A stretch of 64,000 nucleotides of DNA from a virus, in the IMG/VR virus record IMGVR_UViG_3300047994_000617, positions 32,001 to 96,000 of that record; one strand, written 5' to 3'. The position numbers were made by a program, and so were the translations under genes. Under the pieces are notes generated by a model. It was not told the DNA's origin, made no database searches, and was given only the letters and a program-made list of their open reading frames with translations. Shown piece after piece: positions 1-64,000 of the stretch (positions are counted from its first letter, which is position 1; each line of letters opens with the position of its first letter).

Positions 1-251
1 GAGGCCGGCTTTCAGGCCCCGAAGTGCCGTCCCTGCCACGGGCTCGGGTCGCGGACCGAGGCGCGGCGGTCGGAGGATCGTCGGCGAGCGCGCCGCGGGG
101 TGCGGCGGCCGGCGGACTGCCCGGCGTGCTTCGGTACGGGCGACGCGCACACGGCGGGCGGGCTGCCCGCGTTCCAGATGGTGCCGGGAAGGATGCCCCC
201 CCCGCGGCACCCCTCGGCGTGCAGGGCGATCTTTTCGGGAGGGTGGCGTGA
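1..251 (+). CDS. 5'-truncated protein with two CxxCxGxG zinc-binding motifs; apparent frameshift in a C8 run (196-203)
   Basis: Frame 1 reads KCRPCHGLG...DCPACFGTG; frame 3 after the C8 run ends QGDLFGRVA* with a TGATG overlap into the next ORF. Confidence 0.45.
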   Translation, partial: GRLSGPEVPSLPRARVADRGAAVGGSSASAPRGAAAGGLPGVLRYGRRAHGGRAARVPDGAGKDAPPAAPLGVQGDLFGRVA

Positions 252-355
252 TGCGCCGGATCAAGCACGAGACGGTCGCCGCCCTCCAGCCCGGCGGCCT
301 GGGCGATCGGACCGGCGCGCAGGGCGATCTGTTCACCGAGAGGAGGGCTTCCTGA
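251..355 (+). CDS. 34-aa peptide MRRIKHETVAALQPGGLGDRTGAQGDLFTERRAS
   Basis: TGATG overlaps at both ends; carries a QGDLF clamp-binding-like motif. Confidence 0.5.
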   Translation: MRRIKHETVAALQPGGLGDRTGAQGDLFTERRAS

Positions 356-1251
356 TGATGTCCGAACGCGACGCAAACCTGTTCCTGTCCGTCATCGACC
401 GCGCAACGGAGGCGTTGGACCGGGCAGCGGGCGACCTCCTCGCCGGCCGCAGAGGCGACATGGACGGGGCCGCCCAGGCGCTCGACGAGGTTCGTGACGC
501 CGCCGTGCGCTTCCTCGCGGCAGGCACCGCTTCACCGACCGAGGCGCTGGGCGCCGCCGCGATCCGCGATCACGCACAGGAACATGCCGAGGCCCTGCGC
601 GGTCGTCCGCGGCCTACCGCCGGCGCCGTGCGCCGCTGGTACTCGTTCTGGCAGGGAACCGCCGTCGGAGCGCGGGACGCGTGGCGCTCCCAGCGGGATC
701 CCGCCGGACCGGTTACCGACGGCGACCGCTGGCCGCCTTCCCCGCCGAGCGAAGCGGCGAAGGTGAGCGACGCGATGCTGGACGCGACGCTCGCCGCGGC
801 GCGTGGCGCCCGCGAGCGCATGCTGATCCAACTCGTCGTTGGTGGGTGGCTCCCGGAAGACCTCTGCACGCTCCGTCTCGACCAGGTGCAGCCCTACGTC
901 GGCACGCTTCTCCGCCTCGTGGACGATGAGCCGTCGCCCAGCGGGATGACGCATTACACGGTGCTCGACGAGACGAAGAGCGAGACGATGCGCGTTTGGC
1001 TGGCTCTGCGGGTGGTCACCGCCGCCGGGACCCCCTTCCTCTTTCCGGGGCTCACGCCCGAACGCGTCGCGGAGACGCTGCGCGACGTGGCGCATCGCGC
1101 CGGCGTTCCGGAGGTGACGCTCGACGCAATCAGGGTGCGCCGCGACGCCGAGATCGAAGCCATGGCAGAGCGCATCTTCTATTCCAGCCCCAGGGTTCAC
1201 GCGCACCTCGCCACGCAGGCGGCCAGGCGCGGAAAGGACCGGCCGTCGTGA
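355..1251 (+). CDS. Tyrosine recombinase-fold protein, catalytically degenerate
   Basis: RERMLIQLVVGGWLPEDLCTLRLDQV resembles box I, PFLFP patch, AHRAGVPEVTLDAIR resembles box II; catalytic Arg and His are replaced; RBS AGGAGG. Confidence 0.6.
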   Translation: MMSERDANLFLSVIDRATEALDRAAGDLLAGRRGDMDGAAQALDEVRDAAVRFLAAGTASPTEALGAAAIRDHAQEHAEALRGRPRPTAGAVRRWYSFWQGTAVGARDAWRSQRDPAGPVTDGDRWPPSPPSEAAKVSDAMLDATLAAARGARERMLIQLVVGGWLPEDLCTLRLDQVQPYVGTLLRLVDDEPSPSGMTHYTVLDETKSETMRVWLALRVVTAAGTPFLFPGLTPERVAETLRDVAHRAGVPEVTLDAIRVRRDAEIEAMAERIFYSSPRVHAHLATQAARRGKDRPS

Positions 1252-1370
1252 AAGGACTCGGCATCTGCCAGCCCAAGGGTCGCGCCCACGCCGAGACGGC
1301 TCTCACCGAACCGCCGAAGGGAGACTCGGTCTCCGACGGGTTCACCTACTCCGAGAGGAGGGCCGGCTGA
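1248..1370 (+). CDS. Hypothetical 40-aa protein
   Basis: GTGA and TGATG coupling with both neighbours. Confidence 0.45.
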   Translation: MKGLGICQPKGRAHAETALTEPPKGDSVSDGFTYSERRAG

Positions 1371-1558
1371 TGAGCGCGGTGTTCCCCTGGAAGCGCGGCC
1401 CCTCCGCGCGCCGCGATGACATCGACCCCGGGCGTGAGATCGGGAGCTTCCAGCACCGGCCCATCGCCCAGCTCCTGACGCTCGGCCTCGTCGAGCGAGC
1501 GGATCCCGACGGGCGACGCTACCGGGCCGTCCAGCAGACCGACAGGAGGGCCGGGTGA
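1370..1558 (+). CDS. Hypothetical protein
   Basis: RBS AGGAGG and TGATG coupling. Confidence 0.55.
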   Translation: MSAVFPWKRGPSARRDDIDPGREIGSFQHRPIAQLLTLGLVERADPDGRRYRAVQQTDRRAG

Positions 1559-1863
1559 TGTTCGACCTGCAAATTGAAGAGCGCGTGCTCAGCGAGCTTC
1601 TCGCAGCGCCCGCACCCTCGCTCCCGCACCTCCCGCTTCGCACCCGCCTGCCGCGGTACCGGCTGGCGCCGCCCTCGTTCCGCGTCGCGCTAATGACCCC
1701 GGCGCAGGAAGCAGCCCTCATGGGTCTCGTCTGCGCGTGCTCCAGCGACGCATGCCTTCGAGGCAACCACCAGGACCACGAGCCTATCGACACCGCCCTC
1801 TGCCCGGCTGGACAGGCCGCAGAAGGCGCATGGCGCGACAGCGCCGGGAGCACCAACCGATGA
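1558..1863 (+). CDS. Hypothetical protein, Cys/His-containing C-terminus
   Basis: RBS AGGAGG and TGATG coupling; CACSSDAC...H...C. Confidence 0.55.
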   Translation: MFDLQIEERVLSELLAAPAPSLPHLPLRTRLPRYRLAPPSFRVALMTPAQEAALMGLVCACSSDACLRGNHQDHEPIDTALCPAGQAAEGAWRDSAGSTNR

Positions 1864-2135
1864 TCCCTTCCCCCGTCGTCGACACGATTCTTCCCCCCTC
1901 CCTCGCCTACGAGATCGGCCGCGACGCCGAGAAGCGCGCCGCTGACGTGCGCGAGGGGCGCGCCACCCAGGAGGGCCGCTTCGTCGAGCTCCCTGGACGT
2001 TGGACCCAGACCATCCTCCGGCCCGAGGACTTTCTCGGCTGGGAGGAGCCGGCGCTCTCGCTCACGGAGAAGCACCCCAAGCGCCACGGGGGCGTCCCAA
2101 GCCCGGTGGCCGATCTCGTGCGGAGGCCCCGATGA
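1860..2135 (+). CDS. Hypothetical protein
   Basis: ATGA overlaps at both ends. Confidence 0.55.
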   Translation: MIPSPVVDTILPPSLAYEIGRDAEKRAADVREGRATQEGRFVELPGRWTQTILRPEDFLGWEEPALSLTEKHPKRHGGVPSPVADLVRRPR

Positions 2136-2407
2136 ACGATCCCAAGAAGACCCCCGAGCGCGTGGTCCATGAGCACCCCAACGGCGCACCCCACCTCACC
2201 GTCGACCCCGCCGGCGCCGTCCGCCACTACTGCCACGGCACCGGCGCCCAGGGCGAGGACTTTGGCACCCTCGGCCCGGGTGACGCCCTGGTACTGGTCC
2301 GGCCCGCACGGGCCTCCACGGGCCCCGCCATGGTCGCTTCCAGCGCCTACCGGGCCGGCTGGGAGGGGATCGACTGGACCCGGAAGGAAGGGGGCAAGCC
2401 CTCGTGA
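2132..2407 (+). CDS. Hypothetical protein
   Basis: RBS GGAGG, ATGA overlap. Confidence 0.55.
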   Translation: MNDPKKTPERVVHEHPNGAPHLTVDPAGAVRHYCHGTGAQGEDFGTLGPGDALVLVRPARASTGPAMVASSAYRAGWEGIDWTRKEGGKPS

Positions 2408-2958
2408 GAACCCTCTCCGATCTGCTCGGCATCGACGGCGCCGATGCGCGCCTCGTCAACGCCTTGCCCTACCTCGGCGCCTACTTCGTCGGCCGCAAGG
2501 TCGGCCGCAAGGCGCGCGCCTCCCTGAACCGCCTCCCGCGCCGGACGATCGCCTCCGAGGCCGGGCCCTACCTCACCCGCTACACCCTCGCCGATCTCCC
2601 CGGAGGCCGGCACGCCTACCTGCACTTCTTCCACAGGGGCGACCACGATCGCCAGCTTCACTCGCACCCGTGGAACGGCCTGTCCCTGATCTTGACCGGC
2701 GGCTACCGGGAGGAGCGCCGAGCCGGATCTCCGGGCAGCTACCGGATCGAGGAGCGGATCTACCGGCCCGGGTCCGTGAACCTCCTTCAGCCCGACACCT
2801 TCCACCGCGTCGAGCTGCTCGACGAAGCCGCGGGGTGCTGGACGCTCTTCCTCGCAGGGAAGCGCTCGGACGAGTGGGGGTTCTGGGACAGGGACAACGA
2901 GAGCTTCACACACTGGGAAGTGTTCCAGGGCCCCCGCGTGGCGGGGAGGGCTTCCTGA
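2404..2958 (+). CDS. Phage cupin-fold (cysteine-dioxygenase-like) protein
   Basis: YLHFFHRGD...LHSHPW...SLILTGGYRE...FHRVEL...WTLF cupin metal-binding pattern. Confidence 0.7.
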   Translation: MRTLSDLLGIDGADARLVNALPYLGAYFVGRKVGRKARASLNRLPRRTIASEAGPYLTRYTLADLPGGRHAYLHFFHRGDHDRQLHSHPWNGLSLILTGGYREERRAGSPGSYRIEERIYRPGSVNLLQPDTFHRVELLDEAAGCWTLFLAGKRSDEWGFWDRDNESFTHWEVFQGPRVAGRAS

Positions 2959-4157
2959 TGTCCAGGCTCGCCGCCCCGTTCCCTTACTTCGGCAGCAAGC
3001 GCGCGGCCGCGCCTCTGATCTGGGCGGCGCTCGGCGCCGAGGTACCCAACTTCGTCGACGCCTGCTGCGGATCCGCCTCCGTGCTCTGGGCTCGTCCGAC
3101 GGTCGGTAAGGTCGAGACGCTCAACGATGCCTGGGGGGCCATCCCGAACTTCCTCCGGGCGCTTCAGCGCGACCCGGAGGGCACGGCCGAGCACGCTTCC
3201 TACCCCGTGTCCGAGCTCGACATGCAGGCGTGGCACGCCTGGCTGGTCGAGAAGATGGACGCGGCCTTCGTCGAGAAGCTCCGCCGCGATCCGAGGTTCT
3301 ACGATGTCGAGGTCGCCGGGCGCTGGGTCTGGGGCCAGTCGATGTGGATCGGCTCAGGCTGGTGCGTCGCCGGTCATGGCGGAGGCAGCAACCGCCAGCG
3401 CCCTGCGCTCTCAGGGGGCACCACGAAGGCGAAGAAGCGGCCGATGCTCGGCGGACACGCCGGCGGCGGGCGCGAGGGCTACCCCAAGGAGGGGGTCGGC
3501 ATCTTCCGCAACCTGTCCCGCCAGCTTCCGCACCTCTCGGGGACGACCACGAAGAACGGCGAGCACGCTGGGCACGTGCGTGAAGGCGTCGGCCTCCACC
3601 GTGCCGGACTGCACCACAAGCGCCCCGAAATCGGAGGGACCGGCGCCGCCGGTGAGGGACGCGCGAGCCGCCGCGGGATCTTCGCCCAGGGCCGCGCCGA
3701 CCTCTTCGCCTACTTCCACGCGCTCGCCGGTCGGCTCGCTCGGGTCCGGATCATCTGCGGCGACTGGAAGCGCGTCGTCACGCCGGCGGTCACCACCTCC
3801 AACGGACTGACGGGCGTCTTGCTCGACTTCCCGTACGGCAAGGCGGCGAAGCGCACCAAGGGCCTCTACGCCAAGGACGACGGCGACGTTGCGACCGCCG
3901 GGCGCGCGTGGTGCGCGAAGAACGGCGCGAACCCGCTGCTCCGGATCGTCCTCTGCGGCTACGAGGGCGAGCACGAGGCCCTCCTGGCTCACGGCTGGCG
4001 CTGCATCCCCTGGAAGGCTGGCGGGGGCTACGGGAACCAGGATGGCGAGAACGCCAACGCGGGCCGCGAGCGCCTCTGGCTCTCGCCTTACTGCAACCAG
4101 CGCGAGAACCAGCTCGATCTGTTCACCGCCGAGATGGCCCCGGAGGCTGCCGAATGA
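2958..4157 (+). CDS. DNA adenine methyltransferase, Dam/D12-like
   Basis: PFPYFGSK (motif X), FVDACCGSASV (motif I), ETLND, and LLDFPY as a variant of motif IV DPPY. Confidence 0.8.
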   Translation: MSRLAAPFPYFGSKRAAAPLIWAALGAEVPNFVDACCGSASVLWARPTVGKVETLNDAWGAIPNFLRALQRDPEGTAEHASYPVSELDMQAWHAWLVEKMDAAFVEKLRRDPRFYDVEVAGRWVWGQSMWIGSGWCVAGHGGGSNRQRPALSGGTTKAKKRPMLGGHAGGGREGYPKEGVGIFRNLSRQLPHLSGTTTKNGEHAGHVREGVGLHRAGLHHKRPEIGGTGAAGEGRASRRGIFAQGRADLFAYFHALAGRLARVRIICGDWKRVVTPAVTTSNGLTGVLLDFPYGKAAKRTKGLYAKDDGDVATAGRAWCAKNGANPLLRIVLCGYEGEHEALLAHGWRCIPWKAGGGYGNQDGENANAGRERLWLSPYCNQRENQLDLFTAEMAPEAAE

Positions 4158-4627
4158 TCACCCCCACCAACTTCGACGCCACCCGCGCCCAGGTGCTCAA
4201 GCACCCCATCGCCCGATCGGCGTTCGATCGCGCGCTTTTCGAGCGCTACCGCGATCCTCCCCCCGTCCCTGACACGGTGCTCGCCGTCGCCTTCCGCCGC
4301 CCCTGGGGTGCGATGGTGGTCGATGGGGTGAAGCCGACCGACACCCGCGAGCGCCCCTTCGATCGGCCGGGCGGCCCGCAGTGGATCGCCGTCTACAACT
4401 GCCTGCGCGTCGACGAGCTCCAGGCGAACGCCCGCATCCTCCCCGGCGCGTTGCCCTACCACTACGGCGGGAGCCCGGACGAGGATCGCTTCGTCGAGGA
4501 GCGCCAGGGCCCGCCCCAGACGGTGATTTGCAACGCGTACGTCGTCGACCTCGAAGCCTTGGCGGGCTGGGCCGGGAAGCCGCGTCCCTCGAACTGGACC
4601 GCCCGTGAAGGGAGCGTCGGCGCGTGA
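4154..4627 (+). CDS. ASCH/PUA-like domain protein (paralogue A, C-terminally shortened)
   Basis: LAVAFRRPWGAMVVDGVKPTDTR fits the ASCH GxKxxExR pattern; paralogue at 9917. Confidence 0.65.
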   Translation: MITPTNFDATRAQVLKHPIARSAFDRALFERYRDPPPVPDTVLAVAFRRPWGAMVVDGVKPTDTRERPFDRPGGPQWIAVYNCLRVDELQANARILPGALPYHYGGSPDEDRFVEERQGPPQTVICNAYVVDLEALAGWAGKPRPSNWTAREGSVGA

Positions 4628-6036
4628 TCGACCTTCGCCCTTACCAGGAGCGCACCGTCGAGCGGATCCTCGGGTATGCGACGGAGCGGCCCCGTGGGCG
4701 GCTCCTCGTGGTCCTGCCTCCGCGCACCGGCAAGACGCCGACGTTCTGCGTGGCGGCGCGCTTGCTCCTCGGCGCGACACCCCCGCCGGGAGGAGCGCGG
4801 GCGCGGGGTCTGTGCGTCGTGCCCAGGGTGGAGATCCTCGACGCGACGCTTGAGCACGCGCTCGACGTCGGCATCCCCGAGAGCGACATCGGTGTGGTCT
4901 ACCAGGATCGCCCGCTCGACCTCTCGCGGCCCTTCCAGATCGCCACCGAGGGCACGCTCGACCGAAGGAACAAGCCCGAGGCCGATTTCGTCGTCTGGGA
5001 CGAGGGGCATCACAACGCCTGCCCGCGGCGGCGGAGGATCCACGGGCTCTACCCGAACGCCCTCCACCTCGGCTTCACCGGCACCCCGGAGCGGCTCACC
5101 GGCGCCGGCCTCGATGAAGACTACGACGACATGATCGTGCCGGCGCGTTCGTACGAGCTGATCCACGACGGGTTCTTGTCAGTGCCGACCATTTTCGACC
5201 CGGGCGAGAAGGTGTTGCCGAAGACGAAGGGGCTCCGGGTCCGGGGCGGTGACTTCGCGGTCGATCAGCTCGAGAAGCTCGTCGGGCACGGCGCCTTCGT
5301 GGACCGCCTGGTGGACGACTGGCTCCGCCTCGCAGAGGGCCGTCGGACGGTCGTCTTCGCCGTCTCGGTGGCGCACTCTAAGATGATCGTAGAGCGCTTC
5401 CGCGCGCGGGGTGTGCCTGCCCATCACCTCGACGGCGACACCTCCAAGGCCGACGTCTCCCGCGATCCCAACGTCCTGACCCGGCGACAGATCCTCGAGC
5501 AGCTCCGGACGGGAGACCTACGGGTGGTGTCTTCGGTCGACGTCCTCGGCGAAGGCGTCAACTTGCCCGAGGTCAAATGCGTGGTGCTCGGTCGGCCCAC
5601 GCTCTCCCTGGCGCTGCACATCCAGCAGTCTGCTCGCTGCATGACGCCGTTTCGCGGCGAGCGGCCCCGGATCCTGGACATGGTGGGCAACACGCGCTGG
5701 CGGCACGGTCTCCCTTGGGAAGACCGGCCCTGGTCGCTCGCCCGGCGACGAAAGAGTCGGGGGCGCGCAGCGGGGAACGGGGGCGCGAAGGTGCGGGGGT
5801 GCGAATGCGGCGCGCTCTCGCCCATCGGGTCGCTCGCCTGCGCGGCGTGCGGCCACGTCGTCCCCGTCGCGGATCCGCCCCCCGTCGACGCCAAGCCCCT
5901 CGTCGAGGTCCGGTTCACGCCCGATGAGCTGGACGCGCGACGGGAGAACCTCCGGACGTTCGCGCGATCGAACGACTTCGGCGAGGCGTGGGTGGAACGG
6001 GTGATGGCGGAGATCGTCGGCGCGGAGGCGGCATGA
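4624..6036 (+). CDS. Superfamily 2 DExH helicase with C-terminal zinc finger
   Basis: PPRTGKT, DEGHH, GFTGTP, LGEGVNLP, QQSAR; CECG...CAACG. Confidence 0.9.
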   Translation: MIDLRPYQERTVERILGYATERPRGRLLVVLPPRTGKTPTFCVAARLLLGATPPPGGARARGLCVVPRVEILDATLEHALDVGIPESDIGVVYQDRPLDLSRPFQIATEGTLDRRNKPEADFVVWDEGHHNACPRRRRIHGLYPNALHLGFTGTPERLTGAGLDEDYDDMIVPARSYELIHDGFLSVPTIFDPGEKVLPKTKGLRVRGGDFAVDQLEKLVGHGAFVDRLVDDWLRLAEGRRTVVFAVSVAHSKMIVERFRARGVPAHHLDGDTSKADVSRDPNVLTRRQILEQLRTGDLRVVSSVDVLGEGVNLPEVKCVVLGRPTLSLALHIQQSARCMTPFRGERPRILDMVGNTRWRHGLPWEDRPWSLARRRKSRGRAAGNGGAKVRGCECGALSPIGSLACAACGHVVPVADPPPVDAKPLVEVRFTPDELDARRENLRTFARSNDFGEAWVERVMAEIVGAEAA

Positions 6037-6494
6037 CCCGGGCGGCGTGCGGCGAGAACAAGCGCACGAAGATGCGCGACTTCCTGCGCGGCTTCGACGG
6101 CTTGCAGGCCGCCCAGGAGCCCGAGGCGCGGCGCCAGCGTACCTCTTACCAACCTCGCCGGCGCCGGCGCTCCTTCTCCAACGCCGAGAAGCGCTACGAG
6201 CTCGGCGGCAAGCTCCTGTCGCTGCGCGATCTCGACAAGATCAGCGTCGTCAACATCGGCACGTTGCGCGCGCGGCTCGACGCGGGGATGCCGGTCGCGG
6301 AAGCGTGTTTCAAGCCTGCTGCCCCCCGCGCCCCGGTTGACCGCTCCGTGCGCTACGATGTCGGCGGTGGCACCTTCATGACGGTGCCGGAGATGGCGCT
6401 CGCCGCGGGTGTCAGCCGCTGCACCATCTATGTCCGGCTCCGCTATGGCTACACGCCGGGCGAGGCGATCAGGATGGGAAGGGCCGCCCGATGA
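6033..6494 (+). CDS. Probable DNA-binding protein with two tandem HTH-like repeats
   Basis: Two copies of the pattern RY..GG......L/M......T..RL..G....EA, resembling phage HNH-associated HTH domains. Confidence 0.6.
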   Translation: MTRAACGENKRTKMRDFLRGFDGLQAAQEPEARRQRTSYQPRRRRRSFSNAEKRYELGGKLLSLRDLDKISVVNIGTLRARLDAGMPVAEACFKPAAPRAPVDRSVRYDVGGGTFMTVPEMALAAGVSRCTIYVRLRYGYTPGEAIRMGRAAR

Positions 6495-7027
6495 TGGCGA
6501 ACCTCGCCACCATGGCCACCCGCTGGCTCGCGCTCGTGCGCGGAGCGCCGGCTCCGGCCGCGGCCCAGGCGCCCGCACCCGACGTGGACCATTCCAGCGC
6601 CGACGCTCTTGCACCCAGCGCGCCGCGCGCGGTGCCGCCCGCGCCCACGAGGGCACCGCCGACGCCGATGGTGAACGCCGCGCCGCGGGGACCCTCGACG
6701 GCACCAACAACCCCTGGGCCTGTCCGCGCCGAAGCGCGACCCGCCCCGGCGCCCGCCGGGCGAGCCCTGCCCGTGTTGGCGGTGAGCGCGATCACCACCG
6801 CGCGCGATCTCTTCTTCTGCGACCCCTTTAAGACGAAGCTCTCGGCGGGCGCCTGCATGCACCGCCAGCGGGCCGCCGATCCCGATACCCGCAGGGCGAT
6901 GACCGCTGGCGACCGCCTCGCCTCGGGCTCCGCCGAAGCGCTCGCCAAGTGCCGATCCTGCGCACTCGGCAAGGCCGTCGCGGCGCGGCTCCCCACCCCT
7001 GTACCCACCGAAAGGAAGGTCGGATGA
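6491..7027 (+). CDS. Hypothetical protein with Pro/Ala linker and C-terminal four-Cys domain
   Basis: FFCDPF...GACMHR...KCRSC; overlaps both neighbours. Confidence 0.55.
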   Translation: MMANLATMATRWLALVRGAPAPAAAQAPAPDVDHSSADALAPSAPRAVPPAPTRAPPTPMVNAAPRGPSTAPTTPGPVRAEARPAPAPAGRALPVLAVSAITTARDLFFCDPFKTKLSAGACMHRQRAADPDTRRAMTAGDRLASGSAEALAKCRSCALGKAVAARLPTPVPTERKVG

Positions 7028-9351
7028 ACACCCACCCCCTCCCCGAGCCGGGCGCGCCGGATGCCCTCTACCTGCTCGATCTGTCGAGCTGGGCCCGAGC
7101 CTTCTACGAGATGGCGCGCCACCTGACGCGCACCAACCCGAAGGCCCCCGATCCGGACGCTCCCGATCACGTCGGCGTCGCGCACAGCGTCGCCCGCCGG
7201 CTCATCGACGACGTGATCGTCGCCCGCAAGCCCGCCTTCCTGGGGATCGCGCTCGACGTGATCGGCGAGCGCCCCGCCCGGGCCGACATCTGGGACGGCT
7301 ACAAGATCGGCCGCAACCCGCCCGGCCCCGGCTACGCCCGCCAGGTAGGGATCTTGCTCGAAGTGTTCCTGGCGCACCGGATCCCGTGCTTCCAGTCGTC
7401 GGGCCTCGAGGCGGACGACTTCGTGGCCACGCTCACCCGGCGCGCGCGTCGCGCCGGGCTTCGGGTCGTCAACCTCACCGCCGATCAGGACCTCTGGCAG
7501 CTCTTCGAGACCGCTGATCCTGCGGGCGTGCTCTCGTGGGACGTCGGGAAGGGCCAGGTCTGGAGCGCCGAGGACTGCCTGAAGAAGTACGGCGTCCCGC
7601 CCGAGCAGCTCGCCGACGCGATGGCCCTTGCCGGCGACGGCGACGAGGCTCCCGGCATCAAGGGGATCGGGGTCGACAAGGCCGCGAAGCTCCTCCGGCG
7701 GCACGGCAACCTGGAGACCGTCCTCCTGCGCTGGCAGTGGGAGCGCGGCAAGCTCTCGACGAACCTCCGCGACGGCGCCGAGGACGCCCGGATGTCGAAG
7801 CGCCTGGTCGCTCTGGACGATCGGGCGCCGATCGTCTGCCCGCTCCAGGCCCTCGCGCTCGGCTGGAGCGAGGAGGATGCCCGCGCGATCGCCCGGTTGG
7901 GGGTGAAGTACGGCCTCGGCGTGCTCGGGTACGTGAAGCCGGGCGCTTACCCCAAGGCGATCGTCGATCCGGCACTGGAAGCCCGCTGGGCCGGTGCCGC
8001 CACGACCAGCGCGAGCAACGCTGCGACCGCCGAGGTCGAGCTTCCCCCGCTTCCCGAGAGGGATCCTGTCGAGCAGCAAGAGCCCCTCGCACACGAGGCC
8101 CTGGCCGGCGATGGCCCCACGTCGGCCATGTCGATGGGGGAGCCCGTTGTCGAGGACGACGAGGACAAGGTCGATCCTCTCACCGAGGACCTCGATGAGA
8201 ACGATCCGGGGGTGGGCGACTGCAGCCACCGGCGCCGGGCACGCGAGCGCTTCTCCGCCGTCCTCCGCGCGGCCGAGAGCGACAACCCCGAGGCCAACAA
8301 GGCTCTCGAACGGCTGCGCAACCATCGGATCGCCCTGTTCGATGCCCACGTCGCCAAGGTCCGCGTTCGGTGCCCCACCGAGGAGAAGCTCAAGGCAGCG
8401 TGCCGAGCCCGATTCGCAGAGCTGCGCCCGGACCTCCCTCCGGTTTTCCTCCTCGCCGAGGTCCGCTTCAGCCTGGAGCGGCTCGCCGTAGACGCTCCTC
8501 TGGACGGGAGCGGCGCTCTCTCCGCCGGGAGCGCGGACGAGGCCCTGGACCCGGCAGCCCCCGCTAGCGCTCCCGAGGAAGCGAGCGGCACTCCCTCCGC
8601 CGGGAGCGCGGACGCGCCTCCGGCGCCCGGCCGGTGCGCCGACCCGACGTGCTTCATCCACGATGGGGAGCGGTGCGCCCGTGGCCAGATGCGCCCCGTC
8701 GACTGTCCCATGGCCGCTGCCCTCTTCGCTGCCGGCTGGCGGTCCATGCTCACCTGGCCGACCGCGGAAGAGGAAGACGCCACGCCGGTCAACCGGTGGT
8801 CGCTCGTCGAGGGCCGCTGGGCCGAGCTCGTCCGCGAAGGTGCCGCGCCCGAGGCCGCGCTGCTCTACGTTCTACGGTCGGAGTACGACGAGGAGGCCGC
8901 CACGACCGAGGGCCGCATGCACAAGCCCCGGTCCCTCGTCCGGGTGTTCTGGCGGGGGACGACGGAGGACGTCGAGATCCCCAACCGCCTCGTCGCCCGC
9001 TACCTCCAATTCGGCGAGCCCGTGCCGGATCCCGCGCTTCCGATCCTGCCGGTGAAGCGCCCCCGCGTCGTGGGCACCCCCGCGCCGGCACACTACGCGG
9101 ACGCCGACCGTCGCGGCGCCGGAGCCCGCGCGCGGGCCATCCTCGCGGGGCACAGCGTCGCCTGTGCCGAGTTCGGCAACGACCCCGCTTGCAGAGCGGC
9201 AGACCCGGCGCCGAGTCCCACGGCGGTGACGCCCTCGCCAGCGTCCACCGCGACCGCCGAGGCACTCCACGGCAGGACGCGGCACGGGAACACCGGCGCG
9301 AAGGCGCCGCCGCCCGATGACCAACTCGCCATGTTCGGAAGGCCCCGTTGA
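7024..9351 (+). CDS. 5'-3' exonuclease/flap endonuclease (PolI N-terminal type) with long C-terminal extension
   Basis: LYLLDLS, YKIGR, GLEADD, TADQDLWQL, ALAGDGDEAPGIKGIGVDKAAKLL (H3TH); no polymerase domain. Confidence 0.9.
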   Translation: MNTHPLPEPGAPDALYLLDLSSWARAFYEMARHLTRTNPKAPDPDAPDHVGVAHSVARRLIDDVIVARKPAFLGIALDVIGERPARADIWDGYKIGRNPPGPGYARQVGILLEVFLAHRIPCFQSSGLEADDFVATLTRRARRAGLRVVNLTADQDLWQLFETADPAGVLSWDVGKGQVWSAEDCLKKYGVPPEQLADAMALAGDGDEAPGIKGIGVDKAAKLLRRHGNLETVLLRWQWERGKLSTNLRDGAEDARMSKRLVALDDRAPIVCPLQALALGWSEEDARAIARLGVKYGLGVLGYVKPGAYPKAIVDPALEARWAGAATTSASNAATAEVELPPLPERDPVEQQEPLAHEALAGDGPTSAMSMGEPVVEDDEDKVDPLTEDLDENDPGVGDCSHRRRARERFSAVLRAAESDNPEANKALERLRNHRIALFDAHVAKVRVRCPTEEKLKAACRARFAELRPDLPPVFLLAEVRFSLERLAVDAPLDGSGALSAGSADEALDPAAPASAPEEASGTPSAGSADAPPAPGRCADPTCFIHDGERCARGQMRPVDCPMAAALFAAGWRSMLTWPTAEEEDATPVNRWSLVEGRWAELVREGAAPEAALLYVLRSEYDEEAATTEGRMHKPRSLVRVFWRGTTEDVEIPNRLVARYLQFGEPVPDPALPILPVKRPRVVGTPAPAHYADADRRGAGARARAILAGHSVACAEFGNDPACRAADPAPSPTAVTPSPASTATAEALHGRTRHGNTGAKAPPPDDQLAMFGRPR

Positions 9352-9908
9352 TGCGCGCGATCGTGTGCTGGCCAGCCTGGATCCCCCTTCTCCAAGCTCG
9401 TGCTGAAGGAGAACGCTTCGATCTCGTGCTCGGCAAGGTCGAGCGCCCCCGGATCCCCCTGCTCCCGCGGGACGGGCTCGCGTCGAAGCCGTCCGAGCCG
9501 GTGAAGGTCTACCTCATCGCCCACGGCCGACTCCGAGCCCACGTTCCCCTCTCGGCGATCCGCAACACCGTGCAGGGCTTCGTCCTGGAGCTCCACGACC
9601 TCGCCGCCCTCGAGCCGGTGACCGTCCGGGGCCTCGTGCTCCCCTGGTGGCTCGGCGCCAAGGTCGTGGAGGACGTCTTTGCACGAGGCCAGGACGAGGG
9701 CGCCTGGAAGGACTCCGAAGAGATCCCCTTCCCGGGATGGGCCACCGAGGGCCTACCTGCGCCTCTCCAGGCCGAGGCGGCGCAGTTCGCCGCCCGCGTC
9801 CGCCGCCCCGCCCCCATCGCTCCTGCCACGCCTGCGGCGCAGTCCGGCGCCCGCGGACGCCCCGCGCCCGCCGCATCGTCCAGCTCTGCACAGCCCACCC
9901 TGTTTTGA
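9348..9908 (+). CDS. Hypothetical protein ending QPTLF
   Basis: Coupled to the upstream stop codon. Confidence 0.6.
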   Translation: MMRAIVCWPAWIPLLQARAEGERFDLVLGKVERPRIPLLPRDGLASKPSEPVKVYLIAHGRLRAHVPLSAIRNTVQGFVLELHDLAALEPVTVRGLVLPWWLGAKVVEDVFARGQDEGAWKDSEEIPFPGWATEGLPAPLQAEAAQFAARVRRPAPIAPATPAAQSGARGRPAPAASSSSAQPTLF

Positions 9909-9916
9909 GGGATCCG

Positions 9917-10534
9917 ATGACCAGCTTGGCCACCGTCACCGACCACCATGCCACCCGCCCCGGCGTGCCGCACCCTGCTCCCGTCGCCCGCTCGCCCTTC
10001 GACGCTGCCCTCCTGGAGCGCTACCGCAAGCCGCCTCCGATCCCGGACGTCGTGCTCGCCGTCGCGTTCCGTCGTCCCTACGGCGGCCTGGTGGCCGACC
10101 GCGTGAAGCTCATCGACGCCCGGGACCAGCCCTTCAACAGGCCGGGGGGCGCGCAGTGGATCGCGATCTACAACTGCAAGCACGTCGACGAGCTCCAGGT
10201 GGGCGTCCGCGGCCGCGCCGGCGCGCTGCCCTACCAATTCGGCAAGGGGCCGGACGCCGATCGCCTCGTCGAGAGGCGCCAAGGACCGGCCCAGCGGGTG
10301 ATCGGGTTGGTGTTCGTGGTGGGCTCGCGGCTCCTTCGTCTGGAGGACATCCCGCTGAGCTATTTCTTCGAGCGTGGGCGCTTCGCCTGGCTCCTCGCGC
10401 ACGCGGTCCGGTTCTCGACGCCGGTCACGATGGAGGCCCTCGGCCTCCGGAACGGCCCGCAGGGGCCCGTGAGGGTCCCCGGCGCGCCGCTCCGGGCGGC
10501 TCTCGCACAGACACAGAAGGATTCGGATCGATGA
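9917..10534 (+). CDS. ASCH/PUA-like domain protein (paralogue B, full length)
   Basis: LAVAFRRPYGGLVADRVKLIDAR...VIGLVFVV...FAWLL...GPQG. Confidence 0.7.
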   Translation: MTSLATVTDHHATRPGVPHPAPVARSPFDAALLERYRKPPPIPDVVLAVAFRRPYGGLVADRVKLIDARDQPFNRPGGAQWIAIYNCKHVDELQVGVRGRAGALPYQFGKGPDADRLVERRQGPAQRVIGLVFVVGSRLLRLEDIPLSYFFERGRFAWLLAHAVRFSTPVTMEALGLRNGPQGPVRVPGAPLRAALAQTQKDSDR

Positions 10535-12033
10535 CGCCCGCGGCTCTCCCTGTTGCCGCGGCCGAGGCCGCAGAGCCCACGGCCTCGCCGACGCGAAGGC
10601 GCTGGAAGCCGAAGCCCGGTGAGCCCGGGGCCCTGGATTGCCTCCGGTACGTCTGGATCGGTGCCGACGGCACCGTCCGTCAGCCGAGCGATGTGGCGGA
10701 AACCTGGCTCGACCGAGAGGCCCGGGTGCTGACTGTGCTCCTGCTCCTCGCCTGGGCCGAAGCGAAAACGGACGTGAACGGCGATCGCATCGTGGTGAAG
10801 GGCTACGTCCTGGAGTACCTGCTCCAAAGAAGCCGGCTGTCGCGCTCCGATTGGTTCCGGGCCGTCAACTTGCTCAAGCTCGCCGGGGTGCTCTCGGTAG
10901 GTGGCGGCAAGCGCCGTGACGCGAAGGGGAAGGTCCGGAGCGTCATCAACGGGTACGTCCTCCACGTCCAGCGGCTTCTGGAATGGACCGGCAAGCCCCG
11001 GCCGCTCGAATGGCCAAAGGCGGCGACACGAGCGAGCCAGCCGGATCAGGGGCCCGGCGAGCTGGAAGCCGCCCTCGAGGAGGCCCGGGTCACCTTGGGC
11101 CTCGCCGAGGCCGACGTCGCCGCCAAGCGCGCCCTCGCCCGCCAGGCCGACCGAGAGGCCCGGCGCCTCAACGCAACCGAGGAGCGCCTCAACAGGGAAA
11201 TCAAGCGCCTCCGCGAGCGCCGGGAGGAGTTCGAGCGGCTTAAGGCGACGAAGGCCGTGGCCGAGGTCTCCGCGCTCCGCCTCCAGGCCGGGCTCTGCGA
11301 GGCGCCGGCCAGCCTGGTGCGCCCTGTCCGGCTCGATACTCACGCGACGGACACCGCTCTTTCACCCGTGATCTCGGATGGTTCCGAGAGCCACCGGCGG
11401 TACAACGAGACCCCCGTAGGCGCCGCGGCGCCGTCCCTGGGGAAACCCCCGGTGGCTTCCTGCGCTCCGCTGGCTGACGCCCCGCCTTCGTCTGTGATCT
11501 CGGAGGGTTCCGAGGGCCACCGGCGGTACAACGAGACCACCGCCACCACCGCCACCACCGCCACCACCGCCACCACCGCCACCACCGCCACCACCGCCAC
11601 CACCGCCACCACCGCCACCGCCACCGCCACCACCGCCACCGCCACCGCCACCACCGCCACCGCCACCACCGCGGCCTCCGTGCCGCCGCCCGGCGCCGAA
11701 GCAACCGTGCCGACCAAGCCCCGCCCCGAGCTCCGCGAGCAGGACCGCGAGCTCGTCGAGGCTGCCGAGGAGCTCGGTCCGTTCGTCCCCATCTGCGCCA
11801 ACATGTGCGCCAACGCGCGCGCCCGCGGCTTCGTGACGCTCCGCGAGCGTCCAATCCTCGAGCAGGAAGTAGCAGCCAAGCGGGGGCCAGGTCCCCGCAA
11901 GACGGGCGATCCAATGCACAACAGCCTCCAGCCCATGGCCGGGCCGGGCGAGCACAACTGGGTGACGAAGCACAAGGAGAAGGGGCTCATCATCCGCGCG
12001 AACGCCCGATCACGGGCGGGAGGAAGCCAATGA
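10531..12033 (+). CDS. Putative replication initiator (wHTH-like region, coiled coil, Thr/Ala repeat)
   Basis: LLQRSRLSRSDWFRAVNLLKLAGVLSV...NGYVL is wHTH-like; lies directly before a DnaC-like ATPase; internal direct repeats. Confidence 0.6.
   Translation: MTPAALPVAAAEAAEPTASPTRRRWKPKPGEPGALDCLRYVWIGADGTVRQPSDVAETWLDREARVLTVLLLLAWAEAKTDVNGDRIVVKGYVLEYLLQRSRLSRSDWFRAVNLLKLAGVLSVGGGKRRDAKGKVRSVINGYVLHVQRLLEWTGKPRPLEWPKAATRASQPDQGPGELEAALEEARVTLGLAEADVAAKRALARQADREARRLNATEERLNREIKRLRERREEFERLKATKAVAEVSALRLQAGLCEAPASLVRPVRLDTHATDTALSPVISDGSESHRRYNETPVGAAAPSLGKPPVASCAPLADAPPSSVISEGSEGHRRYNETTATTATTATTATTATTATTATTATTATATATTATATATTATATTAASVPPPGAEATVPTKPRPELREQDRELVEAAEELGPFVPICANMCANARARGFVTLRERPILEQEVAAKRGPGPRKTGDPMHNSLQPMAGPGEHNWVTKHKEKGLIIRANARSRAGGSQ
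11368..11538. repeat. Two 45-bp direct repeats (11368-11412, 11494-11538; 43/45 identical) with an internal CTCGGA-N4-TCCGAG palindrome; possible iterons
   Basis: gtgatctcgga[t/g]ggttccgag[a/g]gccaccggcggtacaacgagacc read directly. Confidence 0.85.
11536..11670. repeat. ACC/GCC microsatellite encoding a Thr-Thr-Ala tract
   Basis: Tandem accaccgcc and accgcc units. Confidence 0.95.
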
Positions 12034-13049
12034 CCGCGACAGCACCGGTAACGGAGCCCTCGACGATCGACTCGATGAGCGACCAGGAGGCGTTCCGCCT
12101 GCTCGCCGATCTCACCGCCACCAGCCGCACGCGCCTGGGGCTCGGGCCCGACGGCCGCGCGCCCCCCGCCCCGCCGAATCAGCGCACGCCAGCAACCGCG
12201 CCAGCTTCGAAGATCGATCTGTCCCTGGCCGTCGGCAGCCTCGGCGCGGTCGCCCCCGAAGTCGACGACCCCGAGGAGCACGAGCCCGAGATGCTCGATC
12301 CCGTGCGCCTGCCCGGCTGGAGCCGCGCCCAGCGGGCCTTCGCCCTCCGAGGGGCTCACGTCTGCCGCGGTGGGCCGCTCGTCCGGGGGAAGCCCTCTTG
12401 GGCGTGCAGCGTGCCCCTCCCTGGCCCCGGCCTCTGCGTCGAGTGCTTCAAGCGCATCCGCGCCGCCGAGCGCGCCGAGGCGATCGACGCCCTCGTGCGG
12501 GAGCGCATGCCCCAGAAGCACTGGGATTGCTCCTGGGAGACGCTGCCCACCCTTCGAGACGAGGAGGACGATGGTCCTCGCGTGGATGTCTCGGTCGAGA
12601 CCCTGGCCGAGATCCGCGCGGCACTCGACAGCCGACGGCGGGCAATCCTTCACGGCCCCCCCGGCGCTGGGAAGAGCACCCTCGCAGCCTGCTATCTCCG
12701 AGCCGCCATCGAAGCAGGCGCGCGGGCGTACTTCGTGATGGCGGTGCTTCTGGATGACACCGAAGAGGGCCGGGCCCTCTTCGATCGGTGCCTCCACGCC
12801 GACACGCTCGTGCTCGACGATCTCAGCGGCGAGTTCCTTGGTGCGCCGCCCGAGGGGAGCGTAGGCGCCATCCGGGCGAAGCTCACGCTCAAGCTCCTCA
12901 CCCTGCGCTTCGCCCACAGCCGACGCACGGTGGTCACCTCGGGACGCTCCCTCGAGGAGCTCGCACCCCTTTACGGGGGCGGGCCGCTCCGCCGGATCTT
13001 CCAAGGCGCGGCCGAGATCGAAGTCGGCGGAAGCGCGGGGGACGAATAG
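12030..13049 (+). CDS. DnaC/IstB-like AAA+ ATPase (helicase loader)
   Basis: ILHGPPGAGKSTLA, TLVLDDL, RRTVVTS; upstream Cys cluster. Confidence 0.85.
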   Translation: MTATAPVTEPSTIDSMSDQEAFRLLADLTATSRTRLGLGPDGRAPPAPPNQRTPATAPASKIDLSLAVGSLGAVAPEVDDPEEHEPEMLDPVRLPGWSRAQRAFALRGAHVCRGGPLVRGKPSWACSVPLPGPGLCVECFKRIRAAERAEAIDALVRERMPQKHWDCSWETLPTLRDEEDDGPRVDVSVETLAEIRAALDSRRRAILHGPPGAGKSTLAACYLRAAIEAGARAYFVMAVLLDDTEEGRALFDRCLHADTLVLDDLSGEFLGAPPEGSVGAIRAKLTLKLLTLRFAHSRRTVVTSGRSLEELAPLYGGGPLRRIFQGAAEIEVGGSAGDE

Positions 13050-13109
13050 CGTGGCGGTCGCGCCCCCCATTGCTCTTGCCGCGCGCCGGCCGGTGGTAAC
13101 GTTGACCCG

Positions 13110-15131
13110 ATGGATCGTCCGGTAGAGCAGCTCCCCTACCGCTGCCCGATCTGCCTGCGGCGCACCGGCGATCCGACCGAGACCTGCGGAGGGTGCGGAG
13201 CGCTCGCCTGGGAGAACACCTCCCCCGCCCCGAGGCCGGCTCCCGCGCCCGCCGGGCGCGCGCTCCCTCCTTCGGCGCCTCAGGCGGGTGCCCGGGCGCT
13301 CGCTGCCCTCGCGACGAGCTCGTCCTCCCCGCGCCCCATCGATCTGCCCTACCGGTGCCCGGGCTGCGGACGGCGAGGGGATGACCCGAACGCGGCGTGC
13401 AGCGGGTGCGGTCGGGTCGCCTGGGAGAACACTACGCCGCGCCCGCTCGCCCAGGGCCCGCGGCGCCCCTTCCCGGCGCCCGCGAGGCGCCCGATGGCCG
13501 GATGGCCTCTCGGGCCTCCTGCTCGCCCTCTCACGCCCCCTGAGCGGGCTCCTGTCGCCCCCCGCAGCCCTGTCGCTGGCGCGCCCCCGGCCGCCCCGAG
13601 CCCCCCTGTCGCTGGCGCGGCGGTCCCTGGCCCGGCTGTGGTCGCCGAGGAGCCGCACACCGCGGAAGATCGCAAGTGGCTGAAGGCGATGGAGGCCCAG
13701 ACGCGAAGCGCTCTCCACCAAGCGAAGGCGATCCGCGTCCGGCTTACCCCAAACAGCGCCCTGCTCACCTTCGCCGGGTCCGCCAACCTGACGGTGGACC
13801 AGATCCAGAAGCGGCGCTCGGAGCTCTTGACCACGTTCGGGGTGGAGATCATCGCTGTCCAGCCGGAAGCGGGCGCGATCACGCTCGCCATCGCGCGGCC
13901 CACCCGGCGGGTCGTTCGGTTCCAAGACCTCTGGGGGCAGTGGCGGCCGGAGTCGACCCAAGGCAACAGCGATCTCCTCATCGGCGTCCGCGAGGCCGAC
14001 GGGGCGCTCCTGGTCCTCTCCCCGGGAGCAGCCCATGCTCCGCACACGCTGATCGCGGGCTCGACCGGCAGCGGCAAGTCCGTGCTGATGCAAAACATCT
14101 GCCTCTGCATCGCCGCGACGAACACGGTGGAGCAGGCGGAGATCGTGCTCATCGACCCGAAGCTCGGCGTCGATTACTTCCAGCTCGAGGATCTCCCCCA
14201 CCTTCGCGACGGTGTGATCTGTGACCAGGCGACCGCGCTCAGCCGCCTCCGGGCCCTGGTCGAGGAGATGAACGACCGGTACCGGCGCTTCAAGGAGGCC
14301 AAGGTCCCGAACCTGCGCGCCTACAACACGAAGGCCGGCGCGAGCGATCGGCTCCCGACCATCTGGCTCATCCACGACGAGTTCGCCGAGTGGATGATGG
14401 TCGAGGAGTACAAGGCGGAGGTGATCTCGATCGTGGGTCGCCTCGGCGTGAAGGCCCGCGCCGCCGGCATCCACCTCGTCTTCGCGGCGCAGCGGCCGGA
14501 GGCCAGCGTCATGCCGATGCAGCTCCGCGCGAACCTTGGCAACCGCCTGATTCTGCGCGTCGACTCCAAGGGCACCTCCGAGATCGCCCTCGGCGGCGAG
14601 AAGGGCGCCGAGCAGCTCCTCGGCAAGGGCCACCTACTGGCCAAGCTCGAAGGGACCAGCGGGCTCCACTACGCCCAGGTCCCCTACGTCGACCCCGAGA
14701 CGATGGAGAGCTTCGTGCGGGAGATCGCCCCCGCGGGCACCCCGCGGGTTCGGCGGCCGCCACCCGTGGTGATCGGCCCCGAGGAAGCGCCGCGCCCCAC
14801 CCAGGACCCCGCTCGCAGCTCACGGTCCGCCGGCGCGGCGGGCGGCGACGAGCGGCGGGACGCGCCCGACGGGCGAGGGCGCGGCGCCTCGCCGGACTTC
14901 ACCCGTCCCTTCCTCGCCCACGCCGCCCGCCGCTGGGGCGCCCCCGAGGTCGAGGGCTACCTGGCCGAGCTTCGCGCGAGCGGCGTCCACCCGCAGTCCG
15001 TCAAAGGCTGGCACGACTCCTTCCTGGCCGTCCGCAAAGAACTTCAAGCGATGGCGCGCGAGGACGACGACGGCGAGGACGACGACGGCGATCCGCCGGT
15101 CGGATCGACGGGCTCCAAGCTCTTCCACTGA
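13110..15131 (+). CDS. FtsK/SpoIIIE-family ATPase with two N-terminal zinc-ribbon repeats
   Basis: PHTLIAGSTGSGKS, LIDPK, LIHDEFAE, KARAAGIHLVFAAQRP, GAEQLLGKG; two LPYRCPxC...CxGCG..AWENT repeats; no TM domain. Confidence 0.9.
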   Translation: MDRPVEQLPYRCPICLRRTGDPTETCGGCGALAWENTSPAPRPAPAPAGRALPPSAPQAGARALAALATSSSSPRPIDLPYRCPGCGRRGDDPNAACSGCGRVAWENTTPRPLAQGPRRPFPAPARRPMAGWPLGPPARPLTPPERAPVAPRSPVAGAPPAAPSPPVAGAAVPGPAVVAEEPHTAEDRKWLKAMEAQTRSALHQAKAIRVRLTPNSALLTFAGSANLTVDQIQKRRSELLTTFGVEIIAVQPEAGAITLAIARPTRRVVRFQDLWGQWRPESTQGNSDLLIGVREADGALLVLSPGAAHAPHTLIAGSTGSGKSVLMQNICLCIAATNTVEQAEIVLIDPKLGVDYFQLEDLPHLRDGVICDQATALSRLRALVEEMNDRYRRFKEAKVPNLRAYNTKAGASDRLPTIWLIHDEFAEWMMVEEYKAEVISIVGRLGVKARAAGIHLVFAAQRPEASVMPMQLRANLGNRLILRVDSKGTSEIALGGEKGAEQLLGKGHLLAKLEGTSGLHYAQVPYVDPETMESFVREIAPAGTPRVRRPPPVVIGPEEAPRPTQDPARSSRSAGAAGGDERRDAPDGRGRGASPDFTRPFLAHAARRWGAPEVEGYLAELRASGVHPQSVKGWHDSFLAVRKELQAMAREDDDGEDDDGDPPVGSTGSKLFH

Positions 15132-15780
15132 GCCAGGGAGATGAAGGGCCTGGGATCGCTCCCAAGCTCTCCGTGGTGGCCGTGGGCCAGCTTGCCCCTC
15201 TCGATGGGGTCCGGCGCCAGCGCTTCCACGCTCCCACCAATGGGCTCGGCTGCGCGGCGGTTCATGCGGGATCGCGTCGCGCCCACTTCGCGAAGCCGCC
15301 CGTGCCCATCTCCGGCGGCGAGGTCGCGACGTGTTGAAGCCCCGACCGAAAGGCCGGCGGCCGCCTCTGTCCAGCGGTCCGGCTCCCCACGGGATCCCGG
15401 GTCCGCGCCCTCGCCGAGGTCTCCCCGTGGTCGAAACCCGTCCCCCTGTGGGACGCGCCGAGATCCCACCCCGCGACGCATTCTGATCTGCCTCCGGATC
15501 GATCTGCCTCCTGCCCTCGGAGAGAGACAGCGGTCTCTCTCCGGGGGTGATGATGAGGGGATCCCGGAGAGCAGAAGCGCACCTTTCCACACATTACTTC
15601 CAGGGAGCAAGCCAGCGTGGGTACCTCGCTGCGGTCCACCCTGCCTCGGACCCTGGCCCCCCGGGTGGGGAGGTGGGGTGGCCCCGGGGGTGGGGGGATG
15701 GGTGGCTCTTGGGTGGGGGGTGGGGTGGTCGAGGGTGGCAAATCGCTGGGTTTGGGTGGGTCCGGGGTCCGGCCGCAAAT

Positions 15781-15804
15781 TCGGCGTGACCCGATTCCAC
15801 TTAT
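15781..15804 (-). promoter_or_regulatory. Conserved 24-bp motif, copy 1 (ATAAG-N3-AATCGGGTCACGCCRA)
   Basis: One of five intergenic copies; upstream of 15843. Confidence 0.75.
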
Positions 15805-15842
15805 CAGTTTGCAGAGGCTTGTCCGGGCCCCATGCTGGCGGC

Positions 15843-17612
15843 ATGACCCAGCACCCGGAGGGCGAGCATGCACCCTACGATCCCTCTGGGGGGGCTGGCG
15901 TACAGACAGGCTATCGACCCTCGCCGCCGCATCCGCCGATCAAGTCACATCCGCTGTTTCCGCTCCCGCTCGACGAGCAGGGGGCGCCCGTCGGCTTCGA
16001 GACGGTCGAGATCTGCTACGTCTGCTTCCTCCGCAAGGGGCAGCCCAATATCTACGCACCGCAGAACTTCGAGGCTGACGACCCGCGCGTACAGGATTGG
16101 GCCTGGGTCGCCGCGACGTGGGGCGGCGGCCAGTACCAGGCCATCGCCAAGGACGCGCAGCGGAGGGTGATCCGGCACTCCGGTGAGTGGATCCTCTTCG
16201 ATGGACCGTCGAAGCCGATGGTGATGCCGCCCGACGGCCCGCCGATGGCGACTGTCGCAGCGCATCAGGCCCCGCCAGCGCCCGCTGCCACTGCCGCGCA
16301 GGTGCCTCCGCCCGCCGCCAGCCTCTCCCCGGAGGTGGCTGCACTCGTCGGCGTGGTCAAGGCGCTCGCCGAGGAGGTCCAGCACATGAAGGCCGCTCCG
16401 CCGGCGCCGCCTCCCCCGACTCCAGAGCAGACGATCCTGCTGAAGGTCGTCGAGAAGCTGGACCGGATGGACGAGAGGTCGCGCGAGCGCCCGCCGGCGC
16501 CAGCGGATTCGCTGGTGGCCGTGATGCCGATGTTCCTTCAGCAGATGAAAGACGCCAGCGACAACAACCGGCTCATCATGCAGGCGATGATGGACCGGAG
16601 GAACGAGACTCCGGTGGCGAGCGTGGTTCCACCGTCGCCGGTGGACCAGATGGCCACTCTCATCAAGATGCTCGAGCCGTGGATCAAGCCCCCGCCGCAG
16701 GCCCCCGCGCCGGCCCCGACTGCACCGGCAGCACCGGCCCCAGATCCGCTCGCTTCGACGTTCGCGGTCATGGACAAGCTCAAGGAGCACGGGATGATGC
16801 CCGGTGCCACCGGAGCAGGGAGCAACGACTTGAAGTCGGTGATCGATGGTGGCGCGGCGGTCGTGACGAGGTTCATCGACGCGAAGGCGAAGACGGACGC
16901 GGCTGCCCTCGAGCTGAAGAGGGAAGAGCTCCGGGCGAGCAGGACGGTCCTCCCGCCGCCGGCCCAGGCCGCACCTCCGCCCCAGGCCGCGCCGCCGGCC
17001 CAGGCAGCGCCGCCGGCCCAGGCCGCGCCTCCGCCCCAGGCCGCGCCGCTGGCGGTCCAGGCCGCGCCTCCGCCCCAGGCCGCGCCGCCGGTGGTCCAGG
17101 CCGCGTCTCCGCCCCAGGCCGCGCCGCCGGTGGTCCAGGCCGCGTCTCCGCCCCAGGCCGCGCCGCAGGCGGTCCAGGCCGCGTCTCCGCCCCAGGCCGC
17201 GCCGCCGGCGGTCCAGGCCGCGCCGTCGCGCGACGAGGCACCTGTGGTGGCCCCTTCACCGCCTCCGCCACCGGGCGCGCGGTCTCCCGCTCCGCCGTCG
17301 CCCGTCGCCGAAGCCGCTTCGATCCTCGAAGAGCTGCCCGCCGACACAACGAGCCTTCTCAGGGAGGCTGCGTCGTCGATCACGGTCGAGGAGCAGATGG
17401 GCGCCGCGCAGGCGTTTGCTGGGCTGAAGAGCCTTTCTCAGTCCGAGCGCGTACCGGTCTTGGAGAGCATGTTCCCCAACATGGACACCGGGATGGCCAC
17501 CGGCGTCTCCCGCATGCTCGACGACCTCCCTGTGGACATGCTCCTGCAGAGCCTCCACGGCATGAAGATGAAGATCCTCCTCAACGGGCATAACCCGCCC
17601 CCGGTGGCCTGA
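15843..17612 (+). CDS. Pro/Gln/Met-rich protein with N-terminal WGGG-x-YQAIAKD domain; putative virion or assembly protein
   Basis: First gene after motif copy 1; QAAPP/QAASPP repeats at ~16965-17222; N-terminal domain shared with 43577-45475. Confidence 0.65.
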   Translation: MTQHPEGEHAPYDPSGGAGVQTGYRPSPPHPPIKSHPLFPLPLDEQGAPVGFETVEICYVCFLRKGQPNIYAPQNFEADDPRVQDWAWVAATWGGGQYQAIAKDAQRRVIRHSGEWILFDGPSKPMVMPPDGPPMATVAAHQAPPAPAATAAQVPPPAASLSPEVAALVGVVKALAEEVQHMKAAPPAPPPPTPEQTILLKVVEKLDRMDERSRERPPAPADSLVAVMPMFLQQMKDASDNNRLIMQAMMDRRNETPVASVVPPSPVDQMATLIKMLEPWIKPPPQAPAPAPTAPAAPAPDPLASTFAVMDKLKEHGMMPGATGAGSNDLKSVIDGGAAVVTRFIDAKAKTDAAALELKREELRASRTVLPPPAQAAPPPQAAPPAQAAPPAQAAPPPQAAPLAVQAAPPPQAAPPVVQAASPPQAAPPVVQAASPPQAAPQAVQAASPPQAAPPAVQAAPSRDEAPVVAPSPPPPPGARSPAPPSPVAEAASILEELPADTTSLLREAASSITVEEQMGAAQAFAGLKSLSQSERVPVLESMFPNMDTGMATGVSRMLDDLPVDMLLQSLHGMKMKILLNGHNPPPVA

Positions 17613-17615
17613 GAC

Positions 17616-18644
17616 ATGCGCTACGCCGACCTGGGCCACGGACTCGAGCGCGCTCCCCGTGGTCCCTTCCTGTCCTTCCCGCCCGTGGACGCTCCGGTCC
17701 CCGACATCCGCCCGATCGGCGGGTTCGGACCGGTGCAACTGCACCCCTGGCGCGGCCCCTTCCCTCCCGTGCCCCTGCACGTCGCGCGCTGGCGCTGGAC
17801 CGGCTACCCCGATCTCTTCGACGCGCTCGACGCGAACGACGACGAGGCTGTCGACGAGGACGAGCTCGCCCGAGGCATCGGCCGGGGGCTCCATCTCCTG
17901 CGCGGCGAGGCGGCGGGGCCGATCGACGAAGAGGACTGGCAGGGAGACCCCGAGGCATTCCGTCTGGTCGACGCCGACGGCGACGGCCGCGTGAGCCACC
18001 GCGAGCTGGCGCAGGCCCTCGGGCCTCACGCCATCCGCCTCGCGCACGGGCATCCGGCGCACGGCCCGATGCTGCCTGCGGGATCGGAGCAGGCGTTCAC
18101 CGCCCACGCCCGCTGGGTCGTGTTCAAGAACCGCGAGGACAAGGCGCAGTACATGCGCCGCGCGGCGATCCACGACGCACAGGATCCCCAGGTCAAGTCG
18201 TGGGCGGTGGAGTTCCTCAAGCTGCCCGAGGACAAGCGCGCGACCGCGATCCTCCGCTTCGTGCAGGAGTGCGTCCGCTACGAGAGGGACCCGGCCACCT
18301 TCGATCCCGATGGCACCCGCCACGGCATCGAGCTCCTCGACAGCGCGCCCACGGGGCTCTGCCGCGGCTACGGGGACTGCGATCTCAAGGCGAGGCTGTT
18401 CGTGGCGCTCTGCCTCGCCTCGGGGATCCCCGCGCAGATCGACCCGGTGTTTCGGGGCGAGACGGGGTTTCCCCATGTCCGCGCGCGGGTGCTGCGCATC
18501 GGGGGAGAGACGTCGGACCCCAGGAACTGGGACGTCGCCGACCCCACGATCGTCAACTCCGACATCGGCAAGCTCCCGGCCAAGCCGCTCACCGCCTGGC
18601 CGGAGCACGCGGGAGAGGCACGGCGGGACACCGGGCCCGAGTGA
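17616..18644 (+). CDS. EF-hand plus transglutaminase-like (Cys-His-Asp) enzyme; candidate maturation protease
   Basis: EF loops DANDDEAVDEDE and DADGDGRVSHRE; GYGDCDLKARLFVALCLASGIP, FPHVRARV, WDVADPT. Confidence 0.85.
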   Translation: MRYADLGHGLERAPRGPFLSFPPVDAPVPDIRPIGGFGPVQLHPWRGPFPPVPLHVARWRWTGYPDLFDALDANDDEAVDEDELARGIGRGLHLLRGEAAGPIDEEDWQGDPEAFRLVDADGDGRVSHRELAQALGPHAIRLAHGHPAHGPMLPAGSEQAFTAHARWVVFKNREDKAQYMRRAAIHDAQDPQVKSWAVEFLKLPEDKRATAILRFVQECVRYERDPATFDPDGTRHGIELLDSAPTGLCRGYGDCDLKARLFVALCLASGIPAQIDPVFRGETGFPHVRARVLRIGGETSDPRNWDVADPTIVNSDIGKLPAKPLTAWPEHAGEARRDTGPE

Positions 18645-18706
18645 GCCCCGGCCGGGTCGGAGACGCGAAGCGTCGAGTCGCACGGACCACGCCGCCCGCC
18701 GAAAAA

Positions 18707-18730
18707 TCGGCGTGACCCGATTCCGCTTAT
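18707..18730 (-). promoter_or_regulatory. Conserved 24-bp motif, copy 2
   Basis: Reverse complement reads ATAAGCGGAATCGGGTCACGCCGA. Confidence 0.75.
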
Positions 18731-18769
18731 GCGTTGGTGCCTGTCCTTGGGCGGAGGAATACTCACGTC

Positions 18770-19723
18770 GTGGACTTCTCCTTCAGCCGGGGCTCGGGGG
18801 TTCCCACACCGCCGCCGGCGCTCGGTTCTGACACGAACCCGGCGACGCTGACCGGCGCCGCGGCGGCGGCCTACGTCACCAACGACAACTGCGTCACCTT
18901 CCAGCTCGTCGAGGCCGGACCGCAACCGCTGCACCTCGCCGTCGCGGCCGCCTTCGTGGGGACCGGCACGCCGGGGCTGGTGACGCTTAGCCTGTACGTC
19001 TGGGACCCGACCACGGGGACCTGGTTTGCCCTCCCGACCCCCGCGACGCTCGACGTTGGCCAGGAGGTTACGGTCGACGTCCCGGTGGTGATGAGCACGA
19101 CCCTGGCCTGGACGCTGGCGATCGTCGCGTCGGTGGCCTCCCCGGGGGCCGGGATCTACACGTTCGAGGCGGGGCTCAGCGAGAGCGCCGCCGCCGGGAC
19201 CGGCGGCGGCGGGCCGACGACCGTCGTCGCGAACCAGGGCCTGCCAACGGCGGACACGACCAGCGCCGCGTGGCCCGAAATCGCGGCCAACTCGACGTAC
19301 GGTGCATGCTGGGGGGGCACGGCGCCGTTCGGCGCGCCGACCGCTCCGCCGCTCGCCCCTAACTTCGCGCCGGGCGGCTCGGCGGTGGAAGCCGGCGCGG
19401 TGCGGGTGGTCGCCGGCGGCGTCGTGCGCTGCCTCACGGGCGGGCACGTCGCCGCGAACCCGCCGCCCAATGGCGCGCAGGGCGTGACGAGCACGGACGG
19501 CGCCGGCAACGAATGGCTCGGGCTCGGCCCGCTCAAGCAGGGCATCGTCCTGCGAAACCTCGACGCGACCAACGTGCTCATGTGGGACTGGTTCCCCGAC
19601 CAGGCCGCGGGGTTCCCCATCGGCCCCGGCGCCGCGATGGAGATCCCGGTCTCGGACCCCTCGCTGATCTACGTCTGGGGTGCGACGGCCGCCGTCGGGT
19701 GGGCCGTCGCGGGGGCGTCGTGA
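18770..19723 (+). CDS. Beta-rich Thr/Ala/Gly protein, putative virion vertex or spike component
   Basis: Alternating hydrophobic strand pattern and very low charge; GTG start chosen from the upstream GGAGGA. Confidence 0.55.
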   Translation: MDFSFSRGSGVPTPPPALGSDTNPATLTGAAAAAYVTNDNCVTFQLVEAGPQPLHLAVAAAFVGTGTPGLVTLSLYVWDPTTGTWFALPTPATLDVGQEVTVDVPVVMSTTLAWTLAIVASVASPGAGIYTFEAGLSESAAAGTGGGGPTTVVANQGLPTADTTSAAWPEIAANSTYGACWGGTAPFGAPTAPPLAPNFAPGGSAVEAGAVRVVAGGVVRCLTGGHVAANPPPNGAQGVTSTDGAGNEWLGLGPLKQGIVLRNLDATNVLMWDWFPDQAAGFPIGPGAAMEIPVSDPSLIYVWGATAAVGWAVAGAS

Positions 19724-20121
19724 GGCGCGGACTGGCCTACGTGGCCGCGCCCGGATCATCGGGGCCGACGTCGTTCACGCGCTCAGCCGTCGTGACCACG
19801 ACGGGGAACGGCGCGACCCCCGCTGACATCGCCGTCGCGCCCGGCGCGATCGGTGTGGCCTCGGCGACGTTCGTTCCGGATCCGACCTCGATCGTTCCGT
19901 ACGCGATCCAGGTGACCTTCACGTCGCCGATGCCGTACGCGCTGTACGTCGTGGAAATCCAGTTGGACGGGCAGACCAGCGCCTACGAAATCGGTGCCGG
20001 TTTCGTGGCGCCGGGGACGATGACCGAGAACGGCTTCGTATTTCGGGTGAGCTTCGGAGGGTTTGTCGACCCGAGCACCTACGCGCTGAACATCAGCCTG
20101 ATCTGCATCTCAGGCCCGTGA
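19720..20121 (+). CDS. Small beta-rich putative virion protein
   Basis: GTGA overlap; YAIQVTFTSPMPYALYVV...TENGFVFRV strand pattern. Confidence 0.55.
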   Translation: MRRGLAYVAAPGSSGPTSFTRSAVVTTTGNGATPADIAVAPGAIGVASATFVPDPTSIVPYAIQVTFTSPMPYALYVVEIQLDGQTSAYEIGAGFVAPGTMTENGFVFRVSFGGFVDPSTYALNISLICISGP

Positions 20122-20242
20122 TGGCCGCGCCGCGATTGGTCAGCCGCAACGGCGCCCTCTCCCCGCGACCCGTGACGCATCGGCGCGTCGTGGCAGCGCG
20201 CTCCCGCTGCTCGACGCACGACGCTCCGCCGACCCCGTCGGC

Positions 20243-20278
20243 GTCGCGACCCAATAAGTCGATTTATTGGGTCGCGAC
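20243..20278. repeat. 36-bp near-perfect palindrome (15-bp arms GTCGCGACCCAATAA/TTATTGGGTCGCGAC, spacer GTCGAT)
   Basis: Read directly from the sequence. Confidence 0.9.
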
Positions 20279-20284
20279 CCCGTA

Positions 20285-20308
20285 ATAAGCCAAATCGGGT
20301 CACGCCAA
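20285..20308 (+). promoter_or_regulatory. Conserved 24-bp motif, copy 3
   Basis: ATAAGCCAAATCGGGTCACGCCAA upstream of the giant ORF. Confidence 0.75.
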
Positions 20309-20371
20309 ACACCCTATCAGGGGTTGTCTCGTACGGTGTGCTCAGCGCACGCTGACCACATGGAGACTGAG

Positions 20372-23300
20372 ATGCCGGCGCTGCTGGTGGATGGCGACAC
20401 TCGGGCCGCCGACACGCGTCCACTCGACTTGTCGGGCGGCGAGACCGGGGCGGACATCCTGCCCGTCGGCGGCAAGCCCGCGCGCGCGCCGGAGCCCCTC
20501 CACCTGGACAACCTCGCTGGGCAGCCGGCCCCCCTCCAGCTTTCGCCGGAGCCCGCTCCGAGCGCGCCGAAGCCCGCGCCGCGCGCGCCGTCGCCGCCTC
20601 TCCAGCTCAGCGGCGAGCCCGCTCCCAGCCCGCCGCGGTCTCCGGGGCCCCGTCCCCTCCACCTCGGCGCGTCGCCGGCTTCTCCCGTCAACCCGGTCAC
20701 CCCCAGCGCGCCGTCGGCGCGACCGAGGGGGCCGGGCGAGCCGCGGTCGCTGGTCCCCGGCCTCGGCGGGATCCACGCGGGTCACATGGGCGCGGCCACC
20801 GGCCTCGTCCACGGCGCGGTCTCCCAGGTCGGCCGAACGCACCCCCACAACGTCCACATGGGCCAGCTCGCCCACGGCGCGCACGCCGATCCGGTGCGGT
20901 ACGGCGGCGACTTCCTGATCGCGAGCCACGGACCGAAGCGCTTCCACGAGCTCCACGGGGAAGGGCGGCTCCCGTCGCAGGCGTGGGAGCGCCACCGCGA
21001 TATCGCGCGCCATGCGCGCCGCGTCCACGAGGAGCTGGGCGGCGAGCTCGCGCGCCGCCACGGACGCCGGCCCCTCGGGGAGCGCACCCTGATCGGGATC
21101 GCCGCCATGAACGGGGCGCACGACGACATGGCGCGTTACCTCGACGCCCAGCGGGTCCACCCGCACCACCCGGCGCACGAGAGCTGGCACGTCCTGATGC
21201 GCGGCTTTCACCCGCGCGAGATCGCTCGCGTGGGCTCGGAGATCGTGCCCGGGGGGGCCATCGAGCCGGCGGTCGACGCCTACCGCGCGATCTGGGTGGA
21301 GCGCGCTTCAAAGGCACGCGCGGCGCGCCGCGCGTTGCTCGCGCGCCTCCGCGCCCTCTGGGCCTCAGGCGATCCCTCGCTCGTGCCGGCCTTCGAGGGC
21401 GTCGTCCGGGGCATGAGCCCGGAGCAGACGGCGCGGCTCCGTACGACGATCGAGCAGGACGGGGACATCGCGCGCGTGCTCGAGGAGATCGAGGCCGCCA
21501 ATGCCGAGGCGCGCATGGCCTCACGCGAGGCCGCCATGCGGCGCTGGCTCGCCGAGTACCACGCCAACCGCGACCCGGAGGCCCAGACCCCCCTGGACGA
21601 GCTGGCGATGACGCCCCCCTCAAGCGCGCTCATCGGCGCGGCCGAGGGCGACGAGGACGACGACGAGGACGAGGGGGACACGGGCGGTCGCGGCGGAGGC
21701 GGCGGTCACGGCGGAGGCAGCGGACGCGGCGGAGGCCGCCGTCCGAGCGCATGGGGAGGTGCGTGGGGTGGCGGGGGCACACCTGGCTGGTTCTTCCTGC
21801 CCGAGGACCCCGACGAGGCTCTCGACGACCCCGATCCCGAGGCGGGCGCTCCGATGGGCGCCCCGGCCGTGGCCCCGCTGCGGGCGCCGTCTCCCGGCGC
21901 GCACACCGCCGACGGCGTGGTCCCCCTCCACGAGCTCGTGCAGGGCTTCGGTCGCGCCGGCCGCGAGCAGCTCCGCCAAGCCTGGGACCGCGGCAACCCC
22001 TACGACGCCTACCGCGCGATCCTCGATCAGCGGGGCGAGGCGACGCGCGCCGCGCGCGAGGCCGCGTTCGTGGCGCGTCTGGAGCGCCTCGGCTGCATGG
22101 CCGACGGGCTCTGCGAGATCCCCCGCGAACGGCTCACCGCATTCAGCGACCTCACCGAGATGTTCAGCCCGGAGCAGTGGGCGCGGTTCGCGGCCGCGCT
22201 CACCCAGGGCGAGGACAAGCCGCTCGACCTCTTCCGCCAGATCGAGGCGGAGAACCTCGACGCCGCGAAGGCCACCCGGCCGCTCGCCTTCATGCGCTAC
22301 TTCGGATCCTGGGGGCAGCACGCCGCCCGCTGGAACCCGCTGGAGTGGGCCATGCTGGCCCCCCGGATCGGGGTCGACGCGGCGGACGCGGCGGACGCCG
22401 CTGGGATCTTCGACGACCTGAGCGGCGCCCTGGGCGGCGCGCTCAGCGGAGCGGGCGGTGGCGGCGGCGGCAACCCGCTGTCCGGGCTGTCCGGGCTCCT
22501 GGGCGGCGGTGGCGGGGGCGGCGGGGGCGGCGGGGGTGGTCCGGACTTCGGGCAGATCGCCGGCCTCGTCACCAAGGTCGGCGGCGCGATCGCTGGTGCA
22601 GCAGGGGGGCACCCGGGTGCGGGTCTCCCGCCCGACCTGGCCGGCTTCGCCGCCAAGGCCGTCGGAGCACTCACGGGGCGGGCGGCAGCGCCTCCCGTGG
22701 GGCCTCCCATCGGCGCGCCCGCGGCCCAACCGATCCAGGCCCCGACCCGGCCGGTCGTGCATCCAGCGCCCCCGCCGCCGCCCACGCACGAAGGACCGCC
22801 GCGGCACTTCTTCAAGGTGATCGAGGCGTGGGGCCCGCGCGGCAAGACGCAGCTCGCCCACGAGTGGGTCAAGGGGCTCGTCGGGATCGGCCTCGGCGAG
22901 ATGGCGCAGGCGCAGGGGCCCGCCCTCCTGGATCGGATCGCGGTGCGGGAGCTCCCCGCCGCCAACACCGATCCGGCCCAGGGGTGGTGGTCGCAGCTCA
23001 TCGCGCACCAGGGGATCGACGGGAACGAGGCGGAGGTCGTGCTCGCCGCGATCAACGCCGGCCCGGACGCGATCCCGCAGGCCGTCGCGGCCTACCGCCG
23101 CGTGCTCGAGGGGCCCGTACGCCACCAGGCCCTGGAGCGCGAACACCTCTTCGCCGAGGTGCTCGCCGCGGCGCAGAAGGCCGCCGGCAAGCCCGGCTTC
23201 GACCCGAAGCGGCTCCCCGGCCTCGGCAACCCGTTCGAGGCGTTCTCCCACCGCGCCGGCCGCTGGGGCGCCGTCCACCAGGCGCTCCTCAACGGTTCGG

Positions 23301-26300
23301 GCGCCGCGGAGGCATTCCGCGGGAGCGAGGACCAGCGCGTCGCCGACTACCTCCGCCTGGCCGGTGAGCGGATGGAGCACTTCGCCCGCGAGCTCTGGGC
23401 ACGTCGCTCCAAGGCGGCCCCCGCGCCGTCGCCGGCGGCGCCGTCGGGCCCCGAGGCGGGCGACCCGTTCGAGGCGGGCGCCCTGTGGGGCAATCGCTTC
23501 GGGCGCGAGGGCATCCGCCGCGAGGGCATCGTTCGCGAGGGCTTCGGGCGCGAGGGCATCCGCCGCGAGGGCGTCCTTCGCGAGGGCTTCGGGCGGGAAG
23601 GCATCCGCCGCGAGGGCATCCTCCGGGAGGGCTTCGGGCGCGAGGGCATCCGCCGCGAGGGCGCGCTCCGCGGTCCCCCGATGGGTCCCGGCTGGGGCGG
23701 CCGGCAGTGGTCCGCCGGTCACCCGGGGGCGCACAGCTTCGTCGGGTACGACGGCAAGACCCGCATGGGGGAGCACTTCGTCGATTCGCACGGCTATCAG
23801 GCGATGCGGACGGCGGACGGCCACGTCTGGCTGTGGCAGACGGACGGGTCGGGGTGGAAGGACAATGGCCCGGGAGGGAAAAGCCCCGGGTACAGCGAGA
23901 GAGGCCTCCAGGGCTTCTTCGCGCACGTTCACGCGGCCGAGACCCACGGGCCGGAGGAGGAGGCGGGCTTCGCTGTCCGTCGTCCGCGTCCCTTCTTCCA
24001 CCTCGGATTCAACCGGCCGTGGAGCCGGCTCGAGATGGCCCGCATGCTGGAGGCGGTCCCACAACTCCGGGCGCATCCCGATGGTGTGCTCCAGGAGATC
24101 GCGGGGCGCCGGGCGCGTCCGCGCGACCTGCGAGGCGTGGACGCGACACGCCTCGAATACCACATCCTGCCTCGCGGCGAGTCCTTCAACGACATCGCCG
24201 CGAAGCTGGTCGGGGACCGCCGCCGCGGGGCCGAGATCGTCTTCGCCAACCCCGGGCTCGGCGAGGGCCAACGGACCCTCCGGATCCCTCCGGGATGGCT
24301 CGGCCGGATCCCCCTCCGGATCCCCGCGCACCTCGTTCACGAAGCCGCCGGCCTCGATGCCGGGGAAGCCGGCGAAACCGGCGAGGCCGGGTCGGTCCGA
24401 CGTTCTCGGCGCCGCAACGGCGGTGGGAGAGGGCGGGGAGGGCGGGGCGGCCACGGGGGCGGAGGAGGCGGCTACGGCGGCTTCCAGGGCCCCCAGGGGC
24501 CCCCGGGACCCCCGGGCGACGCCGAGCCGGACGACGACGACGCCAGCGGCTTCGTCGACGACCTCCGGGCCCTCGTGCTCGGGGGCGGCGCCCCCGCGCC
24601 CATGATCTCCCCCCAGCCGGAGCCGCCCATCGACGAGACCCCGGTCGATCTCCTGGAGACGCCCCGCGGCCTCGAGACGCCGGCCCCCGGCCACGGCAGC
24701 GCGGTGGACGGTCCGCGGAGCCCGCTGACCCGCACCACCTACAAGGTCGAGCGGTCCGGCATGGGGATGTTCGCCATCGCCCAGAAGTTCGGAGCCGTGC
24801 CGCCGAAACGCGCCCACTGGTTCGGCGAGCTCCGCGACGCGAACCCGCACAAGCACATCGCCGTCGACAGCGCTGGCAAGCAGATCGGCTGGCAGAGCCT
24901 CGGCAAGGGCGAGGAGATCAACATCCCCGACGCCTGGATCGCGAAGGGCGAGGCCTCCGGCGTCGACGAGGAGGCCGGACAGCCCCTCGCGCTGACCGAC
25001 GAGAACCTCGTGGAGGCGGGGCCCCCCATCTTCGCCAAGCTCGGCGACATCGCCGGCGCGACCAAGATCCTGAGGGCCATCCAGGGGCGCCTCGGGAACG
25101 AGGGGCTCGACACGTTTCAGCGAAGGATCTTCGACGCCATCACGGGGTACTCGGACAAGGACCCGGCGATCGTCGAGGTCTATGCGCTCCTCGGCCGTGA
25201 CCGCGGCGTGGCGGCGGCGCTGGACGGACTCCGGAGCGGGCGGCGCGACAGCAAGGACATCTCCCGCTTCGGCCGGAGGGTGCTCGCTGCGCTCACGGGC
25301 GAGCTCGAAGTGGCCCCTCGCCCCCGCAACTACGACACGCAGGGCCTCGACGAGGCGGGCGACACGGGCGCCATCGACGAGGACGCCCTCCGCCAGAACA
25401 TCACCCAGCGCACGTACGTGGTCCAGCGCGGCGACGGGATGCAGGCGATCGCGAAAAAGCTGGGCGCCTTCCCCGCGCGGCCCAAGTGGTTCGCGGAGCT
25501 CCGGGACGCCAACCCCCACAAGGAGATGGCCACCCAGGGCGGCAAGCAGATCGGCTGGAAGCGCCTCTACGCCGGCAAGGTCATCAACATCCCCGACGTC
25601 TGGCCGGAGTCGCCCGCGCTGGTCGCGCCGCCGAGCGGACCGACCGTCGCTCCCCCGCACCCCGGGATCGAGCACGCGCCCGGAGGCCCGGGAGGGGCAA
25701 CCCCCTCCGTGACGGCCCCGCCGGGGACGATCCCCGCGGCCGCCACGATCGACAAGGGGACCATCCATCGGGTGCAGGCGTACCTCGTGCTGTTCCGCAC
25801 GGGTCACCCGGACGCGATCGATCCGAAAGACTTCGGCGTCGGGATGCCGGTCTCCCAGGACGTGATCGGCGTTCCCTCGGCGCGCACGACGAGGGCCATC
25901 GGGAGCTTCCAGCGCTGGAGCAACCGGACCGCGGGCACGCACCTCCGCGAGGACGGTCAGCTCGACCCGGCCACGATCGAGGCGCTCGATCACTACGCGC
26001 TCACGGCCCTCGACCTGCCCCCGCGGCCGGCCCTGGCGCCGGTCCTCGGCGGGGAGATGCCCCACCCGGCCGACCCCTACGGGCCGCTGCTCGACGGCGC
26101 GGCCCACGACGTGACCCAGGTCGCCGTGGACATCGCCCGCAAGGCCGGCGAGCTCCCGCGCCCGCAGACGCCGCCGCCCGGCGCCGCCCAAATCCCCGAG
26201 GACCCGTACCGAGACCTCCCCAAGCTGCGCGGCGAGGTGATCCGCGTGCTCGACGGCGGCCCCCCGGCCCAGCCGCCCGGTCCCGCTCCGCAGCCGCCGG

Positions 26301-26647
26301 CGCCGGCGCCCCCGCCCGCGGGCCCGCCGCCGCGTCCGGGTCCCCCGCCGCGCCGGCACCGTCCGCCGCGTGACGCGGGGCCCGACATGCGCGCCTCCTA
26401 CGACGCGCCGATCCCGTCGCTCGCGCCCGCCCCTCGGGCGCCGGACGGGCTCCCGCCCGCCGCGCCCCCGGACGCGTCGCGCCCGCCGCCGAAGAAGAAG
26501 GCGGAGGGCGACGTCGGCCCGATGATCGGCGGGACGCTGCTGGGCGGCCTGCTCGGCGGCCCGATCGGAGCGGTCATGGGCTTCATCGGCGGCGCGATCG
26601 CGTCGGAGGACCCGAAGCCGACCCCGCCGCCCGCGAGAAGGGCCTGA
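20372..26647 (+). CDS. ~2090-aa multidomain protein (helical repeats, Arg/Gly-rich segments, three LysM-like domains, PG-binding domain, C-terminal Gly-zipper TM); putative virion polyprotein
   Basis: LysM-like YHILPRGESFNDIAAK, YKVERSGMGMFAIAQK, YVVQRGDGMQAIAKK..ANP..INIP; TTRAIGSFQR..LREDGQLDPATIEAL; alternative start 20360. Confidence 0.75.
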   Translation: MPALLVDGDTRAADTRPLDLSGGETGADILPVGGKPARAPEPLHLDNLAGQPAPLQLSPEPAPSAPKPAPRAPSPPLQLSGEPAPSPPRSPGPRPLHLGASPASPVNPVTPSAPSARPRGPGEPRSLVPGLGGIHAGHMGAATGLVHGAVSQVGRTHPHNVHMGQLAHGAHADPVRYGGDFLIASHGPKRFHELHGEGRLPSQAWERHRDIARHARRVHEELGGELARRHGRRPLGERTLIGIAAMNGAHDDMARYLDAQRVHPHHPAHESWHVLMRGFHPREIARVGSEIVPGGAIEPAVDAYRAIWVERASKARAARRALLARLRALWASGDPSLVPAFEGVVRGMSPEQTARLRTTIEQDGDIARVLEEIEAANAEARMASREAAMRRWLAEYHANRDPEAQTPLDELAMTPPSSALIGAAEGDEDDDEDEGDTGGRGGGGGHGGGSGRGGGRRPSAWGGAWGGGGTPGWFFLPEDPDEALDDPDPEAGAPMGAPAVAPLRAPSPGAHTADGVVPLHELVQGFGRAGREQLRQAWDRGNPYDAYRAILDQRGEATRAAREAAFVARLERLGCMADGLCEIPRERLTAFSDLTEMFSPEQWARFAAALTQGEDKPLDLFRQIEAENLDAAKATRPLAFMRYFGSWGQHAARWNPLEWAMLAPRIGVDAADAADAAGIFDDLSGALGGALSGAGGGGGGNPLSGLSGLLGGGGGGGGGGGGGPDFGQIAGLVTKVGGAIAGAAGGHPGAGLPPDLAGFAAKAVGALTGRAAAPPVGPPIGAPAAQPIQAPTRPVVHPAPPPPPTHEGPPRHFFKVIEAWGPRGKTQLAHEWVKGLVGIGLGEMAQAQGPALLDRIAVRELPAANTDPAQGWWSQLIAHQGIDGNEAEVVLAAINAGPDAIPQAVAAYRRVLEGPVRHQALEREHLFAEVLAAAQKAAGKPGFDPKRLPGLGNPFEAFSHRAGRWGAVHQALLNGSGAAEAFRGSEDQRVADYLRLAGERMEHFARELWARRSKAAPAPSPAAPSGPEAGDPFEAGALWGNRFGREGIRREGIVREGFGREGIRREGVLREGFGREGIRREGILREGFGREGIRREGALRGPPMGPGWGGRQWSAGHPGAHSFVGYDGKTRMGEHFVDSHGYQAMRTADGHVWLWQTDGSGWKDNGPGGKSPGYSERGLQGFFAHVHAAETHGPEEEAGFAVRRPRPFFHLGFNRPWSRLEMARMLEAVPQLRAHPDGVLQEIAGRRARPRDLRGVDATRLEYHILPRGESFNDIAAKLVGDRRRGAEIVFANPGLGEGQRTLRIPPGWLGRIPLRIPAHLVHEAAGLDAGEAGETGEAGSVRRSRRRNGGGRGRGGRGGHGGGGGGYGGFQGPQGPPGPPGDAEPDDDDASGFVDDLRALVLGGGAPAPMISPQPEPPIDETPVDLLETPRGLETPAPGHGSAVDGPRSPLTRTTYKVERSGMGMFAIAQKFGAVPPKRAHWFGELRDANPHKHIAVDSAGKQIGWQSLGKGEEINIPDAWIAKGEASGVDEEAGQPLALTDENLVEAGPPIFAKLGDIAGATKILRAIQGRLGNEGLDTFQRRIFDAITGYSDKDPAIVEVYALLGRDRGVAAALDGLRSGRRDSKDISRFGRRVLAALTGELEVAPRPRNYDTQGLDEAGDTGAIDEDALRQNITQRTYVVQRGDGMQAIAKKLGAFPARPKWFAELRDANPHKEMATQGGKQIGWKRLYAGKVINIPDVWPESPALVAPPSGPTVAPPHPGIEHAPGGPGGATPSVTAPPGTIPAAATIDKGTIHRVQAYLVLFRTGHPDAIDPKDFGVGMPVSQDVIGVPSARTTRAIGSFQRWSNRTAGTHLREDGQLDPATIEALDHYALTALDLPPRPALAPVLGGEMPHPADPYGPLLDGAAHDVTQVAVDIARKAGELPRPQTPPPGAAQIPEDPYRDLPKLRGEVIRVLDGGPPAQPPGPAPQPPAPAPPPAGPPPRPGPPPRRHRPPRDAGPDMRASYDAPIPSLAPAPRAPDGLPPAAPPDASRPPPKKKAEGDVGPMIGGTLLGGLLGGPIGAVMGFIGGAIASEDPKPTPPPARRA
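23498..23662 (+). repeat. 15-bp unit repeat encoding (xxREG)n
   Basis: FGREGIRREGIVREGFGREGIRREGVLREG... Confidence 0.9.
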
Positions 26648-26649
26648 CC

Positions 26650-27558
26650 GTGGCAACGGTGCCCCAGGCGCTCGCCTCGCCGACGTCGATCACGTGGAAA
26701 CACGTCGATCCGGATCTCGGCGCCCAGGTCAAGGCGGCGCTCGCGCTGCGCTCGAGGCCGGGCGCTGACCCACGCGAGGCGTTCCGGAAGATGAGCAGCT
26801 CAGAGCGCGTGCGCTTCCTGCGCGCCCTCTCGATCGGGACGCTGCTCGCCATCGAGGACAGCCGCGTGGGCGGGATCCCTCCCCTCGGGGAGATGGACAC
26901 CGCGCTCACGCTGGGGCGCAAGCCCGTCCGAGCGGACCAGTTCGCGACGCCCGGTCACCTCTACGCCGCGTCGATGCTGGCGCGGGCGCCGATGATGATC
27001 GGCGATCCGGGCAAGCACATGGTCTACAGCGCGGAGACGCGCGAGGGTGACCCCGCTGCCCTCGACACCAAGGGCCCCTCGGCGGAGACCGGAGGAGGCA
27101 CGGACACGGGCCTCGCCCCGATCTTGGTCGGGGTGGCCATCGTGGCGACCACGGGCGTGCTCGGCATCGCCATCTGCTACTGCGGCCAGCTCGCCGCCGA
27201 GGTCGTCGATCGCAAGCTGGCGGACGACGCGCTGACCGCGCGCATGGTGATGACCCAGGCATCGGCCTCGGATCTGGTCATGGCGCACACGGCCCGCGAG
27301 CAGGCCGCGGGCGGCGCCCCGATCCCGTACGACGCGGGGGAGCTGAAGGTGCTCGACATGCTCGGCGGCGCGTACGTCGCGCTGGCGAAGAGAGACAGGA
27401 GCCCGATCCCCAACCCCTTCGCCGGTGCGGTGAAGAGCGCGGGGCGGGCCGTAGAGAACGCTGCGAGCGGCGTGGGCTTCGGCCTGGTCGTCGCGCTGGC
27501 AGCCGCGGGGGCCCTCTACGCCGCATCGCGCGCGGAGGCCGCTCCAGCAGAGCACTGA
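26650..27558 (+). CDS. Membrane protein with two hydrophobic segments; putative virion membrane protein
   Basis: LAPILVGVAIVATTGVLGIAICYC and VGFGLVVALAAAGALYAA. Confidence 0.7.
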   Translation: MATVPQALASPTSITWKHVDPDLGAQVKAALALRSRPGADPREAFRKMSSSERVRFLRALSIGTLLAIEDSRVGGIPPLGEMDTALTLGRKPVRADQFATPGHLYAASMLARAPMMIGDPGKHMVYSAETREGDPAALDTKGPSAETGGGTDTGLAPILVGVAIVATTGVLGIAICYCGQLAAEVVDRKLADDALTARMVMTQASASDLVMAHTAREQAAGGAPIPYDAGELKVLDMLGGAYVALAKRDRSPIPNPFAGAVKSAGRAVENAASGVGFGLVVALAAAGALYAASRAEAAPAEH

Positions 27559-27618
27559 TTTTCGGCCGCGCCGAGCGGAAGCAGGCGCGCGCCCCAGGAC
27601 AACGAAGGAGACGGTGAG

Positions 27619-28209
27619 ATGACGACTCAAGCAGCGGGAGCGGGTGTGATCACGGTGGACGAGAAGGAGTACGCGTCCGGCGTCCGAGCGAAGGCGAAGC
27701 TCGAGGAGCTGAAGCTCGCCGGGAACACCGAAGAGGGTATGGGCCTCATCAAGGGCGGGAAGTACGGCGCCGGCGTGCTCAAGATCGCGGGCGGCTGGGG
27801 CCCCCTGATCACGGCGGCGCTCGCGGGCGGAGCGATCTTCGCCCTGTCCGAGATGAAGTCCGTCAAGGGCATCCAGTTCTTCAAGGACCACTGGTACGCG
27901 AGGGGCATCGCCGGCCTCTTGCTCGCCGCGTTCTTGTGGAAGAAGGGCTATCAAGTGTGGGCCGCGGCCCTCGCCTCCACCGCGCTCGGCCTGATGTACG
28001 CCGACCACGAGAACCGCCAGGGCGCGCCCCCGAAGGAGGCCAGCGGCCCGGAGGACCCGGACGCCGGGTACTGGATCGGCGGCGCGTGGTACCCGCGGCG
28101 CCACTGGGACGACCCGCGGCTCGTCGAGCGCTACCGCCTGGAGGAGCTGCTCCCCGCGCGGCGCGCGGCCGAGGCGCGGGCGGAGCGCCTCTACGAGGTC
28201 GGGGTCTAG
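27619..28209 (+). CDS. Membrane protein with about three TM segments
   Basis: RBS AAGGAG; three hydrophobic stretches. Confidence 0.75.
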   Translation: MTTQAAGAGVITVDEKEYASGVRAKAKLEELKLAGNTEEGMGLIKGGKYGAGVLKIAGGWGPLITAALAGGAIFALSEMKSVKGIQFFKDHWYARGIAGLLLAAFLWKKGYQVWAAALASTALGLMYADHENRQGAPPKEASGPEDPDAGYWIGGAWYPRRHWDDPRLVERYRLEELLPARRAAEARAERLYEVGV

Positions 28210-28231
28210 GCGCGGCGGCGAGGCCGTGAAC

Positions 28232-28268
28232 GCGCAGCCGCGGACCCGAGGGGTCCGCGGGGCTGCGC
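28232..28268 (+). other. GC stem-loop upstream of the capsid candidate
   Basis: gcgcagcc-gcggaccc-gag-gggtccgc-gg-ggctgcgc; no U tract. Confidence 0.65.
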
Positions 28269-28304
28269 TCCACAAGGATGAGACGAGGACGGGAGAGCAA
28301 GGAC

Positions 28305-29627
28305 ATGGACGCACAGCAGGTTCTCAGTGAAGTGAAGGGTAAGGTCTCCGCCGCCGCGGCGCGGGAGGCCGCCGGGATGGAGGCTGGCGAAGCGGCGGGT
28401 GACACCGCCGGCGTGGACACGGCCCTGGCCGAGGCCGGCGCGGCCGCGGAGGCGCCCGCCGTGATCGTGACGGCGCCGTCGATCGAAGCCGGCATCGAGC
28501 ACCTCAAGCGCGAGGGCGCCCTCAACGTGGAGACCCTGGTGGGCCTCACGCACCACGCGGCGCGGGTCCAGGGCAAACACAGCCATCGGCATGGCTTCCG
28601 CCAGGGCCTGAACCACCACCGCAGGGTCCGGGGAGCGTTCATGCGGCCCCACGACTTCCCGGTGCCGTACGGCCGGAGCGAGGACATGAAGGGGTTCCGG
28701 TACGACGTCATCCAGCGCTTCGCCGAGGGGAACGGCGGCAAGGTGGTGTCGCAGGCGGGCGAATACTACGGGACCTTCCAGACCGCCTTCACCGTTTCGT
28801 CCTTCGGCGGATCGAGCCCGACGAGCGGTCTCTTCTCGATCGTGGTCCCGCCCACGCCGGCGAGCAGCACCTACTACGTCAACCCCCCCGCCGACACCTG
28901 CTTCGACTTCAGCATCGGGGAGTCGGACCCGAACTGGTTCGGGGGGCCACACACGATGACCCTCGCGGACACGAACCTGCAATACCCCGGCCAGGGCCTC
29001 TACCAGAAGGAGGTCTTCATCATCGAGGCGTGGGAGGCCCGCTTCAAGGGGCTCCGGATTCAGTTCGACACCACGAAGATCCCGGGCTTCTCGGCCCTCC
29101 CGCTGCCCATCCAGGCCATGCTGCAGGGGCAGGCATGCATCTGGGATCGCGAGAACCTGGTGCTGCCCTCGGGCATCTTCAACAAGCTCACCGACGTCTG
29201 CGAGCTCGCGCAGGCGCTGGCGGAGGTCGCCAGCATCCAGCTCGAGTGGGTCAACCTCGGGCCCGGGTCGAACAACGTCGTCGCCACGAAGCCTCTCGGG
29301 CGCATGTGCGGCAACCCCTCGACCTACCGCCGGAGCGTCGTGGAAACGAGCGGCGGCGGTCTCGCGCTCGACCTCCCCCGCGGCTACATCTGGTGCCAGG
29401 ACGAGACGTTCCAGCCCAACGAGGACAGCGGCGGCAATGGCTTGCTCTACGGGCAGCTCCTCCTGAACGACAACGTGGACTGGCCGTTCCCGGCGCTCGC
29501 GTCGGTCTACGGGTCGGGCCCCATCGTGCCGACGGGGATCGCCCTGGAGTGGCAGTTCAAGGTCTACGGCACCGCGCTCCTGCCCTCGAAGGCGGACCGG
29601 CGCCTGAACGTCCAGCGCCGAAGCTAG
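28305..29627 (+). CDS. Candidate major capsid protein (beta-rich, jelly-roll-like) with acidic N-terminal propeptide and His/Arg-rich arm
   Basis: ~300-aa aromatic, strand-rich domain (TLADTNLQYPGQG..EVFIIEAW, LEWQFKVYG); flanked by hairpins; follows the membrane genes. Fold is inferred. Confidence 0.5.
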   Translation: MDAQQVLSEVKGKVSAAAAREAAGMEAGEAAGDTAGVDTALAEAGAAAEAPAVIVTAPSIEAGIEHLKREGALNVETLVGLTHHAARVQGKHSHRHGFRQGLNHHRRVRGAFMRPHDFPVPYGRSEDMKGFRYDVIQRFAEGNGGKVVSQAGEYYGTFQTAFTVSSFGGSSPTSGLFSIVVPPTPASSTYYVNPPADTCFDFSIGESDPNWFGGPHTMTLADTNLQYPGQGLYQKEVFIIEAWEARFKGLRIQFDTTKIPGFSALPLPIQAMLQGQACIWDRENLVLPSGIFNKLTDVCELAQALAEVASIQLEWVNLGPGSNNVVATKPLGRMCGNPSTYRRSVVETSGGGLALDLPRGYIWCQDETFQPNEDSGGNGLLYGQLLLNDNVDWPFPALASVYGSGPIVPTGIALEWQFKVYGTALLPSKADRRLNVQRRS

Positions 29628-29643
29628 AGCGCCGGAGGAGCAA

Positions 29644-29669
29644 GCCCCGCGCCGGCGACGGCGCGGGGC
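29644..29669 (+). terminator. 11-bp stem with GCGA tetraloop after the capsid candidate (terminator or mRNA stabiliser)
   Basis: gccccgcgccg-gcga-cggcgcggggc; no immediate U tract. Confidence 0.5.
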
Positions 29670-29703
29670 GCAGCGGCTCAACCTTTCGAGGAGTCGACCA
29701 AAA

Positions 29704-30288
29704 GTGCCCGTCCCGCTCCTCCCCGCCAACGTCAACGCCCAGAAGATCGATCCTCGGGAGCGCGATCCGAGGAAGAACGTGCTGGAGATCGCTCTCCCCT
29801 CGCCTGGCATCCGGCGGGCGTACATCGTCCTCCAGACCGGCACGATCACGGACGAGGAGTGGAATCGGATCTGGTGGACGCTTCAGGCCGACGTGATGCT
29901 TGCGGAGACCTTCGACGGCCTCGACCACATCTCCCTCCTGCCAGGCCTGCTGGAGATCGCGCCGCTCACGACCACCGTCGCTCACGTGGCCACGGCATAC
30001 TGGGTGGAGGGTTTGCCCGCGACGAGTATCCGCGTGCGCGTGTCGAGCTACGGAGAGCAGCCCTCGGGCTATGCGCAGGTCTACGGCTGGGGCGACACGA
30101 CCCCGCACGACAAGTCGGGGCTCTGGCCGGCGCCCTATGGGCACGTCCGTCAGCCGCGACGCATCGTCGCGCCACTGCCCGATCCCGAGCAGACCCTCGG
30201 CGAGACGTCGCTCGTCGATTTCCTCATGTTCACCGACCGGATCGGCGCGCCGCCGCGCGAACCGCAGGTGAAGCTGCACAAACGTTAA
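29704..30288 (+). CDS. Hypothetical beta-rich protein in the structural operon
   Basis: ORF with typical codon pattern; RBS GAGGAG. Confidence 0.6.
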   Translation: MPVPLLPANVNAQKIDPRERDPRKNVLEIALPSPGIRRAYIVLQTGTITDEEWNRIWWTLQADVMLAETFDGLDHISLLPGLLEIAPLTTTVAHVATAYWVEGLPATSIRVRVSSYGEQPSGYAQVYGWGDTTPHDKSGLWPAPYGHVRQPRRIVAPLPDPEQTLGETSLVDFLMFTDRIGAPPREPQVKLHKR

Positions 30289-30313
30289 CGGCCCCAGGCC
30301 AAGGATTTTTGCC

Positions 30314-30757
30314 ATGTCCGCTGTTGCCCCCAGCCTCATCCTGCCCGTACAAGTCATCAGCCCCGTCCCGTGGACGGGGAACATGCAAGCCGTCGTCACC
30401 GTCAACTGCCTCGACGGCGATACCGGCCAGACGGCCTCCCGCGCGAGCGCCTGGATCCAAGTGCCACCGGGCATGATCCCCCAGCTCTCGCTCGGCCTCA
30501 GCGCGGAGACCGGTACCTTCGGGTGCTACCTCGAGACCTGCAACCAGGTCGTCGCCGGCGCCGCCGTCGACACCCCCCGCCCCATCGGCTACTTCAAGCA
30601 GACCCCCGGGGCCGCGCTGCCGACCTCCACGCCGATGTCGGGAGGCCAGCCCACCGACAACTGGGTCCGCGTCCAGAGTCAGGTCGGCAACGGCGGCAGC
30701 GTCGCATGGCTGGTGAGCGGTCGCTTCATCGCCGCGTCGTACGCGCAGCAGCTCTGA
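30314..30757 (+). CDS. Small all-beta putative minor capsid or vertex protein
   Basis: 147 aa, strand-like pattern, RBS AAGGA. Confidence 0.5.
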   Translation: MSAVAPSLILPVQVISPVPWTGNMQAVVTVNCLDGDTGQTASRASAWIQVPPGMIPQLSLGLSAETGTFGCYLETCNQVVAGAAVDTPRPIGYFKQTPGAALPTSTPMSGGQPTDNWVRVQSQVGNGGSVAWLVSGRFIAASYAQQL

Positions 30758-30769
30758 TCTCGAGGTCGA

Positions 30770-33700
30770 GTGGCCCTCTTGCTGATCCAGGCGGGGACTG
30801 GCGGCGCGCTCTGCGTCTACGCCAGCCCCTTGCCTGACGTCAGCCCGGGCCACCCGGACACCACCACCGCGCCCGGCATGCCCGGGCCGACCAAGGCCGC
30901 CCTCGGCCCCGTCCCCTGCATCGTCGGCGTCAACGCCCGGGGCTCCGAGACCCCGGAAGAGATCCTCGCCTTCGCCACGGCGAAGACGGGCCGGGAGCTC
31001 TGGTGGGGTGCGCTGATCGGCGTCTCCCGGGGCTGCCAGAGGGTCCGCGACCTGTGGATCGCCGGCGCTGGGGCCCTCGCCCTGGTCCTCATCGACGGCA
31101 TGGCTGGCGTGAAGCCGCCCACCGAGATGCAGAAGGGCTTCACCCAAACCATCGTCGCCCTCGCGCGGTCCGGCGCGATCCTTTTGGTCGTCAGCCACAC
31201 GTACATCGACCAGGGCAAGGCGATCACCTCGACCGCCGAGATGGCGCGGACCGCCACGGGGTGGTCGCTGCCCCCTCCGCCCGTCGGGGAGACCGTGCGC
31301 CGGGTCCAGATGCCCGCCGGCGAGACGCCAGCCCCTCCCGGCTGGCGCGGGGGCCTGGTGGTCTTCTCGACGGGCTCGGGCCCGGCCGATGGCGGCGCCC
31401 ACCGCGACCAGATGGGCAAGCTGCTCCCGCTCATCCTCGAGGATCGGGTGCGGCCCCTGGTGAGCCTGGCGGAGCGGCCCGAGGTGGTCGCCTCCGCGGT
31501 GCCGGCGAGCTCGCCGGAGCCGGAGGCCGAGACGGGGCCGTGGAGTCGCCTGGGCGCCTTGCCGGCGCATGGATCTACGGCTGCACCTACCGCTGCACCA
31601 ACCGCTGCACCAACCGCTGCACCAGGGCGCACGACCGCAGACGGGGCGCGGCGCTACCTCTTGATCGGCGACTCGTTCGCCCAGGGCTTCGGGCCGCCCC
31701 TCGCCGAGCTGGCCGGGAAGCGGCGCCTCGCCTTCCGGGGGGTCGGCATCAAGTCGACCACGATGGGCGACTGGCTCACGGGCGGGCGCGGGGCGGACCT
31801 CCGCGGCGCCGTCGAGGCCGCCGACCCAACGGTCACGATCGTGTCGCTCGGTGCGAACGACATGGCCGGAGGCGATGCAGCGGGCCGCCGGGCCGGGGAC
31901 GTTATCGACACCCTCCGCCGCAACGGCTCGGCCGCAGTGCTCTGGGTGGCGCCGCCGAAGATGCCCACCGAGAGCGCCCCCTTCCGCACCGCCCTCGCCG
32001 AGGCGTGCAGAGTCCGCGACGTCCGGGTCTTCGACACCATGACCGAGCTCCCGCGTCTCGAACGCCGGCAGGGAGACTTCCATCCCACGCCACCGGCCTA
32101 CCAGGCCTGGGCACGCGCCATCGCCGACTGGGTGCCCTTCGCCGACCCCGCCGCAGTACCCGATGCCCGGTCCGCTGAGCCCAGGTCTCCAGGTCCGGCG
32201 CCCGCTCCACCGCCGGCGCCGGCGCTCGTCACGCTCCTCACGCAGATCGACGCGCGGTGGCCGAACCGGAGCCGCGCAGCCGATGGGATCGCGCCCTCCG
32301 AGGCCCACCACAAGGCGAATCCCAAGAGCGACCACGAGCTGCGCAATGCGCTCGACATCACCTACGACCCCATGCACGGGCCCGACCTCGAAGCGCTCGC
32401 CGAGGCCGCGCTGGGGGACGACCGGATCGACTACGCGATCTTTCGCCGGCGCATCGCCAACCCGGCGAAGGAGTCCGGGGCGTGGCGGCCGTACACCGGC
32501 ACGAGCCCACACGAGGACCACCTCCACATCTCCATCCTCGCCGACCACCGGGACCACGCCGAGCCGTGGGACCTTGCGGGGGTGGGCGATGCCGCCGCTT
32601 CCCGGGCGCCGGCGGGACCGGCAGAGCGCCTCCCCGGCACCGCGCTGCCCTTGCCGCGCCCCCTGGGGCCGGGCGAGGGCCGGGCGACCGCTGACCCGTC
32701 CTTGCTGCTCGGCGAGCGCGCGGCGGACTTCGCGCTCGACGAGCAGCGTTCCAGGCCGACCGCGGCGCGGATCGAGAGCTACCGGCGGGGGACCAGCAAA
32801 GCCGGGGAGCCGTGGGATGCCGCCGCGTTCGCGTTCAGCGCGGCGTCCGTGCTCCAGCCCGGCGAGCGCCTTCCGCACCCGGGCACGTCCCGTGTGAGCG
32901 TCCTCGTCGGCGGCGGGGGCTTCCGGCCCCGAGGAGCCGGGTACACGCCCCGGGCCGGCGACGGCGCCATCTTCGCCTACCGCGGCGACCCTCGCGCTGG
33001 CGGCCAGGGCCGCGTGGGGCGGGTGACGGTGCCCCCCGGTGAAGACGGGCGCTTCGAGACGATCGAGGGCGACGTCAACGGGGCCTGGGGCCAGCGCGAG
33101 CACCGCCTCGACGAGCCGGCCTTGCTGGGCTGGATCGCGTACCCGATCGCCGAAGCCGTCAAGCCCGCGGTCCTCCCGGACTCGATCGTCGTCGAGGACA
33201 TGGGGCGCCTCCCCCTCGAGGAGTACGTCGCCCGCGTGGTCACGGGGGAGCTCGGGGAGAGCTGGCGCCAGCCCCAGGCCCTGGCGGCGCTGGCGATGGC
33301 CGCGCGCACCTACGCGGTCTACATGATGCGGCACGGGGGCTGGGGCACTGAGCAGAAGCCGATCCCCAATTCGACCAACTTCCAGGTCGTCCAGGGCGCG
33401 CCGACGGCGCTCGCGACCCAGGCCGCGCAGGCGACCCGCGGCGGGCTGATCTACTACAAGCACCAGCCCATCCTCGCTTTCCACAACGCGGGCGCGATCT
33501 GGCCGAGGAACGCGCGCACCGGCGCTGGCGGGCGCGACGACTCCCGCACCGAGAAGAACATCACCTACAACGGTGGGCGCTCGGGCCGAAACGTGAAGCC
33601 CGCGCCCATCGGGACGCACGCCGTCGAGGGCAACCGCGGGTGCCTCTCCCAGAACGGTGCCGACGAGCTCGCCCGCCAGGGTCTCACGTGGCCCGAGATC

Positions 33701-33889
33701 CTCCGGTACTTCTACGGCGAGGACGTCGAGTTTTCGATCCCCGAGCCGGCGGGCCGGCGGGCGCCTCGACCAGGCCCTCGTCCTCGTCCCGCCCCAAGAC
33801 CCTCCGACGAGGGATCGGGCGCGGGCGCGGGCGCGCTGATCGCTGGGCTCGGCGCCGCCGCCGTGATCGCCGCCATCGCGAGAGGATGA
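30770..33889 (+). CDS. Membrane-anchored multidomain cell-wall hydrolase: SGNH esterase, Zn-peptidase-like domain, degenerate CHAP, SpoIID/LytB domain
   Basis: LLIGDS/SLGAND/DFHP; SDHELRNALDIT..PHEDHLHIS; EPWDAAAF/GRVGRV/TIEGD; LEEYVARVVTGE..ALAALAMAARTYA..CLSQNGA..EILRYFYG; C-terminal TM. Confidence 0.8.
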   Translation: MALLLIQAGTGGALCVYASPLPDVSPGHPDTTTAPGMPGPTKAALGPVPCIVGVNARGSETPEEILAFATAKTGRELWWGALIGVSRGCQRVRDLWIAGAGALALVLIDGMAGVKPPTEMQKGFTQTIVALARSGAILLVVSHTYIDQGKAITSTAEMARTATGWSLPPPPVGETVRRVQMPAGETPAPPGWRGGLVVFSTGSGPADGGAHRDQMGKLLPLILEDRVRPLVSLAERPEVVASAVPASSPEPEAETGPWSRLGALPAHGSTAAPTAAPTAAPTAAPGRTTADGARRYLLIGDSFAQGFGPPLAELAGKRRLAFRGVGIKSTTMGDWLTGGRGADLRGAVEAADPTVTIVSLGANDMAGGDAAGRRAGDVIDTLRRNGSAAVLWVAPPKMPTESAPFRTALAEACRVRDVRVFDTMTELPRLERRQGDFHPTPPAYQAWARAIADWVPFADPAAVPDARSAEPRSPGPAPAPPPAPALVTLLTQIDARWPNRSRAADGIAPSEAHHKANPKSDHELRNALDITYDPMHGPDLEALAEAALGDDRIDYAIFRRRIANPAKESGAWRPYTGTSPHEDHLHISILADHRDHAEPWDLAGVGDAAASRAPAGPAERLPGTALPLPRPLGPGEGRATADPSLLLGERAADFALDEQRSRPTAARIESYRRGTSKAGEPWDAAAFAFSAASVLQPGERLPHPGTSRVSVLVGGGGFRPRGAGYTPRAGDGAIFAYRGDPRAGGQGRVGRVTVPPGEDGRFETIEGDVNGAWGQREHRLDEPALLGWIAYPIAEAVKPAVLPDSIVVEDMGRLPLEEYVARVVTGELGESWRQPQALAALAMAARTYAVYMMRHGGWGTEQKPIPNSTNFQVVQGAPTALATQAAQATRGGLIYYKHQPILAFHNAGAIWPRNARTGAGGRDDSRTEKNITYNGGRSGRNVKPAPIGTHAVEGNRGCLSQNGADELARQGLTWPEILRYFYGEDVEFSIPEPAGRRAPRPGPRPRPAPRPSDEGSGAGAGALIAGLGAAAVIAAIARG

Positions 33890-33891
33890 CC

Positions 33892-34557
33892 ATGACGAAG
33901 AGAGCCGCTTCTGCCGCCACCTCCAAGCCCCTGCATGCCGAGCTCGCGAAGCTTTGGGCGAGGCGGGATGGATCCGTCGTCCTCTGGCAGGCGACGGCAC
34001 CAGCCGGCCCCGAGGCCCTGATCTATCCCGACGAGATCCTGGCGGTCGCCGCGCCGGGCTGCGCGGTCCGCCGCGGCCCGGCGTCGCTCGTGGCGAACGG
34101 GGCACCTATCGCGGCGGCCGTGGCGACGATCTTGGGCACCGGAGGGACGTTGCCCACGAGGCAGACTCTCCCGCGCCACTACCGCGAGCTTCGGAGCGGC
34201 CCCGGCATGGACTACCCGGCCGAGATCGTGGTGGGCGAGAAAGCGTACGTCCCCGGGCGCGCGTGGAACGTGCGCGTGCACGGGACGTTCGAGAAGTTCG
34301 TGAAACAGGCGTCGCCGGCCGATCTGATCGCGGACCTGGCAGGGATGGGCGTCGAGCTTCACTCGTTGATGACCGCGCACAGCGGGGGCGTGCCCCTGGT
34401 GGTCGCCAACGCGGACGCGCGCCGACGGGTCGTCAACGTCGGCAAGGCCATCGAGCAGATCGGACGCGCGCTGCCAGCAGCCGTCTCTCGGGCAGCGAAG
34501 GCGGACGCCATGGCGCTCTCGTCGCGGACGAAGCGCAAGAAGGGGTCGGGACGATGA
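33892..34557 (+). CDS. Hypothetical basic protein
   Basis: RBS AGAGGA; ATGA coupling to the next gene; alternative start 33886. Confidence 0.6.
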   Translation: MTKRAASAATSKPLHAELAKLWARRDGSVVLWQATAPAGPEALIYPDEILAVAAPGCAVRRGPASLVANGAPIAAAVATILGTGGTLPTRQTLPRHYRELRSGPGMDYPAEIVVGEKAYVPGRAWNVRVHGTFEKFVKQASPADLIADLAGMGVELHSLMTAHSGGVPLVVANADARRRVVNVGKAIEQIGRALPAAVSRAAKADAMALSSRTKRKKGSGR

Positions 34558-35798
34558 CCACGACGAGCAGCTCCGCCTCCATCGCCAAGCCCCGGCGCCC
34601 GGAGCTCGTTGCCCGCTACGAGAGAGGCGGCCGCAAGGCGGTCTACTACCGCAGCAATGACGGGATCGAGGCCGTGGTGGCGGGCGGGACCATCACCGCC
34701 TGCAAGGGGCGCGGGAAGGTCAAGGAAGGGCCCGCGAGCGTCCTCCGCGGCAAGAGTGCCGTCGGCCTGGGCGACGCCGCGCGGATGCTGCTTGAGGGCC
34801 CAGGCGGCACGCCGATCGGGACCAAGGGCCTGGTCACGGTCTTCGTCGCCTACACCCACGCCGGCGGCGTCTGCTGCTGGTCCCGGGAGCGAGACGTTGC
34901 GGCGGCGTCGGCGAAGAGGCGCCAGGGGTTCGTCAGGGCCTTCATGGTGCCGGCGTTCCGCGACACCGACGGTCCCCAGGGGATCCCCGAGCACGTCGCG
35001 CCGCCGTGGCGAACGTCGGATCATCCGCGCGGAGGCACGACCGAGATCCAGAGCGTCCTCCTGCCCAAGGCGAAGTTCCCGACCCAGGCGGACGCCGCGC
35101 TCTGGCTCGTCGCGCAGAAGAAGCCCTTCCGCGCGGACCGCATCGAGGACTCGGGGAGGGTCAAGGCCGGCAACTACTGGAGCGCGCGACAGCACGATCC
35201 TCGCCGGGGCGTGCGCTACGCGACGATCCCCTTCGGTCAGTCGGGGATCCTGGCGCGGATCGAGGCGAAGGGAACGCCGAAGCAGGCGGCGGACGGCGAC
35301 CGCGAGGCCATGCTGGCCCGCCCGCGCGCCAGCAAGGGGACCTCCAAGGCCAGGCCGGGCCCCGTGGTCCTGGTGGGCAGCTCCAAGACCCAGCTTGACA
35401 CCGGCGCCCCCGTGCCGGCCTCCAAGCGCTACACGTCGGCGCTCTTCGTCGATTCGCTCGCCTACGCCAGGAAGCTCACGCTGGGGGGTGGCACCGTCCG
35501 GATCCTCTCCGGCAAGCACGGGCTCCTGAAGCCCACCACGAAGGTCAAGCCCCACGACGAGACGCTGGCGGAGATGTCCGCCGCCGAGCGCCGGGCCTGG
35601 GGGCGGCGGGTGCTCCGCCAGCTCCTCGCCGAGTTCGGCTCGGGGCCGCGGACGTTCATCTGCCTCGCCGGCGATACCTACGCCAAGACCATCTACGCCG
35701 CGGGACCTCCCGCTACGTGGGACTGCAAGGAACCCCTCAAGGGCGAGGCCAATGGCGTGCGGTTGACGCACGTCCGGCGGCTCCTCGCCGCACGCTGA
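34554..35798 (+). CDS. Basic multidomain protein with a Tlr6F-like middle domain and DUF6884-like C-terminal domain
   Basis: IQSVLLPK..F....A..WL....NYWSARQHDP....Y.T....GI; VVLVGSSK..PASKRYTSALF..ILSGKHGLL..PHDETL. Family names are from recall of motifs. Confidence 0.55.
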   Translation: MTTTSSSASIAKPRRPELVARYERGGRKAVYYRSNDGIEAVVAGGTITACKGRGKVKEGPASVLRGKSAVGLGDAARMLLEGPGGTPIGTKGLVTVFVAYTHAGGVCCWSRERDVAAASAKRRQGFVRAFMVPAFRDTDGPQGIPEHVAPPWRTSDHPRGGTTEIQSVLLPKAKFPTQADAALWLVAQKKPFRADRIEDSGRVKAGNYWSARQHDPRRGVRYATIPFGQSGILARIEAKGTPKQAADGDREAMLARPRASKGTSKARPGPVVLVGSSKTQLDTGAPVPASKRYTSALFVDSLAYARKLTLGGGTVRILSGKHGLLKPTTKVKPHDETLAEMSAAERRAWGRRVLRQLLAEFGSGPRTFICLAGDTYAKTIYAAGPPATWDCKEPLKGEANGVRLTHVRRLLAAR

Positions 35799-35821
35799 TC
35801 GCAGAGAAAAAGGAGACCCCC

Positions 35822-37393
35822 ATGGCTGCTGTGACCGTCGCCGTTCCCGATCCTCCTGGCCCCGATCCGTACCCCCCGCAGTACGGAGCGTGGCAGGACT
35901 GCTCTGGGGTCGGCCCGAACCCCCTGGCCGAGCTCGCCGAGGCGGCCGCCGCCGGAGACCAGGTGCGCCTCGAGACGGCAGCGACTGCGGCGATCACCGG
36001 GGCCGGCGCTCGCGTGACCTACGTCTGCAACGTCGCTGGGGCCGACACGGCGCCGGCGTCCATCTCCATTCCGATCGCTCAGGTCCGCGCCGTGCGCCTC
36101 AAGGGGCAGACGACGGGCCTCCAGGCGACGGTGGCTCCCACCAATGCCGCCGGGGGCTCCGGGTCGGGGAGCCCCGCGAACGCCTGGGCACGGGGGGGCA
36201 ACGCCTTCGGCACGGGCACCAGCTACTTCGGCACCACCGATGGCGGCGACGTCCTGGTGGGCGTGGCGGCGGGCCTCGCCAACGTCTGGCTCACCGCGGA
36301 CGGGGTAAACCTCACCCTCACGGCGCCGTCGGGCGCCCTCACGCTGACCGCGCCCGACGGCGCAATCGCGCTGCGCGCCGGTGGGCTCTCGGTGATCGCT
36401 GCCACATCATCCGGGATCACCGTCGGCAACTTCGGGACGTCGACGACGACGCTATCGGGCGGGACGGGCGGGCTCACGGCCGATACCACGGGCCCCCTCA
36501 CCCTCGGCGCCACGCTCGCGCCGAGCTTCCAACTCGGCAACCTGTCGATCGGCCTCGCGAGTTCGATCGAGGTCGGCGACGCGATCCTGTCGATCGTGGA
36601 CAATTCCGGCGGCCAGATCCACGAAGGCGGAGCCGGCGCCGCGTTCGCGAACATCGCCGATTCGCTGCAACTTCGGACCGTCAACAACGGGCCTGTTGTC
36701 CTCGCTGCCGCCGGCTCGGGCTCCGTCGAAGTCGCTGGGCCTGGGGGCATCAGCCTTAGTCCCTCGGTGGCTGCACCGAACGCTTCCGCCGGCGTCGACA
36801 TGAGCGGCTGGACGACCCTGGGGCTCGGCCTGCCTCAGATCCCGGCCGCGACACTCCTCGCCATCGCGACCCCGCTCGCGGGCCTGACCGCGTTCGACAG
36901 CACCAACTCGATCGTCCGGGTGAACGTCGGGAGCCCGGGCACCCCGAACTACCGCAAGGCCGCGGGCGGGCCGCTGGTCCGCGCCACCAACACGAGCGGG
37001 CAGTCGATCCCCGCCACCACCAGCACGACGATCACCGGCTGGACCGCGGTCACCAACGTCGGCGCTGCGTTCGTCCCGGCGACCGGCATCTTCACGGCCC
37101 CCGTCCTCGGCGACTACTTCGTGTCCGCCGGCAGCCAGTACGTCGCCGGGACCACGATCCTGAACGGCGCCTACCGCGAGTCGGCCCTCCAGAACGCGAG
37201 CGTCGTCGAGACGCGCGAGGTCACCGCGCAGGTGGCCTCGATCAGCGCGGTCTTCTCGCCCTCGTTCTCTACGAAGCTGCCGCTCAGCGCCGGCGACACG
37301 CTGGCCATCCAGACCTACCAGGGAACCGCTGGGGCCCTCGCGCTCTCGGCCAACGCCCCCAACAACAGCCTGGCGATCTCGCTGGACTCCTGA
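35822..37393 (+). CDS. Spike/fibre-like protein 1: shared N-terminal anchor, beta-repeat shaft, C1q-like head
   Basis: RBS AGGAG; NVGAAFVPATGIFTAPVLGDYFVS...LSAGDTLAIQTYQ is a C1q pattern. Confidence 0.7.
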   Translation: MAAVTVAVPDPPGPDPYPPQYGAWQDCSGVGPNPLAELAEAAAAGDQVRLETAATAAITGAGARVTYVCNVAGADTAPASISIPIAQVRAVRLKGQTTGLQATVAPTNAAGGSGSGSPANAWARGGNAFGTGTSYFGTTDGGDVLVGVAAGLANVWLTADGVNLTLTAPSGALTLTAPDGAIALRAGGLSVIAATSSGITVGNFGTSTTTLSGGTGGLTADTTGPLTLGATLAPSFQLGNLSIGLASSIEVGDAILSIVDNSGGQIHEGGAGAAFANIADSLQLRTVNNGPVVLAAAGSGSVEVAGPGGISLSPSVAAPNASAGVDMSGWTTLGLGLPQIPAATLLAIATPLAGLTAFDSTNSIVRVNVGSPGTPNYRKAAGGPLVRATNTSGQSIPATTSTTITGWTAVTNVGAAFVPATGIFTAPVLGDYFVSAGSQYVAGTTILNGAYRESALQNASVVETREVTAQVASISAVFSPSFSTKLPLSAGDTLAIQTYQGTAGALALSANAPNNSLAISLDS

Positions 37394-37408
37394 GCGAACG
37401 GACGACCC

Positions 37409-38026
37409 ATGAACCCCACGAACCTGCCCATCCACATCTTCGTCGACAACATCCCGCTCGTTCGCGCGCTCGCGTTCGGCGTGGGGGACGGCTACCCGCG
37501 CGGCCACTACCCTGCGATGGAGCAGACGGCCACCGACCACCCGCTCTTCGGGGCCCGGAAGACGCCGCACGACGTGTTCCTTCATCCTCGCTACAGCGCA
37601 ACTGCGGCGCACGAGACCGCGCGGCAGAAGCAGGAAACGCCGACGGAGCATTTTGCTCGCGACGCCGAGCACCGCGCGGCCGCGCTCGAGGCCATCTCGC
37701 CCGACGTCGCAGCATCTTTCTCGGCGCTGTCCGCGTCGGACGCCGAGTCCGCCGGGCTCTGCCCCGCTCACTTGTGGGAGGACCAGCAGATCCCGGCCGT
37801 CGAAGCAGTGGCGCAGACCCTTCGGCGCTCGGTGCCGAAGGTCGACGAGGAGGGCGCCCAGGGGCCCAGTCGCGGGGGCCCGGTGCTCGAGCAGCGCCCC
37901 GTCGTCGAGGTCCTCCGGCCCGCCATCCCGCCCGGCGTACGCCTCGGCGTTCGCTCCCAGCTCGCAGCCCGGGCCGCCGCGGCCCACGCGCCGACGCCGG
38001 CGGCAGACGGCGCGACCGATTCCTGA
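37409..38026 (+). CDS. Hypothetical protein
   Basis: ORF filling the gap between the spike-like genes. Confidence 0.55.
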   Translation: MNPTNLPIHIFVDNIPLVRALAFGVGDGYPRGHYPAMEQTATDHPLFGARKTPHDVFLHPRYSATAAHETARQKQETPTEHFARDAEHRAAALEAISPDVAASFSALSASDAESAGLCPAHLWEDQQIPAVEAVAQTLRRSVPKVDEEGAQGPSRGGPVLEQRPVVEVLRPAIPPGVRLGVRSQLAARAAAAHAPTPAADGATDS

Positions 38027-38095
38027 GGCCGTCCCGGCTGCTGGCCGCGCCGACCTTCCGGCTCCCTTTGCTGACCGTCTTGGAGAAGCCCGAAC

Positions 38096-38863
38096 ATGAC
38101 TGCCGTCACCCTCACCGTCCCCGATCCCCCCGGTCTCGATCCTTACCCCGCGCTATACGGGCCGTGGGTGGACTGCTCCGCGCTCGGCCAGAGCCCCCTG
38201 GCGGAGCTCGCCGAGGCGGCGGCCGCCGGCGACCTCGTTCGCCTGGAGACGGCGGCGACCCAGGCGCTCACCGGCGCCGCCGCCCGGGTGAACATCGCCG
38301 GGAGCGTGGCAGGCTCTGACACGGCGCCCCTGACGATCACCACTCCGATCTCCCAGGTCCGCGCCGTGCGTCTCAAGGGGCAGACGACGGGGCTCACTGT
38401 GGCGGTCGCGTCGACCAACGCCGGAGGGCCGCAAGGCCAGACGGGACCGGCGGGACCGGCGGGACCGGCAGGGCAGGTGCCTCGCGTGTTCCTCGCCAAC
38501 GTCGCCCACGCGCGGGCGTTCGAGGCGATCCTCTTCCAGAACGCGACGGACGCCGACCCGTACGTGATCACCAACCCCAACGCCTTCCAGGCGGCAGGGC
38601 AAGGAAACATTGCCTACCCGGGAGGAACGACCTGGGACCTGACCCTGGCGCTCTACGACAACACGGGGACGTTCGTGGAGAACGTTCCTCTGGCCTCGGG
38701 CGCGTTCGCGATCACCACCGGCTTCTCGCCCGCCTTCACCGAGCTCGGCGGGGTGATCGCGACGCCCTTCACCGTGCCCCCTGGCTACTCCATCTTCGTT
38801 CTGATGACGCCCACGGGCACCTTCGACCTCACCGGCGTGACCTTTGTTCTTCTGAACCCCTGA
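38096..38863 (+). CDS. Spike/fibre-like protein 2: shared N-terminal anchor, short collagen stretch, beta head
   Basis: First ~110 aa paralogous to 35822 and 38873; GPQGQTGPAGPAGPAG. Confidence 0.7.
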   Translation: MTAVTLTVPDPPGLDPYPALYGPWVDCSALGQSPLAELAEAAAAGDLVRLETAATQALTGAAARVNIAGSVAGSDTAPLTITTPISQVRAVRLKGQTTGLTVAVASTNAGGPQGQTGPAGPAGPAGQVPRVFLANVAHARAFEAILFQNATDADPYVITNPNAFQAAGQGNIAYPGGTTWDLTLALYDNTGTFVENVPLASGAFAITTGFSPAFTELGGVIATPFTVPPGYSIFVLMTPTGTFDLTGVTFVLLNP

Positions 38864-38872
38864 GGCGCTCCG

Positions 38873-40042
38873 ATGACCACCACCGTCTCCCTTACCGTCC
38901 CTGATCCTCCCGCGTCTGCCGCCGCCCCCGCCTACGGCCCGTGGCAAGACTGCTCGGGCCTCGGTCAGAGCCCGATGGCGGAGATCGCCGCGGCCGCGAC
39001 CGCGGGGGACCTCGTGCGCCTGGAGACCGCCGCGACGGCGGCGATCACCGGCGCCGCCGCCCGCGTGAACATCGTCGGCCGCGTCGCGGGCTCCGACGCC
39101 GCGCCACTGACGATCGAGGTCCCCATCTCCCAGGTGCGCGCCGTGCGCCTCGGGGGCTCCACGACGGGCCTCACGGTCGCCGTGAGCTCCAGCAACGCGG
39201 GAGGGCCCCAGGGGGCGCCTGGGCCGGCTGGGCCTGGCGGGGTCGGCAACCCATGGGGCCCGGGGACGCTCGGCGGGCTGCACGTCACGGTGGCGATGTC
39301 GCCCTACGAGGCGACAGGACCTCTCTACTTCACGACGCTCGTCGTGGACGCGGGGGCGGTGCTCGACCTCTCGGCGCCGCTCGCGGGGCTCCTCCTGGGG
39401 ACCGTCTCCGCGGACATTGCCGGCACCCTCCGGATCAACGGAGGCAACGGTCAGCCAGGCGCCGCTGGCGGCGCCGGCGGCGTCGGGGGCGGCTACGGGG
39501 CCCAGGCCGCCAACGGCAACGACGGCTCGACCGAGGGCGGCGACAGCCCCACGGGCTACCAGTTCGGCGGGGGCCAGGGAGGCAACGGAGGCGCCGGAAC
39601 CGTGCCCGGCGGGACGACCAGCACCGAGGGCCCGGCGAACGTGCCCCGGGACCTCTGCGGCGCCCTGGCGATGGCCTCCACGCCGTCGTTCGTGGCCGCG
39701 GGGATCCCCGGGGCCGGGGGCTCCGGAGATGGAACCTACAGCGGCGGAGGCGGGGGCGGGATCGGGGGCATGGGCTGGCTGGGCGCGCCCACCGTGACGC
39801 TCCGCTCCACGGCCGTGCTCCAGAGCCGCGGAGGCAACGGGGGCATCGGCGACCCAGCAGGGACGACGGGCGGAGGCGGAGGGGGCCCCGGTGGTATCTG
39901 GACGGTGATCGCGACGACGCTGATCAACGACGGGGTGACCGTGGACGTCGCCGGAGGCCTCGGGGGCACGGGGCCGGGCGGAGGCAGCCACAACGGGCAA
40001 CCGGGAACGGCGGGATCGGCTCTGAACGTGGTCCCTGCGTAG
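38873..40042 (+). CDS. Spike/fibre-like protein 3: shared N-terminal anchor plus glycine-rich domain
   Basis: Shared anchor, GPQGAPGPAG, and GGGGG/GGxGG-rich C-terminal domain. Confidence 0.7.
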   Translation: MTTTVSLTVPDPPASAAAPAYGPWQDCSGLGQSPMAEIAAAATAGDLVRLETAATAAITGAAARVNIVGRVAGSDAAPLTIEVPISQVRAVRLGGSTTGLTVAVSSSNAGGPQGAPGPAGPGGVGNPWGPGTLGGLHVTVAMSPYEATGPLYFTTLVVDAGAVLDLSAPLAGLLLGTVSADIAGTLRINGGNGQPGAAGGAGGVGGGYGAQAANGNDGSTEGGDSPTGYQFGGGQGGNGGAGTVPGGTTSTEGPANVPRDLCGALAMASTPSFVAAGIPGAGGSGDGTYSGGGGGGIGGMGWLGAPTVTLRSTAVLQSRGGNGGIGDPAGTTGGGGGGPGGIWTVIATTLINDGVTVDVAGGLGGTGPGGGSHNGQPGTAGSALNVVPA

Positions 40043-40256
40043 GCGGCCTCTCGACGTCCACCGCCAGGCCGGCGCCGAAGAGCTGGCGGCCGTGGAGCCT
40101 ACTACGTCGAGGAAGAGCACGGCGAGGAAGAGGAGCGCGGCGAGGAGCTGGAAGGCGTCGAGCGCCGCGCCGATCTGGCCACCACGGGCTCGACCCGCGC
40201 GAGCGAACGGCTTGAAGTGAGACGGCCTCCTTCGTAGCATCCGTCGTCCTCGAACC

Positions 40257-40700
40257 ATGCACGTCTCCGACTTCCTGTCGAACCGCTACGCCATAGCCGT
40301 CGCCGTCCCTCTGGCGCTGCTGGTCGTGTCGGCGTGCGCGAAGAAGTTGGTGAGGGGCCCAGGAGGCTGGAAGCAGTCGGATTGGCACTACGGGCTGGAG
40401 ACCTCCCTGGCATCGCTCTCCGCGACCCTGATCTACCTGGGGGACATTTCCATCGCGCAGCGCGGACCCGCCGCCGTGCGTTCCGAGCTGTTCACGTCCC
40501 GCGTCGAATGCGCGCTGGGGTTCGCGGTCCTCTCGCTGGCGTTCGTTTTCGTGACACTTACGCTCCACCAGGACCACCAGATCCCAGCGGCCGCGAGCCC
40601 GCCCCGCCTGCTCCGGGACCCTGCGTTCTGGAAGCTCTGCGTGCTTGGAAATTTTCTAGGTGCGGGCGTGATGTTCGGGTTCATACTCTGGAAGGTGTAG
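40257..40700 (+). CDS. Four-TM membrane protein (cargo or holin-like)
   Basis: Four hydrophobic segments; less GC-biased codons than the neighbours. Confidence 0.7.
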   Translation: MHVSDFLSNRYAIAVAVPLALLVVSACAKKLVRGPGGWKQSDWHYGLETSLASLSATLIYLGDISIAQRGPAAVRSELFTSRVECALGFAVLSLAFVFVTLTLHQDHQIPAAASPPRLLRDPAFWKLCVLGNFLGAGVMFGFILWKV

Positions 40701-40702
40701 TC

Positions 40703-41470
40703 ATGGCCGACGCGCAGCCGAACAGCATACGGTCTCGGGCGGCCGAGACTCAGGGGATCTTCTTGGCGCTTCTGGCCGTTGGCTTCGGCGCCGCTGGTGG
40801 TGCGTTGCACGCGGAGATCTACATTCTCTGTGGCGCGCTGGCTGGGGTCATGGCCGCCACGCGGATCGTGGCGGCCTCCGGGCGGCGGCGACCCAGCGCG
40901 ACGATCCCACCTTGGGCGGGGGTTAACGCGTCTAGCGACGCATTGAGAGAGTTGCACCTCGCCCGCGCCATGCGCGATCTTGCGGTGAATCGCAGCGAGT
41001 TGGTGAGCGAGCGCTCACGTGCCGCCGCGTTGCTCGCCGTGCGCGCGGCCAGACGGCCGGGCCCGGGGTCGTCCCTGGATTTTGCGCCGCGGTCGCACGA
41101 GGAAGTGCTGCTCTTCAAGCTTGCCCACGCGACGCGCCGGTCCGGGTCCAGCAAGCTGGAGCTGTATCGGGCGGGATACGATATGCGCCAGGCAGCGGCT
41201 CGCTACAGGATCGCGGTCGACGTGCTCACCCAGGCCCTTCAAGAGCCCGAGGTCGCTGGTTCCGAGGTCGCTGGTTCCGAGGTCGCTGGCTCCGAGGTCG
41301 CTGGCTCCGAGGTCGCTGGCTCCGAGGTCGCTGGCTCCGAGGTCGCTGGCTCCGAGGGCGCTGGCTCCGAGGGCGCTGGCTCCGAGGGCGCTGGGCCGGA
41401 GAGGGACACGAAGGACGCGGCACGGGCGGAGACTCGACGGGAAAGGACGCGGGAGTCGGGGCACGGTTGA
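40703..41470 (+). CDS. Two-TM membrane protein with EVAGS repeat tail
   Basis: GIFLALLAVGFGAAGG, IYILCGALAGVMAA; starts 2 nt after the upstream stop. Confidence 0.6.
   Translation: MADAQPNSIRSRAAETQGIFLALLAVGFGAAGGALHAEIYILCGALAGVMAATRIVAASGRRRPSATIPPWAGVNASSDALRELHLARAMRDLAVNRSELVSERSRAAALLAVRAARRPGPGSSLDFAPRSHEEVLLFKLAHATRRSGSSKLELYRAGYDMRQAAARYRIAVDVLTQALQEPEVAGSEVAGSEVAGSEVAGSEVAGSEVAGSEVAGSEGAGSEGAGSEGAGPERDTKDAARAETRRERTRESGHG
41249..41398 (+). repeat. 15-bp tandem repeat, 10 copies (7 EVAGS, 3 EGAG[S/P])
   Basis: gagg[t/g]cgctgg[c/t]tcc units. Confidence 0.95.
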
Positions 41471-41759
41471 CGGACCTCCCCGCGTGAAGCAGCTTCGGCA
41501 CCGTCGCGGCCTACTGGCCCCTGCTACTCCCGTCCGTTGTCCCTGCGGCGGACGCACTGGACCCGTCGAGCGTCGGTGCGTCCGGCCAGCTCGACCTGCT
41601 CTCCTGGCGGCTCCGCCCGGGCAAGCCGTTGCCCCTTCATCTCCACCGGGCGCACCCCGGTTCTCGAAGTCGACAGGATCGACTCGGTGCGAGCCGACGG
41701 CCGCCGGCCCGTGGCGCCAGGCGATGATGCGCCGGGCGCGCCGGGGTATGCTGGCGGTG

Positions 41760-42041
41760 ATGAACGCGCTTCGCCTTGCCGGTGCTGCCATGGTCGCCAT
41801 GCTCACGGCGGCCACCTTGCTCGGCTCTTCCTGCTCCTCGCCGAATCCTCCCGCTTGTGGGTTCCCCACGCCGGGCGAGACGGCCGCGGACGGTGGCCCG
41901 GACCCCTGCCACTGCGATCCGCCTCCCGCGCTCGACCTCGGGGCCTGCGCCTGCCTGTCTGGAACGCCGCAGGACATCGCCGTGTACAACGGGTGCATCG
42001 CGCTCTATCGGCTGGAGATGATGGACGCCGGCGCAGATTGA
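41760..42041 (+). CDS. Small Cys-rich lipoprotein
   Basis: Signal-like N-terminus ending LLGSSC; six further Cys. Confidence 0.6.
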   Translation: MNALRLAGAAMVAMLTAATLLGSSCSSPNPPACGFPTPGETAADGGPDPCHCDPPPALDLGACACLSGTPQDIAVYNGCIALYRLEMMDAGAD

Positions 42042-42074
42042 CGTCGGCACTCGCGCCTGGCCCCTGCTCGCCTT

Positions 42075-43202
42075 TCAGAACGACGCACCTACGCCGGCGC
42101 CGAGCCTGCCGGCGGCGCCCCCGAACCTGCGTGCCGTGACGTTGTTCCACTCGTTCGTGCCGCCCGCGAGCTTTGCGACCCCGACCACGTCCGTCGCCAC
42201 GTCGACGTAGAACCGCCCGACGAGCGGAGCGTCAACGTGGACAGCCCCACCCCCACCGCCAAAGAGCACCGTTTGGTGCAGCGATGGAAACGCGGGCGTT
42301 CCCGCGGACTGCTGGGCCGCTCCCAGATCGGCGACGACGCAGCCGGCGAGCGAGACGGTCCACGCCCGATGGACGCATCCGGTGAGGCTCCCCGCGACGA
42401 GCGAGGTCGTGACGTTGACGGTGGGGCCTGGGCTTGGCAGTCCGATCCCTGGCTGCTGAGGATCCCAACGGAACCCTCCCATCAGCGACCATCCGCCCCG
42501 GCGCCACTCCTGCCGCTGCACCCCCCCTTCCAGGGCTACCCCGAAGAGCGCGCCCCACGTGCCCCCGAAGTCCGCCTGGGCCCCGACGACCACCCGCGGC
42601 ACGAAACGGGGGCCCGCGAGCGCACCTGGCGACGCGGCCGAGGCGACCACGGGCGCTGGCGGCGACGGCTTCGGCGACTCGGCGGGCGCCTGCGGCTCCA
42701 CGGGCCGCGGCGACGGAGCGGGCGGAGCTGGCGCTGGGGGCGGAGCACCGGCTGGCTCGTGTGCGGGTCCCACGATGGGGATGAGCCAGGAGGCGACCCT
42801 GCGGCCTGCGCTCTCGACGACGCCCTGGCACGTCGGCTCAACGAGCTCGTCGCCGCCCATGCGCTTGCCGTTCTCGTCGTACATCGCAAGGGTGGCGACG
42901 AAGGCTGGCTTCCCCCGGTGGATCTTCACCGTGATGCGCCTCGGCGCGGTCGGGGTGAACGGATCGATGCCCGCGAAGCGCACGGCGACGAAGTGGTGGA
43001 AGTAGACTTCTTCTGGGCACGACGCGAGGCCCGCCGGGCGCTCGTACTCGAGCCGGGCTTCATCTGGCGGGGGGCCGTCTGCGAGCGCTGGCGAGGCCGC
43101 GAGCAGGAGCAGCAAGCCAAGCGCGACGGCGCCGCCCGTCAGCCGGTGGGCGTCGACGTGATGCACGCGCCTCCGGGGGGTCTGACGGCCAAGGGTGAAC
43201 AT
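42075..43202 (-). CDS. Secreted or outer-membrane protein of myxobacterial type
   Basis: Signal AVALGLLLLLAASPALA; RLEYERPAGLASCP domain, Pro linker, beta-strand C-terminus ending GVGASF; start uncertain. Confidence 0.7.
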   Translation of the reverse strand: MFTLGRQTPRRRVHHVDAHRLTGGAVALGLLLLLAASPALADGPPPDEARLEYERPAGLASCPEEVYFHHFVAVRFAGIDPFTPTAPRRITVKIHRGKPAFVATLAMYDENGKRMGGDELVEPTCQGVVESAGRRVASWLIPIVGPAHEPAGAPPPAPAPPAPSPRPVEPQAPAESPKPSPPAPVVASAASPGALAGPRFVPRVVVGAQADFGGTWGALFGVALEGGVQRQEWRRGGWSLMGGFRWDPQQPGIGLPSPGPTVNVTTSLVAGSLTGCVHRAWTVSLAGCVVADLGAAQQSAGTPAFPSLHQTVLFGGGGGAVHVDAPLVGRFYVDVATDVVGVAKLAGGTNEWNNVTARRFGGAAGRLGAGVGASF

Positions 43203-43248
43203 GCGCGCGTAGCCCCGCTCGACTGGTACAGGGAGGCGGTCCGGGATG

Positions 43249-43479
43249 CTACCAGCGCGAGCGCGAGGGGGACATCGTCGAGCGAGGGGTGAGGGCCTGC
43301 GCGAGGCCATGGACTTCGTCGGGTTCGTCGAAGACGACCACGAGCTGCCGATGACGGAAGAGGCCGACGGCGCCGACTGCGGCACCCGGGAGGAGTTGGA
43401 GAAGGACAGCGGTCCAGCCGCGGCCGAGGTCGACGGCGCGCCGGCCAGGGGCGGGGGCGAGGGGATCGTCAGGAGCCAT
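43249..43479 (-). CDS. Possible small hypothetical protein
   Basis: 76-aa ORF filling a gap in the leftward operon. Confidence 0.3.
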   Translation of the reverse strand: MAPDDPLAPAPGRRAVDLGRGWTAVLLQLLPGAAVGAVGLFRHRQLVVVFDEPDEVHGLAQALTPRSTMSPSRSRW

Positions 43480-43576
43480 GCCTCTACATCGACACGACCG
43501 GGGGAGGAGTTGCTTCGGCGCGGTCGATTTTCCCGCAGGAGGGGCTCCGGCTTGGTCTCGACGGCCGGGGCGAGGC

Positions 43577-45475
43577 TCAGGGGCCGACGGGAGAGCGGCG
43601 CGTCGCCTGGGCATGCGCGCGAGGCGTGAGCGGGCTGCGTGGGGCACGCGGCACGGGGCGATGCCCCAGCCGAGGCCCACGACGGCGCGGGCTCTCCGTC
43701 GCTGCCGGCGGCGAGACCGCTCCGTTGCCGGAGGAGGCGGGCGGCGCGGGCGGCGCACCGGGCACGGGAGGCGCCAGCGCGCGAGAGAGGAGGCGCTTGT
43801 AGCTCGCGGAGGCCCGTTGCCAGCGCTCAAGGGCTTCGTCGAGCTTCTCCCGCAAGGGATCGTCCTCGGGGAGCCCAGAGAGCGCCTCGCAGAGCGACAT
43901 GGCGGAGCTCAGGGCCATGTTGAGGGAGGTGACGTCCTGCGGCGCCACGCGGGCGTCGGGGCCCTTGCCGACGAAGTCCATGAGGAGCTGCTCCGTCGCC
44001 TTCAGGAACATCGTCGCCCCCTCCAAGCGCTCGGCGGGCGCGGAGGCGTGAAGGACGCCGGGCATGACCGAGATCGCCTCGGTCAGCATGGCTGCGAGCT
44101 GGAGATAGTGCTCCACCGTGGGCCGGGCGGGAGGCGTGGACCCCAGGAGGGCCAGCCGGATCCGGGGATCGAGCGAGGAGCCCAGGAGGCGGAGGGCGGT
44201 CGTTACGTGGCGCTCGGCGGCGGCCGGTGCGGGTGGCAGCGCGGGGCGCCCCGTGGGCCTGGCGGCGACAGGGGCCCGCTGGGGACGAGCGGGCCTGGCC
44301 GGGGGCGGCTCCAACGCAGCCAGCGCGACCAGGGCCCGCTCGATGGTGTCGAGCCGCTGCTCTACCGCCACCGGGTGCCTGGGGACGTCCGCCGGTCCCG
44401 CCTCCGCTTCGGGCGTAGACGACGAAACCGGCAGCACCGGCTCGCCACGTCGGAGGTTCGGGAGAACCTTGTCCTGGAGGTAGTCTCGGAGGAGCACGCC
44501 GCGGGGCTTGCGCGTGAGAAGGAGAACCCGGTCCTGACCCGCCTGGGTGAGGATCGTAAGATGGTTCACGTTTGCACGAACCAGATTCGTTCTGGTTCGT
44601 GCTGCGTTCGCCTTGAATTCGCGCAGATCGTTGCCCCTGAGCACCAAGAAGTGCTCGCCCTCGTGTACCTCGTTCGACCAGACCGACGTGAGTTGCTGCG
44701 CGATGACGCCGGCCTCGTAGTCGAGCGGTGCGTCCAGATCGCCGGCCACCATGACCATCTCGCCGCGGAAGGGGTGAAGGGGGATCGTGTGGCCGCCGAG
44801 GACGACCGCGTTGCCCTCGGTGTTCATTGCGATCGGGGGCATCGCCGCAGTTTCGGGAGCCTGCGCCGCCCGCGCCGAGCTCCGCACGGGCTGCGGACCA
44901 AGACCAGCGAGGGCCGCGCGGATCAGATCGGCGAGCGGCTCGACGTTCACCCGCTCCCCGAGCGCCGCGATGGCGCGGTTGGCCTCCGCCGGGCGGTATC
45001 CCAGGCGGGTCAGCCCGCCGCGGAGCAGATCCGCGGGATCCGGCTCGCCGGAAGGAGTCCGTGTCGCGGGAGCGGAGACAGCCGTGGCAGTCGGCGTGGC
45101 CAGGGCTGCGGTCGGGAGGATGGGGGCGCGCGGATCGTGGACTTCCACCGGGCGCTCGGGGCGAGGCGGGGCCACCATCGGCTTCGGTTCCCCCGCAAAC
45201 CGCATCCACTTCCGTCGACCAGGGAAGTGTCGGATGACCTGATGCTGCGCGTCCTTGGCGATGGCCTGGTACTCGCCGCCACCCCAGAGGGCCACGGCTT
45301 GATCCCAGGTCTGGATCTCGTCGACGTCGAAGTCGCGGGGCGCGTACTCGGCAGGTGCGCCCGCCCGCCGCCGGCGGACGAAGCAGACGAAGCGGACCGC
45401 GAGGTCCGCGGGCACCGTCCGGGCGGGTGAGCCGGCAACTTTGGGCGGGCCGAAGCGCCTCTTGGGCGCGCTCAA
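43577..45475 (-). CDS. Chimeric protein: WGGG-x-YQAIAKD domain, RuvA C-terminal-like domain, ORF6N/Bro-N-like antirepressor domain
   Basis: TTG start in a TTGA overlap; GLTRLGYRPAEANRAIAAL..LADLIRAAL; EGEHFLVLRGNDLREFK..LTILTQAG..DKVLPNLRRG. Confidence 0.7.
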   Translation of the reverse strand: MSAPKRRFGPPKVAGSPARTVPADLAVRFVCFVRRRRAGAPAEYAPRDFDVDEIQTWDQAVALWGGGEYQAIAKDAQHQVIRHFPGRRKWMRFAGEPKPMVAPPRPERPVEVHDPRAPILPTAALATPTATAVSAPATRTPSGEPDPADLLRGGLTRLGYRPAEANRAIAALGERVNVEPLADLIRAALAGLGPQPVRSSARAAQAPETAAMPPIAMNTEGNAVVLGGHTIPLHPFRGEMVMVAGDLDAPLDYEAGVIAQQLTSVWSNEVHEGEHFLVLRGNDLREFKANAARTRTNLVRANVNHLTILTQAGQDRVLLLTRKPRGVLLRDYLQDKVLPNLRRGEPVLPVSSSTPEAEAGPADVPRHPVAVEQRLDTIERALVALAALEPPPARPARPQRAPVAARPTGRPALPPAPAAAERHVTTALRLLGSSLDPRIRLALLGSTPPARPTVEHYLQLAAMLTEAISVMPGVLHASAPAERLEGATMFLKATEQLLMDFVGKGPDARVAPQDVTSLNMALSSAMSLCEALSGLPEDDPLREKLDEALERWQRASASYKRLLSRALAPPVPGAPPAPPASSGNGAVSPPAATESPRRRGPRLGHRPVPRAPRSPLTPRAHAQATRRSPVGP

Positions 45476-46176
45476 GCTGCCCTCCGAGCCGCGATCAGCG
45501 CGGCGAAGCGATCGAGCTGGTCCGCGCCGGCGTCGGCGATGGCCGCCTCGATCATCTCGGCATCCGCGGGCCAGCCCAGGAGGCAGCCCTCGCACGGCAC
45601 GCGGTCCGGCTTCACCTTCGCCAGCGAGGTGACGGCGTGGCCGCAGCCGAGCCCGATCCGGTTCCTGGAGAGGTACGGCCGCGTCACCGCCACCATGGGA
45701 ATGTCGATGCCCGCTGCGCTGGCGGAGGTCGCCATGGCCTCCCGCTGGGCCGCGCGGAGCAGGCACAGCGCGAAGGGAGGCAGCGGCTCGGCCCCCTGGT
45801 TGTCGTGGGCGGGGACGATCGGCCGGGGGCGGCCGGTCCCGCAGGACCAGAGCCCGAATCCCTGGGGGAGCCGGTCCTTCGACGGGACCACGCGCTGCCA
45901 GGGGCTCGACACCGCGATGTACCGACGGGTCGCATACCGCGCGAAGGGCGCGCTCTTCTCCGGGCCCTCCCGGTCGAGGTCTTGGGTCGAGTCCTTGATC
46001 TCGATGAACTCGACCCTCGGCCCCATCGAGGGCCACAGGGCGACGGCGATCACGTCGGCGACGCGCACGCCCTCGACGCGAGCGCCGGGGGCGCTCTGCA
46101 CCTGCCGGAGGAAGGCCCAGCGGTCCGCGGGGTACTGCCGGCGGAGCCTCTCGGCGATGGTTGCCTCACGCGACAT
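45472..46176 (-). CDS. MmcB-like PD-(D/E)xK nuclease-fold protein
   Basis: RVADVIAVALWPS..FIEIK.S..D..RE..EK....YA.RRYI....LP.GFGL; RBS AGGAGG. Confidence 0.7.
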   Translation of the reverse strand: MSREATIAERLRRQYPADRWAFLRQVQSAPGARVEGVRVADVIAVALWPSMGPRVEFIEIKDSTQDLDREGPEKSAPFARYATRRYIAVSSPWQRVVPSKDRLPQGFGLWSCGTGRPRPIVPAHDNQGAEPLPPFALCLLRAAQREAMATSASAAGIDIPMVAVTRPYLSRNRIGLGCGHAVTSLAKVKPDRVPCEGCLLGWPADAEMIEAAIADAGADQLDRFAALIAARRAA

Positions 46177-46726
46177 GGCCAGCCTCCTTCCGGGGGAGCA
46201 GCGGGCAGCCCTCGGGCAGGGCCGGGGGCACGGCGCAGCGGTCCGGCGGCGGCGGGGCCCGGGGGTCGACGCGCTCGACCGCAGGCGGGGGCGGCAAGGA
46301 GGCCGGGCTCGCCCGGCGTGGCGCGTCGACCTCCCACTCGGCCTCGGCGTCGTCGAGCCGGTCGAGGATGGTGGTCGAGGCGTCGAGGTAGCCTCGGATG
46401 TTGAGCTCGAGGTGGCGAAGGTCCGCGGGGATCGCGGACGTGGGGGCCTCAAGCTCCTTCTGGAGGTCCACCAACCCGGTGCGGGCCATCTCCAGAGAGC
46501 GCCGCACGTCGGCGATCCCGGGGACGTGGAGCCCGCCTGCAACGCCCGCCGCCGCGAAGACCTGGACGGCGGCCTCGCTGCCGTGCCGCAGGGCGTCCAT
46601 GGCCTGGGCCTTGGGGGTCATCACGGAGTCGCGACGGAGCATGTCGTCGACGACGAGGTGGAGATCGTCCAGCGCGCGATGCGCGGCGACGATGCAGGAA
46701 CGGATGGGATCGATGGCGGTTGTCAC
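46166..46726 (-). CDS. Hypothetical helical protein
   Basis: GTGA overlap with the upstream gene. Confidence 0.6.
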   Translation of the reverse strand: MTTAIDPIRSCIVAAHRALDDLHLVVDDMLRRDSVMTPKAQAMDALRHGSEAAVQVFAAAGVAGGLHVPGIADVRRSLEMARTGLVDLQKELEAPTSAIPADLRHLELNIRGYLDASTTILDRLDDAEAEWEVDAPRRASPASLPPPPAVERVDPRAPPPPDRCAVPPALPEGCPLLPRKEAGHVA

Positions 46727-47175
46727 GTTGCCCTCGCGGGCGCGGAAGCCTCGATCGCCGCGTCGAGCGCCGAGAGCACCTCGGCGTGGGTGCGCCCGGG
46801 CGCGTCGTGCCAGTCCATCGCGGCGAGGAAGCTCGCGCCCTGGCCCGCGCACCGCGCGAACAGCAGGAGCGCCTCATCCGTCCCCTGCTGGGTCCCCTTC
46901 GCCGCGCGGAGGGCGCCGTAGACGTCCCAGCAGACGGCAGCGTCGCTCCAGGCCGGGCAGCCGTGCCCGTTGGCATCGACCGCCTCGTGGTCGGCGTCGC
47001 CGTGCAGCCAGCGGGCCTCGTCGTCGAGCCGGGCGCGGGCGGAGCGGAGCAGGACGTGGGGGTCCCGAATCTTCAGCGGGATGGGCGGCGGGGGCTCGAC
47101 GGGGAACGGAGCCGGGGCGCTCGGGTTGACGGACGGATCTCGGCGTACTACGGCGCGCGCAGCGCTGCTGTGCAT
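46723..47175 (-). CDS. Phage protein with W[NH]DAPxRTHAEVL motif (DUF6197-like), paralogue A
   Basis: RBS GGAGGT; first gene of the leftward operon; paralogue at 58963. Confidence 0.7.
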   Translation of the reverse strand: MHSSAARAVVRRDPSVNPSAPAPFPVEPPPPIPLKIRDPHVLLRSARARLDDEARWLHGDADHEAVDANGHGCPAWSDAAVCWDVYGALRAAKGTQQGTDEALLLFARCAGQGASFLAAMDWHDAPGRTHAEVLSALDAAIEASAPARAT

Positions 47176-47254
47176 GGGAACCTCCATGTTCTCGGCGTTA
47201 GGGCTCCCCTCGCGGCTGCAATCCGCTTTGGGGGCCCGATCTACTGACGGACGA

Positions 47255-47336
47255 GCATGACCCTTTGCTCGACGAATTGCAAGAATTAAAATCGAATCCT
47301 TGCTACGAAGCGGGTGCCCGGGTTAGGGTGCGCGCG
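47255..47336. promoter_or_regulatory. Divergent promoter/operator region A
   Basis: AT-rich; GCAAG-N15-CTTGC inverted repeat; leftward TTGCAA-N17-CATGCT; rightward TTGCTA-N18-TAGGGT ending 7 nt before ATG 47337. Confidence 0.6.
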
Positions 47337-47615
47337 ATGGCTGGCAAGGCAGGGAGAAGCGGGCGCCCAGCGGGGGCCACCGAGAAGAGGGCCTACCAGG
47401 TCCGCCTTGAGATCGTTGAAGCGGATGCGTTCGACGTGCTCGTCCAGCGACGCGACGCCGAGGCGACGCAGGCAGGTGCGACAGCGAACGCGTCCCGTGT
47501 TCTGCGCGCGCTTGTCCGTAAGGCTCTGATCGAAGAGGGTCTGCTCCCAGAGTCAGGGTCGGGGCCGCTCGCCGAGCCCTCGCCGCCGAAGGGAAAGGCG
47601 AAGCGCCGACACTGA
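47337..47615 (+). CDS. Small ribbon-helix-helix-like repressor A
   Basis: GRP...KRAYQVRLEIVEADAFDVLV...ASRVLRALVRKAL; paralogous to 59631. Confidence 0.65.
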   Translation: MAGKAGRSGRPAGATEKRAYQVRLEIVEADAFDVLVQRRDAEATQAGATANASRVLRALVRKALIEEGLLPESGSGPLAEPSPPKGKAKRRH

Positions 47616-47691
47616 ACGCGCGCGGATAGCGTTTCCGCTCGTCGCCCCGAGCCAGCCCGCACGGTGATAGGCTTCGCAGCCGGGAGGCAAC

Positions 47692-49290
47692 GTGGACCTT
47701 CAGCCCGGCCAAGAGATCGACCACTACACCCTGATCGAGCTGCTCGGCGAGGGCGGCCAGGGGGCCGTCTGGAAGGTCCGGGACCCGCGCGGCGGAGGAG
47801 TCATACGCGCGCTCAAGCTGGTGTCGCTCGCCGATGCGGGGCCCGACGGCTTCGAGCGCGCGCGCCGCGAGGGGCGCATCCTGGCTGGCGCTGAGCATCC
47901 AGCGCTTGTGGCTTGTCACGGGCTCTTCGAGGATCTGCGCGGCGGCTTGCTCGGCTTGGTCATGGACTTCGTCGAGGGCTCATCGCTCGCCTCGGCGCTC
48001 GACGCACAGCGTCTCGATCGCGACCGCGCCGAGGCAGTGATCGAACAGATCGCGGAGGCGCTCGCGTACATCCACAACGCCGGCCTCGTGCATCGCGATC
48101 TGAAGCCCGAAAACGTGCTCCTTCCAGCGGCGTTCTGGGAGGACCCGCGCCGGCCCGGGGCCGTCAAGCTCATCGACTTCGGCATCGCCATGACCTCGAA
48201 GAGGAAGACCCGCGTGACCGCCGCGGGCCTGGTCATCGGCACCCCGCCGTATCTCGCCCCCGAACTCATGGTTGCCGGCTCTTGGGGACGCTCGGAGGGG
48301 CCCGCGCGCGACGTCTTCGCGTTCGGCGTCCTCGCCTACGTGCTCCGCTTCGGAGCCCACCCGTCGGGCCTCGGGCTGGACGCTCCCATGGTCGAGTACG
48401 CGCGTGCGTACCGGGCGGCGAGCTGGCCGCCGCCCGCCGCTGCCGGTACCTACTTGGTGGCCTGCTTGGCACTTCTTCCCGAGGATCGGCCCCGAGATGG
48501 GGCGGCGGTTCTCTCGCTTGTTCACGGACTCGCTACCACGCCGGGGACGGTAACAAGACGCGAGGGGCCGCCCGGTGCCGATGCGCCGGTGCCCGCGCCG
48601 CCCGTTCGGTCCGGGAGTCGTCCCGGTACGGTCCTCGCGGAGCAGATCGCTGTCGAGCCGCTTCCTCCGGGTGCCTCGGGCACGGAGGGTCCGCCACGAC
48701 CGAGGGTCCCGGTTGTGGGAGCCGCACCGCCGTGGGCAAGGACGAGAGAACTGGCGGACGCGCCGCCGCCGGCGCTCGCCCCCCGTCGAGCGGTCCTGGT
48801 GGCCACCTTGGCTCTGGTGGTTCTCGCGCTCGCGTTCGGCGCCGTGGCCCGTTGGCCATCACGAGAGACAGACGAACCGGGCGCGCCGACCAGCGAGCCG
48901 TCCGCCGATCCCGTGCCGATGCAGCCCGAGTCCCCGCGCTCGGGCGCAGCGCTGTCGCGCACACGCCCACCACGCACATTGCCCAGCCATCAGCCTGCGG
49001 CGTGCGACAAGCGATGCAACGGGGCCTGCGTGCCGCTCGACGATCCGCGGTACGGGTGTAGCGGGCCCAATTGCGCGCCAACAGACGTGTCGAGCGACCC
49101 CCGAAACTGCGGCATGTGCGGCGTCGGGTGCACGCCGCTAGCAGACGGGGCGCCACCGACCTGCCAGAACGGTGCGTGCGACGCTCGGTGCTACCCCGGC
49201 TTTCACTCCGACAACCGACGGAGGTGCATCCCCGACGCGCCCCCGTCGCTCACGTCTCCGTCCGCGGCGCCAGCCGGGTCGGCGCCGTAA
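47692..49290 (+). CDS. Hanks-type Ser/Thr protein kinase with TM segment and extracellular Cys-rich domain
   Basis: GEGGQG, ALK, HRDLKPEN, DFG, GTPPYLAPE, DVFAFG; TM AVLVATLALVVLALAFGAV; DPRNCGMCGVGC. Confidence 0.95.
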   Translation: MDLQPGQEIDHYTLIELLGEGGQGAVWKVRDPRGGGVIRALKLVSLADAGPDGFERARREGRILAGAEHPALVACHGLFEDLRGGLLGLVMDFVEGSSLASALDAQRLDRDRAEAVIEQIAEALAYIHNAGLVHRDLKPENVLLPAAFWEDPRRPGAVKLIDFGIAMTSKRKTRVTAAGLVIGTPPYLAPELMVAGSWGRSEGPARDVFAFGVLAYVLRFGAHPSGLGLDAPMVEYARAYRAASWPPPAAAGTYLVACLALLPEDRPRDGAAVLSLVHGLATTPGTVTRREGPPGADAPVPAPPVRSGSRPGTVLAEQIAVEPLPPGASGTEGPPRPRVPVVGAAPPWARTRELADAPPPALAPRRAVLVATLALVVLALAFGAVARWPSRETDEPGAPTSEPSADPVPMQPESPRSGAALSRTRPPRTLPSHQPAACDKRCNGACVPLDDPRYGCSGPNCAPTDVSSDPRNCGMCGVGCTPLADGAPPTCQNGACDARCYPGFHSDNRRRCIPDAPPSLTSPSAAPAGSAP

Positions 49291-49546
49291 GATCAGCTAC
49301 TTCGCCAGCATCACGATCGCGCCGTCGTTCGCGGCCGTCCCGCCAACCGTGGCCTTTAAGGCTACGGTTGGTTCAGACGGGAAACGGTGAAGCTCGCCTC
49401 GCCCCGCCGCGCGCGTCCGTGCCATCGAGCGGGCGGTAACAGGCGAGGCGGGCATGTCTCGCGCCGCCGCCGACGACGCGACGCCCGGCGTCGAGGGCGC
49501 GCGGTCCTCTCCCCTGGGCGCCACGCGCCCTGGCAGCCACGCACCA

Positions 49547-49592
49547 CTTATCAGGTCACGAGGCCGTAATAAGGCGAATCGGGTCACGCCGA
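49547..49592 (+). promoter_or_regulatory. Conserved motif, copy 4 (extended two-box form)
   Basis: CTTATCAGGTCACGAGGCCGTAATAAGGCGAATCGGGTCACGCCGA. Confidence 0.75.
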
Positions 49593-49670
49593 AGAGGTTG
49601 GGGGGATCTTGTTGCCGCCCGATGTTCCGGCGCAGGCTAGAGGCCCAACAGGCCCCACAGGAGAGCGCCC

Positions 49671-50090
49671 ATGCAGAGCCAGAGGATCCCCATTTCCGGT
49701 ATCGCGACCACGACGACCAGTAGTGCAGCGGCGCGCAAGTTCGTCATGCCGCTCCCGTTCGACGGCTCATGGGCCATCAACGGGCAGATCATCGCCACCA
49801 ACCCGGCCTCGGGCCGGCAGACTTGCGTCTACAACGTCACCGCATCGGGCAACTGCGTCGCCGGCGCCGTGACCGAGACCGATGGCGTGGGCCCCTCGGC
49901 CTGGCCGACCCAGCCGTCCCCGACCCCGCTGGCGGGCGCCTTGGTCACGGTGGTCTTCAACAACGGCTCTGCCGCCGCGCCCCCCGTGGCCCAGATCAAC
50001 CCGACCGCCGAGATCGAGCTCACCGGGTCCAGCGTCGGCGCCCTCGACTGGAGCTGCGAGCTGACCGTCACGCTGACCACGGTACCCTGA
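49671..50090 (+). CDS. Small beta-rich putative virion protein
   Basis: RBS AGGAG; composition like 30314; preceded by the motif. Confidence 0.6.
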   Translation: MQSQRIPISGIATTTTSSAAARKFVMPLPFDGSWAINGQIIATNPASGRQTCVYNVTASGNCVAGAVTETDGVGPSAWPTQPSPTPLAGALVTVVFNNGSAAAPPVAQINPTAEIELTGSSVGALDWSCELTVTLTTVP

Positions 50091-50162
50091 TCGGGCGGGG
50101 GCTAGTTCGCCACCGTCCGGCCTCGGAAGCTCGGCCGTCGCGCGTCGCCGGCCCGCCGCACG

Positions 50163-51503
50163 CTACTTCGCCACCCGCACGAGGTTGCCGTCTCCCTGGT
50201 TGGCCCAATAGACCGCCGTCGCGTCGAGCGCGAGCGCGACCGGCTGGCCCTGCCCCGACGCGAGCACGGTGATGCTTCCCCCGCCGATAGGCGCCCGCGC
50301 GATCGTTCCGCCCGTCAGGTTCGTCCAGTACACGTTGCTGTTGTCGACGGCGATGCCGTTGGGGCCATCCTGCCCGAACGCGAGCATCATGGGCGTTCCA
50401 CCACCGATCGGAGCCTTCATCACGGTCCCGTCGCCGCTGTTCGTCCAGTACACGCTCAGCGCGTCGACCACGACCCCAGCCGGCATGTTCTGGTCCGTTG
50501 CGATGGGGGTTGGTCCGCCCACGCCGAGCTGGGTCGGGATCTTGGTAACCGTCCCAGCCGTGGCCAAGTAGGTCCAGTAGATGCTTGTGGCGTCGATTAC
50601 CATGGCGGAGGGCATCGGCGCCGAGCTGAGCTGCGCCCGTGGACCGCCACCGATAGGTGCGCTGAAAATTCCAACACCAGCCGTCCAATAGACGCTGGTT
50701 CCGTCGACCGCCACGGCCAGGGGCGCGTTCTCGCCGGAGGCCAGCGGTACCGACGTCCCCCCTCCCTTCGGCACGCTCATCACGGAGCCGTTGTTGGAAC
50801 CCGCGCTCCCGCCGTTCGCCCAGTAGACGCTCGTGGCGTCGACGACGATGCCCGCAGGGTTGATCTGCCCGCTCGCGATGGTCGCGGGCGTTCCACCGCC
50901 CTTGGCCACGCTCCTCACCGTCCCGTCGGCCTTGGCGGTCCAGTAGACGTTGGTCGCGTCGACCGCGATCCCGGCCGGGCTCCCCTCGCCCGGGACGAGC
51001 AGTACCGGCAGACACATCGACCCAGCGCACCCTGCCCCCAGGCACCCGTGCCCACAGGCCCCGCAGTTGTCGGGGTCCGTCGCGAGATCCTTGCAGACCC
51101 CCGAGCACGAGGTCTCCGTCCCGCACCCTCCGCTCGAGCTGGTCGAGGACGAGCTGCTCGACGAGGCCCCCGAGGACGTCGAGCTGGAGGAAGAGGTCAT
51201 CCCCGAGGACGTCGAGCTGGAGGAAGAGGTCATCCCCGAGGACGTCGAGCTGGAGGAAGAGGTCATCCCCGAGGACGTCGAGCTGGAGGAGCTGCTGGTC
51301 ATCCCGGTGGAGGACGTGGACGAGCTCGCCGAGGTGGACCCGGTGCTCCCCGTCGAGCTGGAGCTGGCGGTGGTCGTAGTGGTCGTGCCTGCCCCCGTGC
51401 CGGACGCCAAGGGCCAATCCTCGAACGAAACGGCGCAGGCCCCCAACCCCGCCACCATCGCCAAGAACCCTAGGAACGCCCACCTGTAGCTGTAGATCAT
51501 CAT
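50163..51503 (-). CDS. Lipoprotein with Ser/Thr linker, Cys-rich motif and beta-propeller (VDATSVYW-type repeats)
   Basis: Lipobox LGAC; DPDNCGACGHGC; seven D..xVYW/IYW blades; 30-bp linker repeats at ~51170-51290. Confidence 0.85.
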   Translation of the reverse strand: MMIYSYRWAFLGFLAMVAGLGACAVSFEDWPLASGTGAGTTTTTTASSSSTGSTGSTSASSSTSSTGMTSSSSSSTSSGMTSSSSSTSSGMTSSSSSTSSGMTSSSSSTSSGASSSSSSSTSSSGGCGTETSCSGVCKDLATDPDNCGACGHGCLGAGCAGSMCLPVLLVPGEGSPAGIAVDATNVYWTAKADGTVRSVAKGGGTPATIASGQINPAGIVVDATSVYWANGGSAGSNNGSVMSVPKGGGTSVPLASGENAPLAVAVDGTSVYWTAGVGIFSAPIGGGPRAQLSSAPMPSAMVIDATSIYWTYLATAGTVTKIPTQLGVGGPTPIATDQNMPAGVVVDALSVYWTNSGDGTVMKAPIGGGTPMMLAFGQDGPNGIAVDNSNVYWTNLTGGTIARAPIGGGSITVLASGQGQPVALALDATAVYWANQGDGNLVRVAK

Positions 51504-52615
51504 GTCTGAACCTCCCTCGGTGCTCCCGGCGCCGTCGCCGCCGGGATCGCCAACTGGACGCCGCCAGCGGGCAGTGGTCGCAGCCACCCCTCCGTCCGGA
51601 GGCGCTCGCAGTTCTTCCGGAACGTGGCCTCTGCGATGTCCTCGTCCATGATCATGCACTGGGCATAGGTCATGCGGGCGTAGTCGATTCGCAGCGCGCC
51701 AGCTTCGTCGCACTGGGTAGCCAGGAAGCGGAGCGTCCTGCCGGCGGAGCTACGCCACCGGACCCTCTCGGCCGCTGCGACGATCGCCTTGCCGACGGGT
51801 GTCGTGGGGCTCTTCGCCGCTTCGCGCGCTTCTTCGGCCCGCTCCGCTGCTTCGCGCTTTGCCCGTTCCTGGAGGGCGCGGGCTTCCAGCGCCGCGGCGG
51901 CGTCGCGCACGGCGCGCTCCCCGTTCTCCCCCCGCACCTCGTGCTCCAAGAAGATGTGGTAGTCCTCGGCAATCTCGCGGGCGGCCCGGTAGTACCTCTC
52001 CCAACCCACGTACTGAGAGCCGTTGCCGCCCTCGGCGAGCGCCGCGATTTCGTCGTCCAATTCCTGCGAGGTCTCCATCGTCCGAGCCCGCGCCTCCGCC
52101 GTGAACCGGAGCCAGCGCTTGAGCCTCGCCAGTTCGGTGGACTCGGCCTCGAGGGCAGCGAGACGCGCGGCGGCCAGCGCAGGGGCTTCGGGGGCGGGGC
52201 GGGCGATCTTTCCGTCCACCGCCATCAGGAAGACCCGTACGACGGCGACCTGGAGCTGGACCGCCTTCTTGGTCTTCAGCCGCATCGTGATGAGCACGGC
52301 GGCCTCGCGGTTCAGGTAGTAGACCCTGACCGGCTGCGAGCGACCCTTCCCGGAGCTGACCACTTCCGTAACCGTTCGGAAATAGGCGCCATTATTGGCG
52401 TCGCCGCCGGCGACGCCAATCTCGGCGAGCAGGCCCTCCTCGTTGGCCTTCTTGATGTGCGTCCGGATGTCGCGCTCGTTGGCCAACTCGGCGCGCGCCG
52501 CGAGGTCTACGTCCTTGATCCAGTAGTCGGTCCCGTCGCCGAAGAGCATCCATCCATCGACCTGAATGGGAACGAGCGCGGTCGCGAGTGCGGCTCCATC
52601 TACGCCCATGGTCAT
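51500..52615 (-). CDS. Phage antirepressor-like protein with C-terminal wHTH-like region
   Basis: IKDVDLAARAEL....IR..I...GKGRSQPVRVYYLNREAAVLITMRLKTKKA. Confidence 0.7.
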   Translation of the reverse strand: MTMGVDGAALATALVPIQVDGWMLFGDGTDYWIKDVDLAARAELANERDIRTHIKKANEEGLLAEIGVAGGDANNGAYFRTVTEVVSSGKGRSQPVRVYYLNREAAVLITMRLKTKKAVQLQVAVVRVFLMAVDGKIARPAPEAPALAAARLAALEAESTELARLKRWLRFTAEARARTMETSQELDDEIAALAEGGNGSQYVGWERYYRAAREIAEDYHIFLEHEVRGENGERAVRDAAAALEARALQERAKREAAERAEEAREAAKSPTTPVGKAIVAAAERVRWRSSAGRTLRFLATQCDEAGALRIDYARMTYAQCMIMDEDIAEATFRKNCERLRTEGWLRPLPAGGVQLAIPAATAPGAPREVQT

Positions 52616-52717
52616 CTCAGTCCTACCTTTCCCTACCCAGCCAACGCGCTCCGGGCTATGGGGCTCCCGCCTACGCCTCGGGCTCGGGAAGCCGTTCCGC
52701 GCGCCGCGCGTCCTCGC

Positions 52718-52840
52718 TCATGATGTCGGGCCCTTCTGGGGCTTGCGCGGCCCGTCGCCCTCTTCGAGCGCGTCGAGGGCACGCTGGGCGCGGAGCCCTA
52801 GGAACGCCCACCTGTAGCTGAAGCTGGTCACGATCGTCAT
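52718..52840 (-). CDS. 40-aa peptide MTIVTSFSYRWAFLGLRAQR...
   Basis: ATGA coupling and RBS AAGGAAGG; shares 25 bp with the start of the lipoprotein gene. Confidence 0.45.
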   Translation of the reverse strand: MTIVTSFSYRWAFLGLRAQRALDALEEGDGPRKPQKGPTS

Positions 52841-53709
52841 CCTTCCTTGGGCGCCGCTGCAGGTTCCGCTCCGTCACCCGCGCGTCGCACCCAGTGGAAA
52901 TAGCCGCGGCGTGCAGCGCGACGCCGGAGAAGTTCCGCATCCAGGTCGTTGACGGCCGCGAGGCCGTCGAGCCCCTGCATCTCCTGCTCGAGGAAGAGGA
53001 TGCAGTCCTCCACGATCAGGGTCGTAGCAACGAGGTGGCGCTCCCAGCCCACGACCGGCCCCACCACCTGCGCGCGAGAGGCTGCGTGTTCGTCCTGGAT
53101 CTGGTCGTTGACCTGAAGCACCCGGGCGCGCAAACCGGCGATGAAGCGCGTCCATCGCCGGTACTTGGCCAGCTCCGCGGCGTCAGCCTCCACCTGAGCG
53201 GCTCGTGCTTCCAGCTCAGCGATCCGACTGGAAACCGGCGGTGGCAGTGGCGTCGCAAAGTGCGGGTTCACGGCGGCGCCCTCAAACGTGTAGGCCGCGA
53301 GAGCCTCGTACATCTCCTCCTGGATCCCGTCCAGCCGCGCCCGGACCTCATCACGGACGCGGGTACGATCGAACCCGAGCAGGAAGGCCGGTAGGTATTT
53401 CAGGTCGAGCGCTAGGCCGTCCTGTTCGCCGCTCGGGGAGGGGTATCGCATCATGCGACACCCCCCACGGTAGGCTCGTTTTGCCCGCGCCTTCGCTGCG
53501 TTCACGGCCGCGCCGAGGCGCTCCGCGATTTCGGCCGGCAGCACGTACCGATGCCTATCCTCGCCGAGCAGCAGGCGCACCGCGAAGAGGCCGGACACGC
53601 TCACCTCGGCGACCGCCTTCAGGCCGACCCGAGGGATCTCCTGCTTCGGTCGCGCGGCGCTCGCGGTGAGTCTCGCCTGTTTCGCCTTGGTCGTGGTCAT
53701 CCTGGTCAT
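52837..53709 (-). CDS. Phage antirepressor with P22 Ant N-terminal-like domain
   Basis: YVLPAEIAERLG..GEQDGLALDLKYLPAFLLGFDRTRVRDEVRARL..IQEE.YEAL..Y...G.AVNP. Confidence 0.8.
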   Translation of the reverse strand: MTRMTTTKAKQARLTASAARPKQEIPRVGLKAVAEVSVSGLFAVRLLLGEDRHRYVLPAEIAERLGAAVNAAKARAKRAYRGGCRMMRYPSPSGEQDGLALDLKYLPAFLLGFDRTRVRDEVRARLDGIQEEMYEALAAYTFEGAAVNPHFATPLPPPVSSRIAELEARAAQVEADAAELAKYRRWTRFIAGLRARVLQVNDQIQDEHAASRAQVVGPVVGWERHLVATTLIVEDCILFLEQEMQGLDGLAAVNDLDAELLRRRAARRGYFHWVRRAGDGAEPAAAPKEG

Positions 53710-53872
53710 AGTGGTCCCACCTTTCCCTACCTGACCAACGCGCGGCGCGCCCAACGGCTTCCCGAGACCCGCGGCCCGGGCGGCGCCGGCGGGAGCCCCG
53801 GCAACAGCTTCCTCTCCTGCGGGAGAGGGTGGCAGGCGGGTATGAGGAGTGCGGCGGCGGACCGGGCGGCCA

Positions 53873-54655
53873 TCAGTGGAGGCTCCCACCGTCGCCATCG
53901 GACACGGCAGACGCGGCTTCCGACGCGTCGGTGCCGTACGCTTCCAGCCCGAGAGCCCGGCGACTCGGGCGCTCGTACTCGAGGTTCATCGCCATCATCG
54001 GCTCCCTCGCCCCGTCCCAGTGGTTCTTGGGGAGGAGACTGAAACCGAGCCGACCCCAGTGCTTGACGAGCTTCGCGATGGCAGCGGCCTGCTCCGCGAG
54101 CGCCGCCTCCGTGCGCTCGGCCTGCGGATCCTCGAATTGGAGGGGGAACGGCTTGCAGACGGCGATCCCGCAGCCGTGGTGGAACGCGTCGAGGAACCGT
54201 GTCGCGGCGGCGAGCCCGAGATCCTGGCCGCGGTGAGCCGGGTCGACCTCCAGGCGGCGCAACAGCAAGAGGCCCTCCGTGCAGACGTCGTGAAGATCCG
54301 GGATGTCCTTGTGGGGCTCCTCGGTCGACGCATCGTAGACCGCTTCGTAGGCCCGCAGGAGCTCGTGGCTGTGGCAGTCGCAGGCTTCCGAGAAGTCCCA
54401 CGTGTCGCACGGGTGCGCGATGGTGCCCTCGACGATCCCGACCTCCACGGCCTCTCCCCGTTCCTCCTCCTCGCGGAGCACATGGAGGATGTGGCCGTCC
54501 ACATCGAGCACGCCCTCCGGCTCCTGCTCGCCGAAGAGGCACTGACGGATGCTGAATCGGACCTCGTAGTGGCCCTCATGCGTGCCGCGGTTCGCGAGAA
54601 CGCGCGCGAGCCGTCGGCCGCCCTTGGTCTTCTTCCCCTTGCGCTCTCTGGTCAT
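53873..54655 (-). CDS. GNAT-fold-like protein
   Basis: LLLRRLEVDPAHRGQDLG (motif A) and KLVKHWGRLGF (motif B). Confidence 0.65.
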   Translation of the reverse strand: MTRERKGKKTKGGRRLARVLANRGTHEGHYEVRFSIRQCLFGEQEPEGVLDVDGHILHVLREEEERGEAVEVGIVEGTIAHPCDTWDFSEACDCHSHELLRAYEAVYDASTEEPHKDIPDLHDVCTEGLLLLRRLEVDPAHRGQDLGLAAATRFLDAFHHGCGIAVCKPFPLQFEDPQAERTEAALAEQAAAIAKLVKHWGRLGFSLLPKNHWDGAREPMMAMNLEYERPSRRALGLEAYGTDASEAASAVSDGDGGSLH

Positions 54656-54716
54656 CGGTCCCCCTTCGCTCGCCCCTCGGGCCCTTTCGCGATCTCCGCC
54701 TCCGTCTCAGCGGCGG

Positions 54717-54818
54717 TCACCACGACCCCTCCAACCGCACGCTCCCCGCCCCGATCCCCACCCTTGGTCGCCCCGGCGCCGGATCCCGGCGCCATGCTCT
54801 CGGAGAAGGCGTGCCCAT
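54717..54818 (-). pseudogene. Duplicated 3' end of the TPR-PEGA gene (33-aa ORF or remnant)
   Basis: DPAPGRPRVGIGAGSVRLEGSW* versus DPAPTRPRVGIGAGNVRVEGSW*. Confidence 0.55.
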
Positions 54819-55066
54819 CAGACCGATCCCTCCTCGTCCTCGTGTCCGGGCTCTCGGGTCGTGCCTACGACGGTCAGCTTGCCGTCGCCCATGAGGCACC
54901 AGATGAACCCGGCGGAGACATCTTCCGGCGGGAGCGGGGCGAGCGCGTTGACCTCGACCATGAGCGCGTCCATCTCCGCGACGAGCGCGCTCGTCCGGGC
55001 CTCGATGGCTTCGAGGCGCGCGGCCTTCGCCGGGTCCGACGGCCAGTGGTGACGGGGCTTGACCAT
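54818..55066 (-). CDS. Small coiled-coil hypothetical protein
   Basis: RBS GAGGT; TGATG coupling. Confidence 0.55.
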   Translation of the reverse strand: MVKPRHHWPSDPAKAARLEAIEARTSALVAEMDALMVEVNALAPLPPEDVSAGFIWCLMGDGKLTVVGTTREPGHEDEEGSV

Positions 55067-55112
55067 CAGCGCACCTCGCGGTCAGGGGCCCGCCCCGGCG
55101 CTTTGGGCTTCG

Positions 55113-56549
55113 TCACCACGATCCCTCCACCCTCACGTTCCCGGCCCCGATCCCCACCCTCGGCCTCGTCGGCGCCGGATCTCGAAGCCCCAGCCACAAG
55201 GCTCCCCCCGCCACGCCAGCCGCCCCCGCGATCAGGGTGACCGTGGTGGCCGCCCCCGTCGCGCCCCCGAGGCTTGCCGCGTTCCGCGCGGCCTGGGAGC
55301 ACGTCATCGTGAACCCGTCGCACCCGCCCTTGTTGACGTTCGATTCGTGGAGGGTGATGCCCCCCAAGACCGCCGCGGCGGCCAGGGAGGCCACCCCGAT
55401 CCCCCCGACCACCCAGGGGCCGACGCTGGTCCGCCCCTCGCCTGGCAAGGGCCCCCTGGGCGCCACGGGGCCCACCGCGGAGGGGAGCGCGCCCGACGCC
55501 GCCACGGGCCCAGCGGGCGCCACCACCGGCGGAGCCTCGGCGCCCACCACTACCGGCTTCGTCTTCCCCTCGACGAGCTGGACCTCCAGCGTCCACGGGG
55601 CATGCCCGGGCGCCCTCACCACCAGCGTGTGGACGCCCGGATCGAACGGGAGCGCGATCCCCCAGGTCCCCGAGGCGCCAACTGTGGAGCTGCCCTCGGT
55701 CACCACCAGCTCCGCTGGCGCCCCGGGGGCGAGCTGGAGCTCCAGCCGCGGGAGGCGGGCCGCCACGGCGTCGATCCGCGCCTGGACCTTGGCGATCCGA
55801 GGATCGCCCGGGAGGAGCTTCTTCAACGCCGACCTGTAGGCTTCCCAGGCCGCAGCGACCCGGCCCCGCCGCTCCTCGCAATCGCCGAGGTTGGCCCGGG
55901 CGCCGGCGGCGGCCTCAAGCTGGTCCGAGGCCCGGAACCGGGCGCAGGCTGTCGGCAGGTCGCCGGCGGTCAGCGCGGTCCTGCCTTGCTCGTAGAGCTC
56001 CAGGGCAGCGGCGGAAGAGGGCTGGTCCTGGGGCGGCTGGGCCTGGGCGAGGGAGGGGGAGAGGCCGAGGAGCAGGAAGAGCGCGAGGAGCAGCGGAGCC
56101 CAGAGGTCCGAGATCCCCAGCACGGCGGCGCTCTTGGCGAACGCGGCCTTGCGCTTCTCGTTCAGCCCGTCCTTCGCCGTCGAGACCAGGCAGTCTCCGA
56201 TCCGGCCCCAGCGCCATCCCCACGAGAGCGGGGTCCCGAACGCAGACGGGTTCCGCTCGCTCGCGAAGTGCCCCCACGGGTTCGTGCGGTCGTGGCCGCA
56301 CACGATGAGCCGCGCGAGGAGCGCGCCGCGGGGCTCTCGCGCCGCGCGGGCGGCGAGCCTCGCGACCCACACCGGCGGCACGTAGCTGAACGCCTCCTTG
56401 GAATGAAGAGTACGGGCCTTCCGGACGTCTTCGTCTGTCGGGTCGAAGGCCGGGCACGGCTCCCCGGCGTACGAACCGTGCTCGGCCCATCCATCGGAGC
56501 GCGCGGTGCGCGGATCCTCGGCCTGAACTTCGCGGGTCTCGGTGCTCAT
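55113..56549 (-). CDS. TPR plus PEGA-like protein with internal signal/TM segment and C-terminal TMs
   Basis: ALELYEQGR..ACARFRAS..NLGDCEERRG; PFDPGVHTLVVRAPG; ~145-aa unrelated N-terminal extension. Confidence 0.8.
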   Translation of the reverse strand: MSTETREVQAEDPRTARSDGWAEHGSYAGEPCPAFDPTDEDVRKARTLHSKEAFSYVPPVWVARLAARAAREPRGALLARLIVCGHDRTNPWGHFASERNPSAFGTPLSWGWRWGRIGDCLVSTAKDGLNEKRKAAFAKSAAVLGISDLWAPLLLALFLLLGLSPSLAQAQPPQDQPSSAAALELYEQGRTALTAGDLPTACARFRASDQLEAAAGARANLGDCEERRGRVAAAWEAYRSALKKLLPGDPRIAKVQARIDAVAARLPRLELQLAPGAPAELVVTEGSSTVGASGTWGIALPFDPGVHTLVVRAPGHAPWTLEVQLVEGKTKPVVVGAEAPPVVAPAGPVAASGALPSAVGPVAPRGPLPGEGRTSVGPWVVGGIGVASLAAAAVLGGITLHESNVNKGGCDGFTMTCSQAARNAASLGGATGAATTVTLIAGAAGVAGGALWLGLRDPAPTRPRVGIGAGNVRVEGSW

Positions 56550-57151
56550 GATGCAGACGCTCCCATGGGCGCTGGCGTGGCGGCGAAGTCGCGCACCTCA
56601 ACGTCGCGCTGCGCCTCCAGCGCGGCGGCGCACTCGGGGGCGCGTCCGCTCACCGCCAGCGCGCTGGCGAGAGCATCCGCGAGCGCCTCTGCGCCGCGGG
56701 CAACGATCGCCCGAGCGCGGCCTTGATAGACCCAGCTATCCCGATCCCACGTATGCGGTCGCGCAAGCCACTGCGCGGCACGGTTGATGTACAGAGGTTC
56801 GTAGCAAGTAAAGCCGGGTCCCGAACTCGGCCGACGGAACCAGAGTCCGTCGAGGTCTCGGAGGGCTACGATCGCCGAGGGGAATTTGGGCGGCGTCTCA
56901 AGGTCGTACGCGAGGATCAGATCCTCACGCGCAAGGAGCGCCTCGTAGGCCCACCCACCCAGAGAAATGGCGTGCGTCGGGCCGCGAAGCACGGTCGTGA
57001 CAGGCCGCGCGCACGACGCGGCGAAGTCCTCGACGCGCCACGAGACTGAGTTCCACGTCGGACCCTCCTCGCGGACGAACGCTGCCTCTGCGGTCGTCGC
57101 CGCGGCCTTGAAGTCGAAGCCATCGACCCATCGGTTCTTGTGCAGGTACAT
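56546..57151 (-). CDS. Hypothetical protein
   Basis: RBS GGAGG before MYLHKNRW; ATGA coupling to the next gene. Confidence 0.55.
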   Translation of the reverse strand: MYLHKNRWVDGFDFKAAATTAEAAFVREEGPTWNSVSWRVEDFAASCARPVTTVLRGPTHAISLGGWAYEALLAREDLILAYDLETPPKFPSAIVALRDLDGLWFRRPSSGPGFTCYEPLYINRAAQWLARPHTWDRDSWVYQGRARAIVARGAEALADALASALAVSGRAPECAAALEAQRDVEVRDFAATPAPMGASAS

Positions 57152-57233
57152 GATCCGGTGCCTCCCTACAGGTTGCGCTCCCGGGTCGAGCGACCCGCGA
57201 GCAGTTCGGCTGCCGCGCGCTCCGCCGCAGTGC

Positions 57234-57851
57234 TCACGCCGCGCCGCCCGCCAGAGAGGCCGCGAGCGCGCGCACCTCATCGTCGCGCTTCGCATCGAGC
57301 GCAGCGGTGCGCGACATCATGCCGCCCACCTCCGCGACCCACCCCTCGGGGTGGGCCGTGCCGCGGCGGTTGGCGTCGCCGAGCGCTGCCGCCCGGGTCA
57401 GCCCCTCGTAGGCGAAACTCGGGCGCCAGAGCGTCGCCGCCGCGATCTCGAACGGCGTCAGCCCCTCCTCCGGATTGGGCCCCGTGGTGGAGACCGCCGC
57501 CCCGTCCCACTCGTCGAGGTCCTTCGCCTCGGCCTTGTATACGGCCACGATCGCGATGGCGTAGAGCCGCGCCTTGCGCGATCGTGCTCCGATGTAGCGC
57601 CAGGGCTCCATGGTCCCGGGCGCCTTCCCCTCGGCCAGGAGCACCTCGGGGTCGAGCGGTCGCGTGGTCCCGACGCGGTAGTGCAACGAATCAAGTTCGT
57701 CCCAGATTTGCTGGCGCTCGCTCCGAGGGAGCCGCGCCGCCGCCATCTCGCCCATGCCGCGCCCGCTAAAATCTTGCATCGAGAGCCTCCTAACGCCGCG
57801 AGCCGCCCCCAGCGTGACCTGGGTGGCGGCTTGTACTCGCGGCGTTGCCAT
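57234..57851 (-). CDS. Hypothetical protein
   Basis: Abuts the upstream stop; start uncertain (an internal MQDF start is also possible). Confidence 0.55.
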   Translation of the reverse strand: MATPRVQAATQVTLGAARGVRRLSMQDFSGRGMGEMAAARLPRSERQQIWDELDSLHYRVGTTRPLDPEVLLAEGKAPGTMEPWRYIGARSRKARLYAIAIVAVYKAEAKDLDEWDGAAVSTTGPNPEEGLTPFEIAAATLWRPSFAYEGLTRAAALGDANRRGTAHPEGWVAEVGGMMSRTAALDAKRDDEVRALAASLAGGAA

Positions 57852-58580
57852 CTACCCCGCGGGCGCCGTCGAGACGGCCGAGGCGGCAAGCGCGGCCGCA
57901 ACGACCGACCAGGGGATCTCGCGCCGCACGATGCTGGCTGCAACGAGGGCCTCGTCGTCGGTTAGTTCATGTTGAAAATGGTTGTACCCGAAGGCGGGAC
58001 CGACGAAAGCACCGAGCGCCCGGATCGCCCGGAGTCGGTGCTCAAGGTCGACGTCCGCCTGATCCGCCGCCCATAGGAGCCAGTTCGGGCGGGGGCATTG
58101 TTCCCATGCCTCCTGCGGGCTCACGTCGCCGAGGCCCAGAAGCCAGGCTTTCCCGTTTGCGCAGAGGGTCTTCTTGGCGACACGGACGAGGGTCTCAAGG
58201 GCGTCCACGGGTCCTCCGACGCCGCAGGCCGCCCCCAGCGTGACCTGGGTGGCGGCGGTGCGCGCGGCGTTCCTTGCGTCATGCGGCGGGCTCTCGGGCG
58301 CGGTCGGGCCTGGGTTCGCCTCGTCCGTGATGACATCCGCGCGCGGACCGGCCTCGCCGGCCTCATCTTGGACGCTCCGCAGCAGATCAAAGCCGGCTTG
58401 TACGCGCCAGGCAGCGACACCCGGATCGGTCGGCCCCCTCCGCGCTCCGAACCGCTCCTCGGGCGCCGGGAAGTGCCCCACGTGGACGCGTCCCTTCTGG
58501 CCGCAGACGTTGCACGGGCGCTGGGGATCCTCGATGGTCATGTCGACCGAGGCGACCGCGACGCTGGCGCGAGCGCTCAC
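57852..58580 (-). CDS. Hypothetical protein with CxxC motif
   Basis: GTGA overlap; PCNVCG; C-terminal LC.NG..WL......QEAWEQCPRPNWLLW domain. Confidence 0.55.
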   Translation of the reverse strand: MSARASVAVASVDMTIEDPQRPCNVCGQKGRVHVGHFPAPEERFGARRGPTDPGVAAWRVQAGFDLLRSVQDEAGEAGPRADVITDEANPGPTAPESPPHDARNAARTAATQVTLGAACGVGGPVDALETLVRVAKKTLCANGKAWLLGLGDVSPQEAWEQCPRPNWLLWAADQADVDLEHRLRAIRALGAFVGPAFGYNHFQHELTDDEALVAASIVRREIPWSVVAAALAASAVSTAPAG

Positions 58581-58795
58581 GACGGCCCCCACGCTTCCCG
58601 CGCCTCCGCGTCCATCCGCTCCGCCAAGCCCCTCTCCGGGACCCCAGTGTCCAGGAGGGCGTACAGGGCCCGCGCCCGCTCGCGCTCGGGGCGCGGGTCG
58701 CAGCTCCCCCCGTGCTCGGGGTCGCCGAGCTCCCGCCCGATCGGGTTGCCGATCCGGCAGCGGGGAGAGCAGGGGCGGCGGGCGGTTACGTTCAC
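58577..58795 (-). CDS. Small hypothetical protein
   Basis: GTGA overlaps at both ends. Confidence 0.5.
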   Translation of the reverse strand: MNVTARRPCSPRCRIGNPIGRELGDPEHGGSCDPRPERERARALYALLDTGVPERGLAERMDAEAREAWGPS

Positions 58796-58959
58796 GCCCT
58801 GTAGCCCTCTCGGGCCCGTCGCCGCGCCTCCCGGTACTCCTCGGGCACCGGGAGGCCGATGGTTTCCTCGACGTCCCGCCGCTGCGCCTCCTGCTCCTCA
58901 CGCTGCCGGTTCTGATACTCGGGCGGGATCGTGTCGTCGATCGGGTCGTCGTAGCCCAT
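58792..58959 (-). CDS. 55-aa charged peptide MGYDDPIDDTIPPEYQ...
   Basis: RBS GAGGT; fills the operon gap exactly. Confidence 0.55.
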   Translation of the reverse strand: MGYDDPIDDTIPPEYQNRQREEQEAQRRDVEETIGLPVPEEYREARRRAREGYRA

Positions 58960-58962
58960 GGT

Positions 58963-59478
58963 CTACCTCACCCCCGCGCGCGAACGTACCACACCCGCAT
59001 CAGCCGAGAGCGGTCGCGGGGCGAGGGCGATGGAGTCGTCGAGCGCGGCGAGGACCTCGGCGTGGGTCCGCTCGGGGGCGTCGTTCCAGGTGGCGAGGGC
59101 CAGGAAGTCGTGCCCGGGATCGCTGCTGTTGTGGAGCCCGAGCGCGCGGGCCACAAGGTGGAGGGCCTGGTCCGTCGCCTGGTCGGTCCCGTGGGCGGCC
59201 GCGAGCGCCCCCCACACGTCCCAGCGGCTCGCGGCCTCGTCCCAGGGCGCGCAGCCGGCCCCGTGACCATCGACGCTGCTGTGGTCCCTGTCCCCGTGGA
59301 GCCAGCGCTGGGGGACGCCGAGCAGCTCTCGGGCGAAGCTCAGAACGGCCAACGGGTCACGCGTCTTGGGCTCGGACGGCGGCGGAGCGGGCTCCGTTGG
59401 GACGATGACGACGAGCGACGGTGCGGCGTCGTGGTTGGCGGACGCAGAACGAGCTACGTTGCGCGCAGCGCTGGACAT
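58963..59478 (-). CDS. Phage protein with W[NH]DAPxRTHAEVL motif (DUF6197-like), paralogue B
   Basis: RBS GGAGGT; aligns with 46723-47175 (RDP..L..AR..L....RWLHGD.DH..VD..G.GC..W..AA..WDV.GAL). Confidence 0.7.
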   Translation of the reverse strand: MSSAARNVARSASANHDAAPSLVVIVPTEPAPPPSEPKTRDPLAVLSFARELLGVPQRWLHGDRDHSSVDGHGAGCAPWDEAASRWDVWGALAAAHGTDQATDQALHLVARALGLHNSSDPGHDFLALATWNDAPERTHAEVLAALDDSIALAPRPLSADAGVVRSRAGVR

Positions 59479-59549
59479 GGGGAACCTCCATCTTCGGCGT
59501 GAGGGCTCCCGGGCGGCTGTTATCCGCACGGGAGCCCGACTGTGGGTGC

Positions 59550-59630
59550 ACAATAGCCAGCCTTGACTTTCTTGCAAGACGTAAATCGTAACGACTTGCG
59601 GACGGTCTCCATTCCACCTAGGTTTGCGGC
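59550..59630. promoter_or_regulatory. Divergent promoter/operator region B
   Basis: GCAAG-N16-CTTGC inverted repeat; leftward TTGCAA-N16-TATTGT; rightward TTGCGG-N17-TAGGTT ending 6 nt before ATG 59631. Confidence 0.6.
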
Positions 59631-59921
59631 ATGGCGGTGCGCAGGGCGCCCAGGAAGAAGATGGGGCGGCCCCCGTCGGCGACGGAGAAGGTCGCCGTTC
59701 AGATCCGGCTCGAGCTGGACGAAGCGGAGGCACTTGAGGCGCTGGTAGAGCGTCGTCGCCGAGCCGCAGCAGATGTTGGCGCAACGGTGAGCGCTGCAGC
59801 GGTGCTGCGGGCCATCGTGCGCCATGCGCTCATCGCCGAGGGGCTACTCCCGACAACGCCCGGGGCCGATGCGTCGCCGCCAGCCACCTCGCCTCCCACC
59901 GGGAAACGCGTGCGCGGCTAA
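59631..59921 (+). CDS. Small ribbon-helix-helix-like repressor B
   Basis: GRPPSATEKVAVQIRLELDEAEALEALVERR...AAAVLRAIVRHALIAEGLLP. Confidence 0.65.
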   Translation: MAVRRAPRKKMGRPPSATEKVAVQIRLELDEAEALEALVERRRRAAADVGATVSAAAVLRAIVRHALIAEGLLPTTPGADASPPATSPPTGKRVRG

Positions 59922-60001
59922 GGCCGCTGGGGGCCGGCGCTGCCCGACGTGCGCGTCGAGCAGCGCTCCCTCCCTCCGCTTCGCCGGGGCGAAGGCCCCT
60001 A

Positions 60002-60047
60002 CTTATCGGGTCGCGCCGCCGTAATAAGGCAAATCGGGTCACGCCGA
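60002..60047 (+). promoter_or_regulatory. Conserved motif, copy 5 (extended two-box form)
   Basis: CTTATCGGGTCGCGCCGCCGTAATAAGGCAAATCGGGTCACGCCGA. Confidence 0.75.
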
Positions 60048-60284
60048 GGCTCGGTTCGAGCCTTGTTGCCGCTCGGTGCTCGGGCGCACGCTGGACGCTG
60101 GCCCGGCCCCGGGCGGAGCATCCATGAGCGCCATCATCCAGCCCCCCAGTTCCACGCGGCGGCGCCAAGGCGTCCATGCGCGGTGGCGGGCGTTGCGGCT
60201 CGCGCTCTGGAACTCCCTCCGCCTCGAGGGCGGGCGGATCGTCATCGTCGTCCCCGGCGCGAGGCCGGTCCCCCGAGGTAGCGC

Positions 60285-62009
60285 ATGAGAAACGACAAGA
60301 GGGTGCAGCAAAACGTCGTCGTCTACATCGGCAACCCGCCCCCTGGGGGCCAGACGGTGATCAAGCACGGCACCAACGGCACGCACAGCGTCCAGTCCCA
60401 CCCCACGGCGGACGCCGCCCTCACGGGTGCCGGCCGCGCGGGCAACGCGGCCGTGCGGCGCTGGAAGATCGCCCACGGGGGCGTCCCCTTCGAGGTCGTC
60501 GACTACGGCAACGGCAAGGTGGAGCTGCTGCGGGACAACTCGATGGTCGCGACCTGTCGCCCCACGGCGGAGGGCTTCGCCCTCACCAGCTCGCCGGGGA
60601 TCTCGGCGGGGGAGTTCGCGCACCTCGAGCGCCTGGTCGTCCGCGGGGAGCACGACGTCTTCGGTGGTCACCGCGTCCCCGGCACCACCAAGAGCGCGGA
60701 GCCGAAGAGCAGCGGCAAGCCGGCGAAGAAGACCACCGCGAAGAAGACCACCGCGAAGAAGACCGCCGCGAAGAAGACGGCCCGCAAGGCGAACAAGGCT
60801 GCGAAGACGTCCAAGGCCAGTCAGAAGGCCGAGAAGGGCGTCAGGTACTTCGTCAAGGTCACCGCCGGTGGCCAGCTCCTCGACGTCTTCGGGCCGTTCT
60901 CTGCCAAGCAGGCGGAGAAGAAGGCCGCCGAGCTTGGCGCGGTGGGCGCAGAGGTCGTCTCCGCGAAGGGCGCCGACGTGGAGACCCTGACGCAGGCCGC
61001 GCAGGCCACCAAGGCGAGGGCGAAGAAGCCGAGGAAGGCGGCCGCCAAGAAGACGGCCGCGAAGAAGACGGCCAAGAAGAACCCCGAGGGGACGGCGACC
61101 TTCAAGGCCGGCGCCCACCACGTCCGCGTTCACTACCCCGAGGGCGTCAGCCAGAAGCGCGTCCAGGGGGTCCTGAACCGTCACCCGCCCGAGAAGACGA
61201 AGCTCGCGACGATCACGAAGGCCCTGAAGCGGATCGGGGCGTCGTTCGTGCCGTGGGAGGGCGCCGAGGCGAAGACCATGACGGCCGCGAGCGGGCTCTA
61301 CCAGCAGAAGGGGGGCAAGCCCGCCTCGAAGAAGCCCGCCTCGAAGAAGCCCGCCTCGAAGAAGCCCGCCTCGAAGAAGCCCGCCTCGAAGAAGCCGGCC
61401 TCGAAGAAGCCCGCCTCGAAGAAGCCGGCCTCGAAGAAGCCGGCCTCGAAGAAGCCGGCCTCGAAGAAGCCCGCCTCGAAGAAGCCCGCCTCGAAGAAGC
61501 CCGCCTCGAAGAAGCCCGCCTCGAAGAAGCCGCCCTCGGAGGCCCAGCTCGCCGCGCTCGCCGAGGGGCGCGCGAAGCGCACCGGGAGCACGGTCAAGCC
61601 GGCCCCCAGGCCGCCCACGGCCAAGAGGCCGGCGAAGGCTCCGAGGGCGAAGAAGCCCCCGAAGATCCCGGTGCCGAGCAAGCCGCACGTCCCGCCCAGC
61701 GCGCCCGCGAGCGGCCCCCGGGCCTCGCAGCACAGCCCGGACATCGGGCCGCGCACCACGCGATCCCCGGGAAGCCTCTCCGACGAGCGGTTCCTGCACG
61801 AGCTCCGGACCACGCTGCAGAACGACGGCCTCGGCGAGCACTACGAACCGGCCAAGCACGTGTGGCTCGCCGGCGGCAAGGCCCTGGTCCTCGCGTTCAT
61901 GGCCGAGCGCGGCATCACGGACCCGGTGGCGGGCTTCTCGCAGTGGATCGCTGAGAACCCCGCCGAGCGAGACGCCCTCCTCCAGAAGCCCATCCACGCC
62001 GCGGCCTGA
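60285..62009 (+). CDS. Histone-H1-like Lys/Ala/Pro-rich protein with interspersed small globular domains
   Basis: AKKTT/AKKTA repeats and (PASKK)14; RBS GAGGT. Confidence 0.75.
   Translation: MRNDKRVQQNVVVYIGNPPPGGQTVIKHGTNGTHSVQSHPTADAALTGAGRAGNAAVRRWKIAHGGVPFEVVDYGNGKVELLRDNSMVATCRPTAEGFALTSSPGISAGEFAHLERLVVRGEHDVFGGHRVPGTTKSAEPKSSGKPAKKTTAKKTTAKKTAAKKTARKANKAAKTSKASQKAEKGVRYFVKVTAGGQLLDVFGPFSAKQAEKKAAELGAVGAEVVSAKGADVETLTQAAQATKARAKKPRKAAAKKTAAKKTAKKNPEGTATFKAGAHHVRVHYPEGVSQKRVQGVLNRHPPEKTKLATITKALKRIGASFVPWEGAEAKTMTAASGLYQQKGGKPASKKPASKKPASKKPASKKPASKKPASKKPASKKPASKKPASKKPASKKPASKKPASKKPASKKPASKKPPSEAQLAALAEGRAKRTGSTVKPAPRPPTAKRPAKAPRAKKPPKIPVPSKPHVPPSAPASGPRASQHSPDIGPRTTRSPGSLSDERFLHELRTTLQNDGLGEHYEPAKHVWLAGGKALVLAFMAERGITDPVAGFSQWIAENPAERDALLQKPIHAAA
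61320..61529 (+). repeat. 15-bp tandem repeat, 14 copies (PASKK)
   Basis: cc[c/g]gcctcgaagaag units. Confidence 0.95.
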
Positions 62010-62015
62010 TCGACC

Positions 62016-64000
62016 ATGGGCGGCGAGAGCGGCAACGGGCAACCGCGGGGCGCTGGTGGCGCACCTGCACCGGCAGCGCCGACCCGCACCGGCGGGTTCG
62101 CGTCGTTGGGGCTCGCCCCGCGTCCGCCCGTGCCAGCCCCCGCTCCAGCCCCGTCGCCCGCGCCGCCCCCGCCGACCCGCACCAGCGGGTTCGCGTCGCT
62201 CGCCGGCCGCGCGCCGCCGGCTGCTCCGGGCGTTCGGGTGGCTTCTCCGGCGCCGGCGACTCCGCAGGCCCGCACCAGCGGGTTCGCGTCGCTCGCCGGC
62301 CGCGCGCCCGCTCCCCGCCCCCCGCCGCCGGCGCATCCCCCTGCTCATCCCCTGGTCCCGCCGATCACCGGGACCCCGATCGTCCGCTACGTCGGCGCCC
62401 TGCATCCCCACCTGACGGGCCTCGAAGGCCGCGTCATCACGTCGGCGAGCGGGAAAGCGACCGTGCAGTGGCGGCGCCCCGGCGGTGGCGTTCGCCTGGG
62501 GGATCGCCAAGACCCGGCGAGCTACGCGTTCGCCGAGCTCGTCGTGCTGCCGGAAGGTTACTCCGAGGGCTTCAAGAACGCCGCGGAGCGCGAGCGGGCC
62601 ACCGCGCCGGCGCCATCGGTGCGCCCCCCGTCGGCCCGTCCGGCCTCGTCGCGTGGCCCGTCGTCGCGCGAGGCGCGCGATCCGTTCGCGGAAGAGAACC
62701 CCCGCGAAGCGATCGTCCGGTACATGGGGGCCGAGCCTTACCTCCGCCAGCTCGAGGGGCGCGTGGCCCAGCGCATCGGGCACGAGATCCTCGTGCTCTG
62801 GCGGCAACGCGGCGGAGCCAGGTACGCGCTGCGCGCTGGGGAGCCGCGCTACGTGCCGTTCAAGGCGCTGCGCGTCCTCCACGGCTACAGCCCTGACTTC
62901 CGGCGCCCCGGCGAGACTTGGCCGGACAGCCAGAGCGCTCGCGGCGACATCCCTTACCTGACCGCCCTGTTCGCGGCGCTCGGGGACGAGCGCCTGGCCG
63001 AGGACGCCTACACCGCCTTCCTGGGGGCGCGCCAGTGGGGGTGGCTCGACAACAAGATCAAGATCCGCCGGGTCAAGCTCGCGCTGGACAACTCCATCGG
63101 CGAGGGAGAGCGAAGCGACAGGGCGCTTCAGGCTCTGGCCGGCGTCGACGCGGAGGGGATGAAGTGGAAGGTCGGCGCCCGGGTCACCCTCGGCGCCCGT
63201 GGCGCCTACAGGGGGCGCAGCGGGACCGTCATCGCCATCTCGCCCTTCCCCCGCTACGACAGCCGCGAGGTCGAGATCGATCCGGAGCCGGGGGACCCGG
63301 GGAAGATCGTCGAGGAGGTGCGCGTCGAGGACCTCGTGAACGGGCCCCTGGCGCCCGCGACGGGTCGCGCACAGTCCGCCGTGGGGGGCGTCGCCGCCGT
63401 CGCGCCGCCGGCCGCGGCGCCCGAGCCACCGGTCGTCCCGCCGCCCTCCCTCCATGAGGAGCCGGCCCCCGTGGCCGCGGCGCCGACGCCCGTCGTGGGT
63501 TCGATCCAGGCGCTCCGGGCGCTCCCCGTCGGCACGAGGCTCCGCCAGGTCAAGAACGTGCTGGGGACCGTCGAGCGCGGTGGCGGACGTCGGATCGAGG
63601 CGCAGAAGCCCAAGGGGATCGTCCTCAGGGTCGACGCACCGGGCACGAAGCACCACGGGGCGACGTCGGACATCACGTTCAGCAACCTGGGCAGCGTGGA
63701 GCCGCGCCCCCACGGCTTCGCGCTCTTGGACCGGAGCAAGCGGTTCCTCGCCGAGTACGTCGTGGAGGAGATCCCCCACGGGGCAGCCTCCCCCGCGCCG
63801 GCGGACGACCTGCGCGCCCGGATCGTGGCCTTCCTCCAAGGCAACCCCGAGTCCCAGATGGCCGTGATCGCCCGCGCCGTGGGAGGCCCGGACAAGCCTG
63901 GCCAGGACGCCGTGTTCGCCGAGCTCCGTGCGATGCGGGGCGAGGACGTCATCTGCCACGAGCCCAAGGACGGCCGCGGAAAGGTGTGCAGCCTGAAGGC
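62016..64000 (+). CDS. Large 3'-truncated multidomain protein (RT[SG]GFASL repeats, SH3/KOW-like modules, wHTH-like segment)
   Basis: Open from ATG 62016 to the window end by my translation (absent from the ORF track, no stop); IVRY[VM]GA.P.L..LEGRV twice; WKVGARVTL..RGAYRGRSGTVIAI. Confidence 0.7.
   Translation, partial: MGGESGNGQPRGAGGAPAPAAPTRTGGFASLGLAPRPPVPAPAPAPSPAPPPPTRTSGFASLAGRAPPAAPGVRVASPAPATPQARTSGFASLAGRAPAPRPPPPAHPPAHPLVPPITGTPIVRYVGALHPHLTGLEGRVITSASGKATVQWRRPGGGVRLGDRQDPASYAFAELVVLPEGYSEGFKNAAERERATAPAPSVRPPSARPASSRGPSSREARDPFAEENPREAIVRYMGAEPYLRQLEGRVAQRIGHEILVLWRQRGGARYALRAGEPRYVPFKALRVLHGYSPDFRRPGETWPDSQSARGDIPYLTALFAALGDERLAEDAYTAFLGARQWGWLDNKIKIRRVKLALDNSIGEGERSDRALQALAGVDAEGMKWKVGARVTLGARGAYRGRSGTVIAISPFPRYDSREVEIDPEPGDPGKIVEEVRVEDLVNGPLAPATGRAQSAVGGVAAVAPPAAAPEPPVVPPPSLHEEPAPVAAAPTPVVGSIQALRALPVGTRLRQVKNVLGTVERGGGRRIEAQKPKGIVLRVDAPGTKHHGATSDITFSNLGSVEPRPHGFALLDRSKRFLAEYVVEEIPHGAASPAPADDLRARIVAFLQGNPESQMAVIARAVGGPDKPGQDAVFAELRAMRGEDVICHEPKDGRGKVCSLK

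Follow-up and report, generated by a model that had tools for sequence, protein, structure and literature searches.

We analysed a 64,000-nucleotide stretch of DNA (the window) that is part of a large myxobacterial provirus, whose full record measures 128.6 kb. The genes of interest lie together on one strand:

17616..18644, + strand: candidate maturation protease, 342 aa, with EF-hand and Transglut_core Pfam matches
20267..26647, + strand: giant modular protein, 2126 aa if translated from the TTG at 20267, 2092 aa with the ATG at 20369 as start
26650..27558, + strand: membrane protein, 302 aa; soluble N-terminal part, motifs, TM helix and a C-terminal second hydrophobic segment
27619..28209, + strand: membrane protein, 196 aa; three hydrophobic segments, an acidic motif linker and an aromatic/Arg-rich tail
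28278..29627, + strand: capsid candidate, 449 aa, or 440 aa as publicly called, with Met10 as the start

The motif in question is captured by the regular expression [DE][AT][AS]?G and is usually preceded by further acidic residues. Comparison with homologues defines conserved globular blocks in the giant protein, joined by linkers that are acidic, Gly/Arg-rich, Pro-rich or repetitive, and followed by a C-terminal TM segment. An earlier note on this DNA had claimed about 19 motif sites in this ORF, and a scan with the regular expression finds exactly 19, every one where the note had placed it:

Motif sites, first half (nt): 20441, 21677, 21839, 22394, 23453, 23471, 23960, 24341, 24356, 24365
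Motif sites, second half (nt): 24374, 24383, 24539, 24950, 24971, 25013, 25352, 25361, 26372

The LysM module said to follow one of these sites is less certain. Pfam gives only sub-threshold matches in the window copy, to LysM (E 0.15) and PG_binding_1 (E 0.056); LysM and SH3_3 domains are precomputed for the homologue P0021.

Could the motif simply be a by-product of low-complexity sequence rich in Ala, Gly, Glu and Asp in a genome of 72% G+C? These residues are indeed abundant, and several of the counts come from tandem (E/D-A/T-G)n arrays, namely the run at 24341-24391 and another in the capsid leader. Because many counted motifs stand in such arrays, the counts are not independent, and collapsing the arrays leaves about 12 site clusters in the giant protein. 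Nevertheless, global shuffling of the window protein yields 7.2±2.6 motifs and shuffling inside 20-residue blocks yields 5.9±2.3, and by neither method does any of 1000 shuffles attain 19; the motif in reverse is present 4 times. The remaining genes of the record provide a further background. Across the 62 GC3-supported ORFs of the full record, the module at 17-31 kb holds 40 sites where 12.7 are expected, and the remainder holds 92 where 63.0 are expected. Of those 92, however, 14 belong to an antisense artefact ORF and 30 to a second giant ORF beyond the window, and without these two outliers the count is at expectation (48 versus 53.0); eleven of the non-module genes have 0-3 sites apiece (p at least 0.22). 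The motif is therefore enriched over composition-matched and local-composition-matched shuffles as well as over the record's other genes. Its 31 instances in the window are written in 23 distinct DNA words, which marks it as a protein-level motif.

Homologues of the giant protein give the same picture. In nine full-length copies at only 35-47% identity, there are 156 motifs; local shuffling leaves 56.6±7.3, and the highest count among 500 shuffles is 80. Enrichment is confined to the ordered forms: EAG (55 versus 20.3 expected), DAG (46 versus 18.2), ETG (13 versus 6.2) and DTG (13 versus 5.5) are in excess, whereas among the same nine proteins the permutations GAE (10 versus 20.3), GAD (15 versus 18.2), AEG (13 versus 20.3) and ADG (14 versus 18.2) are not. 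Five sites are common to at least seven of the nine copies and 12 to at least four, while the reversed motif is found in at most three at any shared position; the positions of the sites are conserved although the surrounding linkers are not. Three homologous fragments show no significant enrichment, one from locus L003 (5 versus 3.2, p 0.24) and two from L004 (3 versus 2.8 and 3 versus 1.8). With both sides weighed, an origin in composition is very improbable.

The two membrane proteins downstream carry the motif where the earlier note had quoted it. The 302-aa protein has one site at residues 146-148 and another at 152-154 (nt 27085-27111), immediately ahead of the TM helix, and the motif abuts this helix in six of seven aligned copies, the one from L001 being without the Gly. 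The acidic linker of the 196-aa protein has its sites at residues 140-143 and at 148-150 (nt 28036-28068). All seven copies taken from the loci have a motif there. An exhaustive HMMER search extends this: of 25 cluster representatives, 21 carry the motif at the aligned position and 24 have at least one somewhere in the protein. By comparison, the folded, beta-rich neighbours have only occasional, unconserved motifs (1-2 of 8 copies of the protein at 30314 and 1-2 of 3 copies of that at 18734).

The capsid candidate begins with an acidic, motif-rich leader, continues with a helical arm rich in His and Arg and has a beta-rich domain after it. It has 7 motif sites (1.0 expected), and the six that had been claimed for its leader are found at residues 21-64 in the numbering that begins with the Met of the public call (nt about 28365-28493). 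Among 15 homologues with 35-46% identity, the first 100 residues contain 63 motifs against 7.1 expected, and the remainder contains 16 against 8.2, of which 13 fall in one conserved loop. The AF2 model (mean pLDDT 69) gives weak jelly-roll matches to the SPV1 MCP (Z 5.9, rmsd 5.2, 152 aligned), HCIV-1 (Z 4.4), SH1 (Z 4.2) and P23-77 VP17 (Z 4.1), and Foldseek lists FHV, polyoma and circovirus/CRESS capsids at TM-scores of 0.08-0.18. Judged from this predicted model, assignment as a jelly-roll capsid protein is weak. In one genome, the capsid leader of a diverged third copy lacks the motif; this copy may be decayed, since its giant frame looks broken.

Taken together, the motif is a selected, order-specific, protein-level signal whose position is conserved in four protein families, those of the giant protein, the two membrane proteins and the capsid candidate. 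Whether it is also a cut site is a separate matter. A conserved motif that is never cut might serve for docking or targeting into the assembling particle, as a hinge or as a metal-binding acidic element, the EF-hand enzyme then being unrelated to it. Positional conservation speaks for selection rather than for cleavage, and the motif of the 196-aa family belongs to a longer conserved linker pattern that would equally fit a binding element. The flanks also bear on this point. The earlier note had described most motifs as being followed by a change of sequence character, but over all motifs in the nine giant proteins the 12 downstream residues are nearly as acidic as those upstream (-1.29 versus -1.70). 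The change is thus limited to the last motif of a cluster, and acidity on both sides would suit an ion-binding or electrostatic role. On the other hand, the motif ends linkers between otherwise unrelated modules in four families, with up to 30 instances per giant protein and several per leader. Such recurrence resembles protease sites in polyproteins and propeptides (PMC10052503) more than a single docking site. Moreover, the residue directly after the motif Gly is variable, as with proteases that read the non-prime side. On balance we consider an uncut motif unlikely, while taking it seriously.

The enzyme has a disordered N-terminus (about residues 1-49), an EF-hand pair (about 67-135) and a transglutaminase-core/papain-like domain (about 155-321), with EF-hand_6/7/1/5 above the Pfam cut-offs and Transglut_core at 26.3 bits (cut-off 23). 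Its candidate catalytic residues are Cys255, His287 and Asp309. The Cys-His-Asp triad had been called intact, and so it is: it is invariant in seven of seven aligned copies, and among 94 relatives the Cys is kept in 93, the His in 90 and the Asp in 90. For the AF2 model (mean pLDDT 68), the top VIA fold matches are the putative Cys protease 3isr (Z 10.6, rmsd 3.4, 122 aligned) and 3kd4 (Z 9.9), followed by TglA (Z 9.3) and LapG (Z 7.5-7.9). Other neighbours include the cross-linkers FXIII and TG3 (Z about 7), PeiP (Z 7.4), PeiW (Z 6.7), PNGase and the non-enzyme Rad4. Because cross-linkers, isopeptidases, PNGase and non-enzymes share it, the fold by itself does not say 'protease'.

One reading of these matches is that the enzyme is a true calcium-dependent transglutaminase which cross-links particle proteins, the motif playing no part. 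FXIII and TG3 are calcium-activated animal enzymes, and the gene upstream of the enzyme in the window encodes about 14 Gln-centred repeats, a possible acyl donor. These repeats are not conserved, however: in four related loci the ORFs immediately ahead of the enzyme gene are Pro/Ala-rich and have no Gln repeats, and tblastn with the Gln-repeat protein of the window returns nothing at E 0.001 or better. The top fold matches are putative proteases rather than cross-linkers, and the motif contains neither Gln nor Lys. We give this reading little credence.

Enzyme and motif are linked by co-occurrence only. In the window, 1.6 kb separate the enzyme gene from the giant gene downstream. Both genomes with related elements have transglutaminase-core copies (5 and 3 matches). 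Two of the five in genome G001 were placed. The first is on the strand opposite to the giant gene of L002, about 3 kb away from it, and the second lies upstream of the capsid gene of L004, at a distance of 13.6 kb; in both placed loci, L006 and L009, a homologue of the 18734 protein directly follows the enzyme. As for competing maturation proteases, no Peptidase_S78, C48 or HK97 capsid was found in the record.

The motif may still be a processing site for some other protease, whether from the host, an unrecognised viral one or a C39-like domain in the second giant ORF, with the EF-hand enzyme instead cutting, for example, peptidoglycan cross-links at entry or exit. That ORF is motif-rich (30 versus 9.2 expected), with contexts that match those of the first giant, one directly before a TM helix, and it contains a Peptidase_C39_2-like stretch (E 0.0013). 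C39 peptidases cut after Gly-Gly-type motifs. The enzyme's fold neighbours PeiP and PeiW are wall isopeptidases of archaeal proviruses that act on pseudomurein, and the module is wall-rich, having an SGNH plus SpoIID protein at 30770-33889 and the LysM/PG_binding-like parts of the giant protein. Against this, the C39_2 match is below the Pfam cut-off (19.8 versus 24 bits), and the stretch was not found in the two genomes holding related motif-bearing elements, where the only matches to the family lie about 300 kb or more away or on another contig. The transglutaminase-core gene, by contrast, was found in both, the placed copies being at distances of 3 kb and 13.6 kb to genes of the elements, and neither a signal peptide nor a wall-binding domain is evident in the enzyme sequence. 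Cutting by another protease therefore seems an improbable but respectable alternative.

We favour, tentatively and at somewhat less than an even chance, the reading that the motif is a selected cut site in provirus precursors during particle maturation and that the EF-hand/transglutaminase-core enzyme is its most likely cutter. Acidic linkers and leaders would mask basic, amphipathic or membrane-active segments of the precursors; the enzyme would dock on the acidic small-residue motif and cut at or beside the Gly; and repeated motifs would let a leader be chopped up, like the propeptides of giant phages. Calcium binding by the EF-hands may confine activity to a calcium-rich compartment or moment. 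Candidate substrates would be the giant protein of 2092-2126 aa as a polyprotein, the two membrane proteins, the capsid candidate with its leader of about 60 residues and probably the second giant protein. The acidic-propeptide maturation system proposed in the earlier note is in this sense partly supported. Two of the outcomes that the note had named as refuting it, a lack of enrichment over background and a lack of conservation among homologues, did not occur. Cleavage as such, its assignment to the EF-hand enzyme, calcium control and the roles of the products in condensing DNA, acting on membranes or binding the wall are inferred from sequence.

Precedents exist for several of these steps. 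Viral cysteine proteases of the AG|X and GG|X type cleave after Gly, and vaccinia I7L cleaves after Ala-Gly with a membrane protein among its targets (PMC1198262). The analogy with these proteases drawn in the earlier note is apt as a working one, but the enzyme belongs to a different clan and has no Peptidase_C48 match. LapG is closer in fold (Z 7.5-7.9) and cofactor, being a calcium-dependent transglutaminase-like protease that cuts the di-Ala within PAAG/AAAG (PMC6890996); I7L cuts after AG, LapG inside AAG. In the phage SPN3US, gp245 cleaves at AXE, and each propeptide contains several copies of the motif (PMC10052503). The motif, combined with a cysteine enzyme fused to a calcium sensor, has the look of a virus maturation system not described before.

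The record, a 128,625-bp sequence with 72% G+C of which the window covers bases 32001-96000, is classed as a provirus in IMG/VR, with a CheckV completeness estimate of 81%. The GC3-supported ORFs of the window form a single long array on the + strand. Genes are named here by their start coordinates; the features of interest are as follows:

4624-6036, +: helicase
6949-9351, +: 5'-3' exonuclease
13110-15131, +: FtsK/SpoIIIE-type ATPase
15141-17612, +: Pro/Gln-repeat protein
17616-18644, +: EF-hand / Transglut_core enzyme
18734-19723, +: beta-rich protein
20267-26647, +: giant ORF
26650-27558 and 27619-28209, +: two membrane proteins
28278-29627, +: capsid candidate, 449 aa
29704-30288 and 30314-30757, +: two small beta-rich proteins
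30770-33889, +: SGNH + SpoIID hydrolase
33954-35798, +: DUF6884 protein
35717-37393, +: protein with a weak C1q-like match
record bases 127444-128265 (11898-12719 of locus L034), near the record end: large serine recombinase (Resolvase + Recombinase domains)

The serine recombinase is likely the integrase, marking one end of the provirus. The rest of the record includes two C5 methylases, DnaB, PP2C, NUDIX and a PAPS-reductase-like gene. Pfam and PHROGs gave no matches for 15141, 18734, 26650, 27619, 28278, 29704 and 30314.

The proposed cleavage site is a short acidic motif, [DE][AT][AS]?G. The 19 sites that the earlier note had counted in the giant ORF are recovered, coordinate for coordinate, and the enrichment it claimed holds: the number expected is 7.2±2.6 from residue shuffles and 5.9±2.3 from 20-residue-block shuffles, and neither type of shuffle reaches 19 in 1000 trials. 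The reversed motif occurs four times in the same protein. The capsid candidate has 7 sites (1.0 expected), and the 11 genes tested from outside the module (the genes at 17-31 kb) have 0-3 sites each, with p >= 0.22.

When the scan is extended to all 62 GC3-supported ORFs of the record, the module contains 40 sites versus 12.7 expected, and the remainder of the record 92 versus 63.0. Two outliers contribute to the latter figure. One is a second giant ORF, described below, with 30 sites versus 9.2; the other is an antisense ORF of 180 codons (window 61298-61840, - strand) with 14 motifs, which we reject as an artefact, as it lies opposite a repeat-rich gene at 60285-62009. Reading that repeat on the wrong strand raises naive record-wide motif counts. 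With both outliers set aside, 48 non-module sites are left, versus 53.0 expected. A DNA-level repeat as the origin of the motif can also be rejected, because 23 different DNA words code for the 31 instances found in the candidate substrate genes (the giant, 26650, 27619 and the capsid candidate).

Homologues of the module can be used to ask more of the motif. The family is rare: of 401 genomes sampled from the class, two had a match. Fifteen homologues of the capsid candidate (35-46% identity) come from metagenomes and two myxobacterial MAGs, and the gene order giant, 26650, 27619, capsid, 29704, 30314 is repeated in the loci that cover those genes. A metagenome scan yielded 12 loci, mostly shorter than 5 kb and informative for the small genes only; seven further full-length giants were found in a protein collection, and nine giants were aligned with MAFFT.

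Conservation in homologues, the lack of which the earlier note had named as its second refuting outcome, was borne out, with motifs at shared positions. In the nine aligned giants, motif positions form 69 clusters, 5 of them common to at least seven sequences and 12 to at least four; the reversed control gives 37 clusters, none in more than three sequences. The shared sites are at the ends of variable acidic linkers, immediately before conserved blocks. They precede a block opening with a Pro-rich 'APxPGAY' segment (8/9 giants), a Gly-rich amphipathic segment (8/9) and a LysM-like 'RTYxV' module (7/9). Each of the nine is enriched over local shuffles (p <= 0.042), and together they contain 156 motifs versus 56.6±7.3, the maximum in 500 shuffles being 80. 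Against this reading, three partial giant fragments are without significant enrichment. In the window protein, LysM (E 0.15) and PG_binding_1 (E 0.056) are both below the Pfam cut-off, while precomputed annotations give LysM and SH3_3 for homologue P0021 and SH3_3 for P0018 and P0022. An ESM Atlas search with the first conserved block of the giant returned no usable match.

The nine full-length giants also show that the order of the residues matters. Tripeptides in the forward order exceed expectation 2.1- to 2.7-fold, and permutations of the same residues (GAE, GAD, AEG and ADG) are at or below expectation. The permutation AGD is high as well (53 versus 18.2); its source is tandem DAGDAG-type arrays, mainly in one homologue.

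Tripeptide counts in the nine full-length giants.
Tripeptide; observed; expected
EAG; 55; 20.3
DAG; 46; 18.2
ETG; 13; 6.2
DTG; 13; 5.5
GAE; 10; 20.3
GAD; 15; 18.2
AEG; 13; 20.3
ADG; 14; 18.2

In a logo of 261 instances, positions -2 and -3 are acidic (Asp or Glu), and acid is again in excess at -4 and -5; Ala (184), Thr (44) and Ser (33) occupy position -1. The residue after the Gly is variable, and Pro is preferred at +2. The earlier note had described a change of sequence character after most motifs. Averaged over all sites this does not hold, the mean acidity being -1.29 in the 12 downstream residues, -1.70 in the 12 upstream residues and about -0.15 at random positions; with near-equal acidity on both sides, the described change is therefore limited to the motif that closes a cluster.

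In the membrane proteins, the motif lies immediately before the TM helix in six of seven copies of 26650, and at the junction between an acidic linker and an aromatic/Arg-rich tail in all seven locus copies of 27619. Searching 1.84 billion cluster representatives exhaustively with HMMER extends the 27619 family to 25 proteins. The motif is at the aligned site in 21, elsewhere in three (in two of these only a few residues away) and absent from one. In one member (P0120), the first 58 residues are identical to the acidic leader in a capsid homologue (P0004). Either the two proteins share a leader that is removed, or the sequence is a chimera of assembly, and because of the second possibility the protein was excluded from the evidence.

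In the capsid family, the motif is concentrated in the leader: across the 15 homologues, 63 motifs (7.1 expected) fall within residues 1-100 and 16 (8.2 expected) in the remaining ~340 residues, with 13 of the 16 in one conserved loop. This 'E-T-S-G-G'-type loop (residues ~340-350 of the 440-aa form) is kept in 13 of the 15 and modeled with low confidence; as it fits the motif, it may be a site within the protein, or else its role may be structural only. The beta-rich proteins 30314 and 18734 contain a stray, unconserved motif in 1-2 of 8 and 1-2 of 3 copies, respectively, which fits expectation for chance matches within folded domains.

One MAG (G001) contains a third, diverged copy of the module (locus L030, C8:33000-52000). 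Its capsid homologue is intact, with a leader that lacks the motif, and its giant frame appears frameshifted. The enzyme homologue there is a 727-codon frame matched by the query from residue 164 only, and no EF-hand region was aligned. Because the giant frame appears broken, this copy is probably a decaying provirus, and the absence of the motif from it is treated as uninformative.

The candidate protease is the 342-aa product of 17616-18644. Transglut_core (PF01841) matches residues 204-275 with 26.3 bits (cut-off 23), and an EF-hand pair is found above cut-offs by EF-hand_6 (31.1 bits), EF-hand_7 (30.3), EF-hand_1 (28.9) and EF-hand_5 (27.9); these two EF-hands suggest a possible dependence of the enzyme on Ca2+. 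The intact Cys-His-Asp triad claimed for it is confirmed, as Cys255, His287 and Asp309 are in canonical order and invariant in 7/7 copies; among 94 relatives from the protein collection, they are kept in 93, 90 and 90, respectively. Transglut_core is precomputed for many of the relatives, and EF-hand domains for most of the full-length ones. A Pfam scan (E <= 0.01) gave only EF-hand families and Transglut_core, with no LapG-family assignment, and a PDB profile search returned EF-hand proteins only.

The AF2 model has a mean pLDDT of 68, the EF-hand region and the greater part of the core being above 80. The best VIA matches to the catalytic domain are two structural-genomics 'putative cysteine proteases', 3isr (Z 10.6, rmsd 3.4, 122 residues aligned) and 3kd4 (Z 9.9), followed by TglA (9crn, Z 9.3), LapG from Legionella and Pseudomonas (7.5-7.9) and TgpA (7.7), then PeiP (7.4), PNGase (7.2) and FXIII and TG3 (about 7). 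All 50 matches listed at Z >= 6.5 are transglutaminase-like, PNGase, Rad4, LapG, CPR protease or axonemal proteins. Given this spread of neighbours, the transglutaminase-like fold is certain, but the type of reaction is not.

The fold is also that of cross-linking enzymes, and a transglutaminase joining particle proteins would be another conserved role. The gene just before the enzyme gene could have supplied a substrate: 15141-17612 probably starts near 15843, its first ~230 codons looking non-coding, and the C-terminal half of its product contains about 14 repeats of the Gln-Ala-Ala-Pro-Pro type. In four related loci, however, the ORFs that directly precede the enzyme gene are Pro/Ala-rich without Gln repeats, and tblastn with the window protein found no matches at E <= 0.001. 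As the repeats are unconserved, the Gln-repeat protein is rejected as a transglutaminase substrate, and a conserved cross-linking role is therefore weakened.

Both MAGs with related elements have copies of the enzyme (five and three matches, 48-67% identity). Placement relative to the elements could be followed for two of these eight, both in G001: one is ~3 kb from the giant gene of locus L002, on the opposite strand, and another is 13.6 kb upstream of the capsid gene of locus L004. A homologue of 18734 is directly 3' of the enzyme gene in both loci that cover this region (L006 and L009). At L002/L006 (G001:C18, about 934.7-960.4 kb), the pair of enzyme gene and 18734 homologue is opposite in strand to the giant gene, which suggests an inversion relative to the window. 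A viral contig collection contained no relative of the enzyme or of the capsid candidate. Complex prediction with enzyme residues 50-330 and the first 80 residues of the capsid candidate scored 0.00 in both runs; these had no controls and are uninformative either way.

No peptidase-like domain besides the enzyme was seen in the structural module. The second giant ORF (L032, 3323 codons) is outside the window, at record bases 105575-115546 (73575-83546 on the window scale), and its 30 sites occur in the same contexts as those of the first, one of them directly before a TM helix. A stretch of it resembles Peptidase_C39_2 over profile positions 81-143 only (E 0.0013, 19.8 bits, cut-off 24). This C39-like stretch was not found in the two MAGs with related elements, where the only matches to the family are far from the elements; thus Transglut_core is the only peptidase-fold gene found in every genome with a related element. 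The same second giant includes a full serpin domain (E 1.2e-104), which is unusual within a possible viral polyprotein.

Searches of the 128.6-kb record for proteases of known virus maturation systems gave no matches. The Ulp1/adenain-like clan (CE) was represented by the Peptidase_C48 model rather than an adenain model, and gave no match at E <= 0.1 (the control matched in 1 of 14 genomes). Peptidase_S78 had no match in the record, which is an estimated 81% complete (control, 4 of 14), nor did the HK97-type Phage_capsid; the lack of a Peptidase_S77 match is uninformative, because the control likewise matched nowhere.

For the capsid candidate, Foldseek gave no PDB match at E <= 0.001 (the top rows were FHV, a nodavirus, polyomavirus VP1 and PCV2). 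The 34 BFVD matches at E <= 0.001 have TM-scores of 0.08-0.18 and are for the most part capsids of the CRESS, circovirus or parvovirus type. In VIA, the capsid of SPV1 (Z 5.9) stands beside nucleoplasmin (5.6) and PHM (5.3), and the capsid proteins of HCIV-1, SH1 and P23-77 have Z-scores of 4.4, 4.2 and 4.1; a wide VIA search was dominated by N-terminal helices and uninformative on the beta domain. The VIA matches to these four virus capsids are all below the level of a trustworthy fold match, and the jelly-roll matches of the model are weak. The combination of FtsK-type ATPase, membrane proteins and capsid candidate fits a tailless, membrane-containing virus but does not establish one.

Taken as sequence evidence, these data indicate that the motif is real, under selection and positioned as a protease site would be. 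That it is functional we hold to be very probable; that its function is proteolytic processing is the reading we favor, with appreciable doubt; and the identification of the EF-hand/transglutaminase-core enzyme as the protease is tentative, at slightly below an even chance. Gating by Ca2+ is inferred, as is what the products do. In the most far-reaching picture, Ca2+ would act as a timer, with cutting delayed until the particle exits the low-Ca2+ cytoplasm. That picture is of undescribed temperate viruses of Polyangia-type myxobacteria, with genomes of at least 128 kb and jelly-roll, membrane-containing particles, in which a Ca2+-gated transglutaminase-fold protease would mature giants, membrane proteins and the capsid leader at the motif; as a whole, we consider this rather doubtful.

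Several known systems can be compared with the proposed one. LapG binds Ca2+ within its catalytic domain, unlike the present enzyme, in which Ca2+ would be sensed by a fused EF-hand pair. It shares with our enzyme a papain/transglutaminase-like fold (BTLCP; VIA Z 7.5-7.9) and a Cys-His-Asp triad; Ca2+ dependence is shown for LapG and only suggested here by the two EF-hands. LapG is described as a Ca2+-dependent transglutaminase-like protease that cuts the di-Ala in PAAG or AAAG of giant adhesins encoded nearby (PMC6890996). A short motif with small residues and a final Gly is common to both, as is a gene for a giant modular protein in the vicinity. The motif here differs in its obligatory acidic residue and, in many instances, a lone Ala or Thr. 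LapG is a periplasmic regulator with one adhesin and one site, whereas the provirus structural module has dozens of sites, spread over several proteins.

ASFV processes polyproteins. Vaccinia I7L, in turn, is described as cutting core precursors and a membrane protein after Ala-Gly, and the adenovirus and ASFV proteases as cutting after Gly-Gly (PMC1198262). Adenain, pS273R and I7L are alike, and resemble the proposed system, in being virus cysteine proteases that act on several virion precursors at a short Gly-ending motif, although cleavage here is proposed. They are Ulp1/SUMO-protease-like, whereas the present enzyme combines a transglutaminase fold with EF-hands; the host here is bacterial and an acidic residue is part of the motif, unlike in the adenovirus, ASFV and poxvirus systems. 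By sequence, the enzyme appears to lie outside both the LapG family and the Ulp1-like clan. The proposed system can be seen, by analogy, as the substrate logic of these viral cases combined with the fold and cofactor of LapG.

The prohead proteases T4 gp21, SPN3US gp245 and phiKZ gp175 are serine proteases with a herpesvirus-assemblin fold, from tailed phages with HK97-fold capsids. Gp245 is described as cutting many head proteins at AXE, with long propeptides that contain several motif copies and are cut repeatedly, and with large internal or ejection proteins among its substrates (PMC10052503). A short motif that recurs in several proteins, with repeated copies in one leader, is likewise a feature here, but the gp245 cut follows Glu, whereas here the conserved Gly is two or three residues after the acidic residue.

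We know of no maturation protease for single jelly-roll viruses with an internal membrane (SPV1, Sphaerolipoviridae/Simuloviridae). SPV1, SH1, HCIV-1 and P23-77, the single jelly-roll capsids of which are, weakly, the best structural matches to the capsid candidate, also have an FtsK/HerA-type ATPase near the structural genes and several small membrane proteins. Simuloviridae genomes are given as 16-19 kb (PMC12642351), compared with at least 128.6 kb for this record.

A literature search, with most subscription journals outside its scope, found no paper on the family or on a transglutaminase-fold virus maturation protease. If the proposal is true, bacteria would have their own counterpart to the maturation of adenovirus, poxvirus and ASFV, derived from another protease fold. 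Should the sites be cut, the system would be the first for maturation of a prokaryotic virus with a transglutaminase-fold, EF-hand-fused protease. Virion components of a bacterial dsDNA element would then be expressed in the manner of a polyprotein, and the use of 'small residue-Gly' sites would have arisen convergently here and in large DNA viruses of eukaryotes. A simple sequence rule would then predict the mature products of proteins without a known family, and a Ca2+-switchable short-motif protease could possibly serve as a tool. Even without cleavage, a motif of three to four residues that is conserved at linker ends in four unrelated protein families would need explaining.

A further large gene of the record lies partly in the window (62016-63998 and on; locus L033, record bases 94010-104299). 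Its 3429-codon ORF encodes an N6 DNA methylase (Eco57I-like) fused to SNF2/helicase; it has no motif enrichment (6 sites versus 7.8 expected) and may be an anti-restriction or defence-type giant protein.
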